Shown here piece by piece: positions 1-64,000 of a stretch of 64,000 nt of DNA. The translations under genes were made by a program, and so were the position numbers. The stretch's first letter is position 1; every line of letters starts with the position of its first letter. This DNA is from an uncultured Gemmatimonadales bacterium (GTDB lineage: Bacteria > Gemmatimonadota > Gemmatimonadetes > Gemmatimonadales > Gemmatimonadaceae). The stretch is taken from NCBI GenBank assembly GCA_963701965.1, contig OY969695.1:1792001-1856000 (forward strand). Reading direction: 5' to 3'. Below the pieces are notes generated by a model. The model had not been told where the DNA came from. It did not search any database and saw nothing but the letters and a program-made list of their open reading frames with translations.

Positions 1-1076
1 ATCGGCACGACGACACCGCTGTCCGTCAGACCGATGCGCCGCGAGTAAAATAGCAATGCCTTCTGATTGAACCCAAAGTCGAACATCCCACTCGACTCGA
101 GGAAGAAGTCGCGCTTTTCCGGGAAGAACGTGGGGAAGCGTGTCAGGTTGATCACCTGGCTGTCCACTTCGACCTGCGCGAAGTCCGTGTTCACCGTGAG
201 ATCCGCGGTCATGGTCGGTGAGACCGCCAGCTTTGCGTCGGCCCCGACCTTCCCGGCGAGACCCGCACCGCCAATCCGGTGGCCCACGGAGTCGTGCGGC
301 GCCTGGTACGCGTCGGCCAGCACGTACGGTTTGACCTCGATATCACGCGCTCGACTCACGCCGCCCAGTCCGACGAGCTCCCCCTCGGCCGCCAGCTGAT
401 AGATGCCCTCGGTCCGCCGCCACCCGCTCCACAAATCTTCTTCGTTCCGCCGTCGGATGAATCGGCGGATGTTGAACCCGAACGCGGCGCCAGCGCCCGA
501 CTCGAACCGTAGGGTCCGAAACGGGATCCGAAAGATCGCCGTCCACCCCGCGGAGTCGCGGCTCGTGGCGACGTCCCAGATCCCGTTCCAATCTTGGTTG
601 ATGTTATCCTGGTTGGTGATCTGCGCGTCCCACCGCGCGCCGTTGGCGTTCGTCTGAAACAGAAATCCGCCACGTCGGTCGTGGAAGCTGTCGATCAAGA
701 TCATGACGTTGTCGTCAGCCGACAGGTCGGCGTCACGCCGGAGCTGTGTCGCCCGAATCCTGCTCGCCGCGCGATCCCAGGCACGCACTGCCACATACAA
801 CGCGTCCCGATCGTGCAGGACTTTGACGACCGTGCGTTCGCTCCCTTGCGCGCCCTCCACTGGGTCGCGCTGTCGCAGGTCGACGATCGAGTCCGCCCCC
901 ATCCAGACTGACGCGGTGAGCTGCCCGCCCATCGGCACGGCCGTCTCGACGGTCGTCGCGCGCACAATGCGCCGTTGCGAGCGCTCCACCGTCGAGTCCT
1001 GGGCACGCGCTTCCACCGCGATCGGGAGCGCTCCTAGCGCACATACCACTATCAGGGCGACCCGGCTGTCTCCCAT
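1..1076 (-). CDS. DUF5916 / CBM9-like sugar-binding domain outer-membrane protein (3' end runs off window)
   Basis: Manual translation from ATG 1076: signal-peptide-like MGDSRVALIVVCALGALPIAVEARAQ, then NANGARWD, WNGIWD and NTDFAQVEVD..INLTRFPTFFPEKRDFFLE..FYSRRIG motifs. Absent from ORF track because it has no stop in the window. Confidence 0.8.
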   Translation of the reverse strand, partial: MGDSRVALIVVCALGALPIAVEARAQDSTVERSQRRIVRATTVETAVPMGGQLTASVWMGADSIVDLRQRDPVEGAQGSERTVVKVLHDRDALYVAVRAWDRAASRIRATQLRRDADLSADDNVMILIDSFHDRRGGFLFQTNANGARWDAQITNQDNINQDWNGIWDVATSRDSAGWTAIFRIPFRTLRFESGAGAAFGFNIRRFIRRRNEEDLWSGWRRTEGIYQLAAEGELVGLGGVSRARDIEVKPYVLADAYQAPHDSVGHRIGGAGLAGKVGADAKLAVSPTMTADLTVNTDFAQVEVDSQVINLTRFPTFFPEKRDFFLESSGMFDFGFNQKALLFYSRRIGLTDSGVVVP

Positions 1077-1093
1077 CGGACGGCGGCGCGCCG

Positions 1094-2305
1094 TTACTTG
1101 GTCGGCCCGGAGCGAGTGCCGCCAACACGTTGTCCGGGACTGGAGTCCGCCGCGACCCAGACCACGCTGCCCCGCGCCAATTCCTCAGTCGCGGGCACCA
1201 CGAGGGCGTCGCCGTCCTGCAGCTCGCCGATCACCCGCACCGTGTCTTTGGTCGCGTCCGCGCGCTGGATCGGCACCCATTCCGCGGAGTCGCGTCGCAC
1301 CCGTATCACGAACACGCCCTGGGTCGAGGCCGAGACCGCTTTGGTCGGCACATAGAACGCCGGCGCCGCCGGACTCACGTGCAGCGTCACGTCGGCGTAC
1401 ATGCCGGGCTTTAGCATGCCGTCGGCGTTGCGCACGTCGAATTCCAAGGCCTCGGTCCGCGTCTCGGCGTCGAGGCTGTGCGCTCGACGACTGAGCGCCG
1501 CCGAGAATACCCGCCCGGGGAATGCGCGCAGCTGAAACGTCGCCACCGCCGGGCCGGCGCCAGCGGCCAGCACGGCACCCGAGTTCGACTCTGGCAGCGC
1601 CACGACGAGTCGCAGTGTGCGGTCCTCGACGATCGCGAACAGCGGTTGGCTCGCCGCCCCGGTGCCAGGACCGACAAGCGCACCAGAGTCCGCGCCGCGC
1701 TGCGTCACGACTCCGTCGAACGGGGCCGAGATCGTCAGATACCCTTCGAGCGCGCTCGCCGACGTGAGCGTCGACCGCGCTGCGTCCGCCTGCCGTTGGA
1801 CCGAGATGAGCCGCGCGCTGTCCGCGGCTGCCGAGCTGCGCGCCCGTTCGAGTTCGTTCGGTGCAACGACCCCACTCGTCTGTGCCGCTTCTCGCAAACG
1901 CCGATACGTATCGATGTCCCCATCGTATCTGGCCTGTGCCTCGCGAAGCACGGCATCGGCGGCTTCGGCTCCCGCCGTGCCCCCGGTGCGCTGAGCGACG
2001 ATCTCTGGCGCCTCGAGTCGCGCCAGTACTTGACCCTTCCGCACGACGGACCCGCGGTCGGCATAGAGCGCGCGCACGAACCCGGTCACCTTCGGGTAGA
2101 GCCGCACTTCCTGGAATGCCCGCAACTCGCCCGGCAGCGTCACCGCCCGCGCCCGTCGTTCCGACGTCAGATGGATGACATGGACAGGAATCGCGTCGCG
2201 ATGTTCCGCGGCCGCCGCGCTCTTCGGCGCGGGATTCCCGCAGGCGCCGACCAGTGCGATCACAGCCGTTGCAATGACGACCCTCCAGCGATCATGCATG
2301 CGCAT
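1094..2305 (-). CDS. RND efflux periplasmic adaptor (membrane fusion protein)
   Basis: Lipobox-like LVGAC, lipoyl-hairpin motifs GSVVRKGQVLA and ISAPFDGVV, LKPGMYA. Start at ATG 2305 or 2299, overlapping the RND stop. Confidence 0.9.
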   Translation of the reverse strand: MRMHDRWRVVIATAVIALVGACGNPAPKSAAAAEHRDAIPVHVIHLTSERRARAVTLPGELRAFQEVRLYPKVTGFVRALYADRGSVVRKGQVLARLEAPEIVAQRTGGTAGAEAADAVLREAQARYDGDIDTYRRLREAAQTSGVVAPNELERARSSAAADSARLISVQRQADAARSTLTSASALEGYLTISAPFDGVVTQRGADSGALVGPGTGAASQPLFAIVEDRTLRLVVALPESNSGAVLAAGAGPAVATFQLRAFPGRVFSAALSRRAHSLDAETRTEALEFDVRNADGMLKPGMYADVTLHVSPAAPAFYVPTKAVSASTQGVFVIRVRRDSAEWVPIQRADATKDTVRVIGELQDGDALVVPATEELARGSVVWVAADSSPGQRVGGTRSGPTK

Positions 2306-5300
2306 ACACCCCCGCGGGATCGTCGGGATCGAGCGATCGCGATCGCGTGCCGGCGCGGCGCTGGACGATGCCATAGAGAAGCGGAAGCGCGACGAGCGCG
2401 GTAAGGGTTGACGCGAGCAGGCCCCCGATCACGGCGATGCCGAGCGGCGCGGTCTGCGCGCCACCTTCACCCAGGCCGACCGCCATCGGTGCCATCCCCA
2501 CCACCATCGCGCACGTGGTCATGAGGATCGGACGCAACCGCAGCTCGGCCGCATGCAACCCTGACGCGCGGGCATCGCCAAAGAGTGGTCCGGCCGACGT
2601 GCGCGCCGACTCCGCGGCGGTCACCAGCAGGATCGCGTTCGCCGCGGAGACGCCGAGCGCCATGATGAGCCCCATGAACGACTGAATGTTGAGCGTGGTT
2701 CCGGTCAGGACGAGCAGGAGGAGAGCGCCGGCGGCCACCGCCGGCGCCGTCGACAGCACCGTGAGCGCGAGGCGAAACGACTGGAACGTCGCCGCTAATA
2801 GCAGCAGGATGACGAACAGCGCCAGCACCAGCCCGCCGCGGAGCTCGCCGAATATCTGTGCCATGAGATCAATCTGCCCCCGCACCGTGACCTTGGTCCC
2901 GGTCGGAAGCGGTCCGGCCGACGCGATCGCGCGAGCCACCTCGTCGCGCGCCCGGCCCAGGTCGGACCCCTGCACGTTCGCCGTCAGCGTCAGCATTCGC
3001 TGTTGGTTCAACCGATCGTACTCGCCCACGGTCGTCACTTGCGAGAGGGTGGCCAGGTCCCCCACGAAGAGCGACGCATCGCGCACGCCTTCCTTGCCCG
3101 ACGCCGTCACCGTCCGCACCGGGATCCGCTCCACCGTGCCGATACTCGACATCAGCGCTTGCGGCACTTCCACCTGTACCTGGTACGCCGTGCCCGTGGT
3201 CGAGTCCAACCAGTAGTTGGGTTCCGTGAACCGACTGGACGATGTCGACGCCACGAGTGACTGCCCCACGTCCGCCACCGAGACACCCAGCAGTCCTGCC
3301 CGCGCCCGATCGACGGTGACCGCGATCGTGGGGTAGTCCAGTGGCTGCGCGTACGCGACATCCCGGAGATCCGAGATCGGCACGAGCGCTTGACGCAGCT
3401 TCTCGCCGTAGCGCCGACTCTGGCCGAGATCGCGCCCGGTGATGATCACCTCGACTGGGGTCGTAGCCCCCTCGCTCATGACCTGATCCACCAAATCGGC
3501 CGGCTCGAATGACAGGGTGAGATCGGGCATCCGCCGCGCAAACGCAGTGCGCAGCCGCTCGCGCAGTGCCGCCAGCGACACGTGGGCGTTCGGGGCCATC
3601 CGGACGAGCAGCACCGCCTCGTGTGGCCCGCTCGTCCACAGGTACACGGTGTTGATCGGATAGCTCGGCGGCTGGGTCCCCACGAACGCGGACGTGATCG
3701 CGATATTCCGGCGGCCGGCCGTTGCGTCGATCAACGTCAGCGCCGCCCGCACGCGCTCTTCCATGCGCTCGAGCCGGGTGCCCGTAGGCGCGCGGAGCCG
3801 CACCTGAAACTGCCCCGAATCAACCGGCGGGAGGATCGCCGAGCCGATAAACCGCGAGGTGACTGCGACAATGACCGCGGCCGCGACCGCGTACCCGACG
3901 AGCACTGTGCCGCGCCGGTCGGCGAGACGCGCCAGCCGTCCCCGGAACCATTCCTGGCCCTGCGCGAACCGCCGGCCGAACCATCCCGGGGGCGCCGGCT
4001 CGTGACGCAAAAGCCAGTTGGCGAACACCGGCACCACCGTTTGTGATAACAGGTAGGAGGCGATCATCGCGAATCCCACGGACAGGGACAGCGGCAGGAA
4101 CATCGCGCGTGGTGTGCCGGTCATGAACAGCGCCGGCGCAAACACCGCCAGAAGACTCAACAGGATCAGGAGCTTGGGGCGAACGATCTCGCGACAAGCG
4201 TCGTAGACCGCGCGACCCACCGGCTGGCCCGCCTCTTGGTGTCGGTGGATGTTCTCGATCGTTACCGTCGCCTCGTCGACGAGGATGCCGACCGCAAGCG
4301 CGAGCCCGCTCAGCGTCATGACGTTGATCGTCTGGCCCGCCAGCGACAGGCCCACCGCCGCGGCGAGGAGCGCCACCGGAATCGTGAATACGACGATGAG
4401 CGCACTTCGGCGGTCGCCAAGGAACAATAGCACGACGAGACCGGTCAGCACGGCGCCGAGCGCGCCTTCGGTGACGAGGTTCCGCAGGGCGTTGACGACA
4501 TACGCCGACTGATCGAACTCGAACGATACGTGAATGTCGCCCGGCAACGCCGCCTGCATCGATGGCAGTGCGGCCTTGAGCTCGTGCACGACATCCCACG
4601 TCGAGGCGTCGGCCCGTTTCGTGACGGGGATATAGACGGAGCGCTTGCCGTTGATGAGCGCGTAACCGGTTGGCACATCGGTCCCGTTTTCGACCGTGGC
4701 CACGTCGCCCACGTAGACGGCTGCCGTTCCGCCACCTCCGGTAACGCGCAGCGGCAGCTTGGCGAGCTCGCCAATGTCCGAGACGACCGCGTTCGACGTC
4801 GTGAGCATCGTCAGGCTGTCGTCGCGCACGTTGCCCGCCGGGGTGATCGTATTCCCCCGGGCGACGGCCTGGACGACGGCCTCCGGGGTCAGCCCATAGC
4901 TGCGGAGCCGGCTCGGATCGACGCGAACCAGGACCGTGCGCTGATTGCCGCCAAAGGGCGGTGGGGCCGACACACCGGGCAACGCCGCGAACATCGGACG
5001 GACGCGGAACAGCGCCAGATCCTGGATCTCACCCAGCGGCCGCGCTGGGCTCTGGAACACGAGTTGGCCGACCGGCGCGCTCCCGGCGTCGTAGCGGATG
5101 ATGAACGGTGGCACCGTACCAGGCGGCATGAACGCACGCGCGCGGTTGACGTACCCGACGACTTCCGCCATCGCCTGGTCCATGTTCGTGCCATCATGAA
5201 ACTGGAGCTTGATCAGCGTCACGCCCTGAATCGACTTCGACTCGACGAACTTGACGCCGGTCACGTACAGAAAGTGATACTCATAGTACGAGGTGACGTA

Positions 5301-5477
5301 CCCTTCCATCTGCGCCGGTGACAGTCCGCCGTAGGGCTGCGCGACATACACGGTCGGCGTCGCCAGCTTGGGCAGAATGTCGATCGGCAGACGGCGGATG
5401 GACAGCACGCCGAACGCGACAGCCGCAATGACAGCGACGGGCACGGTGATGGGATAGCGAAGCGCAGCCCGGATCAT
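2292..5477 (-). CDS. RND efflux permease (AcrB/CusA superfamily)
   Basis: About 1060 aa from MIRAALRYP; GILVDEATVTIENI and RLRPILMT motifs; ATGA overlap with the TolC gene. Confidence 0.95.
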   Translation of the reverse strand: MIRAALRYPITVPVAVIAAVAFGVLSIRRLPIDILPKLATPTVYVAQPYGGLSPAQMEGYVTSYYEYHFLYVTGVKFVESKSIQGVTLIKLQFHDGTNMDQAMAEVVGYVNRARAFMPPGTVPPFIIRYDAGSAPVGQLVFQSPARPLGEIQDLALFRVRPMFAALPGVSAPPPFGGNQRTVLVRVDPSRLRSYGLTPEAVVQAVARGNTITPAGNVRDDSLTMLTTSNAVVSDIGELAKLPLRVTGGGGTAAVYVGDVATVENGTDVPTGYALINGKRSVYIPVTKRADASTWDVVHELKAALPSMQAALPGDIHVSFEFDQSAYVVNALRNLVTEGALGAVLTGLVVLLFLGDRRSALIVVFTIPVALLAAAVGLSLAGQTINVMTLSGLALAVGILVDEATVTIENIHRHQEAGQPVGRAVYDACREIVRPKLLILLSLLAVFAPALFMTGTPRAMFLPLSLSVGFAMIASYLLSQTVVPVFANWLLRHEPAPPGWFGRRFAQGQEWFRGRLARLADRRGTVLVGYAVAAAVIVAVTSRFIGSAILPPVDSGQFQVRLRAPTGTRLERMEERVRAALTLIDATAGRRNIAITSAFVGTQPPSYPINTVYLWTSGPHEAVLLVRMAPNAHVSLAALRERLRTAFARRMPDLTLSFEPADLVDQVMSEGATTPVEVIITGRDLGQSRRYGEKLRQALVPISDLRDVAYAQPLDYPTIAVTVDRARAGLLGVSVADVGQSLVASTSSSRFTEPNYWLDSTTGTAYQVQVEVPQALMSSIGTVERIPVRTVTASGKEGVRDASLFVGDLATLSQVTTVGEYDRLNQQRMLTLTANVQGSDLGRARDEVARAIASAGPLPTGTKVTVRGQIDLMAQIFGELRGGLVLALFVILLLLAATFQSFRLALTVLSTAPAVAAGALLLLVLTGTTLNIQSFMGLIMALGVSAANAILLVTAAESARTSAGPLFGDARASGLHAAELRLRPILMTTCAMVVGMAPMAVGLGEGGAQTAPLGIAVIGGLLASTLTALVALPLLYGIVQRRAGTRSRSLDPDDPAGVYAHA

Positions 5478-6865
5478 CGGAGGAGCGCCAGAAACGGCGT
5501 GAGGTCGCCGTTCGCGCCGGCGACGGCGAGCCGCGCGCGCCAGGCACCGAGTCGCGCCAGGATCTCGTCGGTGTCCGCGCGGGTGAGCGCGAGTTGCGCC
5601 TGCGCGACGTCGGCCAACGTCGCCAAACCCGCCGCATAGCGGACGTTCATCTGTTGCGCCGCGCCCGCGGCCGCGGCGCGCTGCACCGGCGCTTCGGCGG
5701 CTTGGCTCAGCGCCAGCGTGAAGTCCGCAACGGCCACATCTCGCTGGGCGGCCAGGTGCTGAAGCTCGCCGTCGTATTCGGCGGCCGCGGAACGCTCCTG
5801 GGCCGCCGCCTCGCCGATGCGCGGTCCTGCCGAGACGAGATTCCACACCGGCAGGCCGACCGAGACGCCGACGGCATAGTTGACGCGCGTGAGACTGAGC
5901 CCCGAGAAACTCGGATCGAATCGCCCGTCCGGCGTGGCGCCCGACCCCCGGCCGAACGCGGCGCCCAGGACGCTCAGGGTCGGAAAGAGCGAGCGCGTGA
6001 TCGCCGCCCGACGCGACGCGTCGGTCTCAACGCGGGCCCGGAACGGCGTCGACAGGGGATGCGCCTGGAGGTCGGACGCCTCCGGCAGGATCGAGTCTGG
6101 TAGCTGACCCACGAATGGCGCGCTCTCAAGACCCGCCGCGAGGGTGCGCTGTCCTGGCGCGCCACCGATCGCCTCAGCCAAGAACCGTCGCGCGGCAACC
6201 ACGTCCCGTTCCGCCGCGAGGAGCGTCAGTCTCGCGTGCGAGGCGTCCGCTTCCGCCAACAAACTATCGGCCCCGGCCCGGAGTCCGCTGCGCGCCAACG
6301 CCTCGACGGACCGGACCACGGCGGTCGCCCGATCCAGGTTGCCCTGCTGCACGCGCACCAATGCCTCCGCCGCCAACGCCGTCAGATACGCGCTGCCGAC
6401 GTCGATCTGATGTTGAAACCGCTGTCCGCTTGCGACGCCCGACGCGCGCGTCAACTCGGCGTGTGCCTCGTGCACTTCGGCTTCACGCCGGCCGAACGTG
6501 AACGGGGTCCATGTGACCGCTGCACCGACGGCACTGCCGTAGACCGAGTTGTTGACGTTGTCCGGCCGCACGGCCCCCGTGATCGGCTGGATCACGCTCT
6601 GACTGAAGAAGAGCCCGGTCGTGTTGTTATCGGTCGCGCGCGAGACCTGTCCACCCAGGTCGATCAATGGCAGGTACGTCTCCCTGGTCCGGGTCAGGGC
6701 CGCGGCGGCCGCGCGCGCGTCCTCGTCCCGCGCCCGTAGGGCGGGAAAGTTCGTGTCGGCCAATCGCATCGCCTCGAACAGCGTGAGGACGCTGTCCTGC
6801 GCGCGCGCCACGCTCCCGGCCAACAATGCGACCGCCACGACGCGGTAAATCCAACCGTGCAGCAC
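5474..6865 (-). CDS. TolC-family outer membrane efflux protein
   Basis: Signal peptide, two OEP-like repeats, RYAAGLAT motif; coupled to RND gene. Confidence 0.9.
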   Translation of the reverse strand: MLHGWIYRVVAVALLAGSVARAQDSVLTLFEAMRLADTNFPALRARDEDARAAAAALTRTRETYLPLIDLGGQVSRATDNNTTGLFFSQSVIQPITGAVRPDNVNNSVYGSAVGAAVTWTPFTFGRREAEVHEAHAELTRASGVASGQRFQHQIDVGSAYLTALAAEALVRVQQGNLDRATAVVRSVEALARSGLRAGADSLLAEADASHARLTLLAAERDVVAARRFLAEAIGGAPGQRTLAAGLESAPFVGQLPDSILPEASDLQAHPLSTPFRARVETDASRRAAITRSLFPTLSVLGAAFGRGSGATPDGRFDPSFSGLSLTRVNYAVGVSVGLPVWNLVSAGPRIGEAAAQERSAAAEYDGELQHLAAQRDVAVADFTLALSQAAEAPVQRAAAAGAAQQMNVRYAAGLATLADVAQAQLALTRADTDEILARLGAWRARLAVAGANGDLTPFLALLR

Positions 6866-6877
6866 AGCAACACCTCG

Positions 6878-7963
6878 TCAGCGAGCGCCGGCCGGTGGGT
6901 CGCCCGCCATGATACGGAGCAACGGCTTGCCGTCCACATTTTCGAGCGGGAAGTACACGAGGTGGGTTCGTGGATCTGCAGATACCGTGTGCGCGTGTGG
7001 CATGGACACGTCGCCATCGTGATGCAACGTGACGCCGCCGGCCGTGACGTGCTCCGTGAAGACGGATACAGTCCCGGACTCGGCGGAGACGTAGAGGCGT
7101 CCCCACGCGGGATCGAACGCTAGCACGTCTGGATCCCGTCCGACCGCGAACGTCGCCAGGACCCGCATCGTCGTCAGATCGACGACCCCGAGCTTCGCGT
7201 TCTCTTGCCCAGCCACGAACGCGAGCTTGTGCGCCGGGTCGAGCGCGATGCCATGCGGCTCCTCGATCCCGGCAAGCGTGTACCGCGCCGTGATCGCAGC
7301 CGTTGCCGGATCCAGGGATACCATCTCGTTCGATTCGTGGACGGCGACAAGGATGCGCTTCGCCGTCGGATCGTAGACGGTGTTGCCCGCTGCACCGCCG
7401 AGCGGCACCGACTTGACGAACGCATTCGTCGCCGCATCAATGACGCCGTCCGCCTTCCCGTGTTCATCCGACACGAACACGCGGTTCGCATCGGGCGCAT
7501 AGGCGATGCCGTCGGGATACTCAACGCCTGGGACACGCGCCAGGACGGCCAGCGTCTTCGCATCGACGACGGTCACCTGATGCCGACCCGTGACGGACGC
7601 GTAGACGCGCCCGAGTTGCGGCACCGCCCACACGCCATGCACCCGGTCGAACCCGTCGAGGTTGGCGATGACCTTGCGCGCGGCTATGTCGAACACGACG
7701 AGCTGGTTCGCGTTCATGTGCGCGATGTACAGGCGGTTGCTGCCGGTATCGAGACTTTGGTAGTCGAACCGCACGGCCGGCCCGGGCATCGGGATATCCG
7801 CGACCGTCCGGAGCAGTGCCGGAGCGCGGTCGCCCCCGAACCTGGCGCCGGCGGCGAGAACACCGAGAACGGCGACGGGGACCAGGCCGGCGATCCGTCG
7901 CCATTTCAGCGCGTCATTCAGGGACATGCGTGTCGTTCCTCGATAAGTGAGACCGTTCTGCAC
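6878..7963 (-). CDS. YncE/YVTN beta-propeller protein (ChrK-like)
   Basis: Repeated blades RLYIA/RVYAS/RVFVS/RLYVS and PDGIAY/PHGIAL; RFDY motif; start uncertain. Confidence 0.85.
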   Translation of the reverse strand: MQNGLTYRGTTRMSLNDALKWRRIAGLVPVAVLGVLAAGARFGGDRAPALLRTVADIPMPGPAVRFDYQSLDTGSNRLYIAHMNANQLVVFDIAARKVIANLDGFDRVHGVWAVPQLGRVYASVTGRHQVTVVDAKTLAVLARVPGVEYPDGIAYAPDANRVFVSDEHGKADGVIDAATNAFVKSVPLGGAAGNTVYDPTAKRILVAVHESNEMVSLDPATAAITARYTLAGIEEPHGIALDPAHKLAFVAGQENAKLGVVDLTTMRVLATFAVGRDPDVLAFDPAWGRLYVSAESGTVSVFTEHVTAGGVTLHHDGDVSMPHAHTVSADPRTHLVYFPLENVDGKPLLRIMAGDPPAGAR

Positions 7964-7966
7964 CGG

Positions 7967-8407
7967 TCAGTCATGCGTCGGACGCCGCTTGAGTGCGGCA
8001 TACAGCGCGTCATACAGAAACGCCGCCCGGTCGATTGTCTCCCGATCGTCGTGCGCGACCAACGGGAACCCTTCGGAGATTTGTCGTAGCCCGGCCGACT
8101 CCGGCGTTACACCAATGGCGTCGGCGAAGTCCGCTCCGTGAACAATCCGCGCCATGGCGGCCAGCGCGGGGTCGTGTGGCCGGTACGTTGCGACCATCGC
8201 CTCGAACGAGCACCGCCCGAGCGCATCGCGATGCGGATAGCGCGCGCCGGGCGCATCGAACCCCACAGCGCCCGTCATGCGCTCGATCCCAGCCACATCG
8301 TCGGGTTCCGCGAACAGGAAGTGCGGCCGCGGATCGACGAACCGTTGGATGAACCACGCGGTTGCCGTCCGATTCACGCGCACGGTACGGCGCGTCACCC
8401 ATTGCAT
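7967..8407 (-). CDS. Chromate resistance ChrB C-terminal-domain protein (ChrF-like)
   Basis: MQWVTRRTVRVNRTATAWFIQRFVDP..FD..CSFE..IVHGAD..YDALY; ATG at 8407. Confidence 0.85.
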   Translation of the reverse strand: MQWVTRRTVRVNRTATAWFIQRFVDPRPHFLFAEPDDVAGIERMTGAVGFDAPGARYPHRDALGRCSFEAMVATYRPHDPALAAMARIVHGADFADAIGVTPESAGLRQISEGFPLVAHDDRETIDRAAFLYDALYAALKRRPTHD

Positions 8408-8417
8408 CGGTCCACCT

Positions 8418-9488
8418 TCACCGCGGCCGCCGGCGTCCCGTGGCGTCCACGGCTTTCGTCGGCGCCGCCGAGCGCCGCGCCCGCGGCCGATCGGACGCCG
8501 AGCGAAACGCCACGTAGAGTGCGTGGAACAGCGCCGCGCCGCGATCGAGACGCTCCACGTCGGTTGTACTCGCTGCCGCAACGCCGGCGAGCATCCGCTC
8601 GACCCCCGCCGCTTCGGCGCGAGCGAACTTTTTGTCCTTCACATCAATGTCGTGGACGATCTCGCCGACCGCCCGCAGTGCCGGATCCGCCTCGAGCCCA
8701 AACCGCGCAAGGAGCGTCTCGAACGTGCACCGGTCTCCTTCGTGCGTGAACTCCGCCTCGAACATATCGAACCGCAGCTCGCGGCCGGCCGGCACATACC
8801 CTTCGACCGCGACGAATTTGAACCGGGCGTCCGGATCGATGAACTGTCGGACCAGCCACGCGCTCGCGATCCGATCGACGAAGATCCCCTCGCGCGTCAC
8901 CCACGTCCGCCCGCGCACGTCGTGCGGATCGATCGGCGCACCAGGCAAGGCGCGGGGCGCGGCCGGCCCCTCGTCCTGCGCAGCCGCGGCCCGCAACCGC
9001 ACCTCGAGTAGCCCGATCGCTTCCTGCGCCGTCGCTCGGCTCGGCGCCTGGAAGAAATCGAGCGCCGCCACGTCGCTCATTCGCCGGTGGAGGCGCGCCA
9101 GCTCCGCGCGCGCCTGGGCTCGGCGCTCCGGGTCGACGGGCCTCTTGCCCGCGAGCGCTTTGAGCGCAACGCGAGCGTCCACGGCAATCGCGTCATAGTC
9201 CGCCGACCGTACCACCCGGAAGAGTTCCTGCACATCCGCATCGCTGAGCCCTTCAATGAACGAGGCGCGACACACTGACCCTTCCCCGCCCTCGGCGACG
9301 ATCTCACGCAACACCCACTGGAAGTCCTCGATCGTCGCGTCGCTGGCCGGCAGCACGTAGACCGAGTTCTTGATCGCCACCGCCCCGATCCGTTGGAGGC
9401 GGCGACTGATCTTGACCCGCAGATAGTCGGGCTTCGGTGGGATCTGATGGATGAGCAGCACCCACCGTCCCGGGGGGCTTGCGGTCAT
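8418..9488 (-). CDS. chrB: Chromate resistance regulator ChrB (N- and C-terminal domains)
   Basis: N-terminal WVLLIHQIPPKPDYLRVK..GAVAIKNSVYVLP, DFF; C-terminal WVTR..DRIASAWLVRQFIDP..FTHEGDRCTFE. Confidence 0.9.
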   Translation of the reverse strand: MTASPPGRWVLLIHQIPPKPDYLRVKISRRLQRIGAVAIKNSVYVLPASDATIEDFQWVLREIVAEGGEGSVCRASFIEGLSDADVQELFRVVRSADYDAIAVDARVALKALAGKRPVDPERRAQARAELARLHRRMSDVAALDFFQAPSRATAQEAIGLLEVRLRAAAAQDEGPAAPRALPGAPIDPHDVRGRTWVTREGIFVDRIASAWLVRQFIDPDARFKFVAVEGYVPAGRELRFDMFEAEFTHEGDRCTFETLLARFGLEADPALRAVGEIVHDIDVKDKKFARAEAAGVERMLAGVAAASTTDVERLDRGAALFHALYVAFRSASDRPRARRSAAPTKAVDATGRRRPR

Positions 9489-9505
9489 TCGGCTCCGTGG
9501 TTTCC

Positions 9506-9541
9506 TTGCCTATAGCGCATGAATCGTATTGCCTATAGCAA
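9506..9541. promoter_or_regulatory. Direct repeat TTGCCTATAGC x2 in the divergent chrB/DUF1259 promoter region; candidate operator
   Basis: Identical 11-mers at 9506-9516 and 9529-9539; the second extends to near-palindromic TTGCCTATAGCAA. Confidence 0.5.
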
Positions 9542-9580
9542 CTGTATCATATCGCCCATCGTCAATCAAGGGGAGTAACC

Positions 9581-10486
9581 ATGCACCGACTGGTCGCCGT
9601 AATGGTCCCGGTGATTTTTAGCCTCGCCTTCGCGACGCCCGGGGTGCGCACAACTGCGCCCATCGATTGGACGCAGGTCGATCGCGCCATGGGCAAGACG
9701 GGCGCAATACAACCGGGGGACGTCTACAAGTTCGCGTTCCCGCGCAGCGATCTCGCCGTCACTTTGGGCGGCGTGCCGATCAAGCCCGCGCTCGCTCTCG
9801 GCGGTTGGATCGCCTTCAGGCAGACCGGCGACAACGAGGCGATGGCCATGGGCGACCTCGTACTGCGCGAAGACGAAGTCGCGCCTGTTATTGCGAAGCT
9901 GCGTGAGGGCAATGTCGAACAGACAGCCCTCCACAACCACCTGCTGCGCGAGTCACCGCAGGTCATGTACCTCCACGTCCAAGCCCACGGCAGTCCCACG
10001 ACTATAGCCACTGCCATTCACGCCGCACTCGCGCTAACAAAGACGCCTTTCGCTGCGCCCGCAAGCCCGCCGGCGACGGCGCCGACCGGCGCCCCAACGC
10101 TCGACACCGCGGCCATCGCCGCCGCGCTGGGTCGCACCGGGAAGCTGAACGGCACCGTGTACCAGCTCAGCGTGCCCCGCGCCGAGACGATCCGCGACGA
10201 AGGCATGGACGTCCCACCCGCAATGGGTGTCGCCACCGGGATCAACATCCAGCCGACGGGCGAAGGCAAAGCCGCCACCACAGGCGATTTCGTGCTCATC
10301 GCCTCCGAGGTGAACCCAGTGATCCAGGCGTTGACGCAGAATGGCATCGCCGTGACAGCCGTCCACAGCCACATGCTCACCGAGGAGCCACGGCTCTTCT
10401 TCCTCCATTTCTGGGCGAACGAAGACATTCCGGCGCTCACCCGCGGACTCCGCGCGGCACTCGACAAGACGAACAGCCGTCACTAG
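9581..10486 (+). CDS. DUF1259 (LppY/LpqO-like, ChrL-like) secreted protein with two domains
   Basis: RBS GGGGAG, signal peptide, tandem domains GDLVL..ALHNHLL..YLH and GDFVL..AVHSHML..FLHFW. Confidence 0.9.
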   Translation: MHRLVAVMVPVIFSLAFATPGVRTTAPIDWTQVDRAMGKTGAIQPGDVYKFAFPRSDLAVTLGGVPIKPALALGGWIAFRQTGDNEAMAMGDLVLREDEVAPVIAKLREGNVEQTALHNHLLRESPQVMYLHVQAHGSPTTIATAIHAALALTKTPFAAPASPPATAPTGAPTLDTAAIAAALGRTGKLNGTVYQLSVPRAETIRDEGMDVPPAMGVATGINIQPTGEGKAATTGDFVLIASEVNPVIQALTQNGIAVTAVHSHMLTEEPRLFFLHFWANEDIPALTRGLRAALDKTNSRH

Positions 10487-10533
10487 CCTCTCCCCAATGG
10501 GAGGACGCCATTCAGCATCGCGGTGCTTTGTAG

Positions 10534-11619
10534 GTGATTGACGATCGTTCGCGTCCCTACGCTCGCCGCGGTGTCGGCCTGGCGCTCGCCGCCGCGCTGC
10601 TGTTTGGCCTCAGCACGCCCTTCGCCAAGGGCCTCGTCGGCACGATCCGACCACAGCTCCTCGCGGGGCTCCTGTACATCGGTTCCGGCACGGGCCTGGG
10701 TCTCTTCTGGTTGGTACGCCGAGTGCAGGGTGCGCCGCCACCAGACGCGCCACTGACCCGGCACGATCTCCCGTGGCTCGCCGGCGCCGTGCTTGCCGGC
10801 GGCGTCGTCGCACCACTGCTCCTGCTCGCCGGGTTGATAGGCACACCCGCGTCGGGCGCTTCCCTACTCCTAAATCTCGAAGGGGTGTTCACCGCCCTGC
10901 TCGCCTGGTTCGTCTTTCACGAGAACTTCGACCGCCGCATCGCACTCGGCATGCTGGCCATCGTCGCCGGCGGTGCGCTCCTCTCAAGGCAGGGCGACGC
11001 GCGAGTAGCCTCGGCAGCCGGTCCGCTGCTGATCGCCGGCGCGTGTCTCTCCTGGGGCATCGACAACAACCTCACCCAGAAAGTGTCGGCCAGTGATCCT
11101 GTCGCCATCGCAGCCATAAAGGGTCTCGTCGCCGGCACCGTGAACGCCGGCATCGCGCTCTCCCTTGGCGCCGCCCTACCGACCGGGCCGCGCCTCGCCG
11201 GCGCGTTGGCGCTGGGTCTGGCGAGCTACGGCATCAGCTTGGTGCTCTACGTACGCGCACTCCGGGAATTGGGGACGGCCCGGACTGGCGCCTACTTTGC
11301 GCTGGCGCCGTTCGCCGGCGCCGCGCTGTCGCTGATTCTCTGGCGCGAGCCGCTCACGCTGCCGTTCCTTGCCGCCGCGGCGCTCATGGCCGTTGGCGTG
11401 TGGCTGCACGTCACGGAGCACCACGATCACACGCACGCCCATGATCCACTGGATCACGAACACGCCCACGTGCACGACGCGCACCATCGGCACGATCATA
11501 CGGCCGGCAATCCACCCGTCACCGATCCGGCACCCCACGTCCACGCCCATCACCACGATCCGTTAACGCACACCCATCCACACTACCCCGACATCCACCA
11601 CCGCCACGGTCACCCGTAG
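10534..11619 (+). CDS. EamA/DMT transporter with His-rich C-terminal tail
   Basis: About 10 TM helices, WGIDNNLT motif, about 26 His in the last ~70 aa ending HYPDIHHRHGHP. Confidence 0.9.
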   Translation: MIDDRSRPYARRGVGLALAAALLFGLSTPFAKGLVGTIRPQLLAGLLYIGSGTGLGLFWLVRRVQGAPPPDAPLTRHDLPWLAGAVLAGGVVAPLLLLAGLIGTPASGASLLLNLEGVFTALLAWFVFHENFDRRIALGMLAIVAGGALLSRQGDARVASAAGPLLIAGACLSWGIDNNLTQKVSASDPVAIAAIKGLVAGTVNAGIALSLGAALPTGPRLAGALALGLASYGISLVLYVRALRELGTARTGAYFALAPFAGAALSLILWREPLTLPFLAAAALMAVGVWLHVTEHHDHTHAHDPLDHEHAHVHDAHHRHDHTAGNPPVTDPAPHVHAHHHDPLTHTHPHYPDIHHRHGHP

Positions 11620-11821
11620 GCGATCCCGAGACACACTCTCGCGAACATCATGGTGCGATGCCGCCGCCGGTTACCCCATGCAATGTCAACATTTGTCGGG
11701 TGTAACGCGCACACGCAGCTCTACGACCTGCCACGAGTCGACTTTCCCCCTAGACTCCGCGGGCAATTCCTGTCTCGCTTGGCGGCACCTTGCAACAGCA
11801 ATTCGCGACGATCTCGGCATA

Positions 11822-11858
11822 TACCGCGAGATCGCGTCGTCCGCTGCCGCCCTTCCCT
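11822..11858 (+). repeat. 37-bp repeat of 31324-31360 (34/37 identical); possible eroded att-junction arm
   Basis: taccgcgagatcgcgtcgtccgctgccgcccttccct vs taccgcgagatcgcgtcgtcccctgccgtacttccct. Confidence 0.7.
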
Positions 11859-11949
11859 GGATGCTATACCGTTATTTTGCCGGGTCAGGTACGCGGCCAT
11901 CGCCGCCACCATGACGAGGAGCGTGCGCCGTAACGCGGTCTGGCCGGCG

Positions 11950-13284
11950 TTATTGGCCAGACGAGCACCCCGAGACCGGATCGTGAACGCACCGCGTGGG
12001 CTCACCCGCGTATTCGGAGCAATGGTCCATTCCAATCCGCGCGATATAGCCGTCGGGCCGAATCAAGATTCTTGGCCCTTCGGCGGTCACGAATTCCGTT
12101 GCGTGACTGCCCCGTAGATGCTCGAACAACCTGCTCCCGTCGGGAAGCCGGACATCCGGCATGCGGTCTCCGGGATGGAGGCCCGCGAGCACCTGTCCCG
12201 AAGACAGGGAGCTGGTCCGGTAGTGCAACGCCAATTGGTTCGTCGCGTCGCCACGCTTGATCGACCGCGCTTGGTGCAAGCGCTTGCTCAAACCGAGTAC
12301 GGCGGCGGCGATGGGGAGGCGCTCGGCTTCGTACGTGTCGAGTAGCGAATCGGGACCTCCGCGTACAGCGTGCGCAAGTTTCCAGCCCAGATTATAGGCG
12401 TCCTGCACACCGGTGTTGAGCCCCTGTCCACCCGCTGGAGGGTGTACGTGCGCTGCATCCCCCGCCAGGAAGACGCGTCCCACGCGGAATCGATTGACCA
12501 TGCGCACCGTCGGTCGATACATCGAACTCCAGCTGACTCGTCCGACACGGTGGCCGGTGGCTCTCTGCACCCCCTTCTCGATGTCCGGTCCAACACTCTC
12601 CGCTTTGCCAATCAGTTGGAAGAGCGGCGTGCCCGGCAACGGGCAAAGGCCGATGGGCGAGCCTCTAGTCAAGGGCCAGATATGCCAGTCGCGACGGTCA
12701 AGTCCCTCCACCTCGACGTCGGCCACGAGCACGGGGTCTTCATCCATCGCCTCGCCTTCCAGTTTCAGGGCAAGCGCTTTTCGCACCGCACTGTGGCCTC
12801 CGTCGCAGCCGACCAGGAAGGCCACGCGCACGGTCTCGCCGGTGGCGAAGGTCGCGTCGACCCCGCTCTGATCTTGCCGGAATGTTGCGAGCGCTGTGCC
12901 GAATTCGACCTGGCCGCCCAACGCGCGCAAGCGTTCGCGCATGATAGCTTCCGTGCGCGATTGCGGTATCATCCAGATGTTGGGATAGGGCACGCGCTCG
13001 GTTGGCTGTCTGGCGCTACCCAGCGAGCCGGCGCGCAGAGAAAAGGGACCGATGTGAATCCGGAATTTCGGATAAGGCCCCCCGGCGGCAAGGATCGCAT
13101 CGACGACCCCAAGGTCTTCCAGGATCTCGAGGGTGCGCGGTTGGATGCCTTTGCCGCGCGAGCCGGCAAATGGTGTGTCCGCGGCGTCGATCAGACGAAA
13201 CGAGATTCCTCTTCGAGCGAGGTCCAGTGCGAGAGTCAAGCCAGTTGGTCCAGCGCCGGCAATCAGAATCGCGGTTTCGTACAT
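11950..13284 (-). CDS. FAD-dependent monooxygenase (group A, PheA/TfdB/Rox-like)
   Basis: GAGPTGL, VGCDGGHS, GDAAHVHPPAGGQGLNTG, IRPDGY motifs. Confidence 0.92.
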   Translation of the reverse strand: MYETAILIAGAGPTGLTLALDLARRGISFRLIDAADTPFAGSRGKGIQPRTLEILEDLGVVDAILAAGGPYPKFRIHIGPFSLRAGSLGSARQPTERVPYPNIWMIPQSRTEAIMRERLRALGGQVEFGTALATFRQDQSGVDATFATGETVRVAFLVGCDGGHSAVRKALALKLEGEAMDEDPVLVADVEVEGLDRRDWHIWPLTRGSPIGLCPLPGTPLFQLIGKAESVGPDIEKGVQRATGHRVGRVSWSSMYRPTVRMVNRFRVGRVFLAGDAAHVHPPAGGQGLNTGVQDAYNLGWKLAHAVRGGPDSLLDTYEAERLPIAAAVLGLSKRLHQARSIKRGDATNQLALHYRTSSLSSGQVLAGLHPGDRMPDVRLPDGSRLFEHLRGSHATEFVTAEGPRILIRPDGYIARIGMDHCSEYAGEPTRCVHDPVSGCSSGQ

Positions 13285-13318
13285 TGTACGAATAGTTATA
13301 ATTAGTACGGTGTACGAA
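13276..13318. promoter_or_regulatory. Two TetR-type operators flanking a TATAAT
   Basis: Perfect palindrome TTCGTACA-T-TGTACGAA (13276-13292) and 14/17 copy TTAGTACGGTGTACGAA (13302-13318); TATAAT at 13297-13302. Confidence 0.8.
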
Positions 13319-13926
13319 TGTCAAGACGACGACTCCAACTGAGCCGGGAAAGGATCGCCGCGGCCGCGCTGGCGATTGCCGATGTGGAGGGATTTGAAGC
13401 GGTCTCGATGCGCCGCGTGGCCCAGGAACTCGGTGTCGGCACCATGAGCCTCTATTACTACGTGAAGACCAAGGACGATCTGGTCGCCGTAATGGATGAC
13501 GCGCTCATGGGCGAGATTCTTGTGCCCTCGCTTCCGAAGGGTTGGAAACGCGCCATGGCAGAAATCGCCGCCCGAACGCTCGCCGTCTTTCTTCGACACC
13601 CCTGGGCGCTAGTCTCAATGTCGTCGGCGCCACCAGGGGTGAACGCGATGCGCCACATGGAGCAGTGCCTGGAAGCGTTGGCCGAGACCTCAATGACGAC
13701 GGAGCAGAAACTCACACTGCTGGCGATCGTAGACGACTTCGTCTTTGGCCACGCGCTGCGCGAAGCGGCCAGCGATGCTACGATCGACCCGGATTTGGCG
13801 GTGGCCCAGATGGCCAGTGGCGCTTTTCCCCAGCTGGCAAAGGTGTTCGGGGGCGGCCGGATAGGTCCGAGGAAAGACCGCTTCAGGGCAGGCTTGCGGT
13901 TGCTGCTTCAGCAAGCGCGCAAGTAA
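13318..13926 (+). CDS. TetR-family regulator (TetR_C type)
   Basis: LSRERIAAAALAIAD.EG..AVSMRRVAQELGVGTMSLYYYV HTH; RHPW motif. Confidence 0.95.
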   Translation: MSRRRLQLSRERIAAAALAIADVEGFEAVSMRRVAQELGVGTMSLYYYVKTKDDLVAVMDDALMGEILVPSLPKGWKRAMAEIAARTLAVFLRHPWALVSMSSAPPGVNAMRHMEQCLEALAETSMTTEQKLTLLAIVDDFVFGHALREAASDATIDPDLAVAQMASGAFPQLAKVFGGGRIGPRKDRFRAGLRLLLQQARK

Positions 13927-14092
13927 GTCGGGCACGACGCAACTCGCTGGCGTCCTCAAGCGAGCCAGAACGCCACTGTGCTGCGCGACTGGGGTCGCCT
14001 GCCCTCGGTTGCCGAGGCGGGCGGTGATTGTCAGCGCGGTGGGAGATGAATGTGCCGAGCGCAATCGTCGTGCGGTCGAGACGGCACCACAA

Positions 14093-14176
14093 TTTCGAGT
14101 TCTCGCGGAGGGCACGGGGCCGGAGCTCGTGCTCGCCCATGGAGGCTTACAGACGGCGGAGTTGCTCTCGCCATTG
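14093..14176 (+). pseudogene. Possible alpha/beta-hydrolase N-terminal remnant
   Basis: Short FRVLAEGTGPELVLAHGG motif with no continuation. Confidence 0.3.
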
Positions 14177-14273
14177 GTCATCGCGCCGCGTACACCATGG
14201 CGCTCGGCGCCACCGCGAAAAGCGATCGACAACCCCCGGTTGGATTCGCCGCGATCGGCCGGCCGGGATCCGA

Positions 14274-15191
14274 TCAACGCGCTCGTTTCGGAGCGGGGAT
14301 GACCGGCGCGAACTGCTCCGCCACCGCGCGCTGGAGAAACGTGGCGGCGGTGTCGAGCCGTCCGAGGTGACCGGCACGCACGAAGACGATCGCGACCGAG
14401 AGCGTCACTCCGGGACGAGTCAGCTGCTCGAGATGCCGGCGCCGCGGATGCGCCGCGAGGAGGCGGGCCGGAACGATCCCGAGCCCCAACCCACCAGCGA
14501 CCAGCGACAGCTGCATCTCAATGTTGTGGATCTCGGCGGCGATGCGGAACGCTGTTCCTATCTCGCGCAGTTTCACCTCGAGCACCTGCCGGATGAGACA
14601 CCCCGGTGGGTTGACCACCCACGGCGCATCGAGGTCGGGCGGAGCCGAACGGCCGTCCCCGTCGCGCGCGCGGATCAGCGCGAGCCGTTCGGTGGCCACG
14701 ACGGTGGCGTCGAGGTCGTGCGGCGTGCCGCCGGCGGCGGGCATGAGCGCCAGCGCCGCGTCGAGGGCGCCCGTCCGTACCTGCTCGAGAAGCGTCCGCG
14801 TGAGATCCGTCGTGATCACTGGCCGCAGTCGCCTGAACCGATTCGTCAATCGTTGAATCACGCCGACGAGACTGGCCTGCGCGAGCGCGTGGGCGACCCC
14901 CAAACGGAACGTGCCGGTCGGCTCCACCTCCGGCGACGCCGCGGCCTTGAGATCATCCATGACGCGCAAGAGGTGCCGTCCTCGATCGAGCACCTCGCGA
15001 CCCGCGCGGGTAATCCGCGCCGGCTTGACACGGCGATCGAGAAGCGGTGCCCCGAGCGCGTGCTCAAGGCGCTGGATCTGCCGCGTGACCGCCGACGGTG
15101 TCAGGAACAGGCGCTCGGACGCCCGCCGCAACGAGCCGGACTCCGCCAGCATGACGAACGATCGAATCTCATCGAGCATTGTGGGCAACAT
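14274..15191 (-). CDS. LysR-family regulator
   Basis: LDEIRSFVMLAESGSLRRASERLFLTPSAVTRQIQRLE HTH; start 15191 or 15179. Confidence 0.93.
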   Translation of the reverse strand: MLPTMLDEIRSFVMLAESGSLRRASERLFLTPSAVTRQIQRLEHALGAPLLDRRVKPARITRAGREVLDRGRHLLRVMDDLKAAASPEVEPTGTFRLGVAHALAQASLVGVIQRLTNRFRRLRPVITTDLTRTLLEQVRTGALDAALALMPAAGGTPHDLDATVVATERLALIRARDGDGRSAPPDLDAPWVVNPPGCLIRQVLEVKLREIGTAFRIAAEIHNIEMQLSLVAGGLGLGIVPARLLAAHPRRRHLEQLTRPGVTLSVAIVFVRAGHLGRLDTAATFLQRAVAEQFAPVIPAPKRAR

Positions 15192-15204
15192 GATAGTGCC
15201 GATA

Positions 15205-15219
15205 TTGCATTTGACGCAA
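15205..15219. promoter_or_regulatory. LysR T-N11-A box TTGC-N7-GCAA
   Basis: Dyad in the divergent LysR/qor intergenic region. Confidence 0.55.
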
Positions 15220-15246
15220 CTCTTTACCGGGCCCAGATTGCGGCGC

Positions 15247-16218
15247 ATGACAGGCGCTATTCGCGTGTCCGCCACGGGCGGCCCCGAGGTGCTCCGCTGG
15301 GAGACGATCGAGCTCGGCGCACCAGGGCCGGGGCAGGTACGCCTCGCGCACACGGCGATCGGTATCAATTACATCGACGTGTACCACCGGAGCGGCCTGT
15401 ATCCGCAACCGCTGCCGTTCATCCCTGGTGTCGAAGGCGTGGGTGTGGTCGAAGCGACGGGACCGGACGTGACCGGCCTCACGGTAGGCGCGCGGGTCGC
15501 GTATGCGCTGCTACCGGGGAGCTACGCCGAGGCGCGGTTGGCGCCGGCCGATCGCTTGATCTCGTTACCGGACCACGTCGCCGACGATCTCGCGGCGGGC
15601 CTCATGCTCCGAGGGATGACGGTCGAGTTCCTGGTCGAGCGCTGCTACCGCGTGCAGCCCGGCGACTGGGTCTTGTGGCACGCGGCCGCCGGTGGCGTGG
15701 GCACGATCGCAATGGGTTGGCTCAAGGCGCTCAGCGCGGTGGTGATCGGCACCGCGGGATCCGACGAGAAGTGCGCAGCCGCCGCCGCCCTCGGCGCGGA
15801 CTTCGTCATCGACTATCGCGCCAAAGACTGGGTAGCCCAGGTGAAGGATCTGACCCGGGGCCGCGGCGTCGACGTCGTCTATGACGGCGTCGGCAAAGAC
15901 ACGTGCCTGGCGTCGCTCGACTGCCTCAAGCCGAGAGGGACTCTCGTCACGTTCGGCAACGCCTCGGGCGCAGTGCCGCCGATCGAGCCGCTGACCCTCA
16001 TGGCGAAAGGTTCGGTGCACTTCACGCGGCCGAGTCTCACCCACTACATCGCGAGCCGCGCCGACCTGGAGCACTCGGCGGCCTCGGTGTTTACCATGCT
16101 CGAGCGCGGCGCGATCGCGCCGGCCATCGGAGGGCGGTACGCGCTCGCCAATGCGGCGACGGCGCATCGCGATCTCGAGACGCGCCGCACGCGCGGCTCC
16201 GTCGTATTCACCCTGTGA
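15247..16218 (+). CDS. qor: NADPH:quinone oxidoreductase (zeta-crystallin/MDR family)
   Basis: GINYIDVYHRSGLY, HAAAGGVG, VYDGVGKDT, FGNASG. Confidence 0.92.
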   Translation: MTGAIRVSATGGPEVLRWETIELGAPGPGQVRLAHTAIGINYIDVYHRSGLYPQPLPFIPGVEGVGVVEATGPDVTGLTVGARVAYALLPGSYAEARLAPADRLISLPDHVADDLAAGLMLRGMTVEFLVERCYRVQPGDWVLWHAAAGGVGTIAMGWLKALSAVVIGTAGSDEKCAAAAALGADFVIDYRAKDWVAQVKDLTRGRGVDVVYDGVGKDTCLASLDCLKPRGTLVTFGNASGAVPPIEPLTLMAKGSVHFTRPSLTHYIASRADLEHSAASVFTMLERGAIAPAIGGRYALANAATAHRDLETRRTRGSVVFTL

Positions 16219-16229
16219 TCGAGTGATTG

Positions 16230-16607
16230 ATGACCAGGCACGCCATTACCACGGACAAAATCGCCAAACCGGTCGGTCCATTCTCGCCGGCCGTTCGCGC
16301 CGGCGAGGCGCTGTACCTGAGCGGGCAGGTCGCTCAGGATCCCGCGACCGGCAAGCTCATCGCGGGCGACGTCGCCACGCAGACGGAGCGGATCTTTCGG
16401 AACATCGAGGCGGTGCTACAGGCGGCGCATCTCAGCCTGGAGCATGTCGTCAAGGTGACGGTCTACCTGACGGACATGAAAGAATTCGCCGCCATGAACG
16501 AAGTGTACGGGCGTCAGTTCGCCGCGCCGTACCCGGCGCGGACGACCATCGCGGTCGCGGCGCTCCCATTAGGCGCTGCCGTCGAGTTGGACGTCATCGC
16601 GCGGTGA
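16230..16607 (+). CDS. RidA/YjgF family enamine deaminase
   Basis: GPFSPAV, LSGQ, VVKVTVYL, PARTT..LPLGAAVE. Confidence 0.92.
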   Translation: MTRHAITTDKIAKPVGPFSPAVRAGEALYLSGQVAQDPATGKLIAGDVATQTERIFRNIEAVLQAAHLSLEHVVKVTVYLTDMKEFAAMNEVYGRQFAAPYPARTTIAVAALPLGAAVELDVIAR

Positions 16608-17469
16608 GCCACGTGCGCCGGCCGTATCGCTACCGCGTCGTCAATGTGTTCACGACCGAGCCGTTCGAGGGGAATCCGCTCGCCGTGTTCACGGACGCGT
16701 ACGGCCTCGACGACCGCGCAATGCAGCGCATCGCCCGGGAGCTCAACCTCTCGGAGACGACGTTTTGCTTTCCGGCCACGCGCGCCGATTGCGTGGCGAA
16801 CGTCAGGATTTTCACGCCATGCAACGAGATGATGTTCGCCGGCCACCCGACGATCGGCACCAGCTTCGTGCTGCTGGACGAAGCCCACGTCCCGCCGCAC
16901 ACGGCCCAATTCATGCTGGAGGAGAAGGTCGGCCCGGTGCCGATTCGGGTCGACCCCGGCGAGCGGCCGCTCATCTCGGTTGCGCACGCCGCCCATTGAG
17001 TATGGCCCGACGGGCGACCGCGCGACGTGCGCTGCCGCGCTAGGTCTTCGCGCCGACGACCTTCTCGACGTCGCGCCGCAATTCGTCAGTGCCGGCAATC
17101 CCACGCTGTTCATCCCGCTCAGAGACCCCAGCGTCGTCGACCGTGCCTGCCCTGAGCGGCTCGCAACGCTCAAGGGCGACCGGGTCGACCCGTTCTGCGT
17201 CTTTCTCTTCGCGCCGACGCCCTCGGGCGCATATTCGCGGATGTTCGCGCGCCGATTATGGCGTGCCAGAGGATCCCGCGACAGGGAGCGCCACGGGCCC
17301 GCTCGCCTCATTCATGCTGCGGCACGGTCTCGTCACCGGCTCTCGCATGACGAGCGAGCAGGGAACCAGAATGGGCCGGCGCAGCATTCTGCACGTCGCC
17401 ATCGACGGCGATGCCATCGACGTGGGCGGATACGTCACGTCCGTCGCCACCGGCCAGCTTACCCTCTGA
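16604..17469 (+). pseudogene. PhzF-family isomerase with two +1 frameshifts (about 16977 and 17250); may be sequencing errors
   Basis: NVFT..GNPLAV..ELNLSET..FAGHPT in one frame, LRTPP..YSRMFA in the next, EDPATGSA..EQG..GR in the third; GTGA overlap with RidA. Confidence 0.85.
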
Positions 17470-17499
17470 CCGCCATTCTCGTGATGCTGCTCGTTCTCG

Positions 17500-17558
17500 C
17501 CATGGGCGGTACAAGGCTCGCACTTGTGATGTCCACGATGTCAACGTGGCGCTCTAAC
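17500..17558 (-). repeat. Degenerate 3' copy of tRNA-Val(GAC) (att-like remnant)
   Basis: 17503-17558 matches 42831-42886 at 52/56; 5' end of the tRNA missing. Confidence 0.9.
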
Positions 17559-17794
17559 GGCGCCAGTTCCGCCAGTGTAGGCGATCCCTTTGAACATGTC
17601 TGGGTGCTTCACCGGCGGAGATCGCGCGCCGCGGCAATGCGCTCCTGACTCGATGACCATCTACGCCCGCGAGTCGATGTTGGTCGGCGACACGGGCACG
17701 GTCGTGCCGCCGCGCCGGCAATGCGCAGGCCGACGGCGATTCCTGCCAACCCGCCAATGGCGAGAGGGTTCACCTCCGCGATCACCCCCGCGGC

Positions 17795-18643
17795 TCACTG
17801 TATCCCTAATAGTTGACCGGAACAGTGTGTCGTTGCCTGTCCGCCAATCCAGACGGCTCCGCCCGCGTCTCGATCGATGTAGATACGGCCGGCGCGCCCC
17901 ACGCGTGTCCCTTGCGAGGCGATATAGGGCGCCGTGGCGCGCCCCGAGGAAATCAACCATTCCGCGACTGAAGCGTTGAGACTGCCGGTGACGGGGTCCT
18001 CGACCAGGCGGTGATGATGATCTGAAAAGATGGCGCGCACCTCGAACGCTACCGGACTGCCTACGGGATACGGACCGACGAGCCCGATATCGACGCGCTT
18101 GGGGTGTTCTTTCGCCGGCTCGACGGCGAGCACGCCATCCGCCGAGGCCAGCAGCACCGCGATCCAGCCCGGCCCATTGTCGGCCCACTGAGCATCGATG
18201 ATCGCCGAGCGATCGATGCGCAGTACGGCTGCGACCTCCCGGAGTTTCTCTTCCTCTACCGGGCCGCTACGAATGAGTCGCGGCGCAGCAAAGGCCAGGC
18301 GCCCTCCGTCCCTCCGAATCGGGACCAAGCCCGCGCCGCATTCTTGGACGATGGCCATACTGCCGCGCGGCGTGTTGCCTGCCTCGAGCCAGGCATGGCA
18401 CGTGCCAAGCGTCGGGTGACCAGCGAACGGCATCTCGCGATCCAGCGTGAAGATGCGCACACGGTAGTCCGCCTCGCGCGAGACAGGCGGAAGGAGAAAC
18501 GCGGTTTCGGAGAAATTCAGCCAGCGTGTGATCTGCTGCATCTCTTCAGTCGACAAGCCTTCCGCGTCAAAAACGACAGCGAGCGGATTGCCAGTCAGCG
18601 GCTGGGTATGGAAGACGTCGATGAGCTTAAAAGAGCGATGCAT
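17795..18643 (-). CDS. PhzF-family isomerase
   Basis: DVF..GNPLAVV..NFSET..FAGHPTLG..EDPVTGS..QGT..GRAG. Confidence 0.93.
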   Translation of the reverse strand: MHRSFKLIDVFHTQPLTGNPLAVVFDAEGLSTEEMQQITRWLNFSETAFLLPPVSREADYRVRIFTLDREMPFAGHPTLGTCHAWLEAGNTPRGSMAIVQECGAGLVPIRRDGGRLAFAAPRLIRSGPVEEEKLREVAAVLRIDRSAIIDAQWADNGPGWIAVLLASADGVLAVEPAKEHPKRVDIGLVGPYPVGSPVAFEVRAIFSDHHHRLVEDPVTGSLNASVAEWLISSGRATAPYIASQGTRVGRAGRIYIDRDAGGAVWIGGQATTHCSGQLLGIQ

Positions 18644-18709
18644 GATGGAAATCCGGCGACTGGAAGTATGGGATTCAATGACGGAGAAGCTGGGAGTATC
18701 TGACCGCGT

Positions 18710-20305
18710 TCAGTGCGCGACCGCCGGACTCCGGGCCGACGCGATCCGCACGTTGATGCAGGCGGGCTCCCCGCAGGCCAGCGCGACCGCGAGCGCATCG
18801 GCCAGAGACGCCGGATCCGACGCCGCGAACCCCCGCGCACCCAGGCCGCGTGCCACGTGGTCATAGGGCGCGTCCAGCAAGTCGGTCGCGTAGGTGCGTT
18901 CGGGACCGTACTGCGCGGCCTGGAGATGCCACTCCGCCCCCCACCGTGCATCGTGGCCAACGATGACGACCAGGGGCAACCCACAACGCGCCGCCGTCTC
19001 CAGCTCGCTCGCGTGATACCCGAAGGCACCGTCACCAATGAACACGATGGTGCGACCACGCGAGCCCGCGGCAGCCACCCCCAATCCCATCGGTATGCTC
19101 CCGCCGATCGCCCCCAACTTCGCGTTCCATAACATTGGATTCGGCAGGTCGCTCAACCCCGCGCGAATCCATTGGCAATATTCCCCTCCATCGAGCACGA
19201 GGCAGTCGTCGGGTCGCAGCAGCCCGCGGACTGCCTGCGCGACGGTGAGCGGATGCAGCGCGGAGACTGACGTCTCGGGCACCAGCTCGGCCGGCCGGCT
19301 CGACCAGAGATCGGTCCACGGGCTCGATCGCGGACGGTGCCGCGCCGTGGCATCCGACAAGAATGCCAGCGCCGGCGTCACAGCAACTTGGAGATGCCAG
19401 TCCGGCCGACGTTCCGGCCGCGGATCACCGGGCGCGTCAATGTGCAGCAGCGATCCGGCCGCGGCGATGGCCGATCGCCGGAGAAAACCGACGGCGAAGT
19501 CACCGGGAGCGACGACCAGCGCGCAGTCGCTCTCCGGATACCGATGAGTCACCGCGCGATACTTGAGGTCACTCGTCCCTCGCGGGCACTCGGTCACGAC
19601 CGGCTCGACCCCGAGGTGGCGCGACAATCTCCCCAAGCTGGCTCCGGCCGCGTTGCGGTTAGCCGACGGTCGGACAATGATGAGGGGCCGCTCGGCGCGC
19701 ATGAGACGGTCGGCCATCGCGTGGAGTACGGCCTCGCTCTCCGTCGGCGCGACATCGGCAGCCGCGTGAGCGCTCGCCACCTGATCGGCAATGTCGTACC
19801 TCGCCGCGAGCACATCGCGCGGCAAGCTCACATGTACGACCCCAGGCACATCCGCACCAGCGAGCGACCAGGCACGGGACAACACGTTCGGCAACGCGGC
19901 ACCGTCGACCGCGGCGAGCGACGCCTTGGCGATCACACGGGCGATCGTACGCTGGTCCACATCCTGAAAGCCACCAGCGCCCGCTTCGCCGCTGGCACAC
20001 GCGCCGCTCAGAAACAGCAGCGGAAGCTCCGCGCTCGTCGCGCTGGCGACACCGGTGGCCGCTGCCAGAAACCCCGGACCTGCCGAAACGAGCACTACGC
20101 CCGGCCGGCCCGTCGATTCCGCGAACGCCTGTGCGGCGTACGCAGCGGCCGATTCGTGGCGCATATGAATGATCCGCAACCCGGCAGCCGGCGCCGCATC
20201 GAAGATCGGCAGAATCTGATTCCCGGAGACAGCGAATATTGTCGTCGCACCAAGGTCCCGAAGCGTGCGCGCGACAATCTCACCCCCGGTCAGGCTGGTA
20301 GACAT
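18710..20305 (-). CDS. Thiamine-pyrophosphate-dependent enzyme (acetolactate synthase-like family)
   Basis: TGGEIV, RHESAA, SAGPG, GGFQD, TPP-binding GDGAFG..; ATG 20305. Confidence 0.9.
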   Translation of the reverse strand: MSTSLTGGEIVARTLRDLGATTIFAVSGNQILPIFDAAPAAGLRIIHMRHESAAAYAAQAFAESTGRPGVVLVSAGPGFLAAATGVASATSAELPLLFLSGACASGEAGAGGFQDVDQRTIARVIAKASLAAVDGAALPNVLSRAWSLAGADVPGVVHVSLPRDVLAARYDIADQVASAHAAADVAPTESEAVLHAMADRLMRAERPLIIVRPSANRNAAGASLGRLSRHLGVEPVVTECPRGTSDLKYRAVTHRYPESDCALVVAPGDFAVGFLRRSAIAAAGSLLHIDAPGDPRPERRPDWHLQVAVTPALAFLSDATARHRPRSSPWTDLWSSRPAELVPETSVSALHPLTVAQAVRGLLRPDDCLVLDGGEYCQWIRAGLSDLPNPMLWNAKLGAIGGSIPMGLGVAAAGSRGRTIVFIGDGAFGYHASELETAARCGLPLVVIVGHDARWGAEWHLQAAQYGPERTYATDLLDAPYDHVARGLGARGFAASDPASLADALAVALACGEPACINVRIASARSPAVAH

Positions 20306-20351
20306 GCGCCTAATTACGGCTCCACAATCCACATCAGCAAGGCGCATTAAC

Positions 20352-20381
20352 CGATATGAGATATCGCGTGTCGGCATATCG
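20352..20381. promoter_or_regulatory. Overlapping GATAT/ATATC dyads upstream of the TPP enzyme; candidate regulator site
   Basis: CGATAT-GAG-ATATCG (20352-20366) and CATATCG (20375-20381). Confidence 0.4.
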
Positions 20382-20386
20382 CTGAA

Positions 20387-21316
20387 TCAGTGCGTGAGCA
20401 ATTGTGCCGGCCACGCCCCGCTTTCGACCCGATCGGTCACAACGCTGGTGATCGTATCGCCCGCAAATCGCGCCAGCCGCGGCATGGGGCGCCCCGGGGC
20501 GAACGAAAGCACGACCTGCCGCGTGGGAACCGGATCGACCAAGGGCGCCGCGGTGAGTCGGCCGCCGAGGACGTCGTCGTGGACGGCCGCCAAGGGAAGG
20601 ATCGTGCGACCGTGGCCATGCCGGACGAGATCCTTGAGCGTCGCGTAGGAATCCGCTTCCACAGCAACGGACAAGGCGATCCCTGCCTGCTCGGCGAATC
20701 GTTCGACAATCTCCCGCAAACCGTGCCGCACACTCGGCAGCAACAGTCGCTCCTGCGCGAGGGCGCTGAACGGAACGGCCCGCACGGTCGAGAATCCGGC
20801 GTCGGCAGGACCGATGAGGAACAGGCTGTCGCGCAACAGGGGACGCGACCGGAGTGCTGCGGTGTCCTTTGTCGGAAAGTGCACGGCGACATCGATATCG
20901 CCCCGCCGCAGCCAGTCGAGGAGGTATCCCGTGTACGCGCTCACCAGCCGCAGGGCGGCCAGCGGGTGAGTCGCCTGGAATGCCGCGACGAGCGGAACCG
21001 CGACCACGTCCGCGACTGTCGGAGGCAGCCCGATAGCAACGCGCCCGGTGAGCGGCGCACTACCTTCGGCGGCGCTCGTCCGGATTTCGTCGACTTCCGC
21101 CAGCACGCGTTTCGCGTGGGCGAGCACCTCCTGCCCTTGGTCGGTGATCATCATGCCCCGGCCATGGCGCTCGAACAAGCGGGTGCCCAGCTCGGCCTCG
21201 AGCAGGCGAATCTGCCGGCTCAGTGCCGGTTGCGCGGTCCGTAGCCGCTCGGCGGCACGGCTCAAGCTGCCGAGCTCCGCCACCTGAATCAGCGTCCGCA
21301 ACTGCGTCAATTCCAT
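20387..21316 (-). CDS. LysR-family regulator
   Basis: MELTQLRTLIQVAELGSLSRAAERLRTAQPALSRQIRLLE. Confidence 0.95.
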   Translation of the reverse strand: MELTQLRTLIQVAELGSLSRAAERLRTAQPALSRQIRLLEAELGTRLFERHGRGMMITDQGQEVLAHAKRVLAEVDEIRTSAAEGSAPLTGRVAIGLPPTVADVVAVPLVAAFQATHPLAALRLVSAYTGYLLDWLRRGDIDVAVHFPTKDTAALRSRPLLRDSLFLIGPADAGFSTVRAVPFSALAQERLLLPSVRHGLREIVERFAEQAGIALSVAVEADSYATLKDLVRHGHGRTILPLAAVHDDVLGGRLTAAPLVDPVPTRQVVLSFAPGRPMPRLARFAGDTITSVVTDRVESGAWPAQLLTH

Positions 21317-21378
21317 GCAGACATATCTAATATAGTTATAGCTGTCCGCCAAGAAATATCCTATCATAATCGGACGCG

Positions 21379-22872
21379 TTGGTGTATGCTGGACCCGTGC
21401 GACCGGTATTCACGAATATCATCGACGGCGTCGCCCAATCAGCGGCGGCGACATTCGAGAGCTTTGATCCGTTCACGGGCGAGCCGTGGGCGGCGATCCC
21501 CCGAGGGACTCCCGACGACGTCGACCGCGCGGTCGGTTCTGCGAAACGCGCGTTCCAGTCGAAGGCTTGGCGAGGCCTGAGTGCGTCCGCGCGCGGCCGG
21601 TTGCTCGTTCGGCTCGCGGACTCGATCGCGGCCCAAGCGGATGAGCTCGCGGCCATTGAAACGCGCGACAACGGGAAGCTGATCGCCGAAATGACGGCGC
21701 AGCTCCAGTACGTTCCGGAATGGTACCGCTACTTCGGCGGGCTCGCGGATAAGATCGAGGGTACGGTACTGCCGTGCGACAAGCCCGGCTTCTTCGCCTA
21801 CACCCGACGTGAGCCGATCGGCGTCGTTGCTGCGATCGTGCCCTGGAATTCGCCGCTCATGCTGCTGTCATGGAAGCTCGCCCCGCTCCTCGCCGCCGGG
21901 AATACCGTCGTCATCAAACCGTCCGAGCACGCGTCGGCTTCGACCCTCGCTTTCGCGAAACTGTTCGCCGACGCAGGATTTCCGCCGGGTGTCGTGAATA
22001 CGGTGACGGGGATGCCCGACGAAGTCGGCACGGCGCTCGTCGCACATCCCGACATCGCCAAGGTAGCCTTCACTGGTGGTGAAGCAGGAGGCGCCGCCGT
22101 GTATGGAACGGCCAGCGCCGGCATCAAGCCCGTCACACTGGAGTTGGGCGGCAAGTCCGCCAACATCGTATTCGCGGACGCGGATATCGATAATGCGGTG
22201 AACGGCGCTGTCGCCGGCATTTTCGCAGCAAGCGGCCAGACCTGCATCGCGGGCTCGCGGCTCCTCGTCGAGCGAACGATTCACGATCGCGTTGTCAATG
22301 GTATCGTCGCATTGGCGCGCACCGCGCGCCTCGGCGACCCGTCGCGACTCGACACGCAAGTTGGTCCGATCGCGACCACCGCGCAACGCGCCAAAATCCT
22401 TGGATATATTGATCTCGCTCGTGACCAAGGTGCCGTCTGCGTCCACGGCGGCCGCGTCCCAACTGAACCCGGACTCGCGCGCGGTTGGTTCGTCGAACCG
22501 ACTATCTTCACGGGAGTGCACAACGGGATGCGTATCGCCCGCGAGGAGGTGTTTGGCCCAGTCCTGTCGGTGATCCCCTTCGACGAGGAAGAGGAGGCGT
22601 ACGCCATCGCGAACGACAGCCCCTACGGACTTGCCGCGGGCTTATGGACCTCTCACATGGGCCGCGCACTCCGCGGGGCGGCGGCGCTCGAGGCCGGAAC
22701 CATTTGGATCAACACGTATCGGGCGGTCAGCTACGTGGCGCCGTTCGGCGGATACAAGCGCAGTGGCTTCGGTCGCGACAATGGCCAGGAAGCGATCGAC
22801 GCCTACTTGCAGACCAAGACGGTGTGGGTCGACACGACCGGGCGGACGGCCAATCCGTTCATCATTCGGTAA
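21379..22872 (+). CDS. NAD(P)-dependent aldehyde dehydrogenase
   Basis: IVPWN, KPSE, LELGGKSAN, GQTCIAG, EEVFGPV, PFGGYKRSG. Confidence 0.95.
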   Translation: MVYAGPVRPVFTNIIDGVAQSAAATFESFDPFTGEPWAAIPRGTPDDVDRAVGSAKRAFQSKAWRGLSASARGRLLVRLADSIAAQADELAAIETRDNGKLIAEMTAQLQYVPEWYRYFGGLADKIEGTVLPCDKPGFFAYTRREPIGVVAAIVPWNSPLMLLSWKLAPLLAAGNTVVIKPSEHASASTLAFAKLFADAGFPPGVVNTVTGMPDEVGTALVAHPDIAKVAFTGGEAGGAAVYGTASAGIKPVTLELGGKSANIVFADADIDNAVNGAVAGIFAASGQTCIAGSRLLVERTIHDRVVNGIVALARTARLGDPSRLDTQVGPIATTAQRAKILGYIDLARDQGAVCVHGGRVPTEPGLARGWFVEPTIFTGVHNGMRIAREEVFGPVLSVIPFDEEEEAYAIANDSPYGLAAGLWTSHMGRALRGAAALEAGTIWINTYRAVSYVAPFGGYKRSGFGRDNGQEAIDAYLQTKTVWVDTTGRTANPFIIR

Positions 22873-22887
22873 CGACGGGGTTCGTGC

Positions 22888-24063
22888 GTGACGGACGATA
22901 TCAATCCGAACGCCGTGCAGCACGCGGAGTATCGGAGAGCAGTCCGCGAGCTCTGCGCGCGCTTCGATAGCGCGTACTGGCAGCGCGTCGACGCGATACC
23001 CGAATACCCCGAAGCATTCGTCACGGCGCTGACCGAAGCCGGATGGCTGTCGGCGTTGATTCCCGGCGAATATGGCGGCGGCGGCCTGTCGCTCACGGAG
23101 GCGTCCGTGATTCTCGAGGAAGTCAATCGGTCCGGAGCCAACTCCGGAGCCTGCCATGCGCAGATGTACATCATGGGAACCCTGCTGCGCCACGGATCGG
23201 TCGCGCAACAACGACGCTACTTGCCACGCATCGCGTCAGGCGAGCTGCGGCTGCAGTCGTTCGCCGTGACCGAACCCACGACCGGCACGGACACCACGAG
23301 CCTCAAGACGCGCGCCGAACGGCGCGGCGACCAATATGTGGTCAACGGGCAGAAGGTATGGATCTCGCGCGTCCAACACTCTGATCTCATGCTGCTGCTC
23401 GCGCGCACCACGCCGCTCGGCGAGGTCGCAAAGAAATCCGACGGACTGTCCGTGTTCCTCGTCGAGCTCGCGGATGCTGAGCGCCGTGGCATGACGGTGC
23501 GCCCGATTCGGAACATGGTGAACCACGAGACGAACGAGGTATTCTTCGACAACTTCGAGATCCCCACCGAGAACCTGATCGGGGAAGAAGGACAAGGGTT
23601 TCGCTACGTGCTCGACGGAATGAACGCCGAACGCATCCTCATCGCCGCCGAGTGCATCGGCGATGGCTATTGGTTCATCGACCGCGCGCGACGGTACGCC
23701 AGCGAGCGTGTCGTGTTTGGCCAACCGATCGGGCGGAACCAGGGCGTACAGTTTCCCATCGCGCGCGCCTATGCGAACGTGCGAGCCGCCGATCTCATGC
23801 GGTACGAGGCGGCGCGGCGATTCGATGCCGGCGAGCCCTGTGGCGCCGAGGCGAACCTCGCCAAGCTCTTGGCGGCGGATGCATCCTGGGAGACAGCGAA
23901 CGTGTGCCTCCAAACGTACGGCGGATACGGCTTCGCCGCGGAGTATGACGTCGAGCGCAAGTTTCGCGAGACGCGCCTCTATCAAGTCGCGCCGATTTCG
24001 ACGAATTTGATTCTGTCGTACCTGGGCGAGCATGTGCTGGGACTGCCGCGGTCGTTCTCATGA
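22888..24063 (+). CDS. Acyl-CoA dehydrogenase
   Basis: PGEYGGGG, FAVTEPTTGTD, NGQKVWIS, GGYGF..EYDVER. Confidence 0.95.
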   Translation: MTDDINPNAVQHAEYRRAVRELCARFDSAYWQRVDAIPEYPEAFVTALTEAGWLSALIPGEYGGGGLSLTEASVILEEVNRSGANSGACHAQMYIMGTLLRHGSVAQQRRYLPRIASGELRLQSFAVTEPTTGTDTTSLKTRAERRGDQYVVNGQKVWISRVQHSDLMLLLARTTPLGEVAKKSDGLSVFLVELADAERRGMTVRPIRNMVNHETNEVFFDNFEIPTENLIGEEGQGFRYVLDGMNAERILIAAECIGDGYWFIDRARRYASERVVFGQPIGRNQGVQFPIARAYANVRAADLMRYEAARRFDAGEPCGAEANLAKLLAADASWETANVCLQTYGGYGFAAEYDVERKFRETRLYQVAPISTNLILSYLGEHVLGLPRSFS

Positions 24064-24076
24064 CGCGGTCGTTCTC

Positions 24077-25216
24077 ATGATGCTGCCGTTGGACGGCCTC
24101 CGCGTGGTCGCGCTCGAGCAGGCGGTCGCGGCGCCGTTTTGCTCGCGCCAGCTCGCCGATCTCGGCGCGGAGGTGGTAAAGGTCGAGCGGCCGGATGGTG
24201 GTGATACGGCGCGCGGCTACGACACCGTGATCAACGGACAGTCGGCCTACTTTGCGTGGTTGAACCGCGGCAAGAAGAGCGTTGTCCTCGATCTCAAGAG
24301 TGCACGCGACCACGATGCCTGCCGGCGTTTGATCGCGACGGCCGACGTCCTCGTGCATAACCTGGCGCCTGGGGCAATTGAGCGACTCGGCTTCGGCTAC
24401 GAGCCTGCGTCCGCGCTCAACCGGCGTCTCGTGTGGTGCGGCATCTCAGGCTACGGCCCCGATGGCCCGATGCATGAGCGAAAGGCCTACGATATGCTCG
24501 TCCAGGCGGAGGCCGGCGTCGTGTCCGTCACGGGACGTGCCGACAGTCCCGCCAAAGTCGGCATCTCGATCGCCGACATTGCGGCGGGGATGTACGGCTA
24601 TGCGTCGATTCTCGCTGCGCTGCGCCTGCGGGACCAAACGGCCGCTGGCACGCGCATCGACATTTCGATGCTCGAATGCCTCACCGAATGGATGATGCCG
24701 GCGCTGTATGTGTGGCTCGGTGCAGAACAGGTACCGGGACGCGCCGGCATACGACACAATATGATCGTGCCGTACGGCGCGTATGCCTGCGCCGATGGAC
24801 TCGTGATGCTCGCCATCCACACCGACCGGGAATGGCGGCGTTTCTGTGCAGACGTGATGGGCGACGCCGCGCTCGCTGACGATCCGCGCTACGCGACGAA
24901 CCCTCTGCGCGTCGAGCACCGGACGTCACTCGAGTCGATGATCGAGGCACGGTTCGCCCGCTGCCAGTCGCTCGACGTCACGCGCGACCTCGAGCGCGCG
25001 GACATCCCGACCGCATCGCTGAACGATATCCCATCCGTCGTTGCCCACCCGCAACTGACAGCCCGCCACCGATGGACCGAGGTCGCCTCCCCGGGTGGCG
25101 AGATCCCGGCGCTTGTACCGCCGCACAATCTCGCGGGCATCGCGCCACGCATGGGCCGCGTGCCCGCACTCGGCGAGCACACGGACGCAGTGCTCGCGAC
25201 GTTGGACACACGCTGA
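24077..25216 (+). CDS. CaiB/BaiF class III CoA-transferase
   Basis: PLDGLRVVALEQAVAAPFCSRQLADLGAEVVKVE, NRGKKS, ADIAAGMY, PALGEHT. Confidence 0.95.
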   Translation: MMLPLDGLRVVALEQAVAAPFCSRQLADLGAEVVKVERPDGGDTARGYDTVINGQSAYFAWLNRGKKSVVLDLKSARDHDACRRLIATADVLVHNLAPGAIERLGFGYEPASALNRRLVWCGISGYGPDGPMHERKAYDMLVQAEAGVVSVTGRADSPAKVGISIADIAAGMYGYASILAALRLRDQTAAGTRIDISMLECLTEWMMPALYVWLGAEQVPGRAGIRHNMIVPYGAYACADGLVMLAIHTDREWRRFCADVMGDAALADDPRYATNPLRVEHRTSLESMIEARFARCQSLDVTRDLERADIPTASLNDIPSVVAHPQLTARHRWTEVASPGGEIPALVPPHNLAGIAPRMGRVPALGEHTDAVLATLDTR

Positions 25217-25692
25217 TGTCACGTCACTTCGAGGACTTCCGAGTCGGCGATGTGATTCGCCATGGCATCGGGCGGACCGTGACCGCGACGGACAACGCGT
25301 GGTCGGCGCTCTTGGCCCTGAACACGAATCCGATCCATTTCGACGGGCACTATGCAGCGCAAACCGAGTTCCACAAAACCCTGGTGAACTCGCCGCTGGT
25401 CCTGGCGATCGTGACCGGTCTCTCGGTCACCGATATCTCTCGACACGCGGTCAACCTCGGCTGGGACGAGGTACGGATGCCGGCGCCGGTATTCGAGGGC
25501 GATACACTCTACGCGGAGACCCGAGTGATCAGTGCCCGCGAATCCGGCTCGCGCCCGCACATGGGCATCGTCGAGGTGCAGACCACGGGATTCAAGCAGG
25601 ACGGTACCGTGGTGATGACCTTTCGGCGGTCGATTCTCGTGTATAAGCGGGACCACGGACCGACAATGCCAGATTACGTGCCGGACGACTGA
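25216..25692 (+). CDS. MaoC-family (hot-dog) dehydratase
   Basis: FEDFRVG..RTVTATDN..NPIHFD..NLGWD..PVFEGDTLYAE; TGATG overlap. Confidence 0.9.
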   Translation: MSRHFEDFRVGDVIRHGIGRTVTATDNAWSALLALNTNPIHFDGHYAAQTEFHKTLVNSPLVLAIVTGLSVTDISRHAVNLGWDEVRMPAPVFEGDTLYAETRVISARESGSRPHMGIVEVQTTGFKQDGTVVMTFRRSILVYKRDHGPTMPDYVPDD

Positions 25693-26225
25693 TGCAGGCG
25701 ACGACACGACGGAGCAGTACAGTCGCCGCCGCATAGCCCAACGCCATGACACCGAGCCATGGAACGACAGGGAACAGCACGAAAAAGTGCGTGCCCGGCA
25801 GGTCGCCGCGACGGTGCAGCAGCACCCAGAGCCAGTCGAGCGAGCCGAGTTGTGCGGCTTGAACCCGATCGAACAGATCGTGCAGGCCGACGAGCGCCAG
25901 ACCGAATGTCAGGATCGCCCATTCGGGCAACCATACGAGGGCGGCGAGAACGACCATACTGCTGCCCAGTGACCAGATCACCCCGCCAAATTGCCACGGG
26001 ACGAACGTCCAGGCGAAATCAATGATCGTCCATTCCAGAATGACGAGCCAGACGCCGCGCGTCCAGAGAAAACGGGCGATCGCTCCGACGGATCCCGCCC
26101 GGTTGCGATAGAGGAACGCTCCGGTTCCGGCGAGAAAAAAGAACATGGGAGCGCAGAAGTGCGTGATCCAGCGCGTGTAGAAGAGGGCCGGCCAGGTGTG
26201 ATTGATTTCCTCCGATTCGAACCCG
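25690..26225 (-). pseudogene. DUF1624 (HGSNAT-like) membrane protein, internal fragment
   Basis: WPALFYTRWITHFCAPMFFFLAG..RGVWLVILE..VIWSLG..PWLGVMALGY; both ends missing. Confidence 0.75.
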
Positions 26226-26370
26226 ACCCGTCAATTGAAGGTGGCCCCCGGTGGCGTTCTGAAACGGACCGTAGACCGACGCTCCGTTCTCGATCTGCTG
26301 GCGTTCACGATTGCCCCTGCACCGAGGAGTGAGGAACGCCAATCCATGCGCCCACGGCGCCGTTTCCGTA

Positions 26371-27654
26371 CTACGGCGCGATCTTCTGTGCGGCCTCCCG
26401 CTCCGAATGCTCGAACGCGTCGGCGAATTGGTCGAGTTCCTGGTCGGTCATGCCTATGTCGCGACCGACGTCGCGCCAGCGGGCCACGGCGGCATCCACG
26501 TCTGCGATTATCTCCCGTGCCCGCATTAGCGGAACCGCGAAGTACTCCGTCGCCGACAGGAGAGCAGCGATCGTCGCTTCTGGCCCGGTATCCTCGGTGA
26601 TCCAGGTCTTGAGTTCCCGCTCACGCTCCGGGAAGGGGTTTACGTCGAACGCTGGCGAGAGCCGCCACTTCCCAGCTTCCACATGCAGGAAGCCGTGATT
26701 GTGCAGGTGATCGTCGACGTTGTTGATCAGAATCGAGAACGCGATGCGACGAAATAACTCGTCAATGTCGACCTGCGTTGCAGCCCCGTGCTGCCTAAGC
26801 GCATCAACGATCTCGGCGTAGGAGTGGTCTTCAGCCGTGCCCCTGTCGACGCCGAGCAGCGTGGCCGCCGAGACGTACATCAAGCGCCCTCCACCCGGTC
26901 CTCGGTCGAACCGTCGAATGACGGCAACAGGTGTATCCTGACTCATCACCACCCTAGCTTCGGCTGCGTGTATTCCGGCGACCGCCGCTAAGCGGAGCGC
27001 GAGTACTTCAGCCTTCGTCACCGCACGTTCGTCTCTTACACTCGGAAACTTCCCAATTGAGAGCCGGCCCCCGCTGTCGACGATTGTGGCTTTCGGTCTG
27101 AGGCCACCGAGTGAGGTACCGCGGCCGCGCAGGTAGGCGAGATCAGCCGCCGTCTCGCTGTGCATCTCCACGGCACGGCTCGCGGCGATGAGGTGGTCAA
27201 GCTCGACCAGGGGCGGGGTCGTCCGTCGCCCTTCCTCGATCGCGCGGCGAAACACGCCATCTTCATCGCGGAATCGGAGGGCGCCAATGCGACTTGGATC
27301 ATCCACCGCGAGTAGGAAGTCGAGCCCGCCTTCCATCGACGGGAGTGCCTCACCCGCTTGCCGGGCTGCGGCGCGGCGCTTCGCCTGGTCCCGACGAATT
27401 ACGGTCTGACCCCAGCCGTCGGGTTCAGTGTCAGCGAGAGCTGGATGAAACACCGAGCCCTCTTTCGGTTTCTGATGGAACTGTAATCCCGGTTGGAGCG
27501 GAAGCGTCGGATCTATCGCGAAGCGGTCCTCAGCGCTCAGCCACGACGGATCGTACTCGAACATCGCGCTCTCGCGCTCTCCTTGCTTGTTATAGTGGAG
27601 GAGGCCAACGCGTCGCGGTGTCTCGCCGATATGCACCTGGATTGAGCGCTTCAT
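26371..27654 (-). CDS. hipA: HipA-family kinase toxin
   Basis: DTEPDGWG, RIGALRF, GTSLGGLRPKA, RRFDR, NVDDHLHNHGFL, LSPAFD. Confidence 0.9.
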   Translation of the reverse strand: MKRSIQVHIGETPRRVGLLHYNKQGERESAMFEYDPSWLSAEDRFAIDPTLPLQPGLQFHQKPKEGSVFHPALADTEPDGWGQTVIRRDQAKRRAAARQAGEALPSMEGGLDFLLAVDDPSRIGALRFRDEDGVFRRAIEEGRRTTPPLVELDHLIAASRAVEMHSETAADLAYLRGRGTSLGGLRPKATIVDSGGRLSIGKFPSVRDERAVTKAEVLALRLAAVAGIHAAEARVVMSQDTPVAVIRRFDRGPGGGRLMYVSAATLLGVDRGTAEDHSYAEIVDALRQHGAATQVDIDELFRRIAFSILINNVDDHLHNHGFLHVEAGKWRLSPAFDVNPFPERERELKTWITEDTGPEATIAALLSATEYFAVPLMRAREIIADVDAAVARWRDVGRDIGMTDQELDQFADAFEHSEREAAQKIAP

Positions 27655-27983
27655 AGTTCGGTTGGCTCAGTCTTGGTGCGCACGCGCTCAGGGAGACGCT
27701 CGACGTCTAGCACCAGGGCCTGGTCATCGCGGCTGGCATCGACGAGATCGCCGAACGGAGTACCGAGGCCGAGGACGAACAGTGCCATGGCGTAGACGCC
27801 CATCCCAACGGTCGGGTCGCCCCGCTCGACGCGGAAATAGGTGGGCTTCGACACGCTGAGGCGCCCGGCCATCATGGTCGCAGTGAGGCGACGTTTTCGT
27901 CGGGCAACGCTAATGTCCCGCCCCAGCTTGATCAGGGAGCGGCGAACCTGGGGAGGCAGACGATCAAAAAGAGGAGATTTCAT
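27651..27983 (-). CDS. XRE-family HTH antitoxin (HipB-like)
   Basis: LGRDISVARRKRRLT..RVERGDPTV..Y..ALFVLG; ATGA overlap with hipA. Confidence 0.85.
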   Translation of the reverse strand: MKSPLFDRLPPQVRRSLIKLGRDISVARRKRRLTATMMAGRLSVSKPTYFRVERGDPTVGMGVYAMALFVLGLGTPFGDLVDASRDDQALVLDVERLPERVRTKTEPTEL

Positions 27984-27992
27984 TATTACGGC

Positions 27993-28037
27993 CACATATA
28001 TGTTATCCTAACCAGATTTATAGTCACATATATATTA
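27993..28037. promoter_or_regulatory. Repeated ACATATATGT-type palindromes upstream of the TA operon; candidate autoregulatory operator
   Basis: CACATATATGTTA (27993-28005) and CACATATATATTA (28025-28037) in an AT-rich patch. Confidence 0.6.
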
Positions 28038-28159
28038 CCGTATTCTCTATAGCAACGCCAGCGCAGCGCCCAAGAGACCGGTTGAGCCGGGGCCGCCTCG
28101 ATTCCAAATGACTAATCATGCTGACTTCCTGCTCCAACGTTCGAGCGCGCCGCCTGACG

Positions 28160-28320
28160 GGCTGGAGCGTCCACGAATGCCCGGGCCGCGCGTGGATCAG
28201 GTTCAACAGGCGGCCAACGACTGCATCGCGGCGGCCGGCGAACCACCCCGAGTGCTCCGGCGGCAACTCATCCACGTATCGACGCAGCGCTTCAATGAAC
28301 ATCGCCTCCGCGAGCCGCGG
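28160..28320 (-). pseudogene. AraC-family regulator fragment
   Basis: FIEALRRYV..GWFAG..DAVVGRLLNLIHARPGHSWTL; HTH truncated. Confidence 0.65.
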
Positions 28321-28369
28321 TCAGCATGCTGTCGGACCCGGCCCGGGCGTGTCGCGATTCTTCAGTGAG

Positions 28370-28841
28370 CTGGCGCGCGAAGCTTTTGAACAAGAAATGC
28401 GCGTTGATCTGATACCGCAGCGCGCGCAGCTCGGCGTCGCGCGCCAGCGCGTGCGCCGCCTCGGGACGCGCGCGACTGTTGGATGCCGAAATAGGCAGCA
28501 CTCCACGCCGACAACGCGAACCACGCGGCCAGGGCGCCCCCGAGCGCGCCTTGCCAGCGGAATGAGCTGCTCGCGCCCGTAGCCGCGACCGAGCAGCAGA
28601 AACCCAGCACGTACGCCGTGATCAGGGTGATCACGGCAATGCGACCCCACGACGGGCGGCGGCGCCAGAGCCTACGATAGACGAGCGACATCACAATGCT
28701 CGCCGCGCACAGCGTGATCGCGAATATCGATACCCAGATCCGCTCCGTTCGGAGACGGAGGAACGGCAACGTGCCGAGCGTCACCGCCGAGGCGAGAATG
28801 CTCCAGCCGAGCGCCAGAAGACGCCAATCCGCAGCGGCCAT
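28370..28841 (-). pseudogene. LytS-type sensor histidine kinase 5' fragment
   Basis: TM N-terminus ending WSAAYFG, then in another frame AELRALRYQINAHFLF (LytS H-box); truncated. Confidence 0.7.
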
Positions 28842-28924
28842 GGAATCACCGGTTGATCGCATGGAATGCACGACTCGACGCGTCGCCGGCGCGGGCCGGC
28901 GACTGTGTGATGTATGCTACTGTC

Positions 28925-29692
28925 ATGAACATAACGATCAGACAATTCTGGGTGGCCGCGGCCTTGCTGTCGACCCGGACTCTCGCCCAGCCCGACTGCC
29001 GCTCCGGCGCCACCGCGTTGATCCCGCAGCTGCACCGGGGTGACACGCTGGCGACCGTGCTCTCCTACAACGTCTCCTTCAAGGTCAAGGGCTACGATGA
29101 CATCGCCACCCACGCGAGCGGGGCGGCCGCCTACATCGTGACGAACCCCGCGCCCGACAGCATTGCATTTTACGTCGTGGGCACCGACAACTTCACCGCG
29201 CGCGTCGCATACAAACCCGGTCGCCATGTGCGCTGCATCGACGGCACGTGCATCGACTACACCAATGCCAGCGGTGTGCTATACAACCCGGTCATGTGGG
29301 GTGACGCCCCATCATCGCTGTGCAACGGTGCGACCTGGACCGTCCAGCTCAAAATGCCGTGGGGCGTCGGACCGGTAGGCTCACAGAAGGTCACCGTGCT
29401 CCGTGTCGATACCGCCGCCCACCTCGCGTGGCTCCGGCGCGACGGCAGCGGCAACGGCGCATTCGCGCACGACGACGACACCCTGACCATACACCAGCAT
29501 GGCAAGGCGTATACGGTGCGCATCGTTCCCGGAACCGCGAAGTGGACCGGTTACACGATTTTCCGGGATGGTGCGGTCATTGCCGACGAGCTGGTGGTCG
29601 ACCGGCAGGACGTGCTGGTCTCGCCAACACTCGGCCGGATCCCAGCCAACGAGCGTCAGACCATGCTGTTCGACGCCACGCCGCATTACTAA
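28925..29692 (+). CDS. Hypothetical secreted protein
   Basis: Signal-peptide-like MNITIRQFWVAAALL..LAQ; coding-like codon use; beta-rich. Confidence 0.7.
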   Translation: MNITIRQFWVAAALLSTRTLAQPDCRSGATALIPQLHRGDTLATVLSYNVSFKVKGYDDIATHASGAAAYIVTNPAPDSIAFYVVGTDNFTARVAYKPGRHVRCIDGTCIDYTNASGVLYNPVMWGDAPSSLCNGATWTVQLKMPWGVGPVGSQKVTVLRVDTAAHLAWLRRDGSGNGAFAHDDDTLTIHQHGKAYTVRIVPGTAKWTGYTIFRDGAVIADELVVDRQDVLVSPTLGRIPANERQTMLFDATPHY

Positions 29693-29741
29693 AACGGCAG
29701 GTCGTCGCCGCTCCTCGCGAGACGCGATCTCCAGGGGCAAC

Positions 29742-30211
29742 GTGGTGAAGTACCCCGGCCGACGCGTGAGCAGCTGTCTCGGCACCCGGCAAACCCGACG
29801 TCGACTTCGAGCTCGACCACATTCGTTGGCCCGCCGAGGTCGACAAGAAACGCAAGACCTGGGTCTCGCCGCTTCCAACGGCGCTCAAGCCGGTGCTCCC
29901 CGATTACCACGACCAGTTTGTCGACGATGATTCACCCTACTACTTCCCACACCCAGCCGACCCCTCACGACCCCTCGATAAGGATCGTGCGGATGGACTC
30001 CTCGAGAAGGCATACGAACTGGCCAAGGTCGAGCGAGCGAAAGGCGGGCTGTGGCACCCATTCCGCCGACGCTGGGCGACGCTGCGGAAGAAGCTACCCC
30101 TGTCGGACGTCGCACAGGCGGGGGGGGTGGGATGATGTTCGTACATTGCTGACATGCTACCAACTCGCGGATCCCGAGACACTCCGTCACGTCGCTGATT
30201 ACGACGGCTAG
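29742..30211 (+). pseudogene. Tyrosine recombinase/integrase catalytic domain; 5'-truncated, two +1 frameshifts
   Basis: Reconstructed PGRRVSSCLG..DVDF..IRWPAEVDKK..WHPFRRRWAT..AQAGGW..LLTCYQ (R, K, HxxR, W, Y); shifts near 29795 and in the G8 run 30120-30127; ends 110 bp from att copy A. Confidence 0.85.
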
Positions 30212-30230
30212 GTCAGTGGATCGCGAGGGT

Positions 30231-30383
30231 AACTCACACAAAAGGCCGCGACGATGAGAACTCCACCGTTCGCGGCCCGCTAACTGCTTGTCAGTTCTAC
30301 AACTACGTATCAGTCGAAAACGCGCCCGGAGAGACTCGAACTCCCAACCTTTTGATCCGTAGGCAGAATCCACCGACATCGCG
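30231..30383 (-). repeat. att junction A: arm + exact 42-bp tRNA-Arg(ACG) 3' half (30321-30362) + short arm
   Basis: Identical to 42741-42782; GGCCGCG..CGCGGCC hairpin 30244-30277; right flank gcagaatccaccgacatcgcg. Confidence 0.95.
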
Positions 30384-30423
30384 ATTCCCTCTACTACGAT
30401 CGTCGCTATCTTAGTCGATCGCC

Positions 30424-30780
30424 ATGCCACCCAACGACGTGCGGATATTGCTCGAGCCAGTGTCCCGATCCGAGCTTGCGGACATGGCGGCGCAGGGATT
30501 CGGCGACATGATCAAGGCGGTGGTGGATGTGAGCCAAGCTATCATGGCCGTGGGCGGCGACCTCCATTCCGACGAGGAGGCGGCGCTGCTGGATGCCGGA
30601 TCGCGCCAGAGTGACATCTGGGGAATCAACCTCTATCCGTCGGAACAGACGGACGATTGGATCGAGTTCGACTCCATGATCAACGTGCGACCGGCACAAG
30701 GGAATCGATCACGCTCCGTTGACAATGTCGCATTGCGGACCGAGATCGTACGCATTGTGCGCACGCTCGTCATCGATTGA
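30424..30780 (+). CDS. DUF5674-family protein
   Basis: IKAVVDV..MAVGGDLHSDEE..LL..GSRQSDIWGINLYP..IEFDSMINVRPAQGNRS. Confidence 0.8.
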   Translation: MPPNDVRILLEPVSRSELADMAAQGFGDMIKAVVDVSQAIMAVGGDLHSDEEAALLDAGSRQSDIWGINLYPSEQTDDWIEFDSMINVRPAQGNRSRSVDNVALRTEIVRIVRTLVID

Positions 30781-31142
30781 TGTCGCCACTGCACGCATTG
30801 CTCGCCGGGGGCCGCTGGGCAGAATTGTCCCTCATCGAGCAGCTCGCCAACGTCGGCAGCGAGGTCGAACGCACGTTACTGGCGCATGACGCCGGCCGAA
30901 TCGATCGGCGCGATCACGCTCTCGCTCGCGCGCTCGAGTTGTTCGACCTCACAGCGGTAGATCCGCGTTGGCGTGGCCATCGCCGTCGGGAGATTTTGAG
31001 GGCGCGCGAGTGCTTTTGCGGCGTACTCTTCGCCGAACGCCCCGACCCGGTCAATGCGGTGTTCCTCCGGAAGTACTTTCTGCAGTTCGCGACAGCCGCG
31101 CGCCACGCACGCTTGACCGGTATGCAGAGTCGGCCCACATAG
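30777..31142 (+). CDS. Small helical hypothetical protein coupled to DUF5674
   Basis: TTGATG overlap; RWAELSLIEQLANVGSEVER..RALELFDLT..REILRARE..YFLQFA. Confidence 0.8.
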   Translation: MMSPLHALLAGGRWAELSLIEQLANVGSEVERTLLAHDAGRIDRRDHALARALELFDLTAVDPRWRGHRRREILRARECFCGVLFAERPDPVNAVFLRKYFLQFATAARHARLTGMQSRPT

Positions 31143-31143
31143 T

Positions 31144-31269
31144 CACAGACACACGAAGGCCGCGAAGGTGAGGAAATCCACCAGCGCGGCCTGGGCTAAC
31201 TACCTGCGGGTTTTGAGGTTGTACGAAGGCGCCCGGAGAGACTCGAACTCCCAACCTTTTGATCCGCAG
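31144..31269 (-). repeat. att junction B: arm + tRNA-Arg(ACG) 3' half (31229-31269, 40/41)
   Basis: Arm about 80% identical (hand alignment) to 42656-42740; one mismatch, in the anticodon loop. Confidence 0.95.
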
Positions 31270-31422
31270 GCAAGCTCCACCGAGGCTGCGTTTCACTCGA
31301 CGACCACCCGTAAGTACCGACATTACCGCGAGATCGCGTCGTCCCCTGCCGTACTTCCCTCGCGGAGATGACGAGCTTCACCGGCTGTAAGACGCACAGA
31401 TACCGAGCGACGTTCGCCCGTC

Positions 31423-31980
31423 TCACCTCGTGGGCTGGCGCGCTCGAGCGCGGCGCACCCGGTCACGGTTGCCGCAGCGCGTATCATTACACCATCGGCG
31501 CGTGTTGCCCTTCGTCGCGTCGACGAACACCCATCGGCAACCAGAGTTGGGACAGATCTTGACGCGGCTCGGCCGGTCCCGCGCGCTGGCGACCAGGGAC
31601 GCGGCGAGCTGCGAGCGCATCCAGGCCCAGTCCGCGCGCACGGGTGCTAGCTCCAGTGACAACGCGCCGCCGCGACGCACCACCTGGTGATACACCGGCG
31701 CACCGAGCACCGCGTTCAGTACCGGAAAGTCACGCGCGCTGAGCGAACCGGTTCGCGCGACTCGCTCCGTGATCCCGCGGAGCATCATCCGGTAGTCGTT
31801 CAGCTCGGCAAATGCCGTGGTGGTTGCGTTCGGCGGGCGGACACGCCAATACGCGAGAAACCGCCGAACCCACGCTGGATCCCGGAGATAATCGGTCAGC
31901 CGGCCGAATCCATCCCACGACTGGCTGTTGACCAGATCGAGCCACGGGGACTGTCGGGTAAACTCCGGGGTCGGTGCCAT
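31423..31980 (-). CDS. ABATE/CGNR zinc-finger domain protein (putative regulator)
   Basis: WLDLVNS N-terminus; C-terminal CPNSGCRWVFVD..RRWC..CGNR. Confidence 0.92.
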   Translation of the reverse strand: MAPTPEFTRQSPWLDLVNSQSWDGFGRLTDYLRDPAWVRRFLAYWRVRPPNATTTAFAELNDYRMMLRGITERVARTGSLSARDFPVLNAVLGAPVYHQVVRRGGALSLELAPVRADWAWMRSQLAASLVASARDRPSRVKICPNSGCRWVFVDATKGNTRRWCNDTRCGNRDRVRRARARQPTR

Positions 31981-32041
31981 GCGTCGCGCTGAAACATAGC
32001 CTCACGCGAACGGCGGACGAAGTGGCACCTCGTGCCAGGCG

Positions 32042-33256
32042 TCAGTCGAGAAACAGCGTCCGCAAGTATGAGTTCAGGAATCGTCCGGTGGGGTCGAGGT
32101 GGTCCCGTGTCGCTTGAAATCTCTCCCACATGGGGTACAGCGCGCGCAACTCCCTCGGCGTGTGCCAGTGGATCTTTCCCCAGTGCGGCCTTCCGCGATG
32201 ATTGCGAAAGATCGCTTCGGCATCGCGGAAGAAGCCTTCGTACCGCCGACCCGCGGCCTCATGGATAGAGATCGCGACCACATCGCGCTCGTACGCCGTG
32301 CTGATATCAATGGTGTCGGCGCGCTGCGTCCGGTACTCGACGGCCCACTCCACACCTGGGTGCAATGTGCGCATGCACTGACGGATCTCGAGAAAGCATT
32401 CTGGTCCGCTCGCCGCCGGTACGGCGAACTCCATCTCGTTGAACGGGACAGCGCGCACGGAAGGATAGATCCGTGCGCTCCAGTCGACCCGCTCCGGCTG
32501 CAAGTACCGCTCGACGGTGCCCGGCGGCGGCAGTGTCATTGGAGCGGCGCCGCGCGGCGGCTCATCGGTGAGGCTCAGTGCCTTGATCACACAGCAGTCG
32601 TGCACCGGTAGCCAGAAAAACTCTACATGCCGGTTCCGGGCGTCGAGCAATGGGAGCTCGGCGAGGCACTCATCGACCGTGGCGACCCACGACGTCTCAC
32701 GGAGTCGGAACGCGGGCACGGCGCGTAGCGTGACCTGGGACAGTACGCCCAACGCGCCGAGCGAGACGCGCGCCGACGAGAACAGGTCCGGCTCCTCGGT
32801 CGCCGAGCAATCGATGATGTCGCCAGACGCGAGAATGAGCCGAAGGGCCGTGACTTGGGTCGCCAGGCTGCCGAACGTGGATCCGGTGCCGTGCGTGCCG
32901 GTGGAGATCGCACCGGCGATGGACTGTGAGTCGATATCGCCTTGATTGTCGAGCGCCAGGCCAGCCTGCAGCAGAGGCGCTCCGAGCTGCGCGATACGCG
33001 TGCCGGCCCAGACGGTGACGTCCCCGGCCGGCGTGATCGTCCGAATGCCCTCCAGGTCATCCAGGGAGATGAGCATGCCATCGGTCGCGCACAACGGCGT
33101 GAACGAGTGCCCGGCGCCCACCACGCGCACGATCTTCTCGGCGCGCCCGGCGCGCACAACGATCGAGCGCAGCGCGTCCTCCGTTGCGGGCTGTCCGCGC
33201 TCGCGGGGGAGCGCCGTCACGCCGCCGGACCAGTTGCGCCAGGATTGTGCGGCCAT
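32042..33256 (-). CDS. FAD-linked oxidase, aldonolactone oxidase (ALO) family
   Basis: WRNWSG, RVVGAGHSF, GAISTGTHG, SLGALG, EMEF, GRPHWGK, DPTGRFLN. Confidence 0.92.
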   Translation of the reverse strand: MAAQSWRNWSGGVTALPRERGQPATEDALRSIVVRAGRAEKIVRVVGAGHSFTPLCATDGMLISLDDLEGIRTITPAGDVTVWAGTRIAQLGAPLLQAGLALDNQGDIDSQSIAGAISTGTHGTGSTFGSLATQVTALRLILASGDIIDCSATEEPDLFSSARVSLGALGVLSQVTLRAVPAFRLRETSWVATVDECLAELPLLDARNRHVEFFWLPVHDCCVIKALSLTDEPPRGAAPMTLPPPGTVERYLQPERVDWSARIYPSVRAVPFNEMEFAVPAASGPECFLEIRQCMRTLHPGVEWAVEYRTQRADTIDISTAYERDVVAISIHEAAGRRYEGFFRDAEAIFRNHRGRPHWGKIHWHTPRELRALYPMWERFQATRDHLDPTGRFLNSYLRTLFLD

Positions 33257-33259
33257 GGG

Positions 33260-33289
33260 GTAATGACTATAATCACTTTATAGCATTAC
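33260..33289. promoter_or_regulatory. Inverted repeat GTAATGACTATAA-N5-TTATAGCATTAC between divergent ALO and arginase genes
   Basis: 12-bp arms match with one bulged base; contains TATAAT. Confidence 0.65.
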
Positions 33290-33322
33290 TGCCAGCCGCC
33301 ACCCCCGGCCCATGGTGCACCC

Positions 33323-34213
33323 ATGCCGTCAATGCCCGTCCCTCTGGTTATCATCGGCGCCCCGAGCAGCGCGGGCGCGTTCGCACCGGGACAGGAACAG
33401 GCTCCAGCGGCGTTGCGGCGTGCGGGGCTGGTCGAGCGCCTTCGCGACACGGGGCGCGAGGTGGTCGATGACGGCGATCTCCCGCCCTGGCGCTGGCGAC
33501 CCGATCGAGCGCACGCCAACGCGCAGAACGCCGACGCGGTGATCAACGTGGTGCGGGGGGTGTCGGGGCGCGTCCAGGCGGCGCTCGCGAAGCGGAGGCT
33601 GGCGCTCGTGCTTGGCGGTGACTGTACCGTCGGCATCGGCACGGTCGCCGGTCACGGCGACAATGACGTGGGTCTCATCTACTTCGACATGCATGCGGAT
33701 CTCAATACGCCGGAGAGTGCACCGCCCGGTGCGCTGGATTGGATGGGCGTGGCGCACATGTTGGGGTATCCGGGCACGGTCGACGCGCTCGCGCGCGCCG
33801 GGGGGCGCCATCCCCTTGTCGCGCCGGAGCAGGTGCTCCTCTTCGCGCACCGCGACGATCAGGCGCGCCCGTGGGAGCGCTCCTGCATCGCACGGGACGG
33901 ACTAGCGCGCATCGCGATCGAGGATGTCGCGCGCGACCCTGCGGCGGCCGCCAGTCAGGCCCTGGGCTGGGCGGGGCGACGATTCGATCACTTGGTCATC
34001 CACTTCGATGTCGACGTGGTCGACTTCACCGATGCGCCGCTGTCGGAGAACACCGGGCGCAACATCGGCTTGCGCCTGACCAATGCCCTGCACGCGCTCG
34101 GCGATCTCCTCCAGGATCCTCGCGTCAGCGCCGTGACGGTCACCGAGCTCAACCCGGATCATGGGGAGCCCGGAGAATGCCACGCTCACCCGGTTCGTCG
34201 CCGGCTTCGCTGA
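33323..34213 (+). CDS. Arginase/ureohydrolase-family protein; probable +1 indel near the 3' end (true stop may be 34235)
   Basis: GGDCT, DMHADLN, HFDVDVVD, ELNP motifs. Confidence 0.88.
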   Translation: MPSMPVPLVIIGAPSSAGAFAPGQEQAPAALRRAGLVERLRDTGREVVDDGDLPPWRWRPDRAHANAQNADAVINVVRGVSGRVQAALAKRRLALVLGGDCTVGIGTVAGHGDNDVGLIYFDMHADLNTPESAPPGALDWMGVAHMLGYPGTVDALARAGGRHPLVAPEQVLLFAHRDDQARPWERSCIARDGLARIAIEDVARDPAAAASQALGWAGRRFDHLVIHFDVDVVDFTDAPLSENTGRNIGLRLTNALHALGDLLQDPRVSAVTVTELNPDHGEPGECHAHPVRRRLR

Positions 34214-34559
34214 GGCGTTTCGGACGCGTGACTGATCGCGCGAACATTACAATGTGTACTTGGATAGTTCGTCCGACCGCCATCGGGACAACGAGAATGC
34301 CATTGCCCGTGTCTGGCGAGGCGTTGTCCCCAGCGAGAAGAGCGACGGGTACTTGCACTATCTGCTTGACTTCGGCTTTCGGGATTATCAGACGTACACG
34401 GGCAATCGCGGTGTCCAACTGCAACGACCTTGAATGCCTCGTCGATCCGGCGCGTACAGTTGAACCCTACGAGGTGCTGTCAGGTCTCGTCCCTTGGAGC
34501 AACTTGACGCGCCGTGCGCCCGCCGACTTCCGCGCCATGCGCCACTGGGCGTGAAGGAT

Positions 34560-34619
34560 CCGGAGAGCCTCGAACTCCCGACCTTTTTGATCCGTAGGTC
34601 AGAATCTACGGACATCGCG
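34560..34619 (-). repeat. att junction C: degenerate tRNA-Arg(ACG) 3' half (34560-34597) + short arm
   Basis: ccggagagcctcgaactcccgacctttttgatccgtag (2 substitutions, 1 extra T); flank gtcagaatctacggacatcgcg resembles junction A. Confidence 0.9.
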
Positions 34620-34887
34620 TTTTGATGGTCGAGTACCGCCGACGCAAACCGCGAATATGGCACCAATGCCCCGTCATTTCGATCAATGCGCGCATGGCAC
34701 ACATCGACTCAAGATTGACGTTCTTGCCCCTCGGGAGACCCAATGCCGCCGCGCATATTGCATGCGTCATGCGAGACCGGGCATGGAACCGATGATGACT
34801 CCCGCGCTGGTGCCACTCGCCGCACGCTTCCGACCCTTGACGGCCGTGTTGTTGTGTCTCGCCGGGCGCCCGGCGAGATTGGCTGGC

Positions 34888-36405
34888 ATGTCGAGCCGGT
34901 TCGCAGTCCTGATCGCTGTTTTCGTCGCACCCACTGCTCGGGCGCAGACCACCGCCGCTGCCCCCTGGCTCGTCTGGCCGCCTGCCGCCGAACAATGCCG
35001 ATCCGACACCGGTGACGCGCGCGCGGTGCTCGGCCGCGCCGGTCGGATCCTTGGCCTCGATTCGGCCCAGGCCCATGTGCTCCGGATGCATTCGCACGAG
35101 ATCGTCCAGCACAACTTCGAGTCCGACCGCCCGTACCGGCCTTTTCTCATGGATGTCGCCGACCACGTGTCCTGGCTTAATGTAACGAATGGCGTCGAAC
35201 GCGACTCGGTAACGCGCGATCTTGGCCAGCGCGGGTCGGCAGTTCGGGTCGAGATCGGCGACGATCGCGCGACCTTCGTGCGGCAGGATGCGACATGGCG
35301 GCAGAACGATCGCGCCTGGGTCAACGCCGAGCGCTATCGCGCGCTCGATCCGCGGATCGTCGTCCGCGCCTGGATCGCCGCCAACGACGTGCGGGTCGCG
35401 GGGCGCTGCGTCTATCGCGACTACGAGCGAACGGTGCTCACTCGGTCCGGCCTCTACGGTGTGGAACGACTCTATGTCGACCCAAAGACCGGCTACATAG
35501 TGAAGCTCGATCGCCAGGAGCCCAACTCCCTTTGGGGACAGGTGCACGTCGAGTTCGTGTACGCCACCTGGCAATTGTTCGGAACCGCTGCCATGCCGGC
35601 GATCTCCAGCAGGCTGCTGGACGGCGACGAAGAGGTCGCGCGGAATGTCTCGACCGCGGAGTGGGGCCCGTCCGACTCCGACTCAGCCCTCGCGCTCCCT
35701 GGCACCCCGACCACCCCGGCACTCGCGTCGCCGTCCGAGCTCCTACGCCCGGCCCTGCCCGACACCCAGCGGCTGGGCCCGCACACGTACCTGCTCGCCA
35801 ACGCGGGGCACGGCGAGGGACACAATGAGGTTGTCACATTGGTGCGCGACACCGTTTACGTCCTCGACGCCACCGAGAGTCAAGCGCGCGCGCGAGCCGA
35901 CTCGTCGTGGATCGGACGGTTATTTCCGGGGCGGCACCCCATCGTCGTGATCGTCACCGACCTGGTCTGGCCGCACGTCGCCGGTGTGCGGTTCTGGGTG
36001 GCGAGTGGCGCCACGATCATGTCAGGCGTGCAGTCGGCGCCGTTCCTCCGCGCCGTAGTGGCCCGACAATGGATGGGGAACCCTGACAAGCTCGAATTGC
36101 TGCCCCATCGACCGGCTCTGCGCTTCGTACCCGTGCGCGAGCCGCTCAGCCGAGCCGGGATCGCGGCGTACCCCATCGATGGTATCGGGACCGAAGGCAC
36201 CCTCATGGTGTGGCTCCCCGAGGATAGTCTGCTTTGGGCGGGCGACAACGTGCAGCAGCTGAACATCCCCTCGCTCAACACAAACGAGGTTTACGCCGCT
36301 GCATGCCGCGCCGAGCTCACTCCCACGCGCGTGGTCGCCCAACACCAACCGACAGCGCTATGGTCCAAACTCGCGGCGGTAGTCGCCACTCCGTGCCGGC
36401 ATTGA
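34888..36405 (+). CDS. Secreted protein with a degenerate metallo-beta-lactamase-like C-terminal domain
   Basis: Signal peptide; VLDA..VIVTDLVWPHVAGVR..EGTLMVWLP..LLWAGD follows MBL topology without HxHxDH. Confidence 0.65.
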   Translation: MSSRFAVLIAVFVAPTARAQTTAAAPWLVWPPAAEQCRSDTGDARAVLGRAGRILGLDSAQAHVLRMHSHEIVQHNFESDRPYRPFLMDVADHVSWLNVTNGVERDSVTRDLGQRGSAVRVEIGDDRATFVRQDATWRQNDRAWVNAERYRALDPRIVVRAWIAANDVRVAGRCVYRDYERTVLTRSGLYGVERLYVDPKTGYIVKLDRQEPNSLWGQVHVEFVYATWQLFGTAAMPAISSRLLDGDEEVARNVSTAEWGPSDSDSALALPGTPTTPALASPSELLRPALPDTQRLGPHTYLLANAGHGEGHNEVVTLVRDTVYVLDATESQARARADSSWIGRLFPGRHPIVVIVTDLVWPHVAGVRFWVASGATIMSGVQSAPFLRAVVARQWMGNPDKLELLPHRPALRFVPVREPLSRAGIAAYPIDGIGTEGTLMVWLPEDSLLWAGDNVQQLNIPSLNTNEVYAAACRAELTPTRVVAQHQPTALWSKLAAVVATPCRH

Positions 36406-36445
36406 TGCGGCGCGATCGGACCGCTGCCAAACCGCGCGCCCGATC

Positions 36446-36613
36446 CGCCTCAATGCCATCGATCTCGCACGCGGCATCGTGATGGTGCTCATGGGGCTCG
36501 ATCACACGCGCACGTACGCTTTCAGCCGCGCGCACAATCCCGTCAATGAGCGGCGAAGGATCGACGGATGGGATACGCCGATCGCGAGCCTCCGCGCGAT
36601 CGAGCGGCCCTAG
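36446..36613 (+). pseudogene. DUF1624 N-terminal remnant
   Basis: RLNAIDLARGIVMVLMGLDHTR, then loss of similarity and a stop. Confidence 0.7.
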
Positions 36614-38328
36614 AGTTGCGTCAGTCGATCCGCGGCGCGTCACGAACTGCGTGCGTGGCGGCCCTCACCGTCATGATGGGCACCGCGCTCACCGCTCGCG
36701 CCCAGAGCTCGTCGGATGAGACACTGACGCACGCCGACACGCTGCGCGGCTCGATTACGCCCGAGCGCGCCTGGTGGGACGTCACGTTCTACGACCTGCA
36801 TGTAGCCGTCTCATTGGCCGACAGCAGCATCCGCGGCTCGAACGGGATTACCTACCGGGTCGTCGGCACGCCGCGCCGCGAGATGCAGATCGATCTCCAG
36901 GTGCCGCTCGGTATGGATAGCGTCGTGCAAGCCGGCGAACGGCTCGCCTACCGGCGGGATGGGGACGCGTTCTTCGTGACGCCGGCCGCGCCACAACTCG
37001 TGGGCAGCGTGCAAACGATGACCGTCTATTATCACGGCCGGCCCCGCGTCGCGCTGCAGCCCCCATGGGACGGCGGCTTCGTGTGGTCGCACGACAGCCT
37101 CGGCCATCCATGGGTCGCCACCGCGGTCCAGGGACTCGGCGCCAGCGCGTGGTGGCCGAACAAGGACACGCAGGCCGATGAGCCCGACAGTCAGCGGATC
37201 GCGATCACCGTCCCCGATTCGCTCACCAATGTGTCGAACGGACGTCTGCGCCGGACGAGTCATCACCACGACGGCACGATGACCTACGAGTGGTTCGTCG
37301 AGAATCCGATCAACAACTACAATGTCGCAGTCAATATCGGCGTGTACGCACACGACAGCACCACATATCCCGGTGCACAGGGCCCGTTGACGATGGATTT
37401 CTGGCCGCTGCGCATCCACGCGCAGGTGGCACGTACGCAATTCACGCAGGCGACCTCGATGCTGCAGTGTTTCGAGCAATGGTTCGGGCCGTACCCATGG
37501 TACGCCGATGGGTACAAGCTCGTCGAGACGCCGTACTTAGGCATGGAGCACCAGAGCGCCATCGCATACGGGAACCAATACAAGAATGGCTACCGCGGGC
37601 GCGATCTGTCGCGGACCGGATGGGGTCTCCGCTGGGATTTCATCATCGTGCACGAGAGCGCGCACGAGTGGTTCGGCAACAACCTCACGGCAGCCGACCT
37701 CGCGGACAGTTGGGTGCATGAGGCCTTCGCGACGTACGCCGAAGCGCTCTACACGGAGTGTCTGTTTGGTCCGCAAGCCGGCGCGGAGTACATGCGGGGG
37801 CAGCGCGCGGGGGTGCGGAACGACGCGCCCGTCATCGGGCCGTACAATGTGAACCGCGAGGGGTCGGCCGACATGTATCCGAAAGGGGGCAACATGCTGC
37901 TCACGATCCGGCAGATCATCGGCAACGACAGCACGTGGCGCAGCATCCTGAGGGGGCTCAACGCAACGTTCTGGCACCAGGTCGTGACCGGCCAGCAGAT
38001 AGAGGAATACATCAGCCAACACGCTGGGATCGACCTGCGCCCGGTGTTCGCCCAGTATCTGACGACGACCGACATCCCGGTCTTCGAGTACGTGTACTTC
38101 GGTGGGACGCTCCGCTATCGATGGAGGAACGTGGTCCGCGGATTCGACATGCCGGTACGGGTAAGGATCGGCCCATCGGACACGATCACGCTGACGCCCC
38201 GCACGTCGTGGCAAGCCATGCGTCTGCCCAAAGGGGTGAGGGACGCCATCGCGATCGATCCCAACTACTACGCCGTCGTACAGCGATTCGACGCCCCACC
38301 GCCATGCATACTCGTCTGCAGGCCGTAA
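36568..38328 (+). CDS. M1-family zinc aminopeptidase, secreted; start uncertain
   Basis: LGMEH, HESAHEWFGN-x-WVHEAF zinc motif, MYPKG. Confidence 0.93.
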   Translation: MGYADREPPRDRAALELRQSIRGASRTACVAALTVMMGTALTARAQSSSDETLTHADTLRGSITPERAWWDVTFYDLHVAVSLADSSIRGSNGITYRVVGTPRREMQIDLQVPLGMDSVVQAGERLAYRRDGDAFFVTPAAPQLVGSVQTMTVYYHGRPRVALQPPWDGGFVWSHDSLGHPWVATAVQGLGASAWWPNKDTQADEPDSQRIAITVPDSLTNVSNGRLRRTSHHHDGTMTYEWFVENPINNYNVAVNIGVYAHDSTTYPGAQGPLTMDFWPLRIHAQVARTQFTQATSMLQCFEQWFGPYPWYADGYKLVETPYLGMEHQSAIAYGNQYKNGYRGRDLSRTGWGLRWDFIIVHESAHEWFGNNLTAADLADSWVHEAFATYAEALYTECLFGPQAGAEYMRGQRAGVRNDAPVIGPYNVNREGSADMYPKGGNMLLTIRQIIGNDSTWRSILRGLNATFWHQVVTGQQIEEYISQHAGIDLRPVFAQYLTTTDIPVFEYVYFGGTLRYRWRNVVRGFDMPVRVRIGPSDTITLTPRTSWQAMRLPKGVRDAIAIDPNYYAVVQRFDAPPPCILVCRP

Positions 38329-38452
38329 CGTCGCCGCCATCGAGCGACAGGCGATCTGGCGATCCTTGATCGTTCATCCATGAGGCCGAGGCGCCGTTCC
38401 GCGCGTCAGCCTGTTGAATGGGACCAACTGCTGCTTCGAGTGACATGCACCA

Positions 38453-39349
38453 ATGACGACTCAGATCGTACGCGAAACACGTCGCATTGTCCCCACGCTT
38501 GCCCTGGCGACGGCCGGGTGCCTGTGGGGCACAGGATTCTTGTTCGGTAAGGTCGCCTTGAGCGAGATGCCGGTCGCCGACATGGTCTTGTTCCGCTTCG
38601 TGTTCGCCTGCGCGGCATTGGCGCCCTGCATCTTCTTGCACCGCCCTCGCTTTGCCCGAACCGAATGGGCTTGGGTGCTGGCCGCGGCGGTATTGGGGGT
38701 ACCGGTCCAGTACCTCGTCCAGTTCAAGGGGTTGTCGCTCACCACGGTCTCGCAAGCGTCTCTCATGGTCGGCACGTTGCCGATGCTGCTGGCAGTCGCC
38801 GCCGTGACATTCTCGGGCGAGCGATTGCAACCCAGTGGCTGGGTTGCGCTCGCCGCTTCGAGTGTTGGCGCGGGATTGATCGCGCTGTCGAACCAGACGG
38901 CCTCGGGGACGACGCACGCGAGCGCGCTCGGCGACCTGCTGGTTGTCCTGTCGATGTTTGCCGTCATCGCCTGGATACTGATTTCGAAGCGTCTCATGCA
39001 GCGGCACGCGGCCGTGATGGTGACCGCATTCGTGTATTGGATCGGCACCGGCATTCTGGCGACGGTGGTCGTGGGCACCCTCGGCGTTCCCTCCTTCCAT
39101 TATTCGCGTCGCGCCTGGCTCGCGGTGGCAGAGCAAGGGTTATTGGCCACCGCCGTCACGACGCTGCTGTGGAACTGGGGCCTCAAGCGGGTTCCGGCAT
39201 CGCGCGCGGGAATATTCGTAAACTTGGAACCTCTCGTGGGCGCAATCCTCGGCGTGCTGGTGCTGCACGACGTGTTGGGAAGCACGGGACTCGTCGGCGG
39301 TGCGCTGATTATTGGTGGGGCCGCCTACTTCAGCTACACGAACACCTAA
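38453..39349 (+). CDS. EamA/DMT transporter
   Basis: Two EamA repeats; LWG, GDLL, NLEP motifs. Confidence 0.9.
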   Translation: MTTQIVRETRRIVPTLALATAGCLWGTGFLFGKVALSEMPVADMVLFRFVFACAALAPCIFLHRPRFARTEWAWVLAAAVLGVPVQYLVQFKGLSLTTVSQASLMVGTLPMLLAVAAVTFSGERLQPSGWVALAASSVGAGLIALSNQTASGTTHASALGDLLVVLSMFAVIAWILISKRLMQRHAAVMVTAFVYWIGTGILATVVVGTLGVPSFHYSRRAWLAVAEQGLLATAVTTLLWNWGLKRVPASRAGIFVNLEPLVGAILGVLVLHDVLGSTGLVGGALIIGGAAYFSYTNT

Positions 39350-39648
39350 GCCGATATGCATCTTGCCCGACTCGACATCTGGTGAACATTCACGAGTCGA
39401 CACCTGCGCCAGTTTCGCAATCTCATGCACGCGGGCGCGGTGCAACGGCTATCTCAAACGTGCAATAGAGGCACCGCCTACGCCGCCTATGGCACCGTTG
39501 AGATGGTCGCGTCCGCGCTTGAGTAGCAGCACCCGACGCGAGACACACACACCACATTCTGACAGCGGCCATCATGGCCACCGAGACTTTAAGCAAATCG
39601 TATATCCGGCCGCCATCACGCTGGAATATCATCCCCGCACCGAACTAG

Positions 39649-41142
39649 TCATCGACTGATGCTACTCTCGTTGACTACGAACGAGCAGTCCGGAGCATTG
39701 TTCGGACCGAGAGGCCCAGGCGGGCAGACCTTGCTAAAGGTGTAGCGTTTGAATGTTTGGCTAGGCTCCATCGCAGCGTAGTACTGTGCGAAGTCGTTCC
39801 ATGCGCGTGCGACCTGGTAGCCGTCGAGCGTGAAGAGTCTTGGCGCGCCTGGCTCCTTCAGATCCGCAATCTCGAGTGTGATGATTGGCAATCGCGCTGC
39901 GGAGTCAGGGCCGAACACGCTGGCGTCATAGACGTAGTACCCGCGGTCCGCTACATCTTTGAGTGAAACCCAACGATCGGCGACGAGCACCGGAATCGGA
40001 TCGTGCCCGCCGAACAACGGTGAGACGACCATCGATCCACGATGCAGTTTGACACCACGCACGTCCGCTTGATACTTGAGAGTGGCTGACGGATCGACGC
40101 CGAGGAGACTTCGGCTCAAGCTGCGAAGGATAGTGCTTCCAAGAGTCTCCGCGATCCGCGGGTACACTGAAATCGAGATTACGGCCCGCGCGTTGTGCCC
40201 AACGAAGGTATCCCAGTCATGCATCGTGAGCACTTCGTCCTGATACCGCTCCTCCTGTGGGATCTCAGCCTTCGCTTCTCGTTGCGCGCGATCATGCGTT
40301 ATCTCACGAAAACGACTCTCGCGCTTGATCAGGTCCGACACCGGTGTCGAGATCGCAACCACGAACGGGCCGGCGTCCATGGCGTCAAAGGACTCGAAGG
40401 CATCGGGCTTGGCACTATCAAGCAAGGCTTTGAGCAATCGCGTCGGGTACGGACGCGAGGAGAGTACCGGCAGGACGTCCGCAATCGGAGGAGGCATCGA
40501 CCGCAGTGATTCCCGCGCGTGATCGAAGAGCACGGCGAGTCGATCTACCGGGATCGCCCCGTATATTCCTGCTCCATGTCCTTCCGTGGCAACGAACGTG
40601 TTGATCGCGATAACCTCGCCGGCGAGGTTGAGCAACGGACCGCCAGAGTTTCCCGGATTCAAATTCACATCCGTGATGATGGCGCCCGATTGGACATTGC
40701 TGACAATGCCGGCTGTTATCGACAAGGGCTCATCAAGCGGATAGCCCAGCGCAACCACATGCTGTCCGGGTCGGGTCAGCGTCGTGGCGGCGGGCGCGAG
40801 TCTCAGCCCGACGCACTGGCTGCATCGATTGAGGTCGATCTTTAGGAGTGCGAGGTCCGCGACCAGGTCCTCGTCAACTACCCGTGCCGGTACGCGCGTC
40901 GCAGAATCCACGTACACCGAGATGTCGGACTGGGCATTGATGACGTGCGCGTTTGTGACGAGTAACCCGCCGAGCGAATCCACGAGGAAGGCGGTTCCCG
41001 AGCGCAAGCCGGCGCTGACAGCGAAGACCGCATGAAGACCGTGCTCGTACAATCCAATCTCGGGTTGGTCTTGTGCACAGGCGCTTCGTGGCGATGTCAG
41101 GCTGATAGATAGAGCAGCCACCACGACCGTTGGTCGCCTCAC
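39649..41142 (-). CDS. Trypsin-like (S1C) serine protease with unrecognised C-terminal region
   Basis: GTAF, TNAHV, DLALL, NPGNSGGPL triad; signal peptide; no PDZ recognised. Confidence 0.85.
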   Translation of the reverse strand: MRRPTVVVAALSISLTSPRSACAQDQPEIGLYEHGLHAVFAVSAGLRSGTAFLVDSLGGLLVTNAHVINAQSDISVYVDSATRVPARVVDEDLVADLALLKIDLNRCSQCVGLRLAPAATTLTRPGQHVVALGYPLDEPLSITAGIVSNVQSGAIITDVNLNPGNSGGPLLNLAGEVIAINTFVATEGHGAGIYGAIPVDRLAVLFDHARESLRSMPPPIADVLPVLSSRPYPTRLLKALLDSAKPDAFESFDAMDAGPFVVAISTPVSDLIKRESRFREITHDRAQREAKAEIPQEERYQDEVLTMHDWDTFVGHNARAVISISVYPRIAETLGSTILRSLSRSLLGVDPSATLKYQADVRGVKLHRGSMVVSPLFGGHDPIPVLVADRWVSLKDVADRGYYVYDASVFGPDSAARLPIITLEIADLKEPGAPRLFTLDGYQVARAWNDFAQYYAAMEPSQTFKRYTFSKVCPPGPLGPNNAPDCSFVVNESSISR

Positions 41143-41297
41143 GCGTAGTCCTCACAGTTTGGGCGCGCCTGGACACCGACAACCTGATCGTCTTCGGTCG
41201 AGAATATGTCATGACTATTCGCACGCCGGAAGGATGGACGCATCACCGGTCTCACGCGTCTGAGGGCGACTCTGGGCCGTCGTCGTGCGATACCTTG

Positions 41298-42548
41298 CTA
41301 CGTTACGGTCCACCAGGGCGTGGCCAGCACGCGCTCGGTGAGCCAGAATGCTCGATCGCCGCCGTGGAGTAACACGCCCCCGCGCACCGTGGGTCCCGAT
41401 TCCGCTACAAACCGATCGAGATGCACGCCGTCGCGAGGCGTCGGCGACGCACTCGCCTTCACTTCGACCCCAAGCAGCGACCCACGCCGCTCAATCACGA
41501 AGTCGACCTCTGTGCCGCCCGCCGTACGGTAATACGTCACTTCCGGGCGCGGCGTCTCGGTATCGCGCCATGCGAGGAGATCCGAAAGGATGTAGTTCTC
41601 CAAGTGCGCACCCGTCGGTTCACCGCCGCCGACGTGCAGCGCGAGACCGGTGTCGCTCCAGTACAGCTTCGGTGTCTTGATCAGGCGCGTGGTGCGGTTG
41701 CGTGCGTACGCGGGCAGGCGTACTGCCTGATAGGACGTCTCCAGGAGGTTGAGGTACTGGTGCGCGGTGGTCGACGGCATGCGGACATCGCGCGCCAACT
41801 CGGTCGTGTTGAGCAAGTTGCCGATCCGGAGGGCGCCAGCGCGCATCAAGGCCTGGAAGTCCTGCAGATTGCCAACGGCCTTGAGATCTCGCAGGTCCCG
41901 TTCGAGGTAGGTGGCGACATAGCCATCGAACCACAGCGCCCGAGCCGCGTCGCTGACCGCGCCAATGGCGACGGCGGGGAACCCACCGCGGCGCACCATT
42001 TCTCGCCAGTCAGCGGCTGGCGCCGGGTCAGCGCGCACGAGATCGAGCCAGTCGGCGCGCGGCGTATCGAAAAATCGGGTCCACGCACCGGTCTCGCCCA
42101 GGCCGAGCGCTTCACGGCGCGTCAACGGGCCCAACCGCAGATACGCGGCGCGGCCGGCTAAGGAATCGCCGACCTGGTGCATCATAAGAAGATTGGCCGA
42201 ACCGGTGAGGACGAATCGTCCGTGTCGCGCCGGCCGGTCTTCGTCGACCAACCGCTTGATCGCGAGGACGAGTGCGGGGTCACGCTGCACCTCATCGACG
42301 ATCATTGCCGGTTCGCTCAAGAGGAACGCGCGGGCGTCACGGCGCGCCGCGAGGAGGGCGACGGGGTCGTCGAGTGTCACATACGGTCGATCGGCGGACG
42401 CCGGGTGAGTCGCGACGAACGTGCTCTTTCCGGCCTGACGCGGGCCGGTGACGACGACAACACGTACGCTCGCTAGCGCTGCCGCGTACGTGCGGCCGAG
42501 TGCGCGTGGCAGGACGCCAGCGTCAGATCGCCAGGGTAGGTCGACCAT
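41298..42548 (-). CDS. AAA_14 ATPase with DUF4143 (restriction-endonuclease-like) C-terminus
   Basis: GPRQAGKST, VDEVQ, LTGSA, GGFP, TPKLYWSDTGL, EVDFV..VEVK. Confidence 0.92.
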   Translation of the reverse strand: MVDLPWRSDAGVLPRALGRTYAAALASVRVVVVTGPRQAGKSTFVATHPASADRPYVTLDDPVALLAARRDARAFLLSEPAMIVDEVQRDPALVLAIKRLVDEDRPARHGRFVLTGSANLLMMHQVGDSLAGRAAYLRLGPLTRREALGLGETGAWTRFFDTPRADWLDLVRADPAPAADWREMVRRGGFPAVAIGAVSDAARALWFDGYVATYLERDLRDLKAVGNLQDFQALMRAGALRIGNLLNTTELARDVRMPSTTAHQYLNLLETSYQAVRLPAYARNRTTRLIKTPKLYWSDTGLALHVGGGEPTGAHLENYILSDLLAWRDTETPRPEVTYYRTAGGTEVDFVIERRGSLLGVEVKASASPTPRDGVHLDRFVAESGPTVRGGVLLHGGDRAFWLTERVLATPWWTVT

Positions 42549-42603
42549 TATGACAATATACACATGTCATGTAGATAATCAACACCAGACATGTAGATTA
42601 TCA
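42546..42603. promoter_or_regulatory. 22-bp-period direct repeats upstream of the ATPase
   Basis: CATGTAGATAATCA (42568) and CATGTAGATTATCA (42590); weak third copy at 42546. Confidence 0.55.
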
Positions 42604-42643
42604 GCCGCCTGCCAGTGCGTCCGATCGAACCGCCTTTCAATGT

Positions 42644-42740
42644 AACAGACACAGAAACAGACACACGAAGGCCGCGAAGGCGAGAACATCCACCGGCGCG
42701 ACCTCGGACTAACTGCTTACAGCTTTTGATGTTGTGCTAA
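42644..42740 (-). terminator. Element arm just downstream of tRNA-Arg(ACG): terminator-like hairpin plus AACAGACACA x2
   Basis: Hairpin AGGCCGCG..CGCGACCT 42669-42704; 10-mers at 42644 and 42656. Confidence 0.6.
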
Positions 42741-42814
42741 CGCGCCCGGAGAGACTCGAACTCCCAACCTTTTGATCCGTAGTCAAATGCTCTATCCAAT
42801 TGAGCTACGGGCGC
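42741..42814 (-). tRNA. tRNA-Arg(ACG)
   Basis: GCGCCCG acceptor, TTTGA-CTACGGA-TCAAA anticodon arm, GTTCGAGT T-loop; 74 nt. Confidence 0.97.
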
Positions 42815-42830
42815 AAATGCTCAAGTTCCA

Positions 42831-42904
42831 TGGGCGGTACAAGACTCGAACTTGTGACCTCCACGATGTCAACGTGGCGCTCTAACCAACTGAGCTAACC
42901 GCCC
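42831..42904 (-). tRNA. tRNA-Val(GAC)
   Basis: GGGCGGT acceptor, CCACG-TTGACAT-CGTGG anticodon arm. Confidence 0.97.
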
Positions 42905-42939
42905 GCGTAGTCCTACCTACCGCCGACCGGGCCCGACCG

Positions 42940-43012
<73 letters not shown>

Positions 43013-43229
43013 CGCCCGGAACGGAACCCAGGAACCTAGCGGTGGGTATCTGCGGTGTCAATTCACGGGGTCTGGCGCATTTCAGGTCGGCCGGTATCTT
43101 GCTGTGCTTCTGCCGGAAATGACCGTCACCATCCGTGCTCCCTCACTCTCTGGCCTCCCCCTGACCTACCTAGCGGGTCCGATCGCACCCGCACGCTGAA
43201 CCAATGCTGGTGATCCCGAGGACGAGAAC

Positions 43230-44117
43230 ATGGCCGAAGTGAAGCAGCGCCGCCGGCGCGCCACCCCGACAGGCATCGCACCCAGTGAGCCCGAGCGGGA
43301 CATCCTCGACCAATACCTCTACGAGGTCAGCACCTACCCGCTGCTGAAAGGCACCGAGGAGCTCGACCTCGCCCGAAAAATCCGCGCCGGCAATGGCGAA
43401 GCCCTCCAGGAACTCGTCAAACGCAACCTGCGCTTCGTCATCTCCGTCGCCAAGAAATACCAAAACCGCGGCCTCCCCCTCATCGACTTGATCGGCGAAG
43501 GCAACGTCGGCCTCCTCACCGCCGCCCGGAAATTCGACCCCGACCAAGGCGTCAAATTCATTTCCTACGCCGTCTGGTGGATCCGACAAGCCATCCTGTC
43601 CTCCCTCGCCCGCCAAGGCCGCACCGTCCGCGTCCCGCTCAATCGCACCGCGGACCTCTCCCGCATCATTAAAGCGTCAGAGATCCTGCGCCAGAAACTC
43701 CGGCGCGAGCCCAACCCCGAAGAACTGTCCCAACTCACGGGCCTCTCCGTCGACGTCGTCCAATCCCTCGCCGCCCTCAATACCGGCGACGTCCGCCTCG
43801 ACGCCCCCATGGACCCCGAAGGCGACCGGTCCCTCATCGAGCGCTTCGTCGCCGACGAAATGCCCGACGCCGAAGAAGAAGCCATGAACCGCTTCCTCAA
43901 CGACGAGATCGAGCAAGCCCTCGGCACCCTCCCGCCCCGCGACGCCAAAGTGCTCCGACTCTACTTCGGCCTCGAAGGCGGCCGCGAACATACCCTCGAG
44001 GAGATCGGGTCCATGCTCGGCGTCACCCGCGAGCGGGTCCGCCAGCTGCGCGACCGCGCGCTCAAGCGCCTGCGCGAAGGCGACGTCGGCCGCGCGCTCG
44101 GCAGTTTCGCGGCGTGA
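43230..44117 (+). CDS. RNA polymerase sigma-70 factor, RpoD/SigA family, lacking region 1.1
   Basis: NLRFVISVAKKY..DLIGEGNVGL..FISYAVWWIRQ..TLEEIG..VTRERVRQ. Confidence 0.96.
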   Translation: MAEVKQRRRRATPTGIAPSEPERDILDQYLYEVSTYPLLKGTEELDLARKIRAGNGEALQELVKRNLRFVISVAKKYQNRGLPLIDLIGEGNVGLLTAARKFDPDQGVKFISYAVWWIRQAILSSLARQGRTVRVPLNRTADLSRIIKASEILRQKLRREPNPEELSQLTGLSVDVVQSLAALNTGDVRLDAPMDPEGDRSLIERFVADEMPDAEEEAMNRFLNDEIEQALGTLPPRDAKVLRLYFGLEGGREHTLEEIGSMLGVTRERVRQLRDRALKRLREGDVGRALGSFAA

Positions 44118-44863
44118 TCTCACTCCGCAACGTTTATAAGGCCTTCGGGAGGAAGCGCGTCCTCGACGGATTCTCCCTCGACGTCGAAGAGGGCGAGACC
44201 GTCGCCCTTATCGGATTCTCCGGCAGCGGCAAATCCGTCGCCATCAAGCACATCGTCGGCCTCCTCATGCCCGACGCCGGCCAAGTCATCGTCGACGGCC
44301 TCAACGTCCCGACGCTGTCGCGCCAGGAGCTCTACCAACTGCGCGCCCGCATCGGCTACGTCTTCCAGTTCGCCGCCCTGTTCGACTCCCTCACCATCGG
44401 CGACAACGTCGCCATGGGCCTCAGAAAACAAGAGGGCCTCACCGAAGCCGAGATCGCCGAGCGCGTCCACGAGGCACTCGAACTGGTCGACCTGCCCGAC
44501 GTCGCCGATCGCTCCCCGGCTGAGCTCTCCGGCGGCATGCGAAAACGCGTCGGCATCGCCCGGGCGATCGCGCTCCGGCCCAAGTACATTCTGTACGATG
44601 AGCCCACAACCGGCCTGGACCCGGTGACATCCGCCGTGATCGATGACCTCATGACACGCATGGAGCGACAGCTCGGCGTGACGGGCGTCGTCATCACCCA
44701 CGACATGCGCAGCGCCTATACGGTCGCCAACCGCATCGCCATGCTGTACGAAGGCAAGGTGCGACAGTTCGGATCTGTCGACGAGATCCGCAACACCACC
44801 GATCCAGTCGTCCGCCAGTTCATCGAAGGCCGCGCCGAGCTCGCTACCGCAGAGCACGCGTAG
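44114..44863 (+). CDS. ABC ATPase, MlaF/Mkl family
   Basis: GFSGSGKS, FQFAALFDSL, ELSGGMRKRV, YDEPTTGLDP. Confidence 0.93.
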   Translation: MISLRNVYKAFGRKRVLDGFSLDVEEGETVALIGFSGSGKSVAIKHIVGLLMPDAGQVIVDGLNVPTLSRQELYQLRARIGYVFQFAALFDSLTIGDNVAMGLRKQEGLTEAEIAERVHEALELVDLPDVADRSPAELSGGMRKRVGIARAIALRPKYILYDEPTTGLDPVTSAVIDDLMTRMERQLGVTGVVITHDMRSAYTVANRIAMLYEGKVRQFGSVDEIRNTTDPVVRQFIEGRAELATAEHA

Positions 44864-44867
44864 GCGC

Positions 44868-45314
44868 ATGCCCCGTTCGCGAGCCAGGCAGGAGCAGTCC
44901 GCCGGCGGCGTCGTCTATCGCCTCGCCGGCATCGAGCCACTCTTCCTGCTCATCCGCGACTCGTATAAAAACTGGGGCTTCCCCAAAGGCCACGTCGAGA
45001 AAAACGAGGCGCCGGACGAAGCCGCCATGCGCGAAGTGGCCGAAGAGACCGGATTGACGCAGCTCGACGTCCGGTCAAAAATCGACACCATCGACTGGTA
45101 CTTCCGGTTCAACGGCCGACTCATCCACAAAGTCTGCGCGTTCTATCTCATGGAGAGCCCCAGCGGCGACACCGAGCCGCAGCACGACGAGGGCATCACC
45201 GCCTGCCGGTGGGTCAGCTACGACGAGGCGGCGGCGCTCATCTCCTACGACAACGCGCGCCAGCTGCTCCAAAAGGCCCACGCCATGGTCGTGGACCGCC
45301 GCTTGAGCGCCTGA
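44868..45314 (+). CDS. NUDIX hydrolase (Ap4A hydrolase-like)
   Basis: SAGGVV, WGFPKGHVE..AAMREVAEETG. Confidence 0.93.
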   Translation: MPRSRARQEQSAGGVVYRLAGIEPLFLLIRDSYKNWGFPKGHVEKNEAPDEAAMREVAEETGLTQLDVRSKIDTIDWYFRFNGRLIHKVCAFYLMESPSGDTEPQHDEGITACRWVSYDEAAALISYDNARQLLQKAHAMVVDRRLSA

Positions 45315-45320
45315 ACCGCC

Positions 45321-46142
45321 ATGAGCGCGTCGGCCGACCAGCTTCCGTGCCTGGCGGTCTTTGCCCCGCCAACCCGCGAGCGCGCCCGCGTGCTGGCGCG
45401 GGCGGCATTCTCGCGGCGGCGCGCCCGATTGGTGTTCGTCCGCACCGCCGCCGAACTGGCCCAAGCCTTTCGCGGTGAGCTGATCGACGCGGCGTTGCTC
45501 GATCTCGGCGCACCGAGCGGCGCGGGCGCCGCCACCGACGATACCTGGCGCGCCGCGGAGCTGGCGCGCGACTTCCCGAGCGCCGCGTTCTTCGCGGTGA
45601 CCCCGCTCCGCGTCGCCGATGCCCGCACCGTCGCCCGCTGCGCCGAGCTGGAGTTCGCCGACGTCCTCGTCGATGGCGTGGACGACGGCGTCACGCGCGA
45701 CCTGGTCACGCCGCACCTCTTTCGCGCCCGCTTCGCCGAAGCGCTCCGCGACCCGCCTGCCGCGCTCCGCCTGACATCGCCACTACAACAGAAAACGTGG
45801 CGCTGCATCGTCAACCACGCTGGACTCCCCGTACGCACCGACACCGTCGCCGCCGTCGTCGGCGTCACGCGCGAGCACCTGAGCCGCGCGTTCGCCGCCG
45901 ACCTCGCGCCGAACCTCAAGCGCGTCATCGACCTCGTGCGCCTCATCGCGGCGGCCGAACTGGCGAAAAACCCCGGCTACGATATCCGCGACGTGGCCCT
46001 GGTCCTCCGATTCGCCTCCGCGTCGCACCTCTCCAGCACCGCCCAACGCGTCGTCGGCATGCGTCCGACCTCGCTGGCCCGCCTCCGCACGGTCGATCTC
46101 TTCGAGCGGTTCGCCGCCGGTCGTGGCAAAAGCCGCAGCTGA
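45321..46142 (+). CDS. AraC-type HTH regulator with receiver-like N-terminus
   Basis: VAAVVGVTREHLSRAF and VALVLRFASASHLS double HTH. Confidence 0.8.
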   Translation: MSASADQLPCLAVFAPPTRERARVLARAAFSRRRARLVFVRTAAELAQAFRGELIDAALLDLGAPSGAGAATDDTWRAAELARDFPSAAFFAVTPLRVADARTVARCAELEFADVLVDGVDDGVTRDLVTPHLFRARFAEALRDPPAALRLTSPLQQKTWRCIVNHAGLPVRTDTVAAVVGVTREHLSRAFAADLAPNLKRVIDLVRLIAAAELAKNPGYDIRDVALVLRFASASHLSSTAQRVVGMRPTSLARLRTVDLFERFAAGRGKSRS

Positions 46143-46172
46143 GGCGTATCTTTCCTGGTCCTACCGTCTTAC

Positions 46173-46246
46173 GCGCGCGTAGCTCAGTTGGATAGAGCGT
46201 CGGCCTCCGGAGCCGAAGGTCGTGGGTTCGAATCCCGCCGCGCGCA
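46173..46246 (+). tRNA. tRNA-Arg(CCG)
   Basis: GCGCGCG acceptor, TCGGC-CTCCGGA-GCCGA anticodon arm, GTTCGAAT. Confidence 0.97.
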
Positions 46247-46368
46247 TCGTTTGTGGCGTCATAGTGGGCCCTGAGACTGGCCGCGTGGGGCACGTTCGCT
46301 GCGCCGATTGCCCCATTTGCTGCAACCGATCTGTCGTACTCGGTGATGCAAACTCAAAATAGCAGCAT

Positions 46369-47094
46369 ATGTCAATCTCGCTGCTCCGCGCACTCGGCGC
46401 CGTGTTGCTCGGTGCCTCGACCGCCGCCGCTCAAGAAGCTCGAGTCGAATACACCGTTCAGCCGTCCTTCACCCTCGATACGCGACACGTACCCGACTCC
46501 GGCGTGGTCCGCTACCTGGTCACCGACCGGCGCGACAGCACGAAGCAAGTCGGCACCATCACATACGCGTATCGCGCGCTCACCATCGGCGGCGCTCCGG
46601 CGCTCGAGCGGGCCGAGACATGGCAGTTCGGCGCCAACGCGGCCGTCGACACCGTGGTGGTATTTCGCCGCACGCTGGCGCCGATCCGGCAGCATGCCTG
46701 GACGCGAGGTGTCGAGTCAGAGCGCACGTACGACGGTCGGCGTGTCCAGCGCCGTCCGGGCTGGGGACAGGTCCGCGATTCCACCTTGACCGAGACGCGA
46801 ATGCTGCCCACGCCGATATTTTCAGCTTCGATCGGCGACCTTCTGGCGGCCGCGGTGCCGCTCGTCGACGGCTACACCGCCGTCGTCCCATCAGAGGCCG
46901 ATCAGGAACCGGGCTTCGAGCGCGACACGATTCGCGTGACCCGCGATGACGGCGCGTCGCATCGCTGGACGGTCCACTTCGTCGACCCATTCCTCATCGA
47001 GACATTCATCGTCGATGAACGGACGCGCCGCATCATCGAGTGGGACATGCGACGACGCGATGGCCGGATCGACTGGCGACTGATGCCGCGCTGA
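46369..47094 (+). CDS. Hypothetical secreted beta-rich protein
   Basis: Signal peptide MSISLLRALGAVLLGASTAAAQ; fills the mini-island. Confidence 0.8.
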   Translation: MSISLLRALGAVLLGASTAAAQEARVEYTVQPSFTLDTRHVPDSGVVRYLVTDRRDSTKQVGTITYAYRALTIGGAPALERAETWQFGANAAVDTVVVFRRTLAPIRQHAWTRGVESERTYDGRRVQRRPGWGQVRDSTLTETRMLPTPIFSASIGDLLAAAVPLVDGYTAVVPSEADQEPGFERDTIRVTRDDGASHRWTVHFVDPFLIETFIVDERTRRIIEWDMRRRDGRIDWRLMPR

Positions 47095-47111
47095 TCGCGC
47101 GTGCAGTCGTC

Positions 47112-47155
47112 GCCTCCGGAGCCGAAGGTCGTGGGTTCGAATCCCGCCGCGCGCA
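47112..47155 (+). repeat. att copy: 3' 44 bp of tRNA-Arg(CCG)
   Basis: Exact match to 46203-46246. Confidence 0.97.
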
Positions 47156-47312
47156 CTCCTAATCCTGACAAACACGTTGGCCCCGTGGCGCCCGGCGGCG
47201 CGGCGAAGGGGACTCTGCGCCGCACCGTCGCGCCGTCGCATGTTACTATTTCGCTATTTCGCGTCGCGACGAAATGATATAGAATAGGCGAGCGGCAGAC
47301 AACAGGAGAAAA

Positions 47313-48456
47313 ATGATGCCGAAGCCGATGCGGGATTTCGACCTGGAGGTCCACTTCGCGAAGTGGGAATTCGTCGCCAAGTTCAATCTGGCAGGATCGG
47401 ATGCCGAGACCCTGCGCCTGGGTGCGCTGTTGGAGCTCGCGAGCGCCGAGGACCGCGACGCGTTCGACACGCTCAGTCTCGCGTATACCGAGACGCGGGG
47501 TGCACCGGCGCTCCGAGAGCAGATTGCCACCACGTACGACACGTGTACGCCGGATCACATCCTGTGTTTCGCGGGCGCGGAAGAGCCCATTTACACGGCT
47601 ATGCGGGTGCTGCTCAGTCCTCAGGATCACGCCATCGTGATCACGCCCAACTACCAGGCCGCCGAAACGGTGCCGCTCAGTATTTGCCAGGTCACCGGAG
47701 TCCCACTCGAGGCGCAGCGTGGCTGGGCGCTGGATCTCGACCGCCTGCATGCCGCTTTTCGTCCCAACACGCGCGTGGTCGTCATCAATTTTCCGAACAA
47801 CCCGACCGGCAAGATTATCCCGCGCGCGCAATTGGAGGCGATCGTCGAGTTCTGCCGCCAGCGGGGCATTCTGGCTGTTCAGCGACGAGGTCTTTCGACT
47901 GATCGAGCGCGATGCCGCCCTTCGGCTGCCGCAGGCGGTCGACGTGTACGAGCGCGGCATCTCGTTGAATGTGATGTCGAAGGCGTACGGGCTCCCCGGA
48001 TTGCGCATCGGTTGGCTGGCCTGCAAAGATCGTTCGCTGCTGCTCAAGCTGGAGCGCTACAAGCACTACCTGTCGATCTGCAACTCCGCGACCTCGGAAG
48101 TGTTGGCGCGCATCGCCCTCAAGGCCCGAGACACGCTGCTGACCCGCAACCGTCAGGTGGTCGATCACAATCTCGCGGCGCTGGATGTGTTTTTCGACGA
48201 GCATGCGCACCTGTTCGATTGGCACCGACCGGATGGAAGCTGCGTTGGGTTTGTCCGATACAAAGGTCCGGAGGGTGTCGAAGACTTCGCGCGGCGCCTG
48301 GTGGAGGAGTCGAGTGTGCTGCTGCTGCCGGCGAGTGTCTTCCGCTCGGAGTTGAACGACGTCCCGTCGGACTACTTTCGCCTGGGGTACGGACATTCGA
48401 ACGTTCCCCAGGGGCTCGAGGTCATGCGTGGTTGGCTACAACGCACCGGGCGATGA
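47313..48456 (+). pseudogene. Class I/II PLP aminotransferase with +1 frameshift at about 47870; may be sequencing error
   Basis: NFPNNPTG before the shift; WLFSDEV..MSKAYGLPGLRIGW after; RBS AGGAGA. Confidence 0.88.
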
Positions 48457-48906
48457 GAGTGTCGCGATCAATTCGATTTCCACCGCGACGCCCATGGGCA
48501 GGCTCATGACGCCGACGGTGGTTCTCGCGTGGCGACCCGCATCGCCGAATACAGCGATCAAGAGCCTCGAGGCCGCATCGGTGACCTGTGGCAGATCCTG
48601 GAAGTCCGGCGCGCAATTCACGTAGCCGTTCAATTTTCGTATCTGCCGAATCGCGTCCAGGGAACCAATCGCGTGGTGCAGCGAGGCCAGACACCCGAGG
48701 ACCGCGCTCTCCGCCGCGCGTTGGCCTGTCACCAGGTCGAGCTCGCACCCGACTTTCCCCCTGTACAGAAATTGCCCATCGGCGAACGGCGCGTGGCCGG
48801 ACACGAACGCCAGGTCGTCGACCACGCTGACGCGCAGGAACTCATGCGTCGGAGCGAGATCAGGCAGGGTGAGGTTCAGCCGTTGCAGTTGGTCGTAGAC
48901 GCTCAT
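48436..48906 (-). CDS. RidA/YjgF-like protein (long subfamily)
   Basis: FVSGH, GKVG, KLNGYVN, GRHARTTVGV.SLP..VEIE. Confidence 0.9.
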   Translation of the reverse strand: MSVYDQLQRLNLTLPDLAPTHEFLRVSVVDDLAFVSGHAPFADGQFLYRGKVGCELDLVTGQRAAESAVLGCLASLHHAIGSLDAIRQIRKLNGYVNCAPDFQDLPQVTDAASRLLIAVFGDAGRHARTTVGVMSLPMGVAVEIELIATLSSPGAL

Positions 48907-50027
48907 AACGCCTGGGTGATGTCGGCGATCAAATCGTCAGGGTGCTCGAGTCCGATCGACAGGCGCAGGAGGTTCTCCACCAAGCCGGTGCCGACGCCGT
49001 GTGTGGGGCTCGATGCTTGGTGTTGGATGAGGCTCTCTACGGCACCAAAACTGGCCGCGTGTCGGAAGATCTTGACGTTCGCGCATACGGCCCGCGCCGC
49101 CTCCCGTCCACCGCGCACCTGGATGGAGATGATCCCACCAAAACCGCCCGACAGCTGACGTTTCGCCAGAGAGTGCTGCGGATGGGATGCCAGCCCCGGA
49201 TAGTGGACGACCTCGAGCGATGGATGGTGCTCGAGCGCCCTGGCGATGGTGAGCGCACTCTCCGCGTGCGCGCGCATGCGGTGGGCGAGGGTCTTGATAC
49301 CCCGATGCACTAGCCAGCAGTCGAATGGAGACGGTACCGCTCCTTCGAGGACTTGGATGCGCCGAATCTCATCGATCGGATCACCCGGCGTTCCGGCCAC
49401 GACCACGCCGCCCAAGACGTCTCCGTGTCCACCCATGTATTTCGTCGTGGCATGGACGACGAGGTCGACTCCGCTCCTCAGGGGTCGCTGAAAGATTGGC
49501 GTCACGAACGTGTTGTCGACAACGCTCAGTGCGCCGAACCGGTGCGCGAGCTCCGAGATCACGCTCAGGTCGGTGACGTTGAGCAGCGGATTCGACAGCG
49601 TCTCCATCCACACCAGCCTCGTGTTGGCTTGCAGGGCGCGCTCGACCGCCGTCACGTCGGTCATATCCACGGCCGTATGCGTGAGATTCCACCTCGGCAG
49701 CACCTGTGTCAGGAGCCGCACCGTGCCCTGAAACACATCGGCCGGGATCACCACGTGGTCGCCTGGCTTCAACGTCCGCAAGATGGCGGTGATCGCCGCA
49801 CTACCCGACGCGAAGGCGACCGCCACCGACCCACCTTCGAGCGCCGCACACGCGGACTCGAGTCCGTCGCGGTTGGGGTTCCCCTTGCTGGAGTAGGTGT
49901 ATCCGCGACGGTATTCGCCATCACCGTCACGCTCGAAGGTCACCGACAGGTTGATCGGCGGAGCGATGGCGCCCGATGCGTCATCGACGCTGGCCCCGCC
50001 ATGAACGGCTATGGTCTCGATGTTCAT
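48903..50027 (-). CDS. Cys/Met-metabolism PLP enzyme (cystathionine gamma-synthase/lyase family)
   Basis: ETLSNP, VDNTF, HATTKYMGGHGD, SFGAVESL, RLSIGLE. Confidence 0.92.
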   Translation of the reverse strand: MNIETIAVHGGASVDDASGAIAPPINLSVTFERDGDGEYRRGYTYSSKGNPNRDGLESACAALEGGSVAVAFASGSAAITAILRTLKPGDHVVIPADVFQGTVRLLTQVLPRWNLTHTAVDMTDVTAVERALQANTRLVWMETLSNPLLNVTDLSVISELAHRFGALSVVDNTFVTPIFQRPLRSGVDLVVHATTKYMGGHGDVLGGVVVAGTPGDPIDEIRRIQVLEGAVPSPFDCWLVHRGIKTLAHRMRAHAESALTIARALEHHPSLEVVHYPGLASHPQHSLAKRQLSGGFGGIISIQVRGGREAARAVCANVKIFRHAASFGAVESLIQHQASSPTHGVGTGLVENLLRLSIGLEHPDDLIADITQAL

Positions 50028-50031
50028 GGGC

Positions 50032-50381
50032 TCATCGATCGCGCCGCAGCACCTGGAGCTGGAATCTCCTCATGAACTGCAGGAGCGCCTGCTCGTCCCG
50101 CCGATAGAAGGTCCACCCCTTCTTGCGCGTTGCAATCAACATCCCGGCGTCCGCCAGGATCGCGAATGCCGCGACGCGGTCGCCGGCGCGACACCGATCT
50201 TCGCCTGAATGGCACCCGCACAGGCGCCATCGCGAATCAGATCGCCATCCTCTTGCGGCGGGAAATTCGCGATCGGATCTTCGAGGTATGCGAGAATCGC
50301 GAGCCGCACGGGACAGGACAGAGCCCTGACGCCCTTGATCAGCGCCCCCGGTGGTTTGCTGGCCACTTCGCTACTTCGCAT
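50032..50381 (-). pseudogene. ArsR-family regulator with two -1 frameshifts (about 50165 and 50117)
   Basis: RALSCPVRLAIL..IGVAPATASRH / AILADAGMLIATRKK / WTFYRRDE across frames. Confidence 0.75.
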
Positions 50382-50685
50382 AACAACGAATTTACCCAAC
50401 GGGGACGAAGCAGGCAAGCGCCGCACCCTAGTGGCCGAGTAGCTCGCCGAGTAGCCGCGGCGACACCGCACTCGGTGCCACGCCCAGCTCATCGCGCAGG
50501 AGCTTGCGCAGGCGCTCGGAGACCCACTCCGCCGCCTCCCGCACTGCCCGCTCCCGTCCCTGCTGGGCATACACCTGTTGGGGCACCTCAAGGCCGAGAC
50601 TCGCTGCGATCGTGGATTCCACGGCGTGCGCTCGCATGAACGACGCTGCTGAAACTAGAATCGAAATGCAGCGTAGTGTCGCATC

Positions 50686-51600
50686 ATGCAAGCGATATTT
50701 CTTGGACCTCACGGTCTCCGCGCCGGCTGGCGCACGTTGATCTTTATTGGACTGTTCGTGATCGTTGCGTTTGGTCTGTCTCACCTGCTCGCCGGGACGG
50801 TAAAGGATCTCGTAGCGCAGAGCGGAGGCCAGACCGGCCCGCGCGTCTCCCTATTGAGGGAATTGCCGCTCATCGCTGGCGTGCTGGTCGCCACGTGGAT
50901 CATGGCACGGGCGGAGCATCGCCCATTACTTGCTTATGGCATGGCCGATTGCCGCGCCCTCGCGCGGTTCATGAACGGGACTTTGTCGGGATTCCTGGCA
51001 ATCAGCGTCGAGATCGGACTGTTGGCCGCCTCCGGCCATCTGGTATTCGAGGGCCATGCGCCGGACGCGTTGACTGCTATCCGGTTTGCGGCCGAGTGGG
51101 GCGTCTTCTACCTGCTCGTCGCGCTGGTGGAGGAGAACCTATTGCGGGGGTATCTCCAACAGACGCTCGCGCGCGGCATGGGCTTCTGGCCGGCGGCGGT
51201 TCTCCTGTCGCTCGCCTTCGGTGCTCTGCACGCGGGGAACTCGGGCGAGGAGATCATTGGGCTGCTGGGCGCTGCCGTGGGTGGGTTCGTGCTGGCCTAC
51301 AGCCTCTGGCGCTCGGGATCGCTCTGGTGGGCGATCGGCGCGCACACCGGCATCGGATGGGCGGAATCGTATTTCTACGGCACGCACAACAGCGGCATCG
51401 CCTCGTCCCCCCGTTTCCTGGCGACGCACCCCGTGGGAGCAGGTTGGCTGAGTGGCGCGACCGTCGGCCCTGAAGGCAGCATTTTCTTTCTACTCCTCCT
51501 GCTCGCCCTCGTGCCGGTGATCCGCTGGACGCTTGCGCCGACTGACGTCCGCGACGCGCGACCCCGGTACGCGGCCGCGGATTCGGTGCCGGAGCGATAG
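50686..51600 (+). CDS. CPBP (Abi/CAAX) intramembrane metalloprotease
   Basis: EENLLRGY, FGALH, AIGAH, GPEGS. Confidence 0.92.
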   Translation: MQAIFLGPHGLRAGWRTLIFIGLFVIVAFGLSHLLAGTVKDLVAQSGGQTGPRVSLLRELPLIAGVLVATWIMARAEHRPLLAYGMADCRALARFMNGTLSGFLAISVEIGLLAASGHLVFEGHAPDALTAIRFAAEWGVFYLLVALVEENLLRGYLQQTLARGMGFWPAAVLLSLAFGALHAGNSGEEIIGLLGAAVGGFVLAYSLWRSGSLWWAIGAHTGIGWAESYFYGTHNSGIASSPRFLATHPVGAGWLSGATVGPEGSIFFLLLLLALVPVIRWTLAPTDVRDARPRYAAADSVPER

Positions 51601-51639
51601 CCCGGCTCGTAGTACGCGTACCCGCGATCGGCGGTGACA

Positions 51640-51770
51640 TACGGACGCCCGCACGGCCACTTTGGCCCGCGCCAGCGACTCGGCGAACCGCGCGTCGTGA
51701 AACGGTTTCATGAGATAGTCGACAGCATGGACATCGAACGCCCGCCCCGCGTACCGATCGTAGGCGGTGT
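51640..51770 (-). pseudogene. LytTR response regulator receiver fragment
   Basis: TAYDRYA.RAFDVHAVDYLMKPF..RF..SLARA only. Confidence 0.7.
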
Positions 51771-51818
51771 CCCCGAACCCCCGAACGACGTTGAGGCTGA
51801 CGTAGTCACCCGCGCACA

Positions 51819-52466
51819 TCAACGCGAGCCGATGCCATGCTCTTTCAGCTTGTCAGCAAGCTGTAAGAGTTCCACGGTGGATCGCCCGGACCGGATGCCG
51901 CGCCGCAGGGCCCTCTCCGTCGTTTCCCGGCGCCGCGCGGCAGCAAGCACGTCCCCGAGGTTCGCGCGGGGCACCACTACGATGCCATCCCGGTCCCCCA
52001 CGATGACGTCGTCCGGTCGGATCTCCACGCCTCCGCAGTCGATAGGGACGTTGACGGATCCCGAGGCGTTCTTCTGCGGTCCCGTGATCGAAACGCCGCG
52101 CGCAAACACGGGAAACTCAAGGGCGAGGATCGCTTCGGTATCGCGCACCGCTCCGTCTATGACCAGGCCCTGGACGCCCACCTGCTGGGCGGCCAACGTC
52201 AAAATGTCACCCCATGCCGCGGAGTCGGTATGCCCGTGCGCGTTCACCACCAGCACGTCGCCCGGCCGCGCCCGGGTCAGCGCGTAATGCACGATGAGGT
52301 TATCACCCGGTCGCGCATCGACCGTCAGCGCAGGGCCGGCTACTCGTCGACGAGGATCGATCGGCTTGATCGCGGCTGGTAACGCTCCCGTCTGGCCTTG
52401 CGCTTCGTGGATGGTCGCCGTTCCGAATCGCGCCAACATCTCGAGGGGGGACGGGCGAGCACGCAT
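51819..52466 (-). CDS. RraA/HMG-CHA aldolase (LigK-like)
   Basis: GTATIHEAQG, PGDNL, WGD, DGAVRD, GDRDG. Confidence 0.9.
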   Translation of the reverse strand: MRARPSPLEMLARFGTATIHEAQGQTGALPAAIKPIDPRRRVAGPALTVDARPGDNLIVHYALTRARPGDVLVVNAHGHTDSAAWGDILTLAAQQVGVQGLVIDGAVRDTEAILALEFPVFARGVSITGPQKNASGSVNVPIDCGGVEIRPDDVIVGDRDGIVVVPRANLGDVLAAARRRETTERALRRGIRSGRSTVELLQLADKLKEHGIGSR

Positions 52467-53856
52467 TGCGATGGGAGTCAAGGGGTGGCCGTCGTTGATG
52501 CCAAGGGGTGGCGTCCTGATAGGCGCTCGCGACGGCGAGTACGCGTTCGTCTTCGCCGACTCGGCCAATGCACTGCATGGCCAACGGCAGTCCCGCTGGC
52601 GAGAAGCCAACGCACAGGGAAAGAGCCGGATGACCGGTGAGATTGAACGGAATGCGCCATACGCCCTGAGCGGACCGCTCGAGGGCCGTCTCGTCATCCA
52701 TCCGACACGCCGGCGCGGCGACGACAGGGGTCGCGAGCAGGTCGCACGAGGCGAATAGCCGGTCCACCGCCCCGCGGAACGATACCCGCCGTCGGAGCGC
52801 CGCCTCGTACACGCGCCGGGGAATCGAGGCGCCGAGCTCGAGCGCGCGGCGGCAGCGTTCTCCATAACGATCGGGCGCCGCGACCAGCCGCGACCGATGC
52901 AGCGCATAGGCCTCGTAGTGGAGAATAGTCTGAGCGGTGCGCCGCAGTGCTCGGACATCGTCAAGCTGTACTTCGTTGACCTCGGCGCCCAGTGTCTCGA
53001 GGACGGCACAAGCCGAGTCGATGGCAACGCGCGTGTCCTCGTCGGCGCGCGTGTCCTCGTCGGCGCGTGCATCCTCTTGGTCGACAGGCTTCAGCTTGCC
53101 GATGCGACATCCCGCCAGCGCGCGACCCGAACCCATGAATGGCGCAGCGTCGCGGTGGCAGTCGAGAACCCGCAGCAGGAGCCGGCAATCCTCGGCGGTC
53201 CGGGTCATCAGACCAACGTGATCGAGGCTCGGCGCCAGGGCGAGCACGCCGTCGCGGCTCACGCGATCGTACGTCGGCTTGAGGCCCGTTACGCCGCACA
53301 GTGCGGCCGGATTACGAATCGACCCTCCCGTATCGGTGCCGATCGCGAGCGGCACGAGGCCGGCGGCGAGCGCCGCGCCGCAGCCGCTCGAGGAACCCCC
53401 CGGCGTGCGCGAGGGATCCCACGGATTGCGCGCGGGCGGCCACGGCAGGTCGTCGAGCGGCGAGCCAACGCCGCATTCCTCCAAAGACAACTTGCCGATG
53501 AGGATAGCCCCCGCGTCGCGCAAACGGCACACGATGGCGGCATCCCGATGCGCGATCGCGCCGGCGAACGCTCGCGATTGCGCGCGCGTCGAACGGCCCT
53601 GCACGTCGACGACATCCTTGAGCGCAAATGGGATGCCTGCCACCGGTGACAGATGCCGCCCGCTGACGCGCGCCGCATCGATCCGCCGAGCGGAGGCCAA
53701 CGCGTCCTCGGCGTACACCTCTATGAAGGCATGGACCCATCCATTGGTGTGCTCGATGGCGCGAAGTAACTCGACGACATATTCCTGGGCCGAGAGCCGC
53801 CCCGCGTCGAGGAGCGTGCCCGCCTCGCACGCCGAGAGGAAACGCACGTCGGTCAT
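52303..53856 (-). CDS. Amidase-signature family enzyme; natural end probably near 52480
   Basis: ALKD, PGGSSSG, GTDTGGSIRNPA; reads 164 nt into the next gene after WHQRRPPL, suggesting a lost stop. Confidence 0.9.
   Translation of the reverse strand: MTDVRFLSACEAGTLLDAGRLSAQEYVVELLRAIEHTNGWVHAFIEVYAEDALASARRIDAARVSGRHLSPVAGIPFALKDVVDVQGRSTRAQSRAFAGAIAHRDAAIVCRLRDAGAILIGKLSLEECGVGSPLDDLPWPPARNPWDPSRTPGGSSSGCGAALAAGLVPLAIGTDTGGSIRNPAALCGVTGLKPTYDRVSRDGVLALAPSLDHVGLMTRTAEDCRLLLRVLDCHRDAAPFMGSGRALAGCRIGKLKPVDQEDARADEDTRADEDTRVAIDSACAVLETLGAEVNEVQLDDVRALRRTAQTILHYEAYALHRSRLVAAPDRYGERCRRALELGASIPRRVYEAALRRRVSFRGAVDRLFASCDLLATPVVAAPACRMDDETALERSAQGVWRIPFNLTGHPALSLCVGFSPAGLPLAMQCIGRVGEDERVLAVASAYQDATPWHQRRPPLDSHRNACSPVPPRDVGAIRNGDHPRSARPDGSVTSRDQADRSSSTSSRPCADGRCATG
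53028..53067. repeat. 18-bp tandem duplication inside the amidase (RADEDT x2)
   Basis: cgcgcgtgtcctcgtcgg x2 plus cgcg. Confidence 0.9.
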
Positions 53857-55028
53857 CGCAGCGGTCTGAAGAACGCTCGGATGTCTTCCGCCAGCAGATG
53901 CGGCACTTCCATCGCGGCAAAGTGGCCCCCGCGCGGCAACGTGGTCCAGTGAACGAGATTGAACGCGCGCTCGACCCAACAGCGCGGCGGCATCGGCAAC
54001 TCCCGGGGAAGACGGACGATGCCGCACGGCGGCGCGATGCGCTGGCCCGCCTCGAGATGCAGCGGCGCCAATCGCGTCTCGCGGTACAGCCGGATCGACG
54101 AATGCGCAGACCCGGTGAGCCAGTAAATCATGACGTTGGTCAACAGCTCGTCGAGGGTGAACGCCTCAGTCGGTTCGTCGGTACAGTCGCTCCAGCGCTG
54201 AAATTTCTCTATGAGCCACGCCGCGAGACCGATCGGGGAGTCGGTCAGCGCATAGGCAAGCGTCTGCGGCTTGGTCGCCTGGATGGCGTAGTACGCGCCT
54301 TCGGCATCGCGCCATTGAGCCGTTCGCTCCAAATAGTCGGACTCCCCGTCCGTCAACGGCGGCGTGCCCGGCGCGAGGTCCGGTCGAAATCCCACCGACA
54401 GGTAGTTCAGGTGTATGCCCTTTACCCGCTCGGGATGACGGAGACCGACTGCCGTGCTGATCGACGAGCCCCAATCGCCGCCTTGGACGCCAAATTGCCG
54501 GTGACCCAGCGCCGTCATCAGCTCGGCCCACATATCGGCAATAGCAAAGACGTTCGTGCCGCGGCGCCTCGGAGGACTCGAAAATCCATATCCTGGAATC
54601 GAGGGCACGACGACGGTGAAGGCATCGCTCGCGCTGCCCCCGTGCGCCTCAGGGTCCGTGAGGAACGGAATGATCTTCAGCATCTCCACAAAACTGCCCG
54701 GCCAGCCGTGCGTGAGTACCAACGGCATCGGGTCGGATCCGCGACCAGTCTCGCAGATGAAGTGCACGCGTTGCTCACCGCGTTCGTACTGAAAGTGAGC
54801 AAACTCGTTCAGCCGCCGCTCTGCCTTGTCCCAGTCATAATCCTGCAGCCAGTATGCATGCAGCCGTTGCATGAAGGAGAGGTCGGCGCCCTCCTCCCAG
54901 CGCATATCCTCGAGCGCGTCCGGCCAGCGCACGGCGCGGAGCTTGTCCTGGAGCGCAGGAAGCGCCGCCGGATCGGCCCGCACACGAAACGGCAGGATAG
55001 CCCCGGAACGACTCGCCTCGACACCCAT
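53853..55028 (-). CDS. Epoxide hydrolase (microsomal EHN type)
   Basis: HGWPGS, PGYGFS, QGGDWG, DSPIGLAAW, GGHFAAME. Confidence 0.95.
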   Translation of the reverse strand: MGVEASRSGAILPFRVRADPAALPALQDKLRAVRWPDALEDMRWEEGADLSFMQRLHAYWLQDYDWDKAERRLNEFAHFQYERGEQRVHFICETGRGSDPMPLVLTHGWPGSFVEMLKIIPFLTDPEAHGGSASDAFTVVVPSIPGYGFSSPPRRRGTNVFAIADMWAELMTALGHRQFGVQGGDWGSSISTAVGLRHPERVKGIHLNYLSVGFRPDLAPGTPPLTDGESDYLERTAQWRDAEGAYYAIQATKPQTLAYALTDSPIGLAAWLIEKFQRWSDCTDEPTEAFTLDELLTNVMIYWLTGSAHSSIRLYRETRLAPLHLEAGQRIAPPCGIVRLPRELPMPPRCWVERAFNLVHWTTLPRGGHFAAMEVPHLLAEDIRAFFRPLR

Positions 55029-55089
55029 TTCACACCTCGCGCACGACGCCTGTTGCGGGACCGGCCAACTGTGCCTACAATATATAGAT

Positions 55090-55103
55090 AATTGTCGACA
55101 ATT
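55090..55103. promoter_or_regulatory. Perfect palindrome AATTGTCGACAATT; candidate GntR operator
   Basis: 14-bp dyad at the GntR start in the divergent promoter region. Confidence 0.7.
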
Positions 55104-55748
55104 TCTCCAGGTTTGGTCGAGCAGGTCCGCGGCGCCTTACAGGAGTTGATCCTGTCCGGCGAAGTCCGCGCGGGCGAGCGGCTCAATGAACTCGAGCTCG
55201 CCGGCCGATTCCGCATCAGCCGCGGACCGATCCGCGAAGCGATCCGCGCGCTCGAACACGCGCGCCTCGTCACGGTCGTCCCCAATCGCGGAGCGATCGT
55301 CCGCCGCGTGGATTTGCCGGATGTGCTCGACCTCTACGACGTGCGCGCGGGACTTGCCCGGTCCGCCGGGCGACTGCTCGCCGCCCGAGCCACGAACGCG
55401 CAAATGACTGCCCTGCGGACGCTACACGAGCGTATGCGTCGTGCGGCAGCCACTCACTCGGTCGCCGCCTTCCACTCGGCCAATCGCCGGTTTCACGATG
55501 CGATTCTGGAGTTCGCCGGCAATGCCCGCCTCCGAGAGATCGATCAGTCCGTACGCGATGAACTGCAACTCTACATCCGCCGCGGCAGCCTGGGAGCTGC
55601 GCAGCTCCGGGCCTCGATCGCCGAGCATGACGCCTTTTTGGAGGCGGTTTCGACGGGAGACGCGGACGCCGCGGGTCACGCGCTCGAGCAACACATCCTG
55701 AATGGCAGGCAACGGATGCTCGACAACGTGCAGTCAGGCGAATCCTGA
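55092..55748 (+). CDS. GntR-family regulator (FCD domain)
   Basis: GERLNE..ISRGPIREA..PNRGA; NRRFH, EH, HI FCD residues. Confidence 0.93.
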   Translation: MSTISPGLVEQVRGALQELILSGEVRAGERLNELELAGRFRISRGPIREAIRALEHARLVTVVPNRGAIVRRVDLPDVLDLYDVRAGLARSAGRLLAARATNAQMTALRTLHERMRRAAATHSVAAFHSANRRFHDAILEFAGNARLREIDQSVRDELQLYIRRGSLGAAQLRASIAEHDAFLEAVSTGDADAAGHALEQHILNGRQRMLDNVQSGES

Positions 55749-55768
55749 CCGCTGCTCTTGTACGCTCG

Positions 55769-57235
55769 CTACCGGACCCTTGTGCCCCTGACGACTCCCG
55801 GCACGGTCAGCCCGACGACTCGACCCGCCCTGTCATGGTCGAACACGACCGGCGTGTCGTCATTCCGCGTGAAGAACGTCGAGTCGGTGTCCGCGAGCAA
55901 CTCTACCTTGTCGATCGCCCGGCCCGCACGCATAAAGAGTCGCCCGCCTTCAACCGTTACCGTATCGAGAAGAAACGCCGAACCGCCCATCGCGATGCGG
56001 TACGTACCGACCAGCCGGGCCAGCGTCAGGGAGTCCTTCGCCACCGCGGTCTTCACGCGCTGGCGATAGTGTGGCCACGCATAGTCGTCGGCGATGCTCG
56101 CCAGGATTTCGTCAATGAGACCGTTGCCTTGATCACCATTGGTCATGATGACAGCACCCTGGCCCCGCGCGGCAAATGCGACGAAAGCGGCGGTGAAACC
56201 GGCATCGTCTCCGCGGTGACCGAACTCCAGGTCGGGACCGCTGCCGTCGAGCTCATACCCGATGCCGTAGCGCGCTTTCTGGACGGTGAGCATCTGCGTC
56301 AGCGTCGCCGTGTTGATGATCTTGCCGGCCTGTCCCGCGTAGGTGCGTTGCAGCTCGATCGCCAGCTTCGCCAGGTCCGACGGCGTGGTCCACAGGCCGG
56401 CCGCCGTCATCTCGGGATAGGTGTGATACTTGCCCTTCACCACGTCACCGGCGCTCGTGTGCCCACTGGCGGCGTTGGGGACAAGGGACAGCGGCAGCGG
56501 CTGTTCGTAGGTGCTGTGCGTCATCCCGACCGGCCCGAAGACTGTCGTCCGCATGAACGCGGGGAGCGACTCTTTCGTGACATCGGTCACCAGCAGCATC
56601 GCCACGGTCAGCCCGCCACCAGAGTACCGGGAGATCGCCCCGGGAATCATATCGACCCGGACGGGCGCTGTATTGGCGGGCGCCTCGCCGTCCAGAATCT
56701 GCACGACCGTGGGGATCGGCGTGCCCGCTTCGTAGCCGGGAAATCCATGCACCGTAAGGCCCGCGCTGTGACTGAGAATGCGGCGGAGGGTCACCTTCTC
56801 CCGGACCGTGAACTCGTTGTCCGGTACCTTCCACGAGATGAGCCTCGCGTTGACGTCTTCATCGAGGCTGAGGCGCCCATCCTGTACTAACCGCATCGCG
56901 CCGACAGCGAACGTCGGCTTGCTGATCGATCCGGCCTGAAACATCGTCTCGGGCGTGACGGAATCCGTTCCGCCCGCCTGCGTCACGCCAAACCCTTTGG
57001 CCCACACGATGCGCCCGCTGTCGATAATCGCGAGACTGACACCCGGCACGCGGTAGTGTCGCATTCGCTCGGCCAGCGTCCACCGTTCCGGGGCCTCGCC
57101 GGCGATCGCGATTGGCGGGCGGAGCCCATCGGGCACGCGCTCCGCGCGCACCGCGTCCGCGCTGGCCAGCGGCGCCGCCTTTCGGGCGCAACCAGCAAGG
57201 AGGATCAAGATCAGGGGCGCAGCGCGTCGGATCAT
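55769..57235 (-). CDS. Serine hydrolase of the beta-lactamase/AmpC-like family, probable lipoprotein
   Basis: LAGC lipobox, GSISK (SxxK), LSHSAG, YSGGG, HRG. Confidence 0.9.
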   Translation of the reverse strand: MIRRAAPLILILLAGCARKAAPLASADAVRAERVPDGLRPPIAIAGEAPERWTLAERMRHYRVPGVSLAIIDSGRIVWAKGFGVTQAGGTDSVTPETMFQAGSISKPTFAVGAMRLVQDGRLSLDEDVNARLISWKVPDNEFTVREKVTLRRILSHSAGLTVHGFPGYEAGTPIPTVVQILDGEAPANTAPVRVDMIPGAISRYSGGGLTVAMLLVTDVTKESLPAFMRTTVFGPVGMTHSTYEQPLPLSLVPNAASGHTSAGDVVKGKYHTYPEMTAAGLWTTPSDLAKLAIELQRTYAGQAGKIINTATLTQMLTVQKARYGIGYELDGSGPDLEFGHRGDDAGFTAAFVAFAARGQGAVIMTNGDQGNGLIDEILASIADDYAWPHYRQRVKTAVAKDSLTLARLVGTYRIAMGGSAFLLDTVTVEGGRLFMRAGRAIDKVELLADTDSTFFTRNDDTPVVFDHDRAGRVVGLTVPGVVRGTRVR

Positions 57236-57310
57236 CGCGTATCCTCGATATTGTATTCACAGTCGCCGAGTAGGATCGCCGGAATATACGATTGAGCGCA
57301 CCGGCGCCGA

Positions 57311-58284
57311 TCAGGACTCCTTGCCGAACCGCACCAGTCGCGTGTCCCGTTCCCGGCCGGTCGCCACAGTCAGCGGACCGTAGAGATCCGGCCGTCGCAC
57401 CTTGATCCAGCGCCGGCCGGTACAATCGTCGAGCAATCGGGAATCCAAATCACTGACGACCATGTCGTCGTCGGCCTGCGCGGTCTCCGCCAACACGCGC
57501 CCATACGGATCCAGAATCATCGCGTTGCCGGTGCGAATCTCATCATCGTCGACCCCAATGCCATTGGCGAAGACAACGAACAACCCATTGTCATGGGCCC
57601 GCGACGGCAACCACCGCATGAGCCAACCGCGTCCCTTGTCCCCCGTCAACTCTCGTGTCAACGCGGCCATCGCCTCGGCCGACTCGTTGCGGCGATGCCG
57701 AGATGGTCTTGTCCACCGGCTTCATGCCATGCGGGCTGACGGAATTGCAGCCCCCCGTCTGGTGGGGGGCGAGAAGGACGTCGGCACCCATGAGAGCGGT
57801 GATGCGGACATTCTCTACGATGTTGTTGTCATAGCAGATCAGCACACCGACGCGCACACCGTGGGGCGTATCAAACACACAGTATTCGCCCCCGGCAGCG
57901 ATGCTGTCGTGTTCGAAGGCCTGGATCTTTCGATGCCTGTGCACCTGCCCATCGGGCAACGCCACGACGTAGGTGTTGTACATGCGCCCATCCTCGGCGA
58001 CCTCGACCAGCCCCGCGCCCAGGGACATACCGTACTGGCGTGCCAGGTGCACGAGGCGTTGGGTCGAGGGCCCGCCAGGTACGGCCTCCGCCAGCGCCTC
58101 GAGCTGCGCCCGGGTCAGAATGGCGCAGAAACCAATAGCCGACGATCGAACACTCGGGAAATGCGAGGATCTGGACCCCTCGCTCCGACGCCCGTCGGAC
58201 GAATTGCTCGATCTTCGCGAAGTTGGCGATCTTGTCGCCCGCGCTGTGCTCCATTTGCACGGCCGCAACTCGGACATTTTTCAT
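57311..58284 (-). pseudogene. Nitrilase/carbon-nitrogen hydrolase with two +1 frameshifts (about 58119 and 57700); may be sequencing errors
   Basis: FPEC, HRK, LICYDN, RAHDN..RRPDLY spread over three frames. Confidence 0.88.
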
Positions 58285-58501
58285 GTCGATCTCCAGTGCC
58301 AGCGCTACCCACCCCCGACTGCCCCATCCACGCGGCGTCCTGCCCCGGAATGGCTTCTACCGCTGTGGGACGGAAGGCGACAAACAAACCAAATGCCCAT
58401 AGGCGGCATCGAACCAAGGTCACGGGTGAGCGCAGAGAGAGTTTCGGCCCTGCCTCAGCTCTGATAGACCCCCCACCTCGAGCCACCGGAAGTCACATAC
58501 G

Positions 58502-60103
58502 ATGCGACTACTTGGCCTCCTAGTGATCACGAGCTGTGCCTGCCCGATGGCAGCCGGCGCTCAGACAGCACCCTCGACGGAGAACGTCGATCGCATCAAG
58601 CACTTGGGAAAGGTCGACTTCGCCACTTCCTGTTCGTCCCAACGGGATGCCTTCAACACTGGCGTAGCCCTGCTACACTCATTTCAATATGACCTCTCCC
58701 TAAAGGTGTTCGACGAGGTGGCGCGTAAGGATCCGCACTGCGCGATGGCCTACTGGGGCCGCGCCATGTCGCTGTACCACCAACTCTGGGATTGGCCCGA
58801 CGCGCAGACGCTGCAACTCGGTCACGCCGACCTCGACACGGCAGCGCACCTGGGCGCCAGAACGGACCGCGAACGCGCCTACATTCGGGCGGCCGCGATT
58901 TACTACGCGGGCGATTCCACGATCAGTACCGCCGCTCGGGCGGTCGCCTATTCGGATGCGATGGCAGAGATTCATCAGCACTATCCGAAGGACAACAATG
59001 CGACCGCCCTCTACGCACTGTCGTTGATTGCCATACGCTCCCCGGACAAGGCAGCCAATATGGCTCGCAGGATGAAAGCCATTGACATTTTGAATGCACT
59101 CTACCTTAAGGATCCAGGGAATCCGGGCCCTACGCACTACCTAATACACGCGACTGATACGCCCGAGCTTGCCCACCTTGGGCTGAACGCCGCGCGGCGC
59201 TACGCCATGGTCGCGCCGGATGCGCCACACGCAGTCCACATGCCTTCCCATATTTTTACCGCACTCGGTATGTGGCAGGAATCCATCCGCTCGAATCTCG
59301 CGTCCGCGGCATTAGCGGAGCGCAATACCAGATCGCAGGCGGACAATGAGTCCGGAGACCAGATACACGCCCTCGGCTTTCTTCAGTATGCCTATTTGCA
59401 GACGGGAAGGGATTCTGATGCGCGTCACATCATTGATGAGATCAGCAAGGTGCCAGGGGCAAGCACCGAAGATGTCACCAACAACGAATCGATGCTCGAA
59501 GTCGCGTACTTGGAGGAAAGTCACGATTGGAAAGGGGCATCAGCACTCGTGGCGCAGGCAGGCAACTATTCAATAATTCGAATGTTGGTGTACGCCGTGC
59601 GCGCCACCGGCGAGGCACGCAGCGGCGACACCGCGGGCGCGCGTATGGATATCGAAAAACTTCGCGACGCCTCCCGCGCTATGGCGGCGGCAATGAAGCG
59701 AATGGGCATGGGCGGGACGCAGGGTGTCGGCGAGAGCGTGAGCGAGCTAGAGGCGGAAGCGTGGTTCGCGTTCGCGACGGGCAAACCAGATGAAGCCTTC
59801 GTTACAATGAAAGCCGCCGCTGATCGCGGCGGCGATTCCATGCGGCTGGGCGGGTTACCCGGAGTACCTGCTGGCGAAATGTTCGGTGATCTTCTGTTGG
59901 AACTCCATCGGCCGGCGGAAGCGCTCGCGGCGTATCAGAACGTCCTTAGCGTGTCGCCAAACCGCTTCGACTCTCTCTACGGTGCGGCCCGCGCCGCCCA
60001 GCTCGCCGGCGACAAGGCCGCTGCCCAACACTACTTGGGGCAACTCAAGCAAATTTCCGGACCTCACGCCGATCGTGCGGAACTTCGCACGGACATCAAC
60101 TGA
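58502..60103 (+). CDS. Secreted TPR-like helical protein
   Basis: Signal peptide; GVALLHSF..CAMAYWG..HYLIH..HAVHMPSHIF..PNRF. Confidence 0.8.
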   Translation: MRLLGLLVITSCACPMAAGAQTAPSTENVDRIKHLGKVDFATSCSSQRDAFNTGVALLHSFQYDLSLKVFDEVARKDPHCAMAYWGRAMSLYHQLWDWPDAQTLQLGHADLDTAAHLGARTDRERAYIRAAAIYYAGDSTISTAARAVAYSDAMAEIHQHYPKDNNATALYALSLIAIRSPDKAANMARRMKAIDILNALYLKDPGNPGPTHYLIHATDTPELAHLGLNAARRYAMVAPDAPHAVHMPSHIFTALGMWQESIRSNLASAALAERNTRSQADNESGDQIHALGFLQYAYLQTGRDSDARHIIDEISKVPGASTEDVTNNESMLEVAYLEESHDWKGASALVAQAGNYSIIRMLVYAVRATGEARSGDTAGARMDIEKLRDASRAMAAAMKRMGMGGTQGVGESVSELEAEAWFAFATGKPDEAFVTMKAAADRGGDSMRLGGLPGVPAGEMFGDLLLELHRPAEALAAYQNVLSVSPNRFDSLYGAARAAQLAGDKAAAQHYLGQLKQISGPHADRAELRTDIN

Positions 60104-60243
60104 ACGGCGTCTTTCGTCGGATTCGTCTATCTTATGTGCCGCCCGGTCTCTTACCCAAGCAACCGCGGCCCGCAAGAGCACCCATCTGACCGCAACCAGA
60201 CGCCGTCCGGCGCTCACCGCCGCGCACATCGACCGTGCCCACT

Positions 60244-61140
60244 ATGTCCCGCGTGCTCCTGCTACTCCTTGGCCTCCCGCTCTTGGGTCCCCAACCACCA
60301 GCGAACGCTAGAGCCGACACGATAGCCGTCACGATCCTCGGGGCGGGCACGCCGTTCCCGGACACCGCGCGATTCGGGTCGGCGATCCTGGTCGAAGCCG
60401 GCGGCAAACGCCTCCTGTTCGACTGCGGCCGCGGCGCCGTCCTCCGCCTGGCGGCCATAGGCCGGAACGCGAGTCAGATCGACGGTCTCTTCCTCACGCA
60501 CCTGCACGCCGACCACGTCGTCGGCATCCCCGACCTCCTGCTCACGGGATGGTTCCTCGGCCGCGACCGGCCGCTCCCGATTTGGGGACCGCAAGGCACG
60601 CGCGGCATGACCGACCATCTGGTCGCCGCGTACGCATTCGATATTCAAAGCCGGGAGGCGCCGCCCGAGCGGCTCCCGCCGAGCGGCATCGCGCTCGACG
60701 TCCACGAGATCGACCAAGGCACCGTCTACAGCGACGGCTCCCTGCGCGTCACCGCCTTCACCGTCGACCACGGCCCCGTGCACCCGGCGTTCGGCTACCG
60801 CGTGGACTACGCCGGCCACTCGGTCGTGATCTCCGGCGATACGAAATTCTCGCCGAATCTGATCCAGTTCGCGAAAGGCGCCGACTGCCTCATCCACGCC
60901 GCGTGGAGCGTCGGCGCCACGAACCCCACACCGCCGGCCGAGCGCACGCTCGCCTCGGCCGAGGACGCGGCACGGGTGTTCGCGGCAGTGCACCCCAAGC
61001 TGGCCGTGGTCACCCACTATCGGGATGCCACCGGCATCGAGCCCACCGTGCGCGCACAGTACGACGGACAGTTCGTGCTGGCCACGGACCTGCTCGCGAT
61101 CGACATCAGCCGCACGGTCACCTGGCGCGCCGCCCGGTGA
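60244..61140 (+). CDS. MBL-fold hydrolase, RNase Z/arylsulfatase-like, with signal peptide
   Basis: LGAGTP, FDCG, THLHADH, SGDT, TH. Confidence 0.9.
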   Translation: MSRVLLLLLGLPLLGPQPPANARADTIAVTILGAGTPFPDTARFGSAILVEAGGKRLLFDCGRGAVLRLAAIGRNASQIDGLFLTHLHADHVVGIPDLLLTGWFLGRDRPLPIWGPQGTRGMTDHLVAAYAFDIQSREAPPERLPPSGIALDVHEIDQGTVYSDGSLRVTAFTVDHGPVHPAFGYRVDYAGHSVVISGDTKFSPNLIQFAKGADCLIHAAWSVGATNPTPPAERTLASAEDAARVFAAVHPKLAVVTHYRDATGIEPTVRAQYDGQFVLATDLLAIDISRTVTWRAAR

Positions 61141-61187
61141 ACGACGCGACGGTTGGTTCGGCATCCCGCCCCACGTATGATTCGACC

Positions 61188-61841
61188 ATGCCCGAGCCCC
61201 ACGACGGTGTGGCCGAGGAGGCCCAAACCGTCGGCAGTGACTTCGTCCGTACGCTCGGGCTGCACGATATCATCGCGGGCGGCCTCGCACTGTACATCTT
61301 CTGGTTGCCACGGCGGATCCTCCTCGCCAATGTGTTGCCGGCCACCGGCAAGCCGTACCTGGACGTCCCGCTCCTTATCTGCGCCGCCGCGATCGCCGGT
61401 AAATTGATCGCCTTTGCCGTCGCCTTTATCACGGCGCTGACGTCGATCCTGCTGCGGCGCTGGACCACGAACTACCAGGCCCTCACGACGCAACTCGTGG
61501 AGAGCTACAAGCGCTCCCACCTGCCGGAGCTCGTCCACCCCGAGCGCGGCGCGACCGCGCCCGCCCTGACGTTCATTGCACGGGCCTGGCCGGCCCGAAT
61601 GCCGGCCCTGCGGCGGAAGTCGGCCAATGCGGCGTTCGCCTATACCTGCGCGGTGCTCGTCTGTCTCGCGCCCACCACCACCCTCTGGACATGGGGCGCC
61701 CTGGTCGTCTTCTGGCTGCTCGGCGTTCTGCTCCAGCTGGACTACGTCGGCGAGCTCGCCCGGACACTCGCGATCTTGGGCGGGACGTTCCCCCCTACCG
61801 GTGAGCCCCATGCGCATACACGTCACGACGTCGCGCGATGA
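61188..61841 (+). CDS. Hypothetical membrane protein (about 4 TM)
   Basis: ATG 61188, hydrophobic segments, coding-like codon use. Confidence 0.6.
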   Translation: MPEPHDGVAEEAQTVGSDFVRTLGLHDIIAGGLALYIFWLPRRILLANVLPATGKPYLDVPLLICAAAIAGKLIAFAVAFITALTSILLRRWTTNYQALTTQLVESYKRSHLPELVHPERGATAPALTFIARAWPARMPALRRKSANAAFAYTCAVLVCLAPTTTLWTWGALVVFWLLGVLLQLDYVGELARTLAILGGTFPPTGEPHAHTRHDVAR

Positions 61842-62388
61842 AGTCAGCATCGCCCAGGCCGCCCGGTTTCTGAGCGCGCTGAGCCTGCTCCACGCGGGCG
61901 TGGTGTTGAATCCATCCACACCGGCCGACAAAGGCACATTGGCCGAACGCGAACGCCTGATGGGCGGTCTCCAGCACGGCCTCGAGGCCTGGCGCGAGTT
62001 GGACAAAGCGCAACGCACCAATGTGGCGACCCGGCCGGGCGTGTTGTTCGACGTGACGGACCACTATCTCGCCGCGTACGCCACGTCGGCCCTGGGCGCC
62101 ACAGGCGGCGGCCCCCAACTCGTGTCGCTGACGACCGGCAGTCTGGACACCGTGATCGAGAACGTCGTCGACTCGGTGGTCGATTTCTTCAAGGGACTGC
62201 TGCCGCAACTGGCCGTCCCGGACTCCGTGCGTCAGGCCCCGGCGTTGGTGGATGTGCTCCTGCCGCCCCGTGGTGAAGACGACATGTCACGCATCAGCGG
62301 ATCCCTGGCCCGGCGTGGCGCCGTCCAGATGGCCGCCACACTGTTCGACATGCGGGCGACGGGACTCTCGATTACGGACGGGGCCTGA
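61810..62388 (+). CDS. Hypothetical protein
   Basis: ATG 61810 overlapping the previous gene; coding-like composition. Confidence 0.6.
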   Translation: MRIHVTTSRDEVSIAQAARFLSALSLLHAGVVLNPSTPADKGTLAERERLMGGLQHGLEAWRELDKAQRTNVATRPGVLFDVTDHYLAAYATSALGATGGGPQLVSLTTGSLDTVIENVVDSVVDFFKGLLPQLAVPDSVRQAPALVDVLLPPRGEDDMSRISGSLARRGAVQMAATLFDMRATGLSITDGA

Positions 62389-62873
62389 GAAACGGCGCCC
62401 AGTCGTTTTCCGGCGCCCGAAAGTCGACGTGGACTTCGACGCGCGGATTGACGCGCTGATTGGCGACGGCGATCCAACACTCGAACAACACCTTGTCGAT
62501 CCCGCGCCGCCGCGCCTGCACCTTGTACTGGATCTCCTTGAGCCGCAGGGTCCCGGGCCACGTGGCCGTCACCGTCGTCAGCCAGAGCTCCGCGTCGGAA
62601 GCCAACTCTTCGTAGAGTTCCTTGACGTACCGCTCGATGCCGGCGGCCTGCAGCCGCTGATTGACTTCGGCAGGCGCGTAGCGGATCGCGTGCGGGCTCT
62701 CCGTCCCCGTGATGTTGCCCTGGCTGTGGGCCCGCTGCCAGCCGACGAGACCGACGTCGATACCGGGAAAAAATGCCTTTCTCGAAATGCTGGCGCCCCG
62801 GCGGCGCCTTGACCCGGCTCTGAATGACGATGTCGCCGTGCGCGTCCCGCCAGGTGGCCTCTCGCAGTATCAT
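62372..62873 (-). pseudogene. Stand-alone polymorphic-toxin-like nuclease domain (Ntox4-like); +1 frameshift in A6 run 62768-62773
   Basis: Reconstructed WQRAHSQGNITGTESPHAIRYAPAEVNQRLQAAGIE..WPGTLRLKEIQYKV; family call from memory. Confidence 0.6.
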
Positions 62874-62896
62874 GGACACAATGTACGTCCGCCGCG

Positions 62897-64000
62897 TCAC
62901 CCCGAGTCGCCGAGGCCGACCAACTCCAGCAGTTTCAACGCGTTCGTCGATGTCGCCTTGCCGGGGCGCACCCGATAGTCGAACGTCATGCGCGCCCCCT
63001 GGATCTGTTCCTGAAAATGCACATGCTGCACGCGGCCCGCGAATGCCTCGGCGTCGGCCAGCGCGAGATCGTGCGACGTGACGGCGCCCACGGCGCCGGA
63101 CAGCATCAGATGCTGCAGCACCCGGCGCGCAGCAATCACGCGTTCGGCGGAGTTCGTGCCCTGGAGAATCTCGTCGAAGAGATAGAGCAACGGCTCGTCG
63201 GATGACGCGCTCGCCGCCTGCACCACTTCCTTGAGCCGCTCGAGCTCGGCCATGAAGTAGGACACCCCGCGCTCCAACGAATCCTGAATGCGGATCACCG
63301 TCCACAGGCGAAACGGGGCGAGTCGCAGCGCCGACGCGCACGCCGCCGACCCGGTGCGCGCCAGGACGACGTTGAGACCAATGGCCCGGAGGAGCGTGCT
63401 CTTGCCGGCCATGTTCGATCCCGTGACCAGCACGAGCGTGCCCCCGGGCCCGAGCGACACATCGTTCGTGACGCGCTGGGTGCTCGACAGGAGCGGATGT
63501 CCGACCGCGCGGGCGTCGAACACCGGGGGACTGGCCTCGGCCAGCTCCGGGAAAGTCCAGTCGGGATTCTCGGACGCCAACGTCGCCAGTGCCGCGAGAG
63601 ACTCGCCCGTTCCGATCGCGGCGAGCCACTGGGCGACGCGAGGTCCGTTGCGCGCGCGCCAGCGCGCGGCGAACCACGCGATCCACAGGTCCCAGTACAC
63701 CGCCATCTGCAGCGCGAAGTGGAGCATCGGCGACTCCCGCGCCGACGCCCAATCCGCGAGCCGCCGCAGCCGCTGGATCTCGAGCCAGGCCGAGCCGAGG
63801 GCGTCCTGCAGGCCCCGCAACCCGGTCGCATTGAAGGGTTGCGTCGCGATGAGCCGCGCCAGCGCGGTCCAGGCCTCGAGGCGATCCGCGCTCCCCGTCA
63901 GGGCACCGATGGTTTCGTTGATCGGACGCGCCAGGCGGCGCATCACGATGCGGCCAACGAACAGGGGCGCGAGCCACACCAGATTCGGCACGAGACCGGC
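62897..64000 (-). CDS. MutS-domain-V ATPase, membrane-anchored MutS-related type (5' end off window)
   Basis: GHPLL, TGSNMAGKST, DSL..GVSYFMAEL, DEILQGTNS, SHD. Confidence 0.92.
   Translation of the reverse strand, partial: AGLVPNLVWLAPLFVGRIVMRRLARPINETIGALTGSADRLEAWTALARLIATQPFNATGLRGLQDALGSAWLEIQRLRRLADWASARESPMLHFALQMAVYWDLWIAWFAARWRARNGPRVAQWLAAIGTGESLAALATLASENPDWTFPELAEASPPVFDARAVGHPLLSSTQRVTNDVSLGPGGTLVLVTGSNMAGKSTLLRAIGLNVVLARTGSAACASALRLAPFRLWTVIRIQDSLERGVSYFMAELERLKEVVQAASASSDEPLLYLFDEILQGTNSAERVIAARRVLQHLMLSGAVGAVTSHDLALADAEAFAGRVQHVHFQEQIQGARMTFDYRVRPGKATSTNALKLLELVGLGDSG

Follow-up and report, generated by a model that had tools for sequence, protein, structure and literature searches.

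The window analyzed here, a stretch of 64,000 nucleotides from an uncultured Gemmatimonadales bacterium, harbors directly behind a tRNA-Arg(CCG) gene a 909-bp unit with a single cargo gene, which we consider, at a probability of roughly two in three, to be the shrunken remnant of an element once inserted by a tyrosine integrase at the anticodon loop of this tRNA, similar in kind to the cis-mobilizable elements (CIMEs) of streptococci. The target gene is intact (46173..46246, called by ARAGORN with a cloverleaf fold; the plus strand applies to it and to all other parts of the unit), and a repeat search revealed that its 3'-terminal 44 bases (46203-46246), the attL-side copy of a direct repeat, recur without a single difference (44/44) in a displaced, attR-like 3' fragment at 47112..47155, the two copies lying 909 bp apart. 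BLAST likewise recovered the fragment and extended the repeat to 48 of 49 positions with one gap. Between the copies lie a left spacer of 122 bp (46247..46368), likely made up of an eroded attachment arm and the upstream region of the cargo, then the cargo gene (46369..47094), which is the sole long open reading frame between the repeats and encodes a predicted exported beta-sheet protein of 241 aa, distantly related to DUF3108, and finally a right spacer of 17 bp (47095..47111, read from the sequence), which separates the cargo's stop codon from the right repeat. No further copy of this tRNA half occurs within the 61 kb downstream. Among the 14 PF00589 matches in the 5.12-Mb genome none falls in or near the unit, and a C-terminal integrase profile of our own found no match inside it. 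These data confirm the original prediction that an exactly duplicated 3' part of tRNA-Arg(CCG) brackets one gene and no integrase.

The displaced copy begins at position 31 of the tRNA, two bases before the 7-nt anticodon loop (33-39), and this junction is the anticodon-loop signature of tyrosine-integrase islands; by the count given for the Islander collection, the anticodon loop is the commonest tDNA subsite of tyrosine integrases (2083 of 3919 islands, PMC4383910). The unit has the layout that Islander looks for, namely an intact tRNA gene, a 3' fragment in the same orientation that reaches the tRNA end and a crossover in the anticodon loop, but is removed by the Islander filters, having no on-board tyrosine integrase and measuring 909 bp against a range of 2-200 kb. 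Its right spacer is too short for a full integrase arm and ends in a 5-base motif that, upon alignment of the pre-fragment regions, was also found ahead of the corresponding fragment of a congener (G005). No sigma-70-like promoter was detected on the plus strand of the left spacer, and neither spacer folded better than its shuffles (z of 0.43, that of the left one, and -1.44).

The cargo protein matched no Pfam family, scoring below the cut-off of DUF3108 (PF11306), a domain that was matched by 42 of 99 aligned members of its family; judged by these alignments, its relationship to DUF3108 would run through homologues only. Its N-terminus resembles a signal peptide by eye and forms a helix (residues 3-24) in the structure model, and so the protein is predicted to be exported. 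The model (pLDDT 88.6) consists of this N-terminal helix and an open antiparallel sheet, and the nearest solved folds were 9fqr_Xh (Z 14.8) and the DUF1849 protein 6ntr (Z 13.9, rmsd 3.7 over 187 aligned residues), with further matches to LolA/LolB-like folds. Thus, the cargo shares with DUF3108 and DUF1849-like proteins a predicted signal peptide and an open antiparallel sheet, and differs from them in falling below the Pfam threshold and in a TM-score of 0.48. A hydrophobic ligand may be bound by such a sheet, which is our guess from the model. Third-position GC of the gene was 0.79, compared to 0.85-0.87 in two core neighbours. Searches for homologues yielded five close ones at 80-88% identity, one at 99%, and 176 distant ones (E up to 0.001). 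With the cargo as query, 37 of 300 family genomes gave relatives, none above 39% identity, and a scan of the genome collection gave no close homologue; since only distant relatives occur in these family genomes, this cargo subfamily is accessory.

To the left, the unit borders on conserved core DNA, an AraC-type regulator gene (45321..46142, plus strand, Pfam HTH_18) that precedes this tRNA across the genus and has orthologues 78-86% identical in four of five congeners. An extra gene with short collagen-like repeats, recognized by eye, stands between the AraC-type gene and the tRNA in G001 and G003 (L031:3310-3965 and L032:3313-3968) and is missing there in G000 and G002. In several other genera (L063, L073, L074, L078, L089, L090) a single cluster holds tRNAs Ala, Val, Arg(ACG) and Pro(CGG) followed by tRNA-Arg(CCG); the latter is inverted in this genus and sits behind the AraC-type gene, tRNA-Pro(CGG) being located ~148 kb from tRNA-Arg(ACG) in G000. 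To the right, accessory DNA starts with an aminotransferase class I/II gene in two frames (47313..48456, plus strand; open reading frames and Pfam), whose frameshift near 47870 reflects either a pseudogene or an assembly error. The region 47156-56000 found only paralogue-level matches of 68-80% in five congeners, and synteny with the congeners returns ~18.5-21 kb downstream of tRNA-Arg(CCG), in agreement with the prediction that accessory DNA runs on rightwards. Neither the cargo nor the right flank is common to any congener.

That the duplication was produced by the assembly itself seems scarcely credible. It would have in its favor that a single assembly carries the unit and that the nearby frameshift suggests residual errors; against it, a variant of the cargo (P0001, 239 of 241 residues identical) was found on a Logan contig of 925 bp, a length equal to 865 unique bases plus two times 30 and hence, as we infer, that of a unitig bounded by this 44-bp repeat. 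Moreover, a 151-base contig of run X1 corresponds to 47103-47253 without any difference and joins the fragment to the right flank, though it covers only 9 bases left of the fragment, has a depth of 2 and may come from the source sample. The same layout also recurs in congeners, as described below.

To place the unit among its likes, all tRNAs were compared to the genome by BLAST to find end fragments, and integrases were identified by PF00589 and by the C-terminal profile. End fragments were found for about 17 tRNA genes, most 3' fragments beginning at positions 29-34, and 29 tRNA-bounded units of 863-35,185 bp could be delimited in this genome. Nine of them hold a frame of at least 266 aa matching an integrase next to the tRNA end, three hold integrase stubs and 17 hold none; four of the 29 are shorter than 1.3 kb. 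Such a size continuum is what one would anticipate if islands insert and then lose internal parts. The remnant reading is supported both by the position of the CCG junction, which lies at the same subsite as most fragments of the genome, and by a graded decay series of 29 units in one genome. The tRNA-proximal fragment is perfect in 10 of 17 cases, six of these on units lacking a full integrase, which makes a perfect repeat next to no integrase a common arrangement here.

Several further arrangements were observed in the course of this survey. Six tRNA-Asn 3' fragments are stacked over 71 kb together with two integrase frames (G000:C1:3048407-3119908), and a seventh, accompanied by an integrase stub, lies inside a tRNA-Pro(GGG) stack at 4293849. 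Fragments of 5' halves, a minority orientation, lie upstream of tRNA-Cys (two) and tRNA-Ser(CGA) (G000:C1:2405286-2413160 and 493385-500719). A tRNA-Thr fragment is inverted relative to its gene (G000:C1:82103-82151), and a perfect tRNA-Lys(CTT) fragment, remote from its gene, is located where the contig ends (G000:C1:5116436-5116480). Within the window, a degenerate copy of tRNA-Val(GAC) at 17500-17573, called a tRNA by ARAGORN and matching 55 of 59 positions of the gene at 42828-42886, lies 25 kb downstream of that gene and is likely another island end.

The clearest series was found at the neighbouring tRNA-Arg(ACG) (42740..42815, minus strand, ARAGORN), for which BLAST detected four downstream 3' fragments, at 34560-34597, 31229-31273 and 30320-30365, the fourth lying immediately outside the window on its left. 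Two of these (30320-30365 and 31229-31273) bound an 863-bp mini-unit on the minus strand (30320..31273) that carries two genes, DUF5674 and a second one. The original prediction had taken the same minimal layout at an independent nearby tRNA as support for its case, and while this mini-unit is real, it comes third in a stack of units, 11.5 kb away from its tRNA rather than adjacent to it, and belongs to a family with integrase-bearing members. In congener G001 the ACG site is occupied by a 65-kb island, whose 416-aa integrase follows the tRNA, and a profile match in the window (29693..30208, plus strand) is a frameshifted C-terminal stub of the tyrosine integrase of this family, identical to the intact G001 enzyme at 89 of 119 positions (75%); another stub of the family is present in G005. 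A far arm of ~75 bp is common to the G001 island and to units of 1.6, 2.7, 3.0, 3.3 and 7.1 kb in G000, G003 and G005; in the window, the 863-bp mini-unit has kept its near arm, its far arm being reduced to the last ~35 bp. Given the arms shared with the G001 island and the stub in the window, the supposedly parallel ACG case is a derivative of an integrase island family, and this direct series from parent to derivatives lends further support to the remnant reading at CCG.

The members of the ACG family (window 29693-42815, just left of it, and L050, L158, L153, L161, L203 and L204) include integrase-less minis of 0.9-8 kb, and the ~75-bp far arm and a hairpin-forming near arm are conserved across five species. 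The hairpin was also considered as a genome-wide REP element or terminator and rejected as such, strong copies occurring only behind ACG tRNA ends. A 379-bp stretch at G000:C1:1790453-1790831 duplicates window 30888-31266 at 96% and extends over an ACG fragment, the near arm and half of the second gene in the mini. Several integrase-less ACG minis retain full arms and att copies identical at 45 of 46 positions in three species, and this degree of conservation exceeds what passive decay predicts, a point that weakens the remnant reading.

We then compared the CCG site among relatives. Integrase-less units with cargo unrelated to the window's are present there in three of four congeners: a 1.9-kb unit with a 412-aa gene lacking any Pfam match in G001, a 1.1-kb unit with a 208-aa gene in G002 and a 1.2-kb unit with a truncated fragment in G005. 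G003 has none, and the sequence after its tRNA-Arg(CCG) matches that after the G001 fragment, making G003 an empty-site allele for the G001 unit. G001 contains a further degenerate CCG fragment behind a HigBA pair. The congener units have no long arm in common; the G001 near arm matches, at 78%, the arm after a tRNA-Ile fragment in G003, indicating that ordinary island arms reach the CCG site, and its far arm had no other match in the five genus genomes. These arms suggest that CCG is an occasional target of several island families.

In 401 family genomes the CCG pattern was detected in 199, and twice in eight of them, namely three of this genus, one other (G108) and four that are overlaps or a tRNA-Pro event. 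The latter were dropped from the fragment count: in G127, G240 and G380 a single tRNA appears twice in overlapping contig ends, and in G226 (L174:14327-16353) a 1.95-kb insertion at the upstream tRNA-Pro(CGG) has a repeat that also copies the whole of the downstream tRNA-Arg(CCG). True CCG fragments were thereby counted in three of the five genus genomes with a match and in one of 194 others (G108), and at least two ACG copies in 5 of 5 genus genomes and 3 of 91 others, an enrichment that is indicative only, since kin are not independent and repeats may be hidden in fragmented assemblies; these tallies include the unpublished genomes G012, G055, G153, G267 and G313, on which no individual claim depends. 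No CCG fragment was found in 39 loci outside the genus. In G108 (L164, L165) near-identical arms next to two tRNA-Arg(CCG) fragments flank ECF-sigma, FecR and SusC/SusD-like genes (named by eye), and the contigs bearing these fragments showed no integrase.

Our search for an integrase-bearing element at tRNA-Arg(CCG) gave none in 43 loci (tblastn with this genome's integrases; three of the loci extend less than 4 kb downstream, and one 16-base match in L054, E 0.001, was set aside), and no integrase was found downstream of this tRNA in 52 loci. Apart from the ACG integrase, a profile search of loci L031-L182 returned only a short stub and an unrelated match; divergent integrases could have escaped these searches. 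Viral contigs had no match to the 44-bp repeat. A larger integrase-bearing island, the case that had been named as refuting the original prediction, was thus found at ACG and not at CCG in the loci searched, and the lack of an integrase-bearing parent in any CCG locus examined weakens the remnant reading.

These surveys also bear on the proposal of a general gene-capture process, in the form of a dedicated, integron-like system that would build one-gene cassettes at tRNA genes with no large-island stage. Several one- or two-gene minis of ~0.9-2 kb in this genome and its genus, and the genus enrichment at both tRNAs would fit such a system, which we nevertheless regard as highly improbable: the sizes of the units run without a gap up to 35-65 kb, arms vary from tRNA to tRNA and match those of integrase-bearing islands, stubs of integrases are found where they would be expected and no recombinase gene adjoins the tRNA. 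Judged as an integron, the CCG site has no tyrosine recombinase near the tRNA, where an integron integrase with attI would belong, and is flanked by the AraC-type gene; where folded sites of the attC type would separate cassettes, its boundary is a tRNA half. A dedicated capture system at ACG is largely refuted. What stands of the proposal is that integrase-less units are general in this lineage, as seen at this tRNA in three of four congeners and in the 4 of 29 units below 1.3 kb; a separate process is not supported, its ACG case belonging to an integrase-bearing island family.

Having compared the site, we examined the age of its cargo. One close homologue, P0003 (204 of 241 residues identical, 85%), lies in a reading frame that opens with the translated 3' end of tRNA-Arg(CCG), and the translated left spacer of the window can be aligned with the N-terminal extension that P0003 has on its tRNA-proximal side, at a score reached by 2 of 2000 shuffles. 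The P0003 spacer is the longer of the two, and the shortening of this spacer in the window supports the remnant reading. Since a protein diverged by ~15% also lies directly behind the tRNA-Arg(CCG) end, the pairing of cargo and tRNA must be old; through this divergence the cargo has occupied the position where integrases sit in this genome, from which the integrase would have been gone long before the fresh, perfect fragment arose. An old pairing with a fresh repeat is hard to reconcile with a single insertion followed by decay, which weakens the remnant reading in its simplest form, and calls for re-integration, cis-mobilization or gene conversion. The suggestion of a recent event accordingly holds for the last event, young relative to point mutation as judged by the perfect fragment, and less so for the unit, perfect copies being common here and the pairing old.

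A second locus, L051, carries a broken cargo homologue, next to which lie arms of ACG type and the DUF5674 gene pair known from the window's ACG mini. Its arrangement implies that the cargo of the two tRNA-Arg sites was fused at least once. The right joint of the CCG unit contains a 9-base match to the tRNA stem-loop that also occurs in L051, 26 bp past the homologue's stop (chance ~4e-4 within 40 bases), where it is possibly a decayed CCG fragment or else the native end of the gene. The 9-base match, its presence behind the L051 stop and the near lack of a right arm could also speak for an integrase-free origin, by which the left side of an incoming DNA with tRNA and cargo recombined by homology and its right side was joined through microhomology at the anticodon stem, so that the 3' half was duplicated. 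We find this very unlikely, as independent units, those in G001, G002 and G108 and those at a dozen further tRNAs, have their break at this one anticodon-loop position and the L051 match can equally be read as a decayed fragment.

The old pairing also raises the possibility that the unit is a non-autonomous mobile cassette, excised as a small circle and re-integrated by an integrase encoded elsewhere, which would keep its att copy fresh. The best argument for it is precisely the perfect repeat beside an old pairing (P0003), and it gains from five further cargo homologues of 80-99% identity, mostly on short contigs, from the full arms and near-perfect att copies of the integrase-less ACG minis and from the different cargo of congeners at the same CCG site. 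Nonetheless, we deem it rather unlikely for this unit, whose far arm is down to 17 bp and whose near arm is eroded, whose congener counterparts share no long arm and for which the loci searched yielded no CCG-linked integrase. Run X1, at its thin coverage, likewise showed neither a circle nor an empty-site joint. A wider version, in which the genus maintains a standing pool of integrase-less one- and two-gene cassettes at tRNA anticodon loops, long moved by integrases elsewhere and with cargo swapped or fused between the two tRNA-Arg sites in the manner of integron shuffling, would accommodate L051, in which the window's CCG cargo is joined to ACG arms and to the cargo of the ACG mini; this too we hold to be improbable.

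Under the remnant reading, a tyrosine integrase would have inserted an element at the anticodon loop of tRNA-Arg(CCG), restoring the tRNA and pushing the host's old 3' half downstream, and internal deletions would then have removed the integrase, all but 17 bp of the far arm and part of the near arm, sparing the gene for the exported protein. Deprived of its far arm, the unit would probably no longer be a normal substrate for an integrase by itself; recombination between its 44-bp copies could remove it, or it could be carried in cis, should a new element insert at the tRNA and excise together with it. We infer this deletion origin for CCG by comparison, whereas the parent-derivative series is observed at ACG.

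To summarize, the CCG unit is likely of an ordinary, known kind and not the product of a new gene-capture system, a small example of how tRNA hotspots gather single genes by island insertion and decay. Integrase-less units of less than 2 kb are missed by island finders that require an integrase, as the description of Islander indicates (PMC4383910), and a literature search on genomic islands, tRNA and integrases of Gemmatimonadota gave no report of such units by title or opening of the abstract. The tRNA-Arg(ACG) family, with a 65-kb parent, stubs and full-arm minis side by side, offers a test set for mobilization in trans; if minis do move in this way, single genes would be exchanged in this abundant uncultured phylum by a route so far overlooked.

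The closest known counterparts are the CIMEs, described in streptococci as cis-mobilizable elements that undergo tandem accretion (PMC5704250). Going by these accounts, CIMEs and the CCG unit alike hold cargo between att-like copies of the target's 3' end, carry no integrase or transfer genes and stack with intact and decayed relatives. Classical CIMEs are given as highly prevalent and 1.2-13 kb long (PMC7563491), and the unit's 909 bp, below this range, weakens the remnant reading. A CIME also retains both attL and attR, whereas in the CCG unit the core repeat is perfect and the far arm nearly gone, leaving att function doubtful, and a CIME is by its description a deletion derivative of an ICE or IME parent; the CCG unit, likened to CIMEs by its layout, is a putative member. 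Stacked integrase-less units with target-end repeats are likewise reported for Dehalococcoides, with 15 ssrA islands lacking an integration module (PMC3146451), and for SAR11, whose islands contain cassettes marked by partial tRNA repeats (PMC11796062), in both cases with other hosts and targets and, in Dehalococcoides, with serine recombinase modules. With the subsite A islands of Islander, whose stated filters are an on-board integrase and a length of at least 2 kb (PMC4383910), the CCG unit shares the displaced 3' fragment in the same orientation and the crossover at the anticodon loop.
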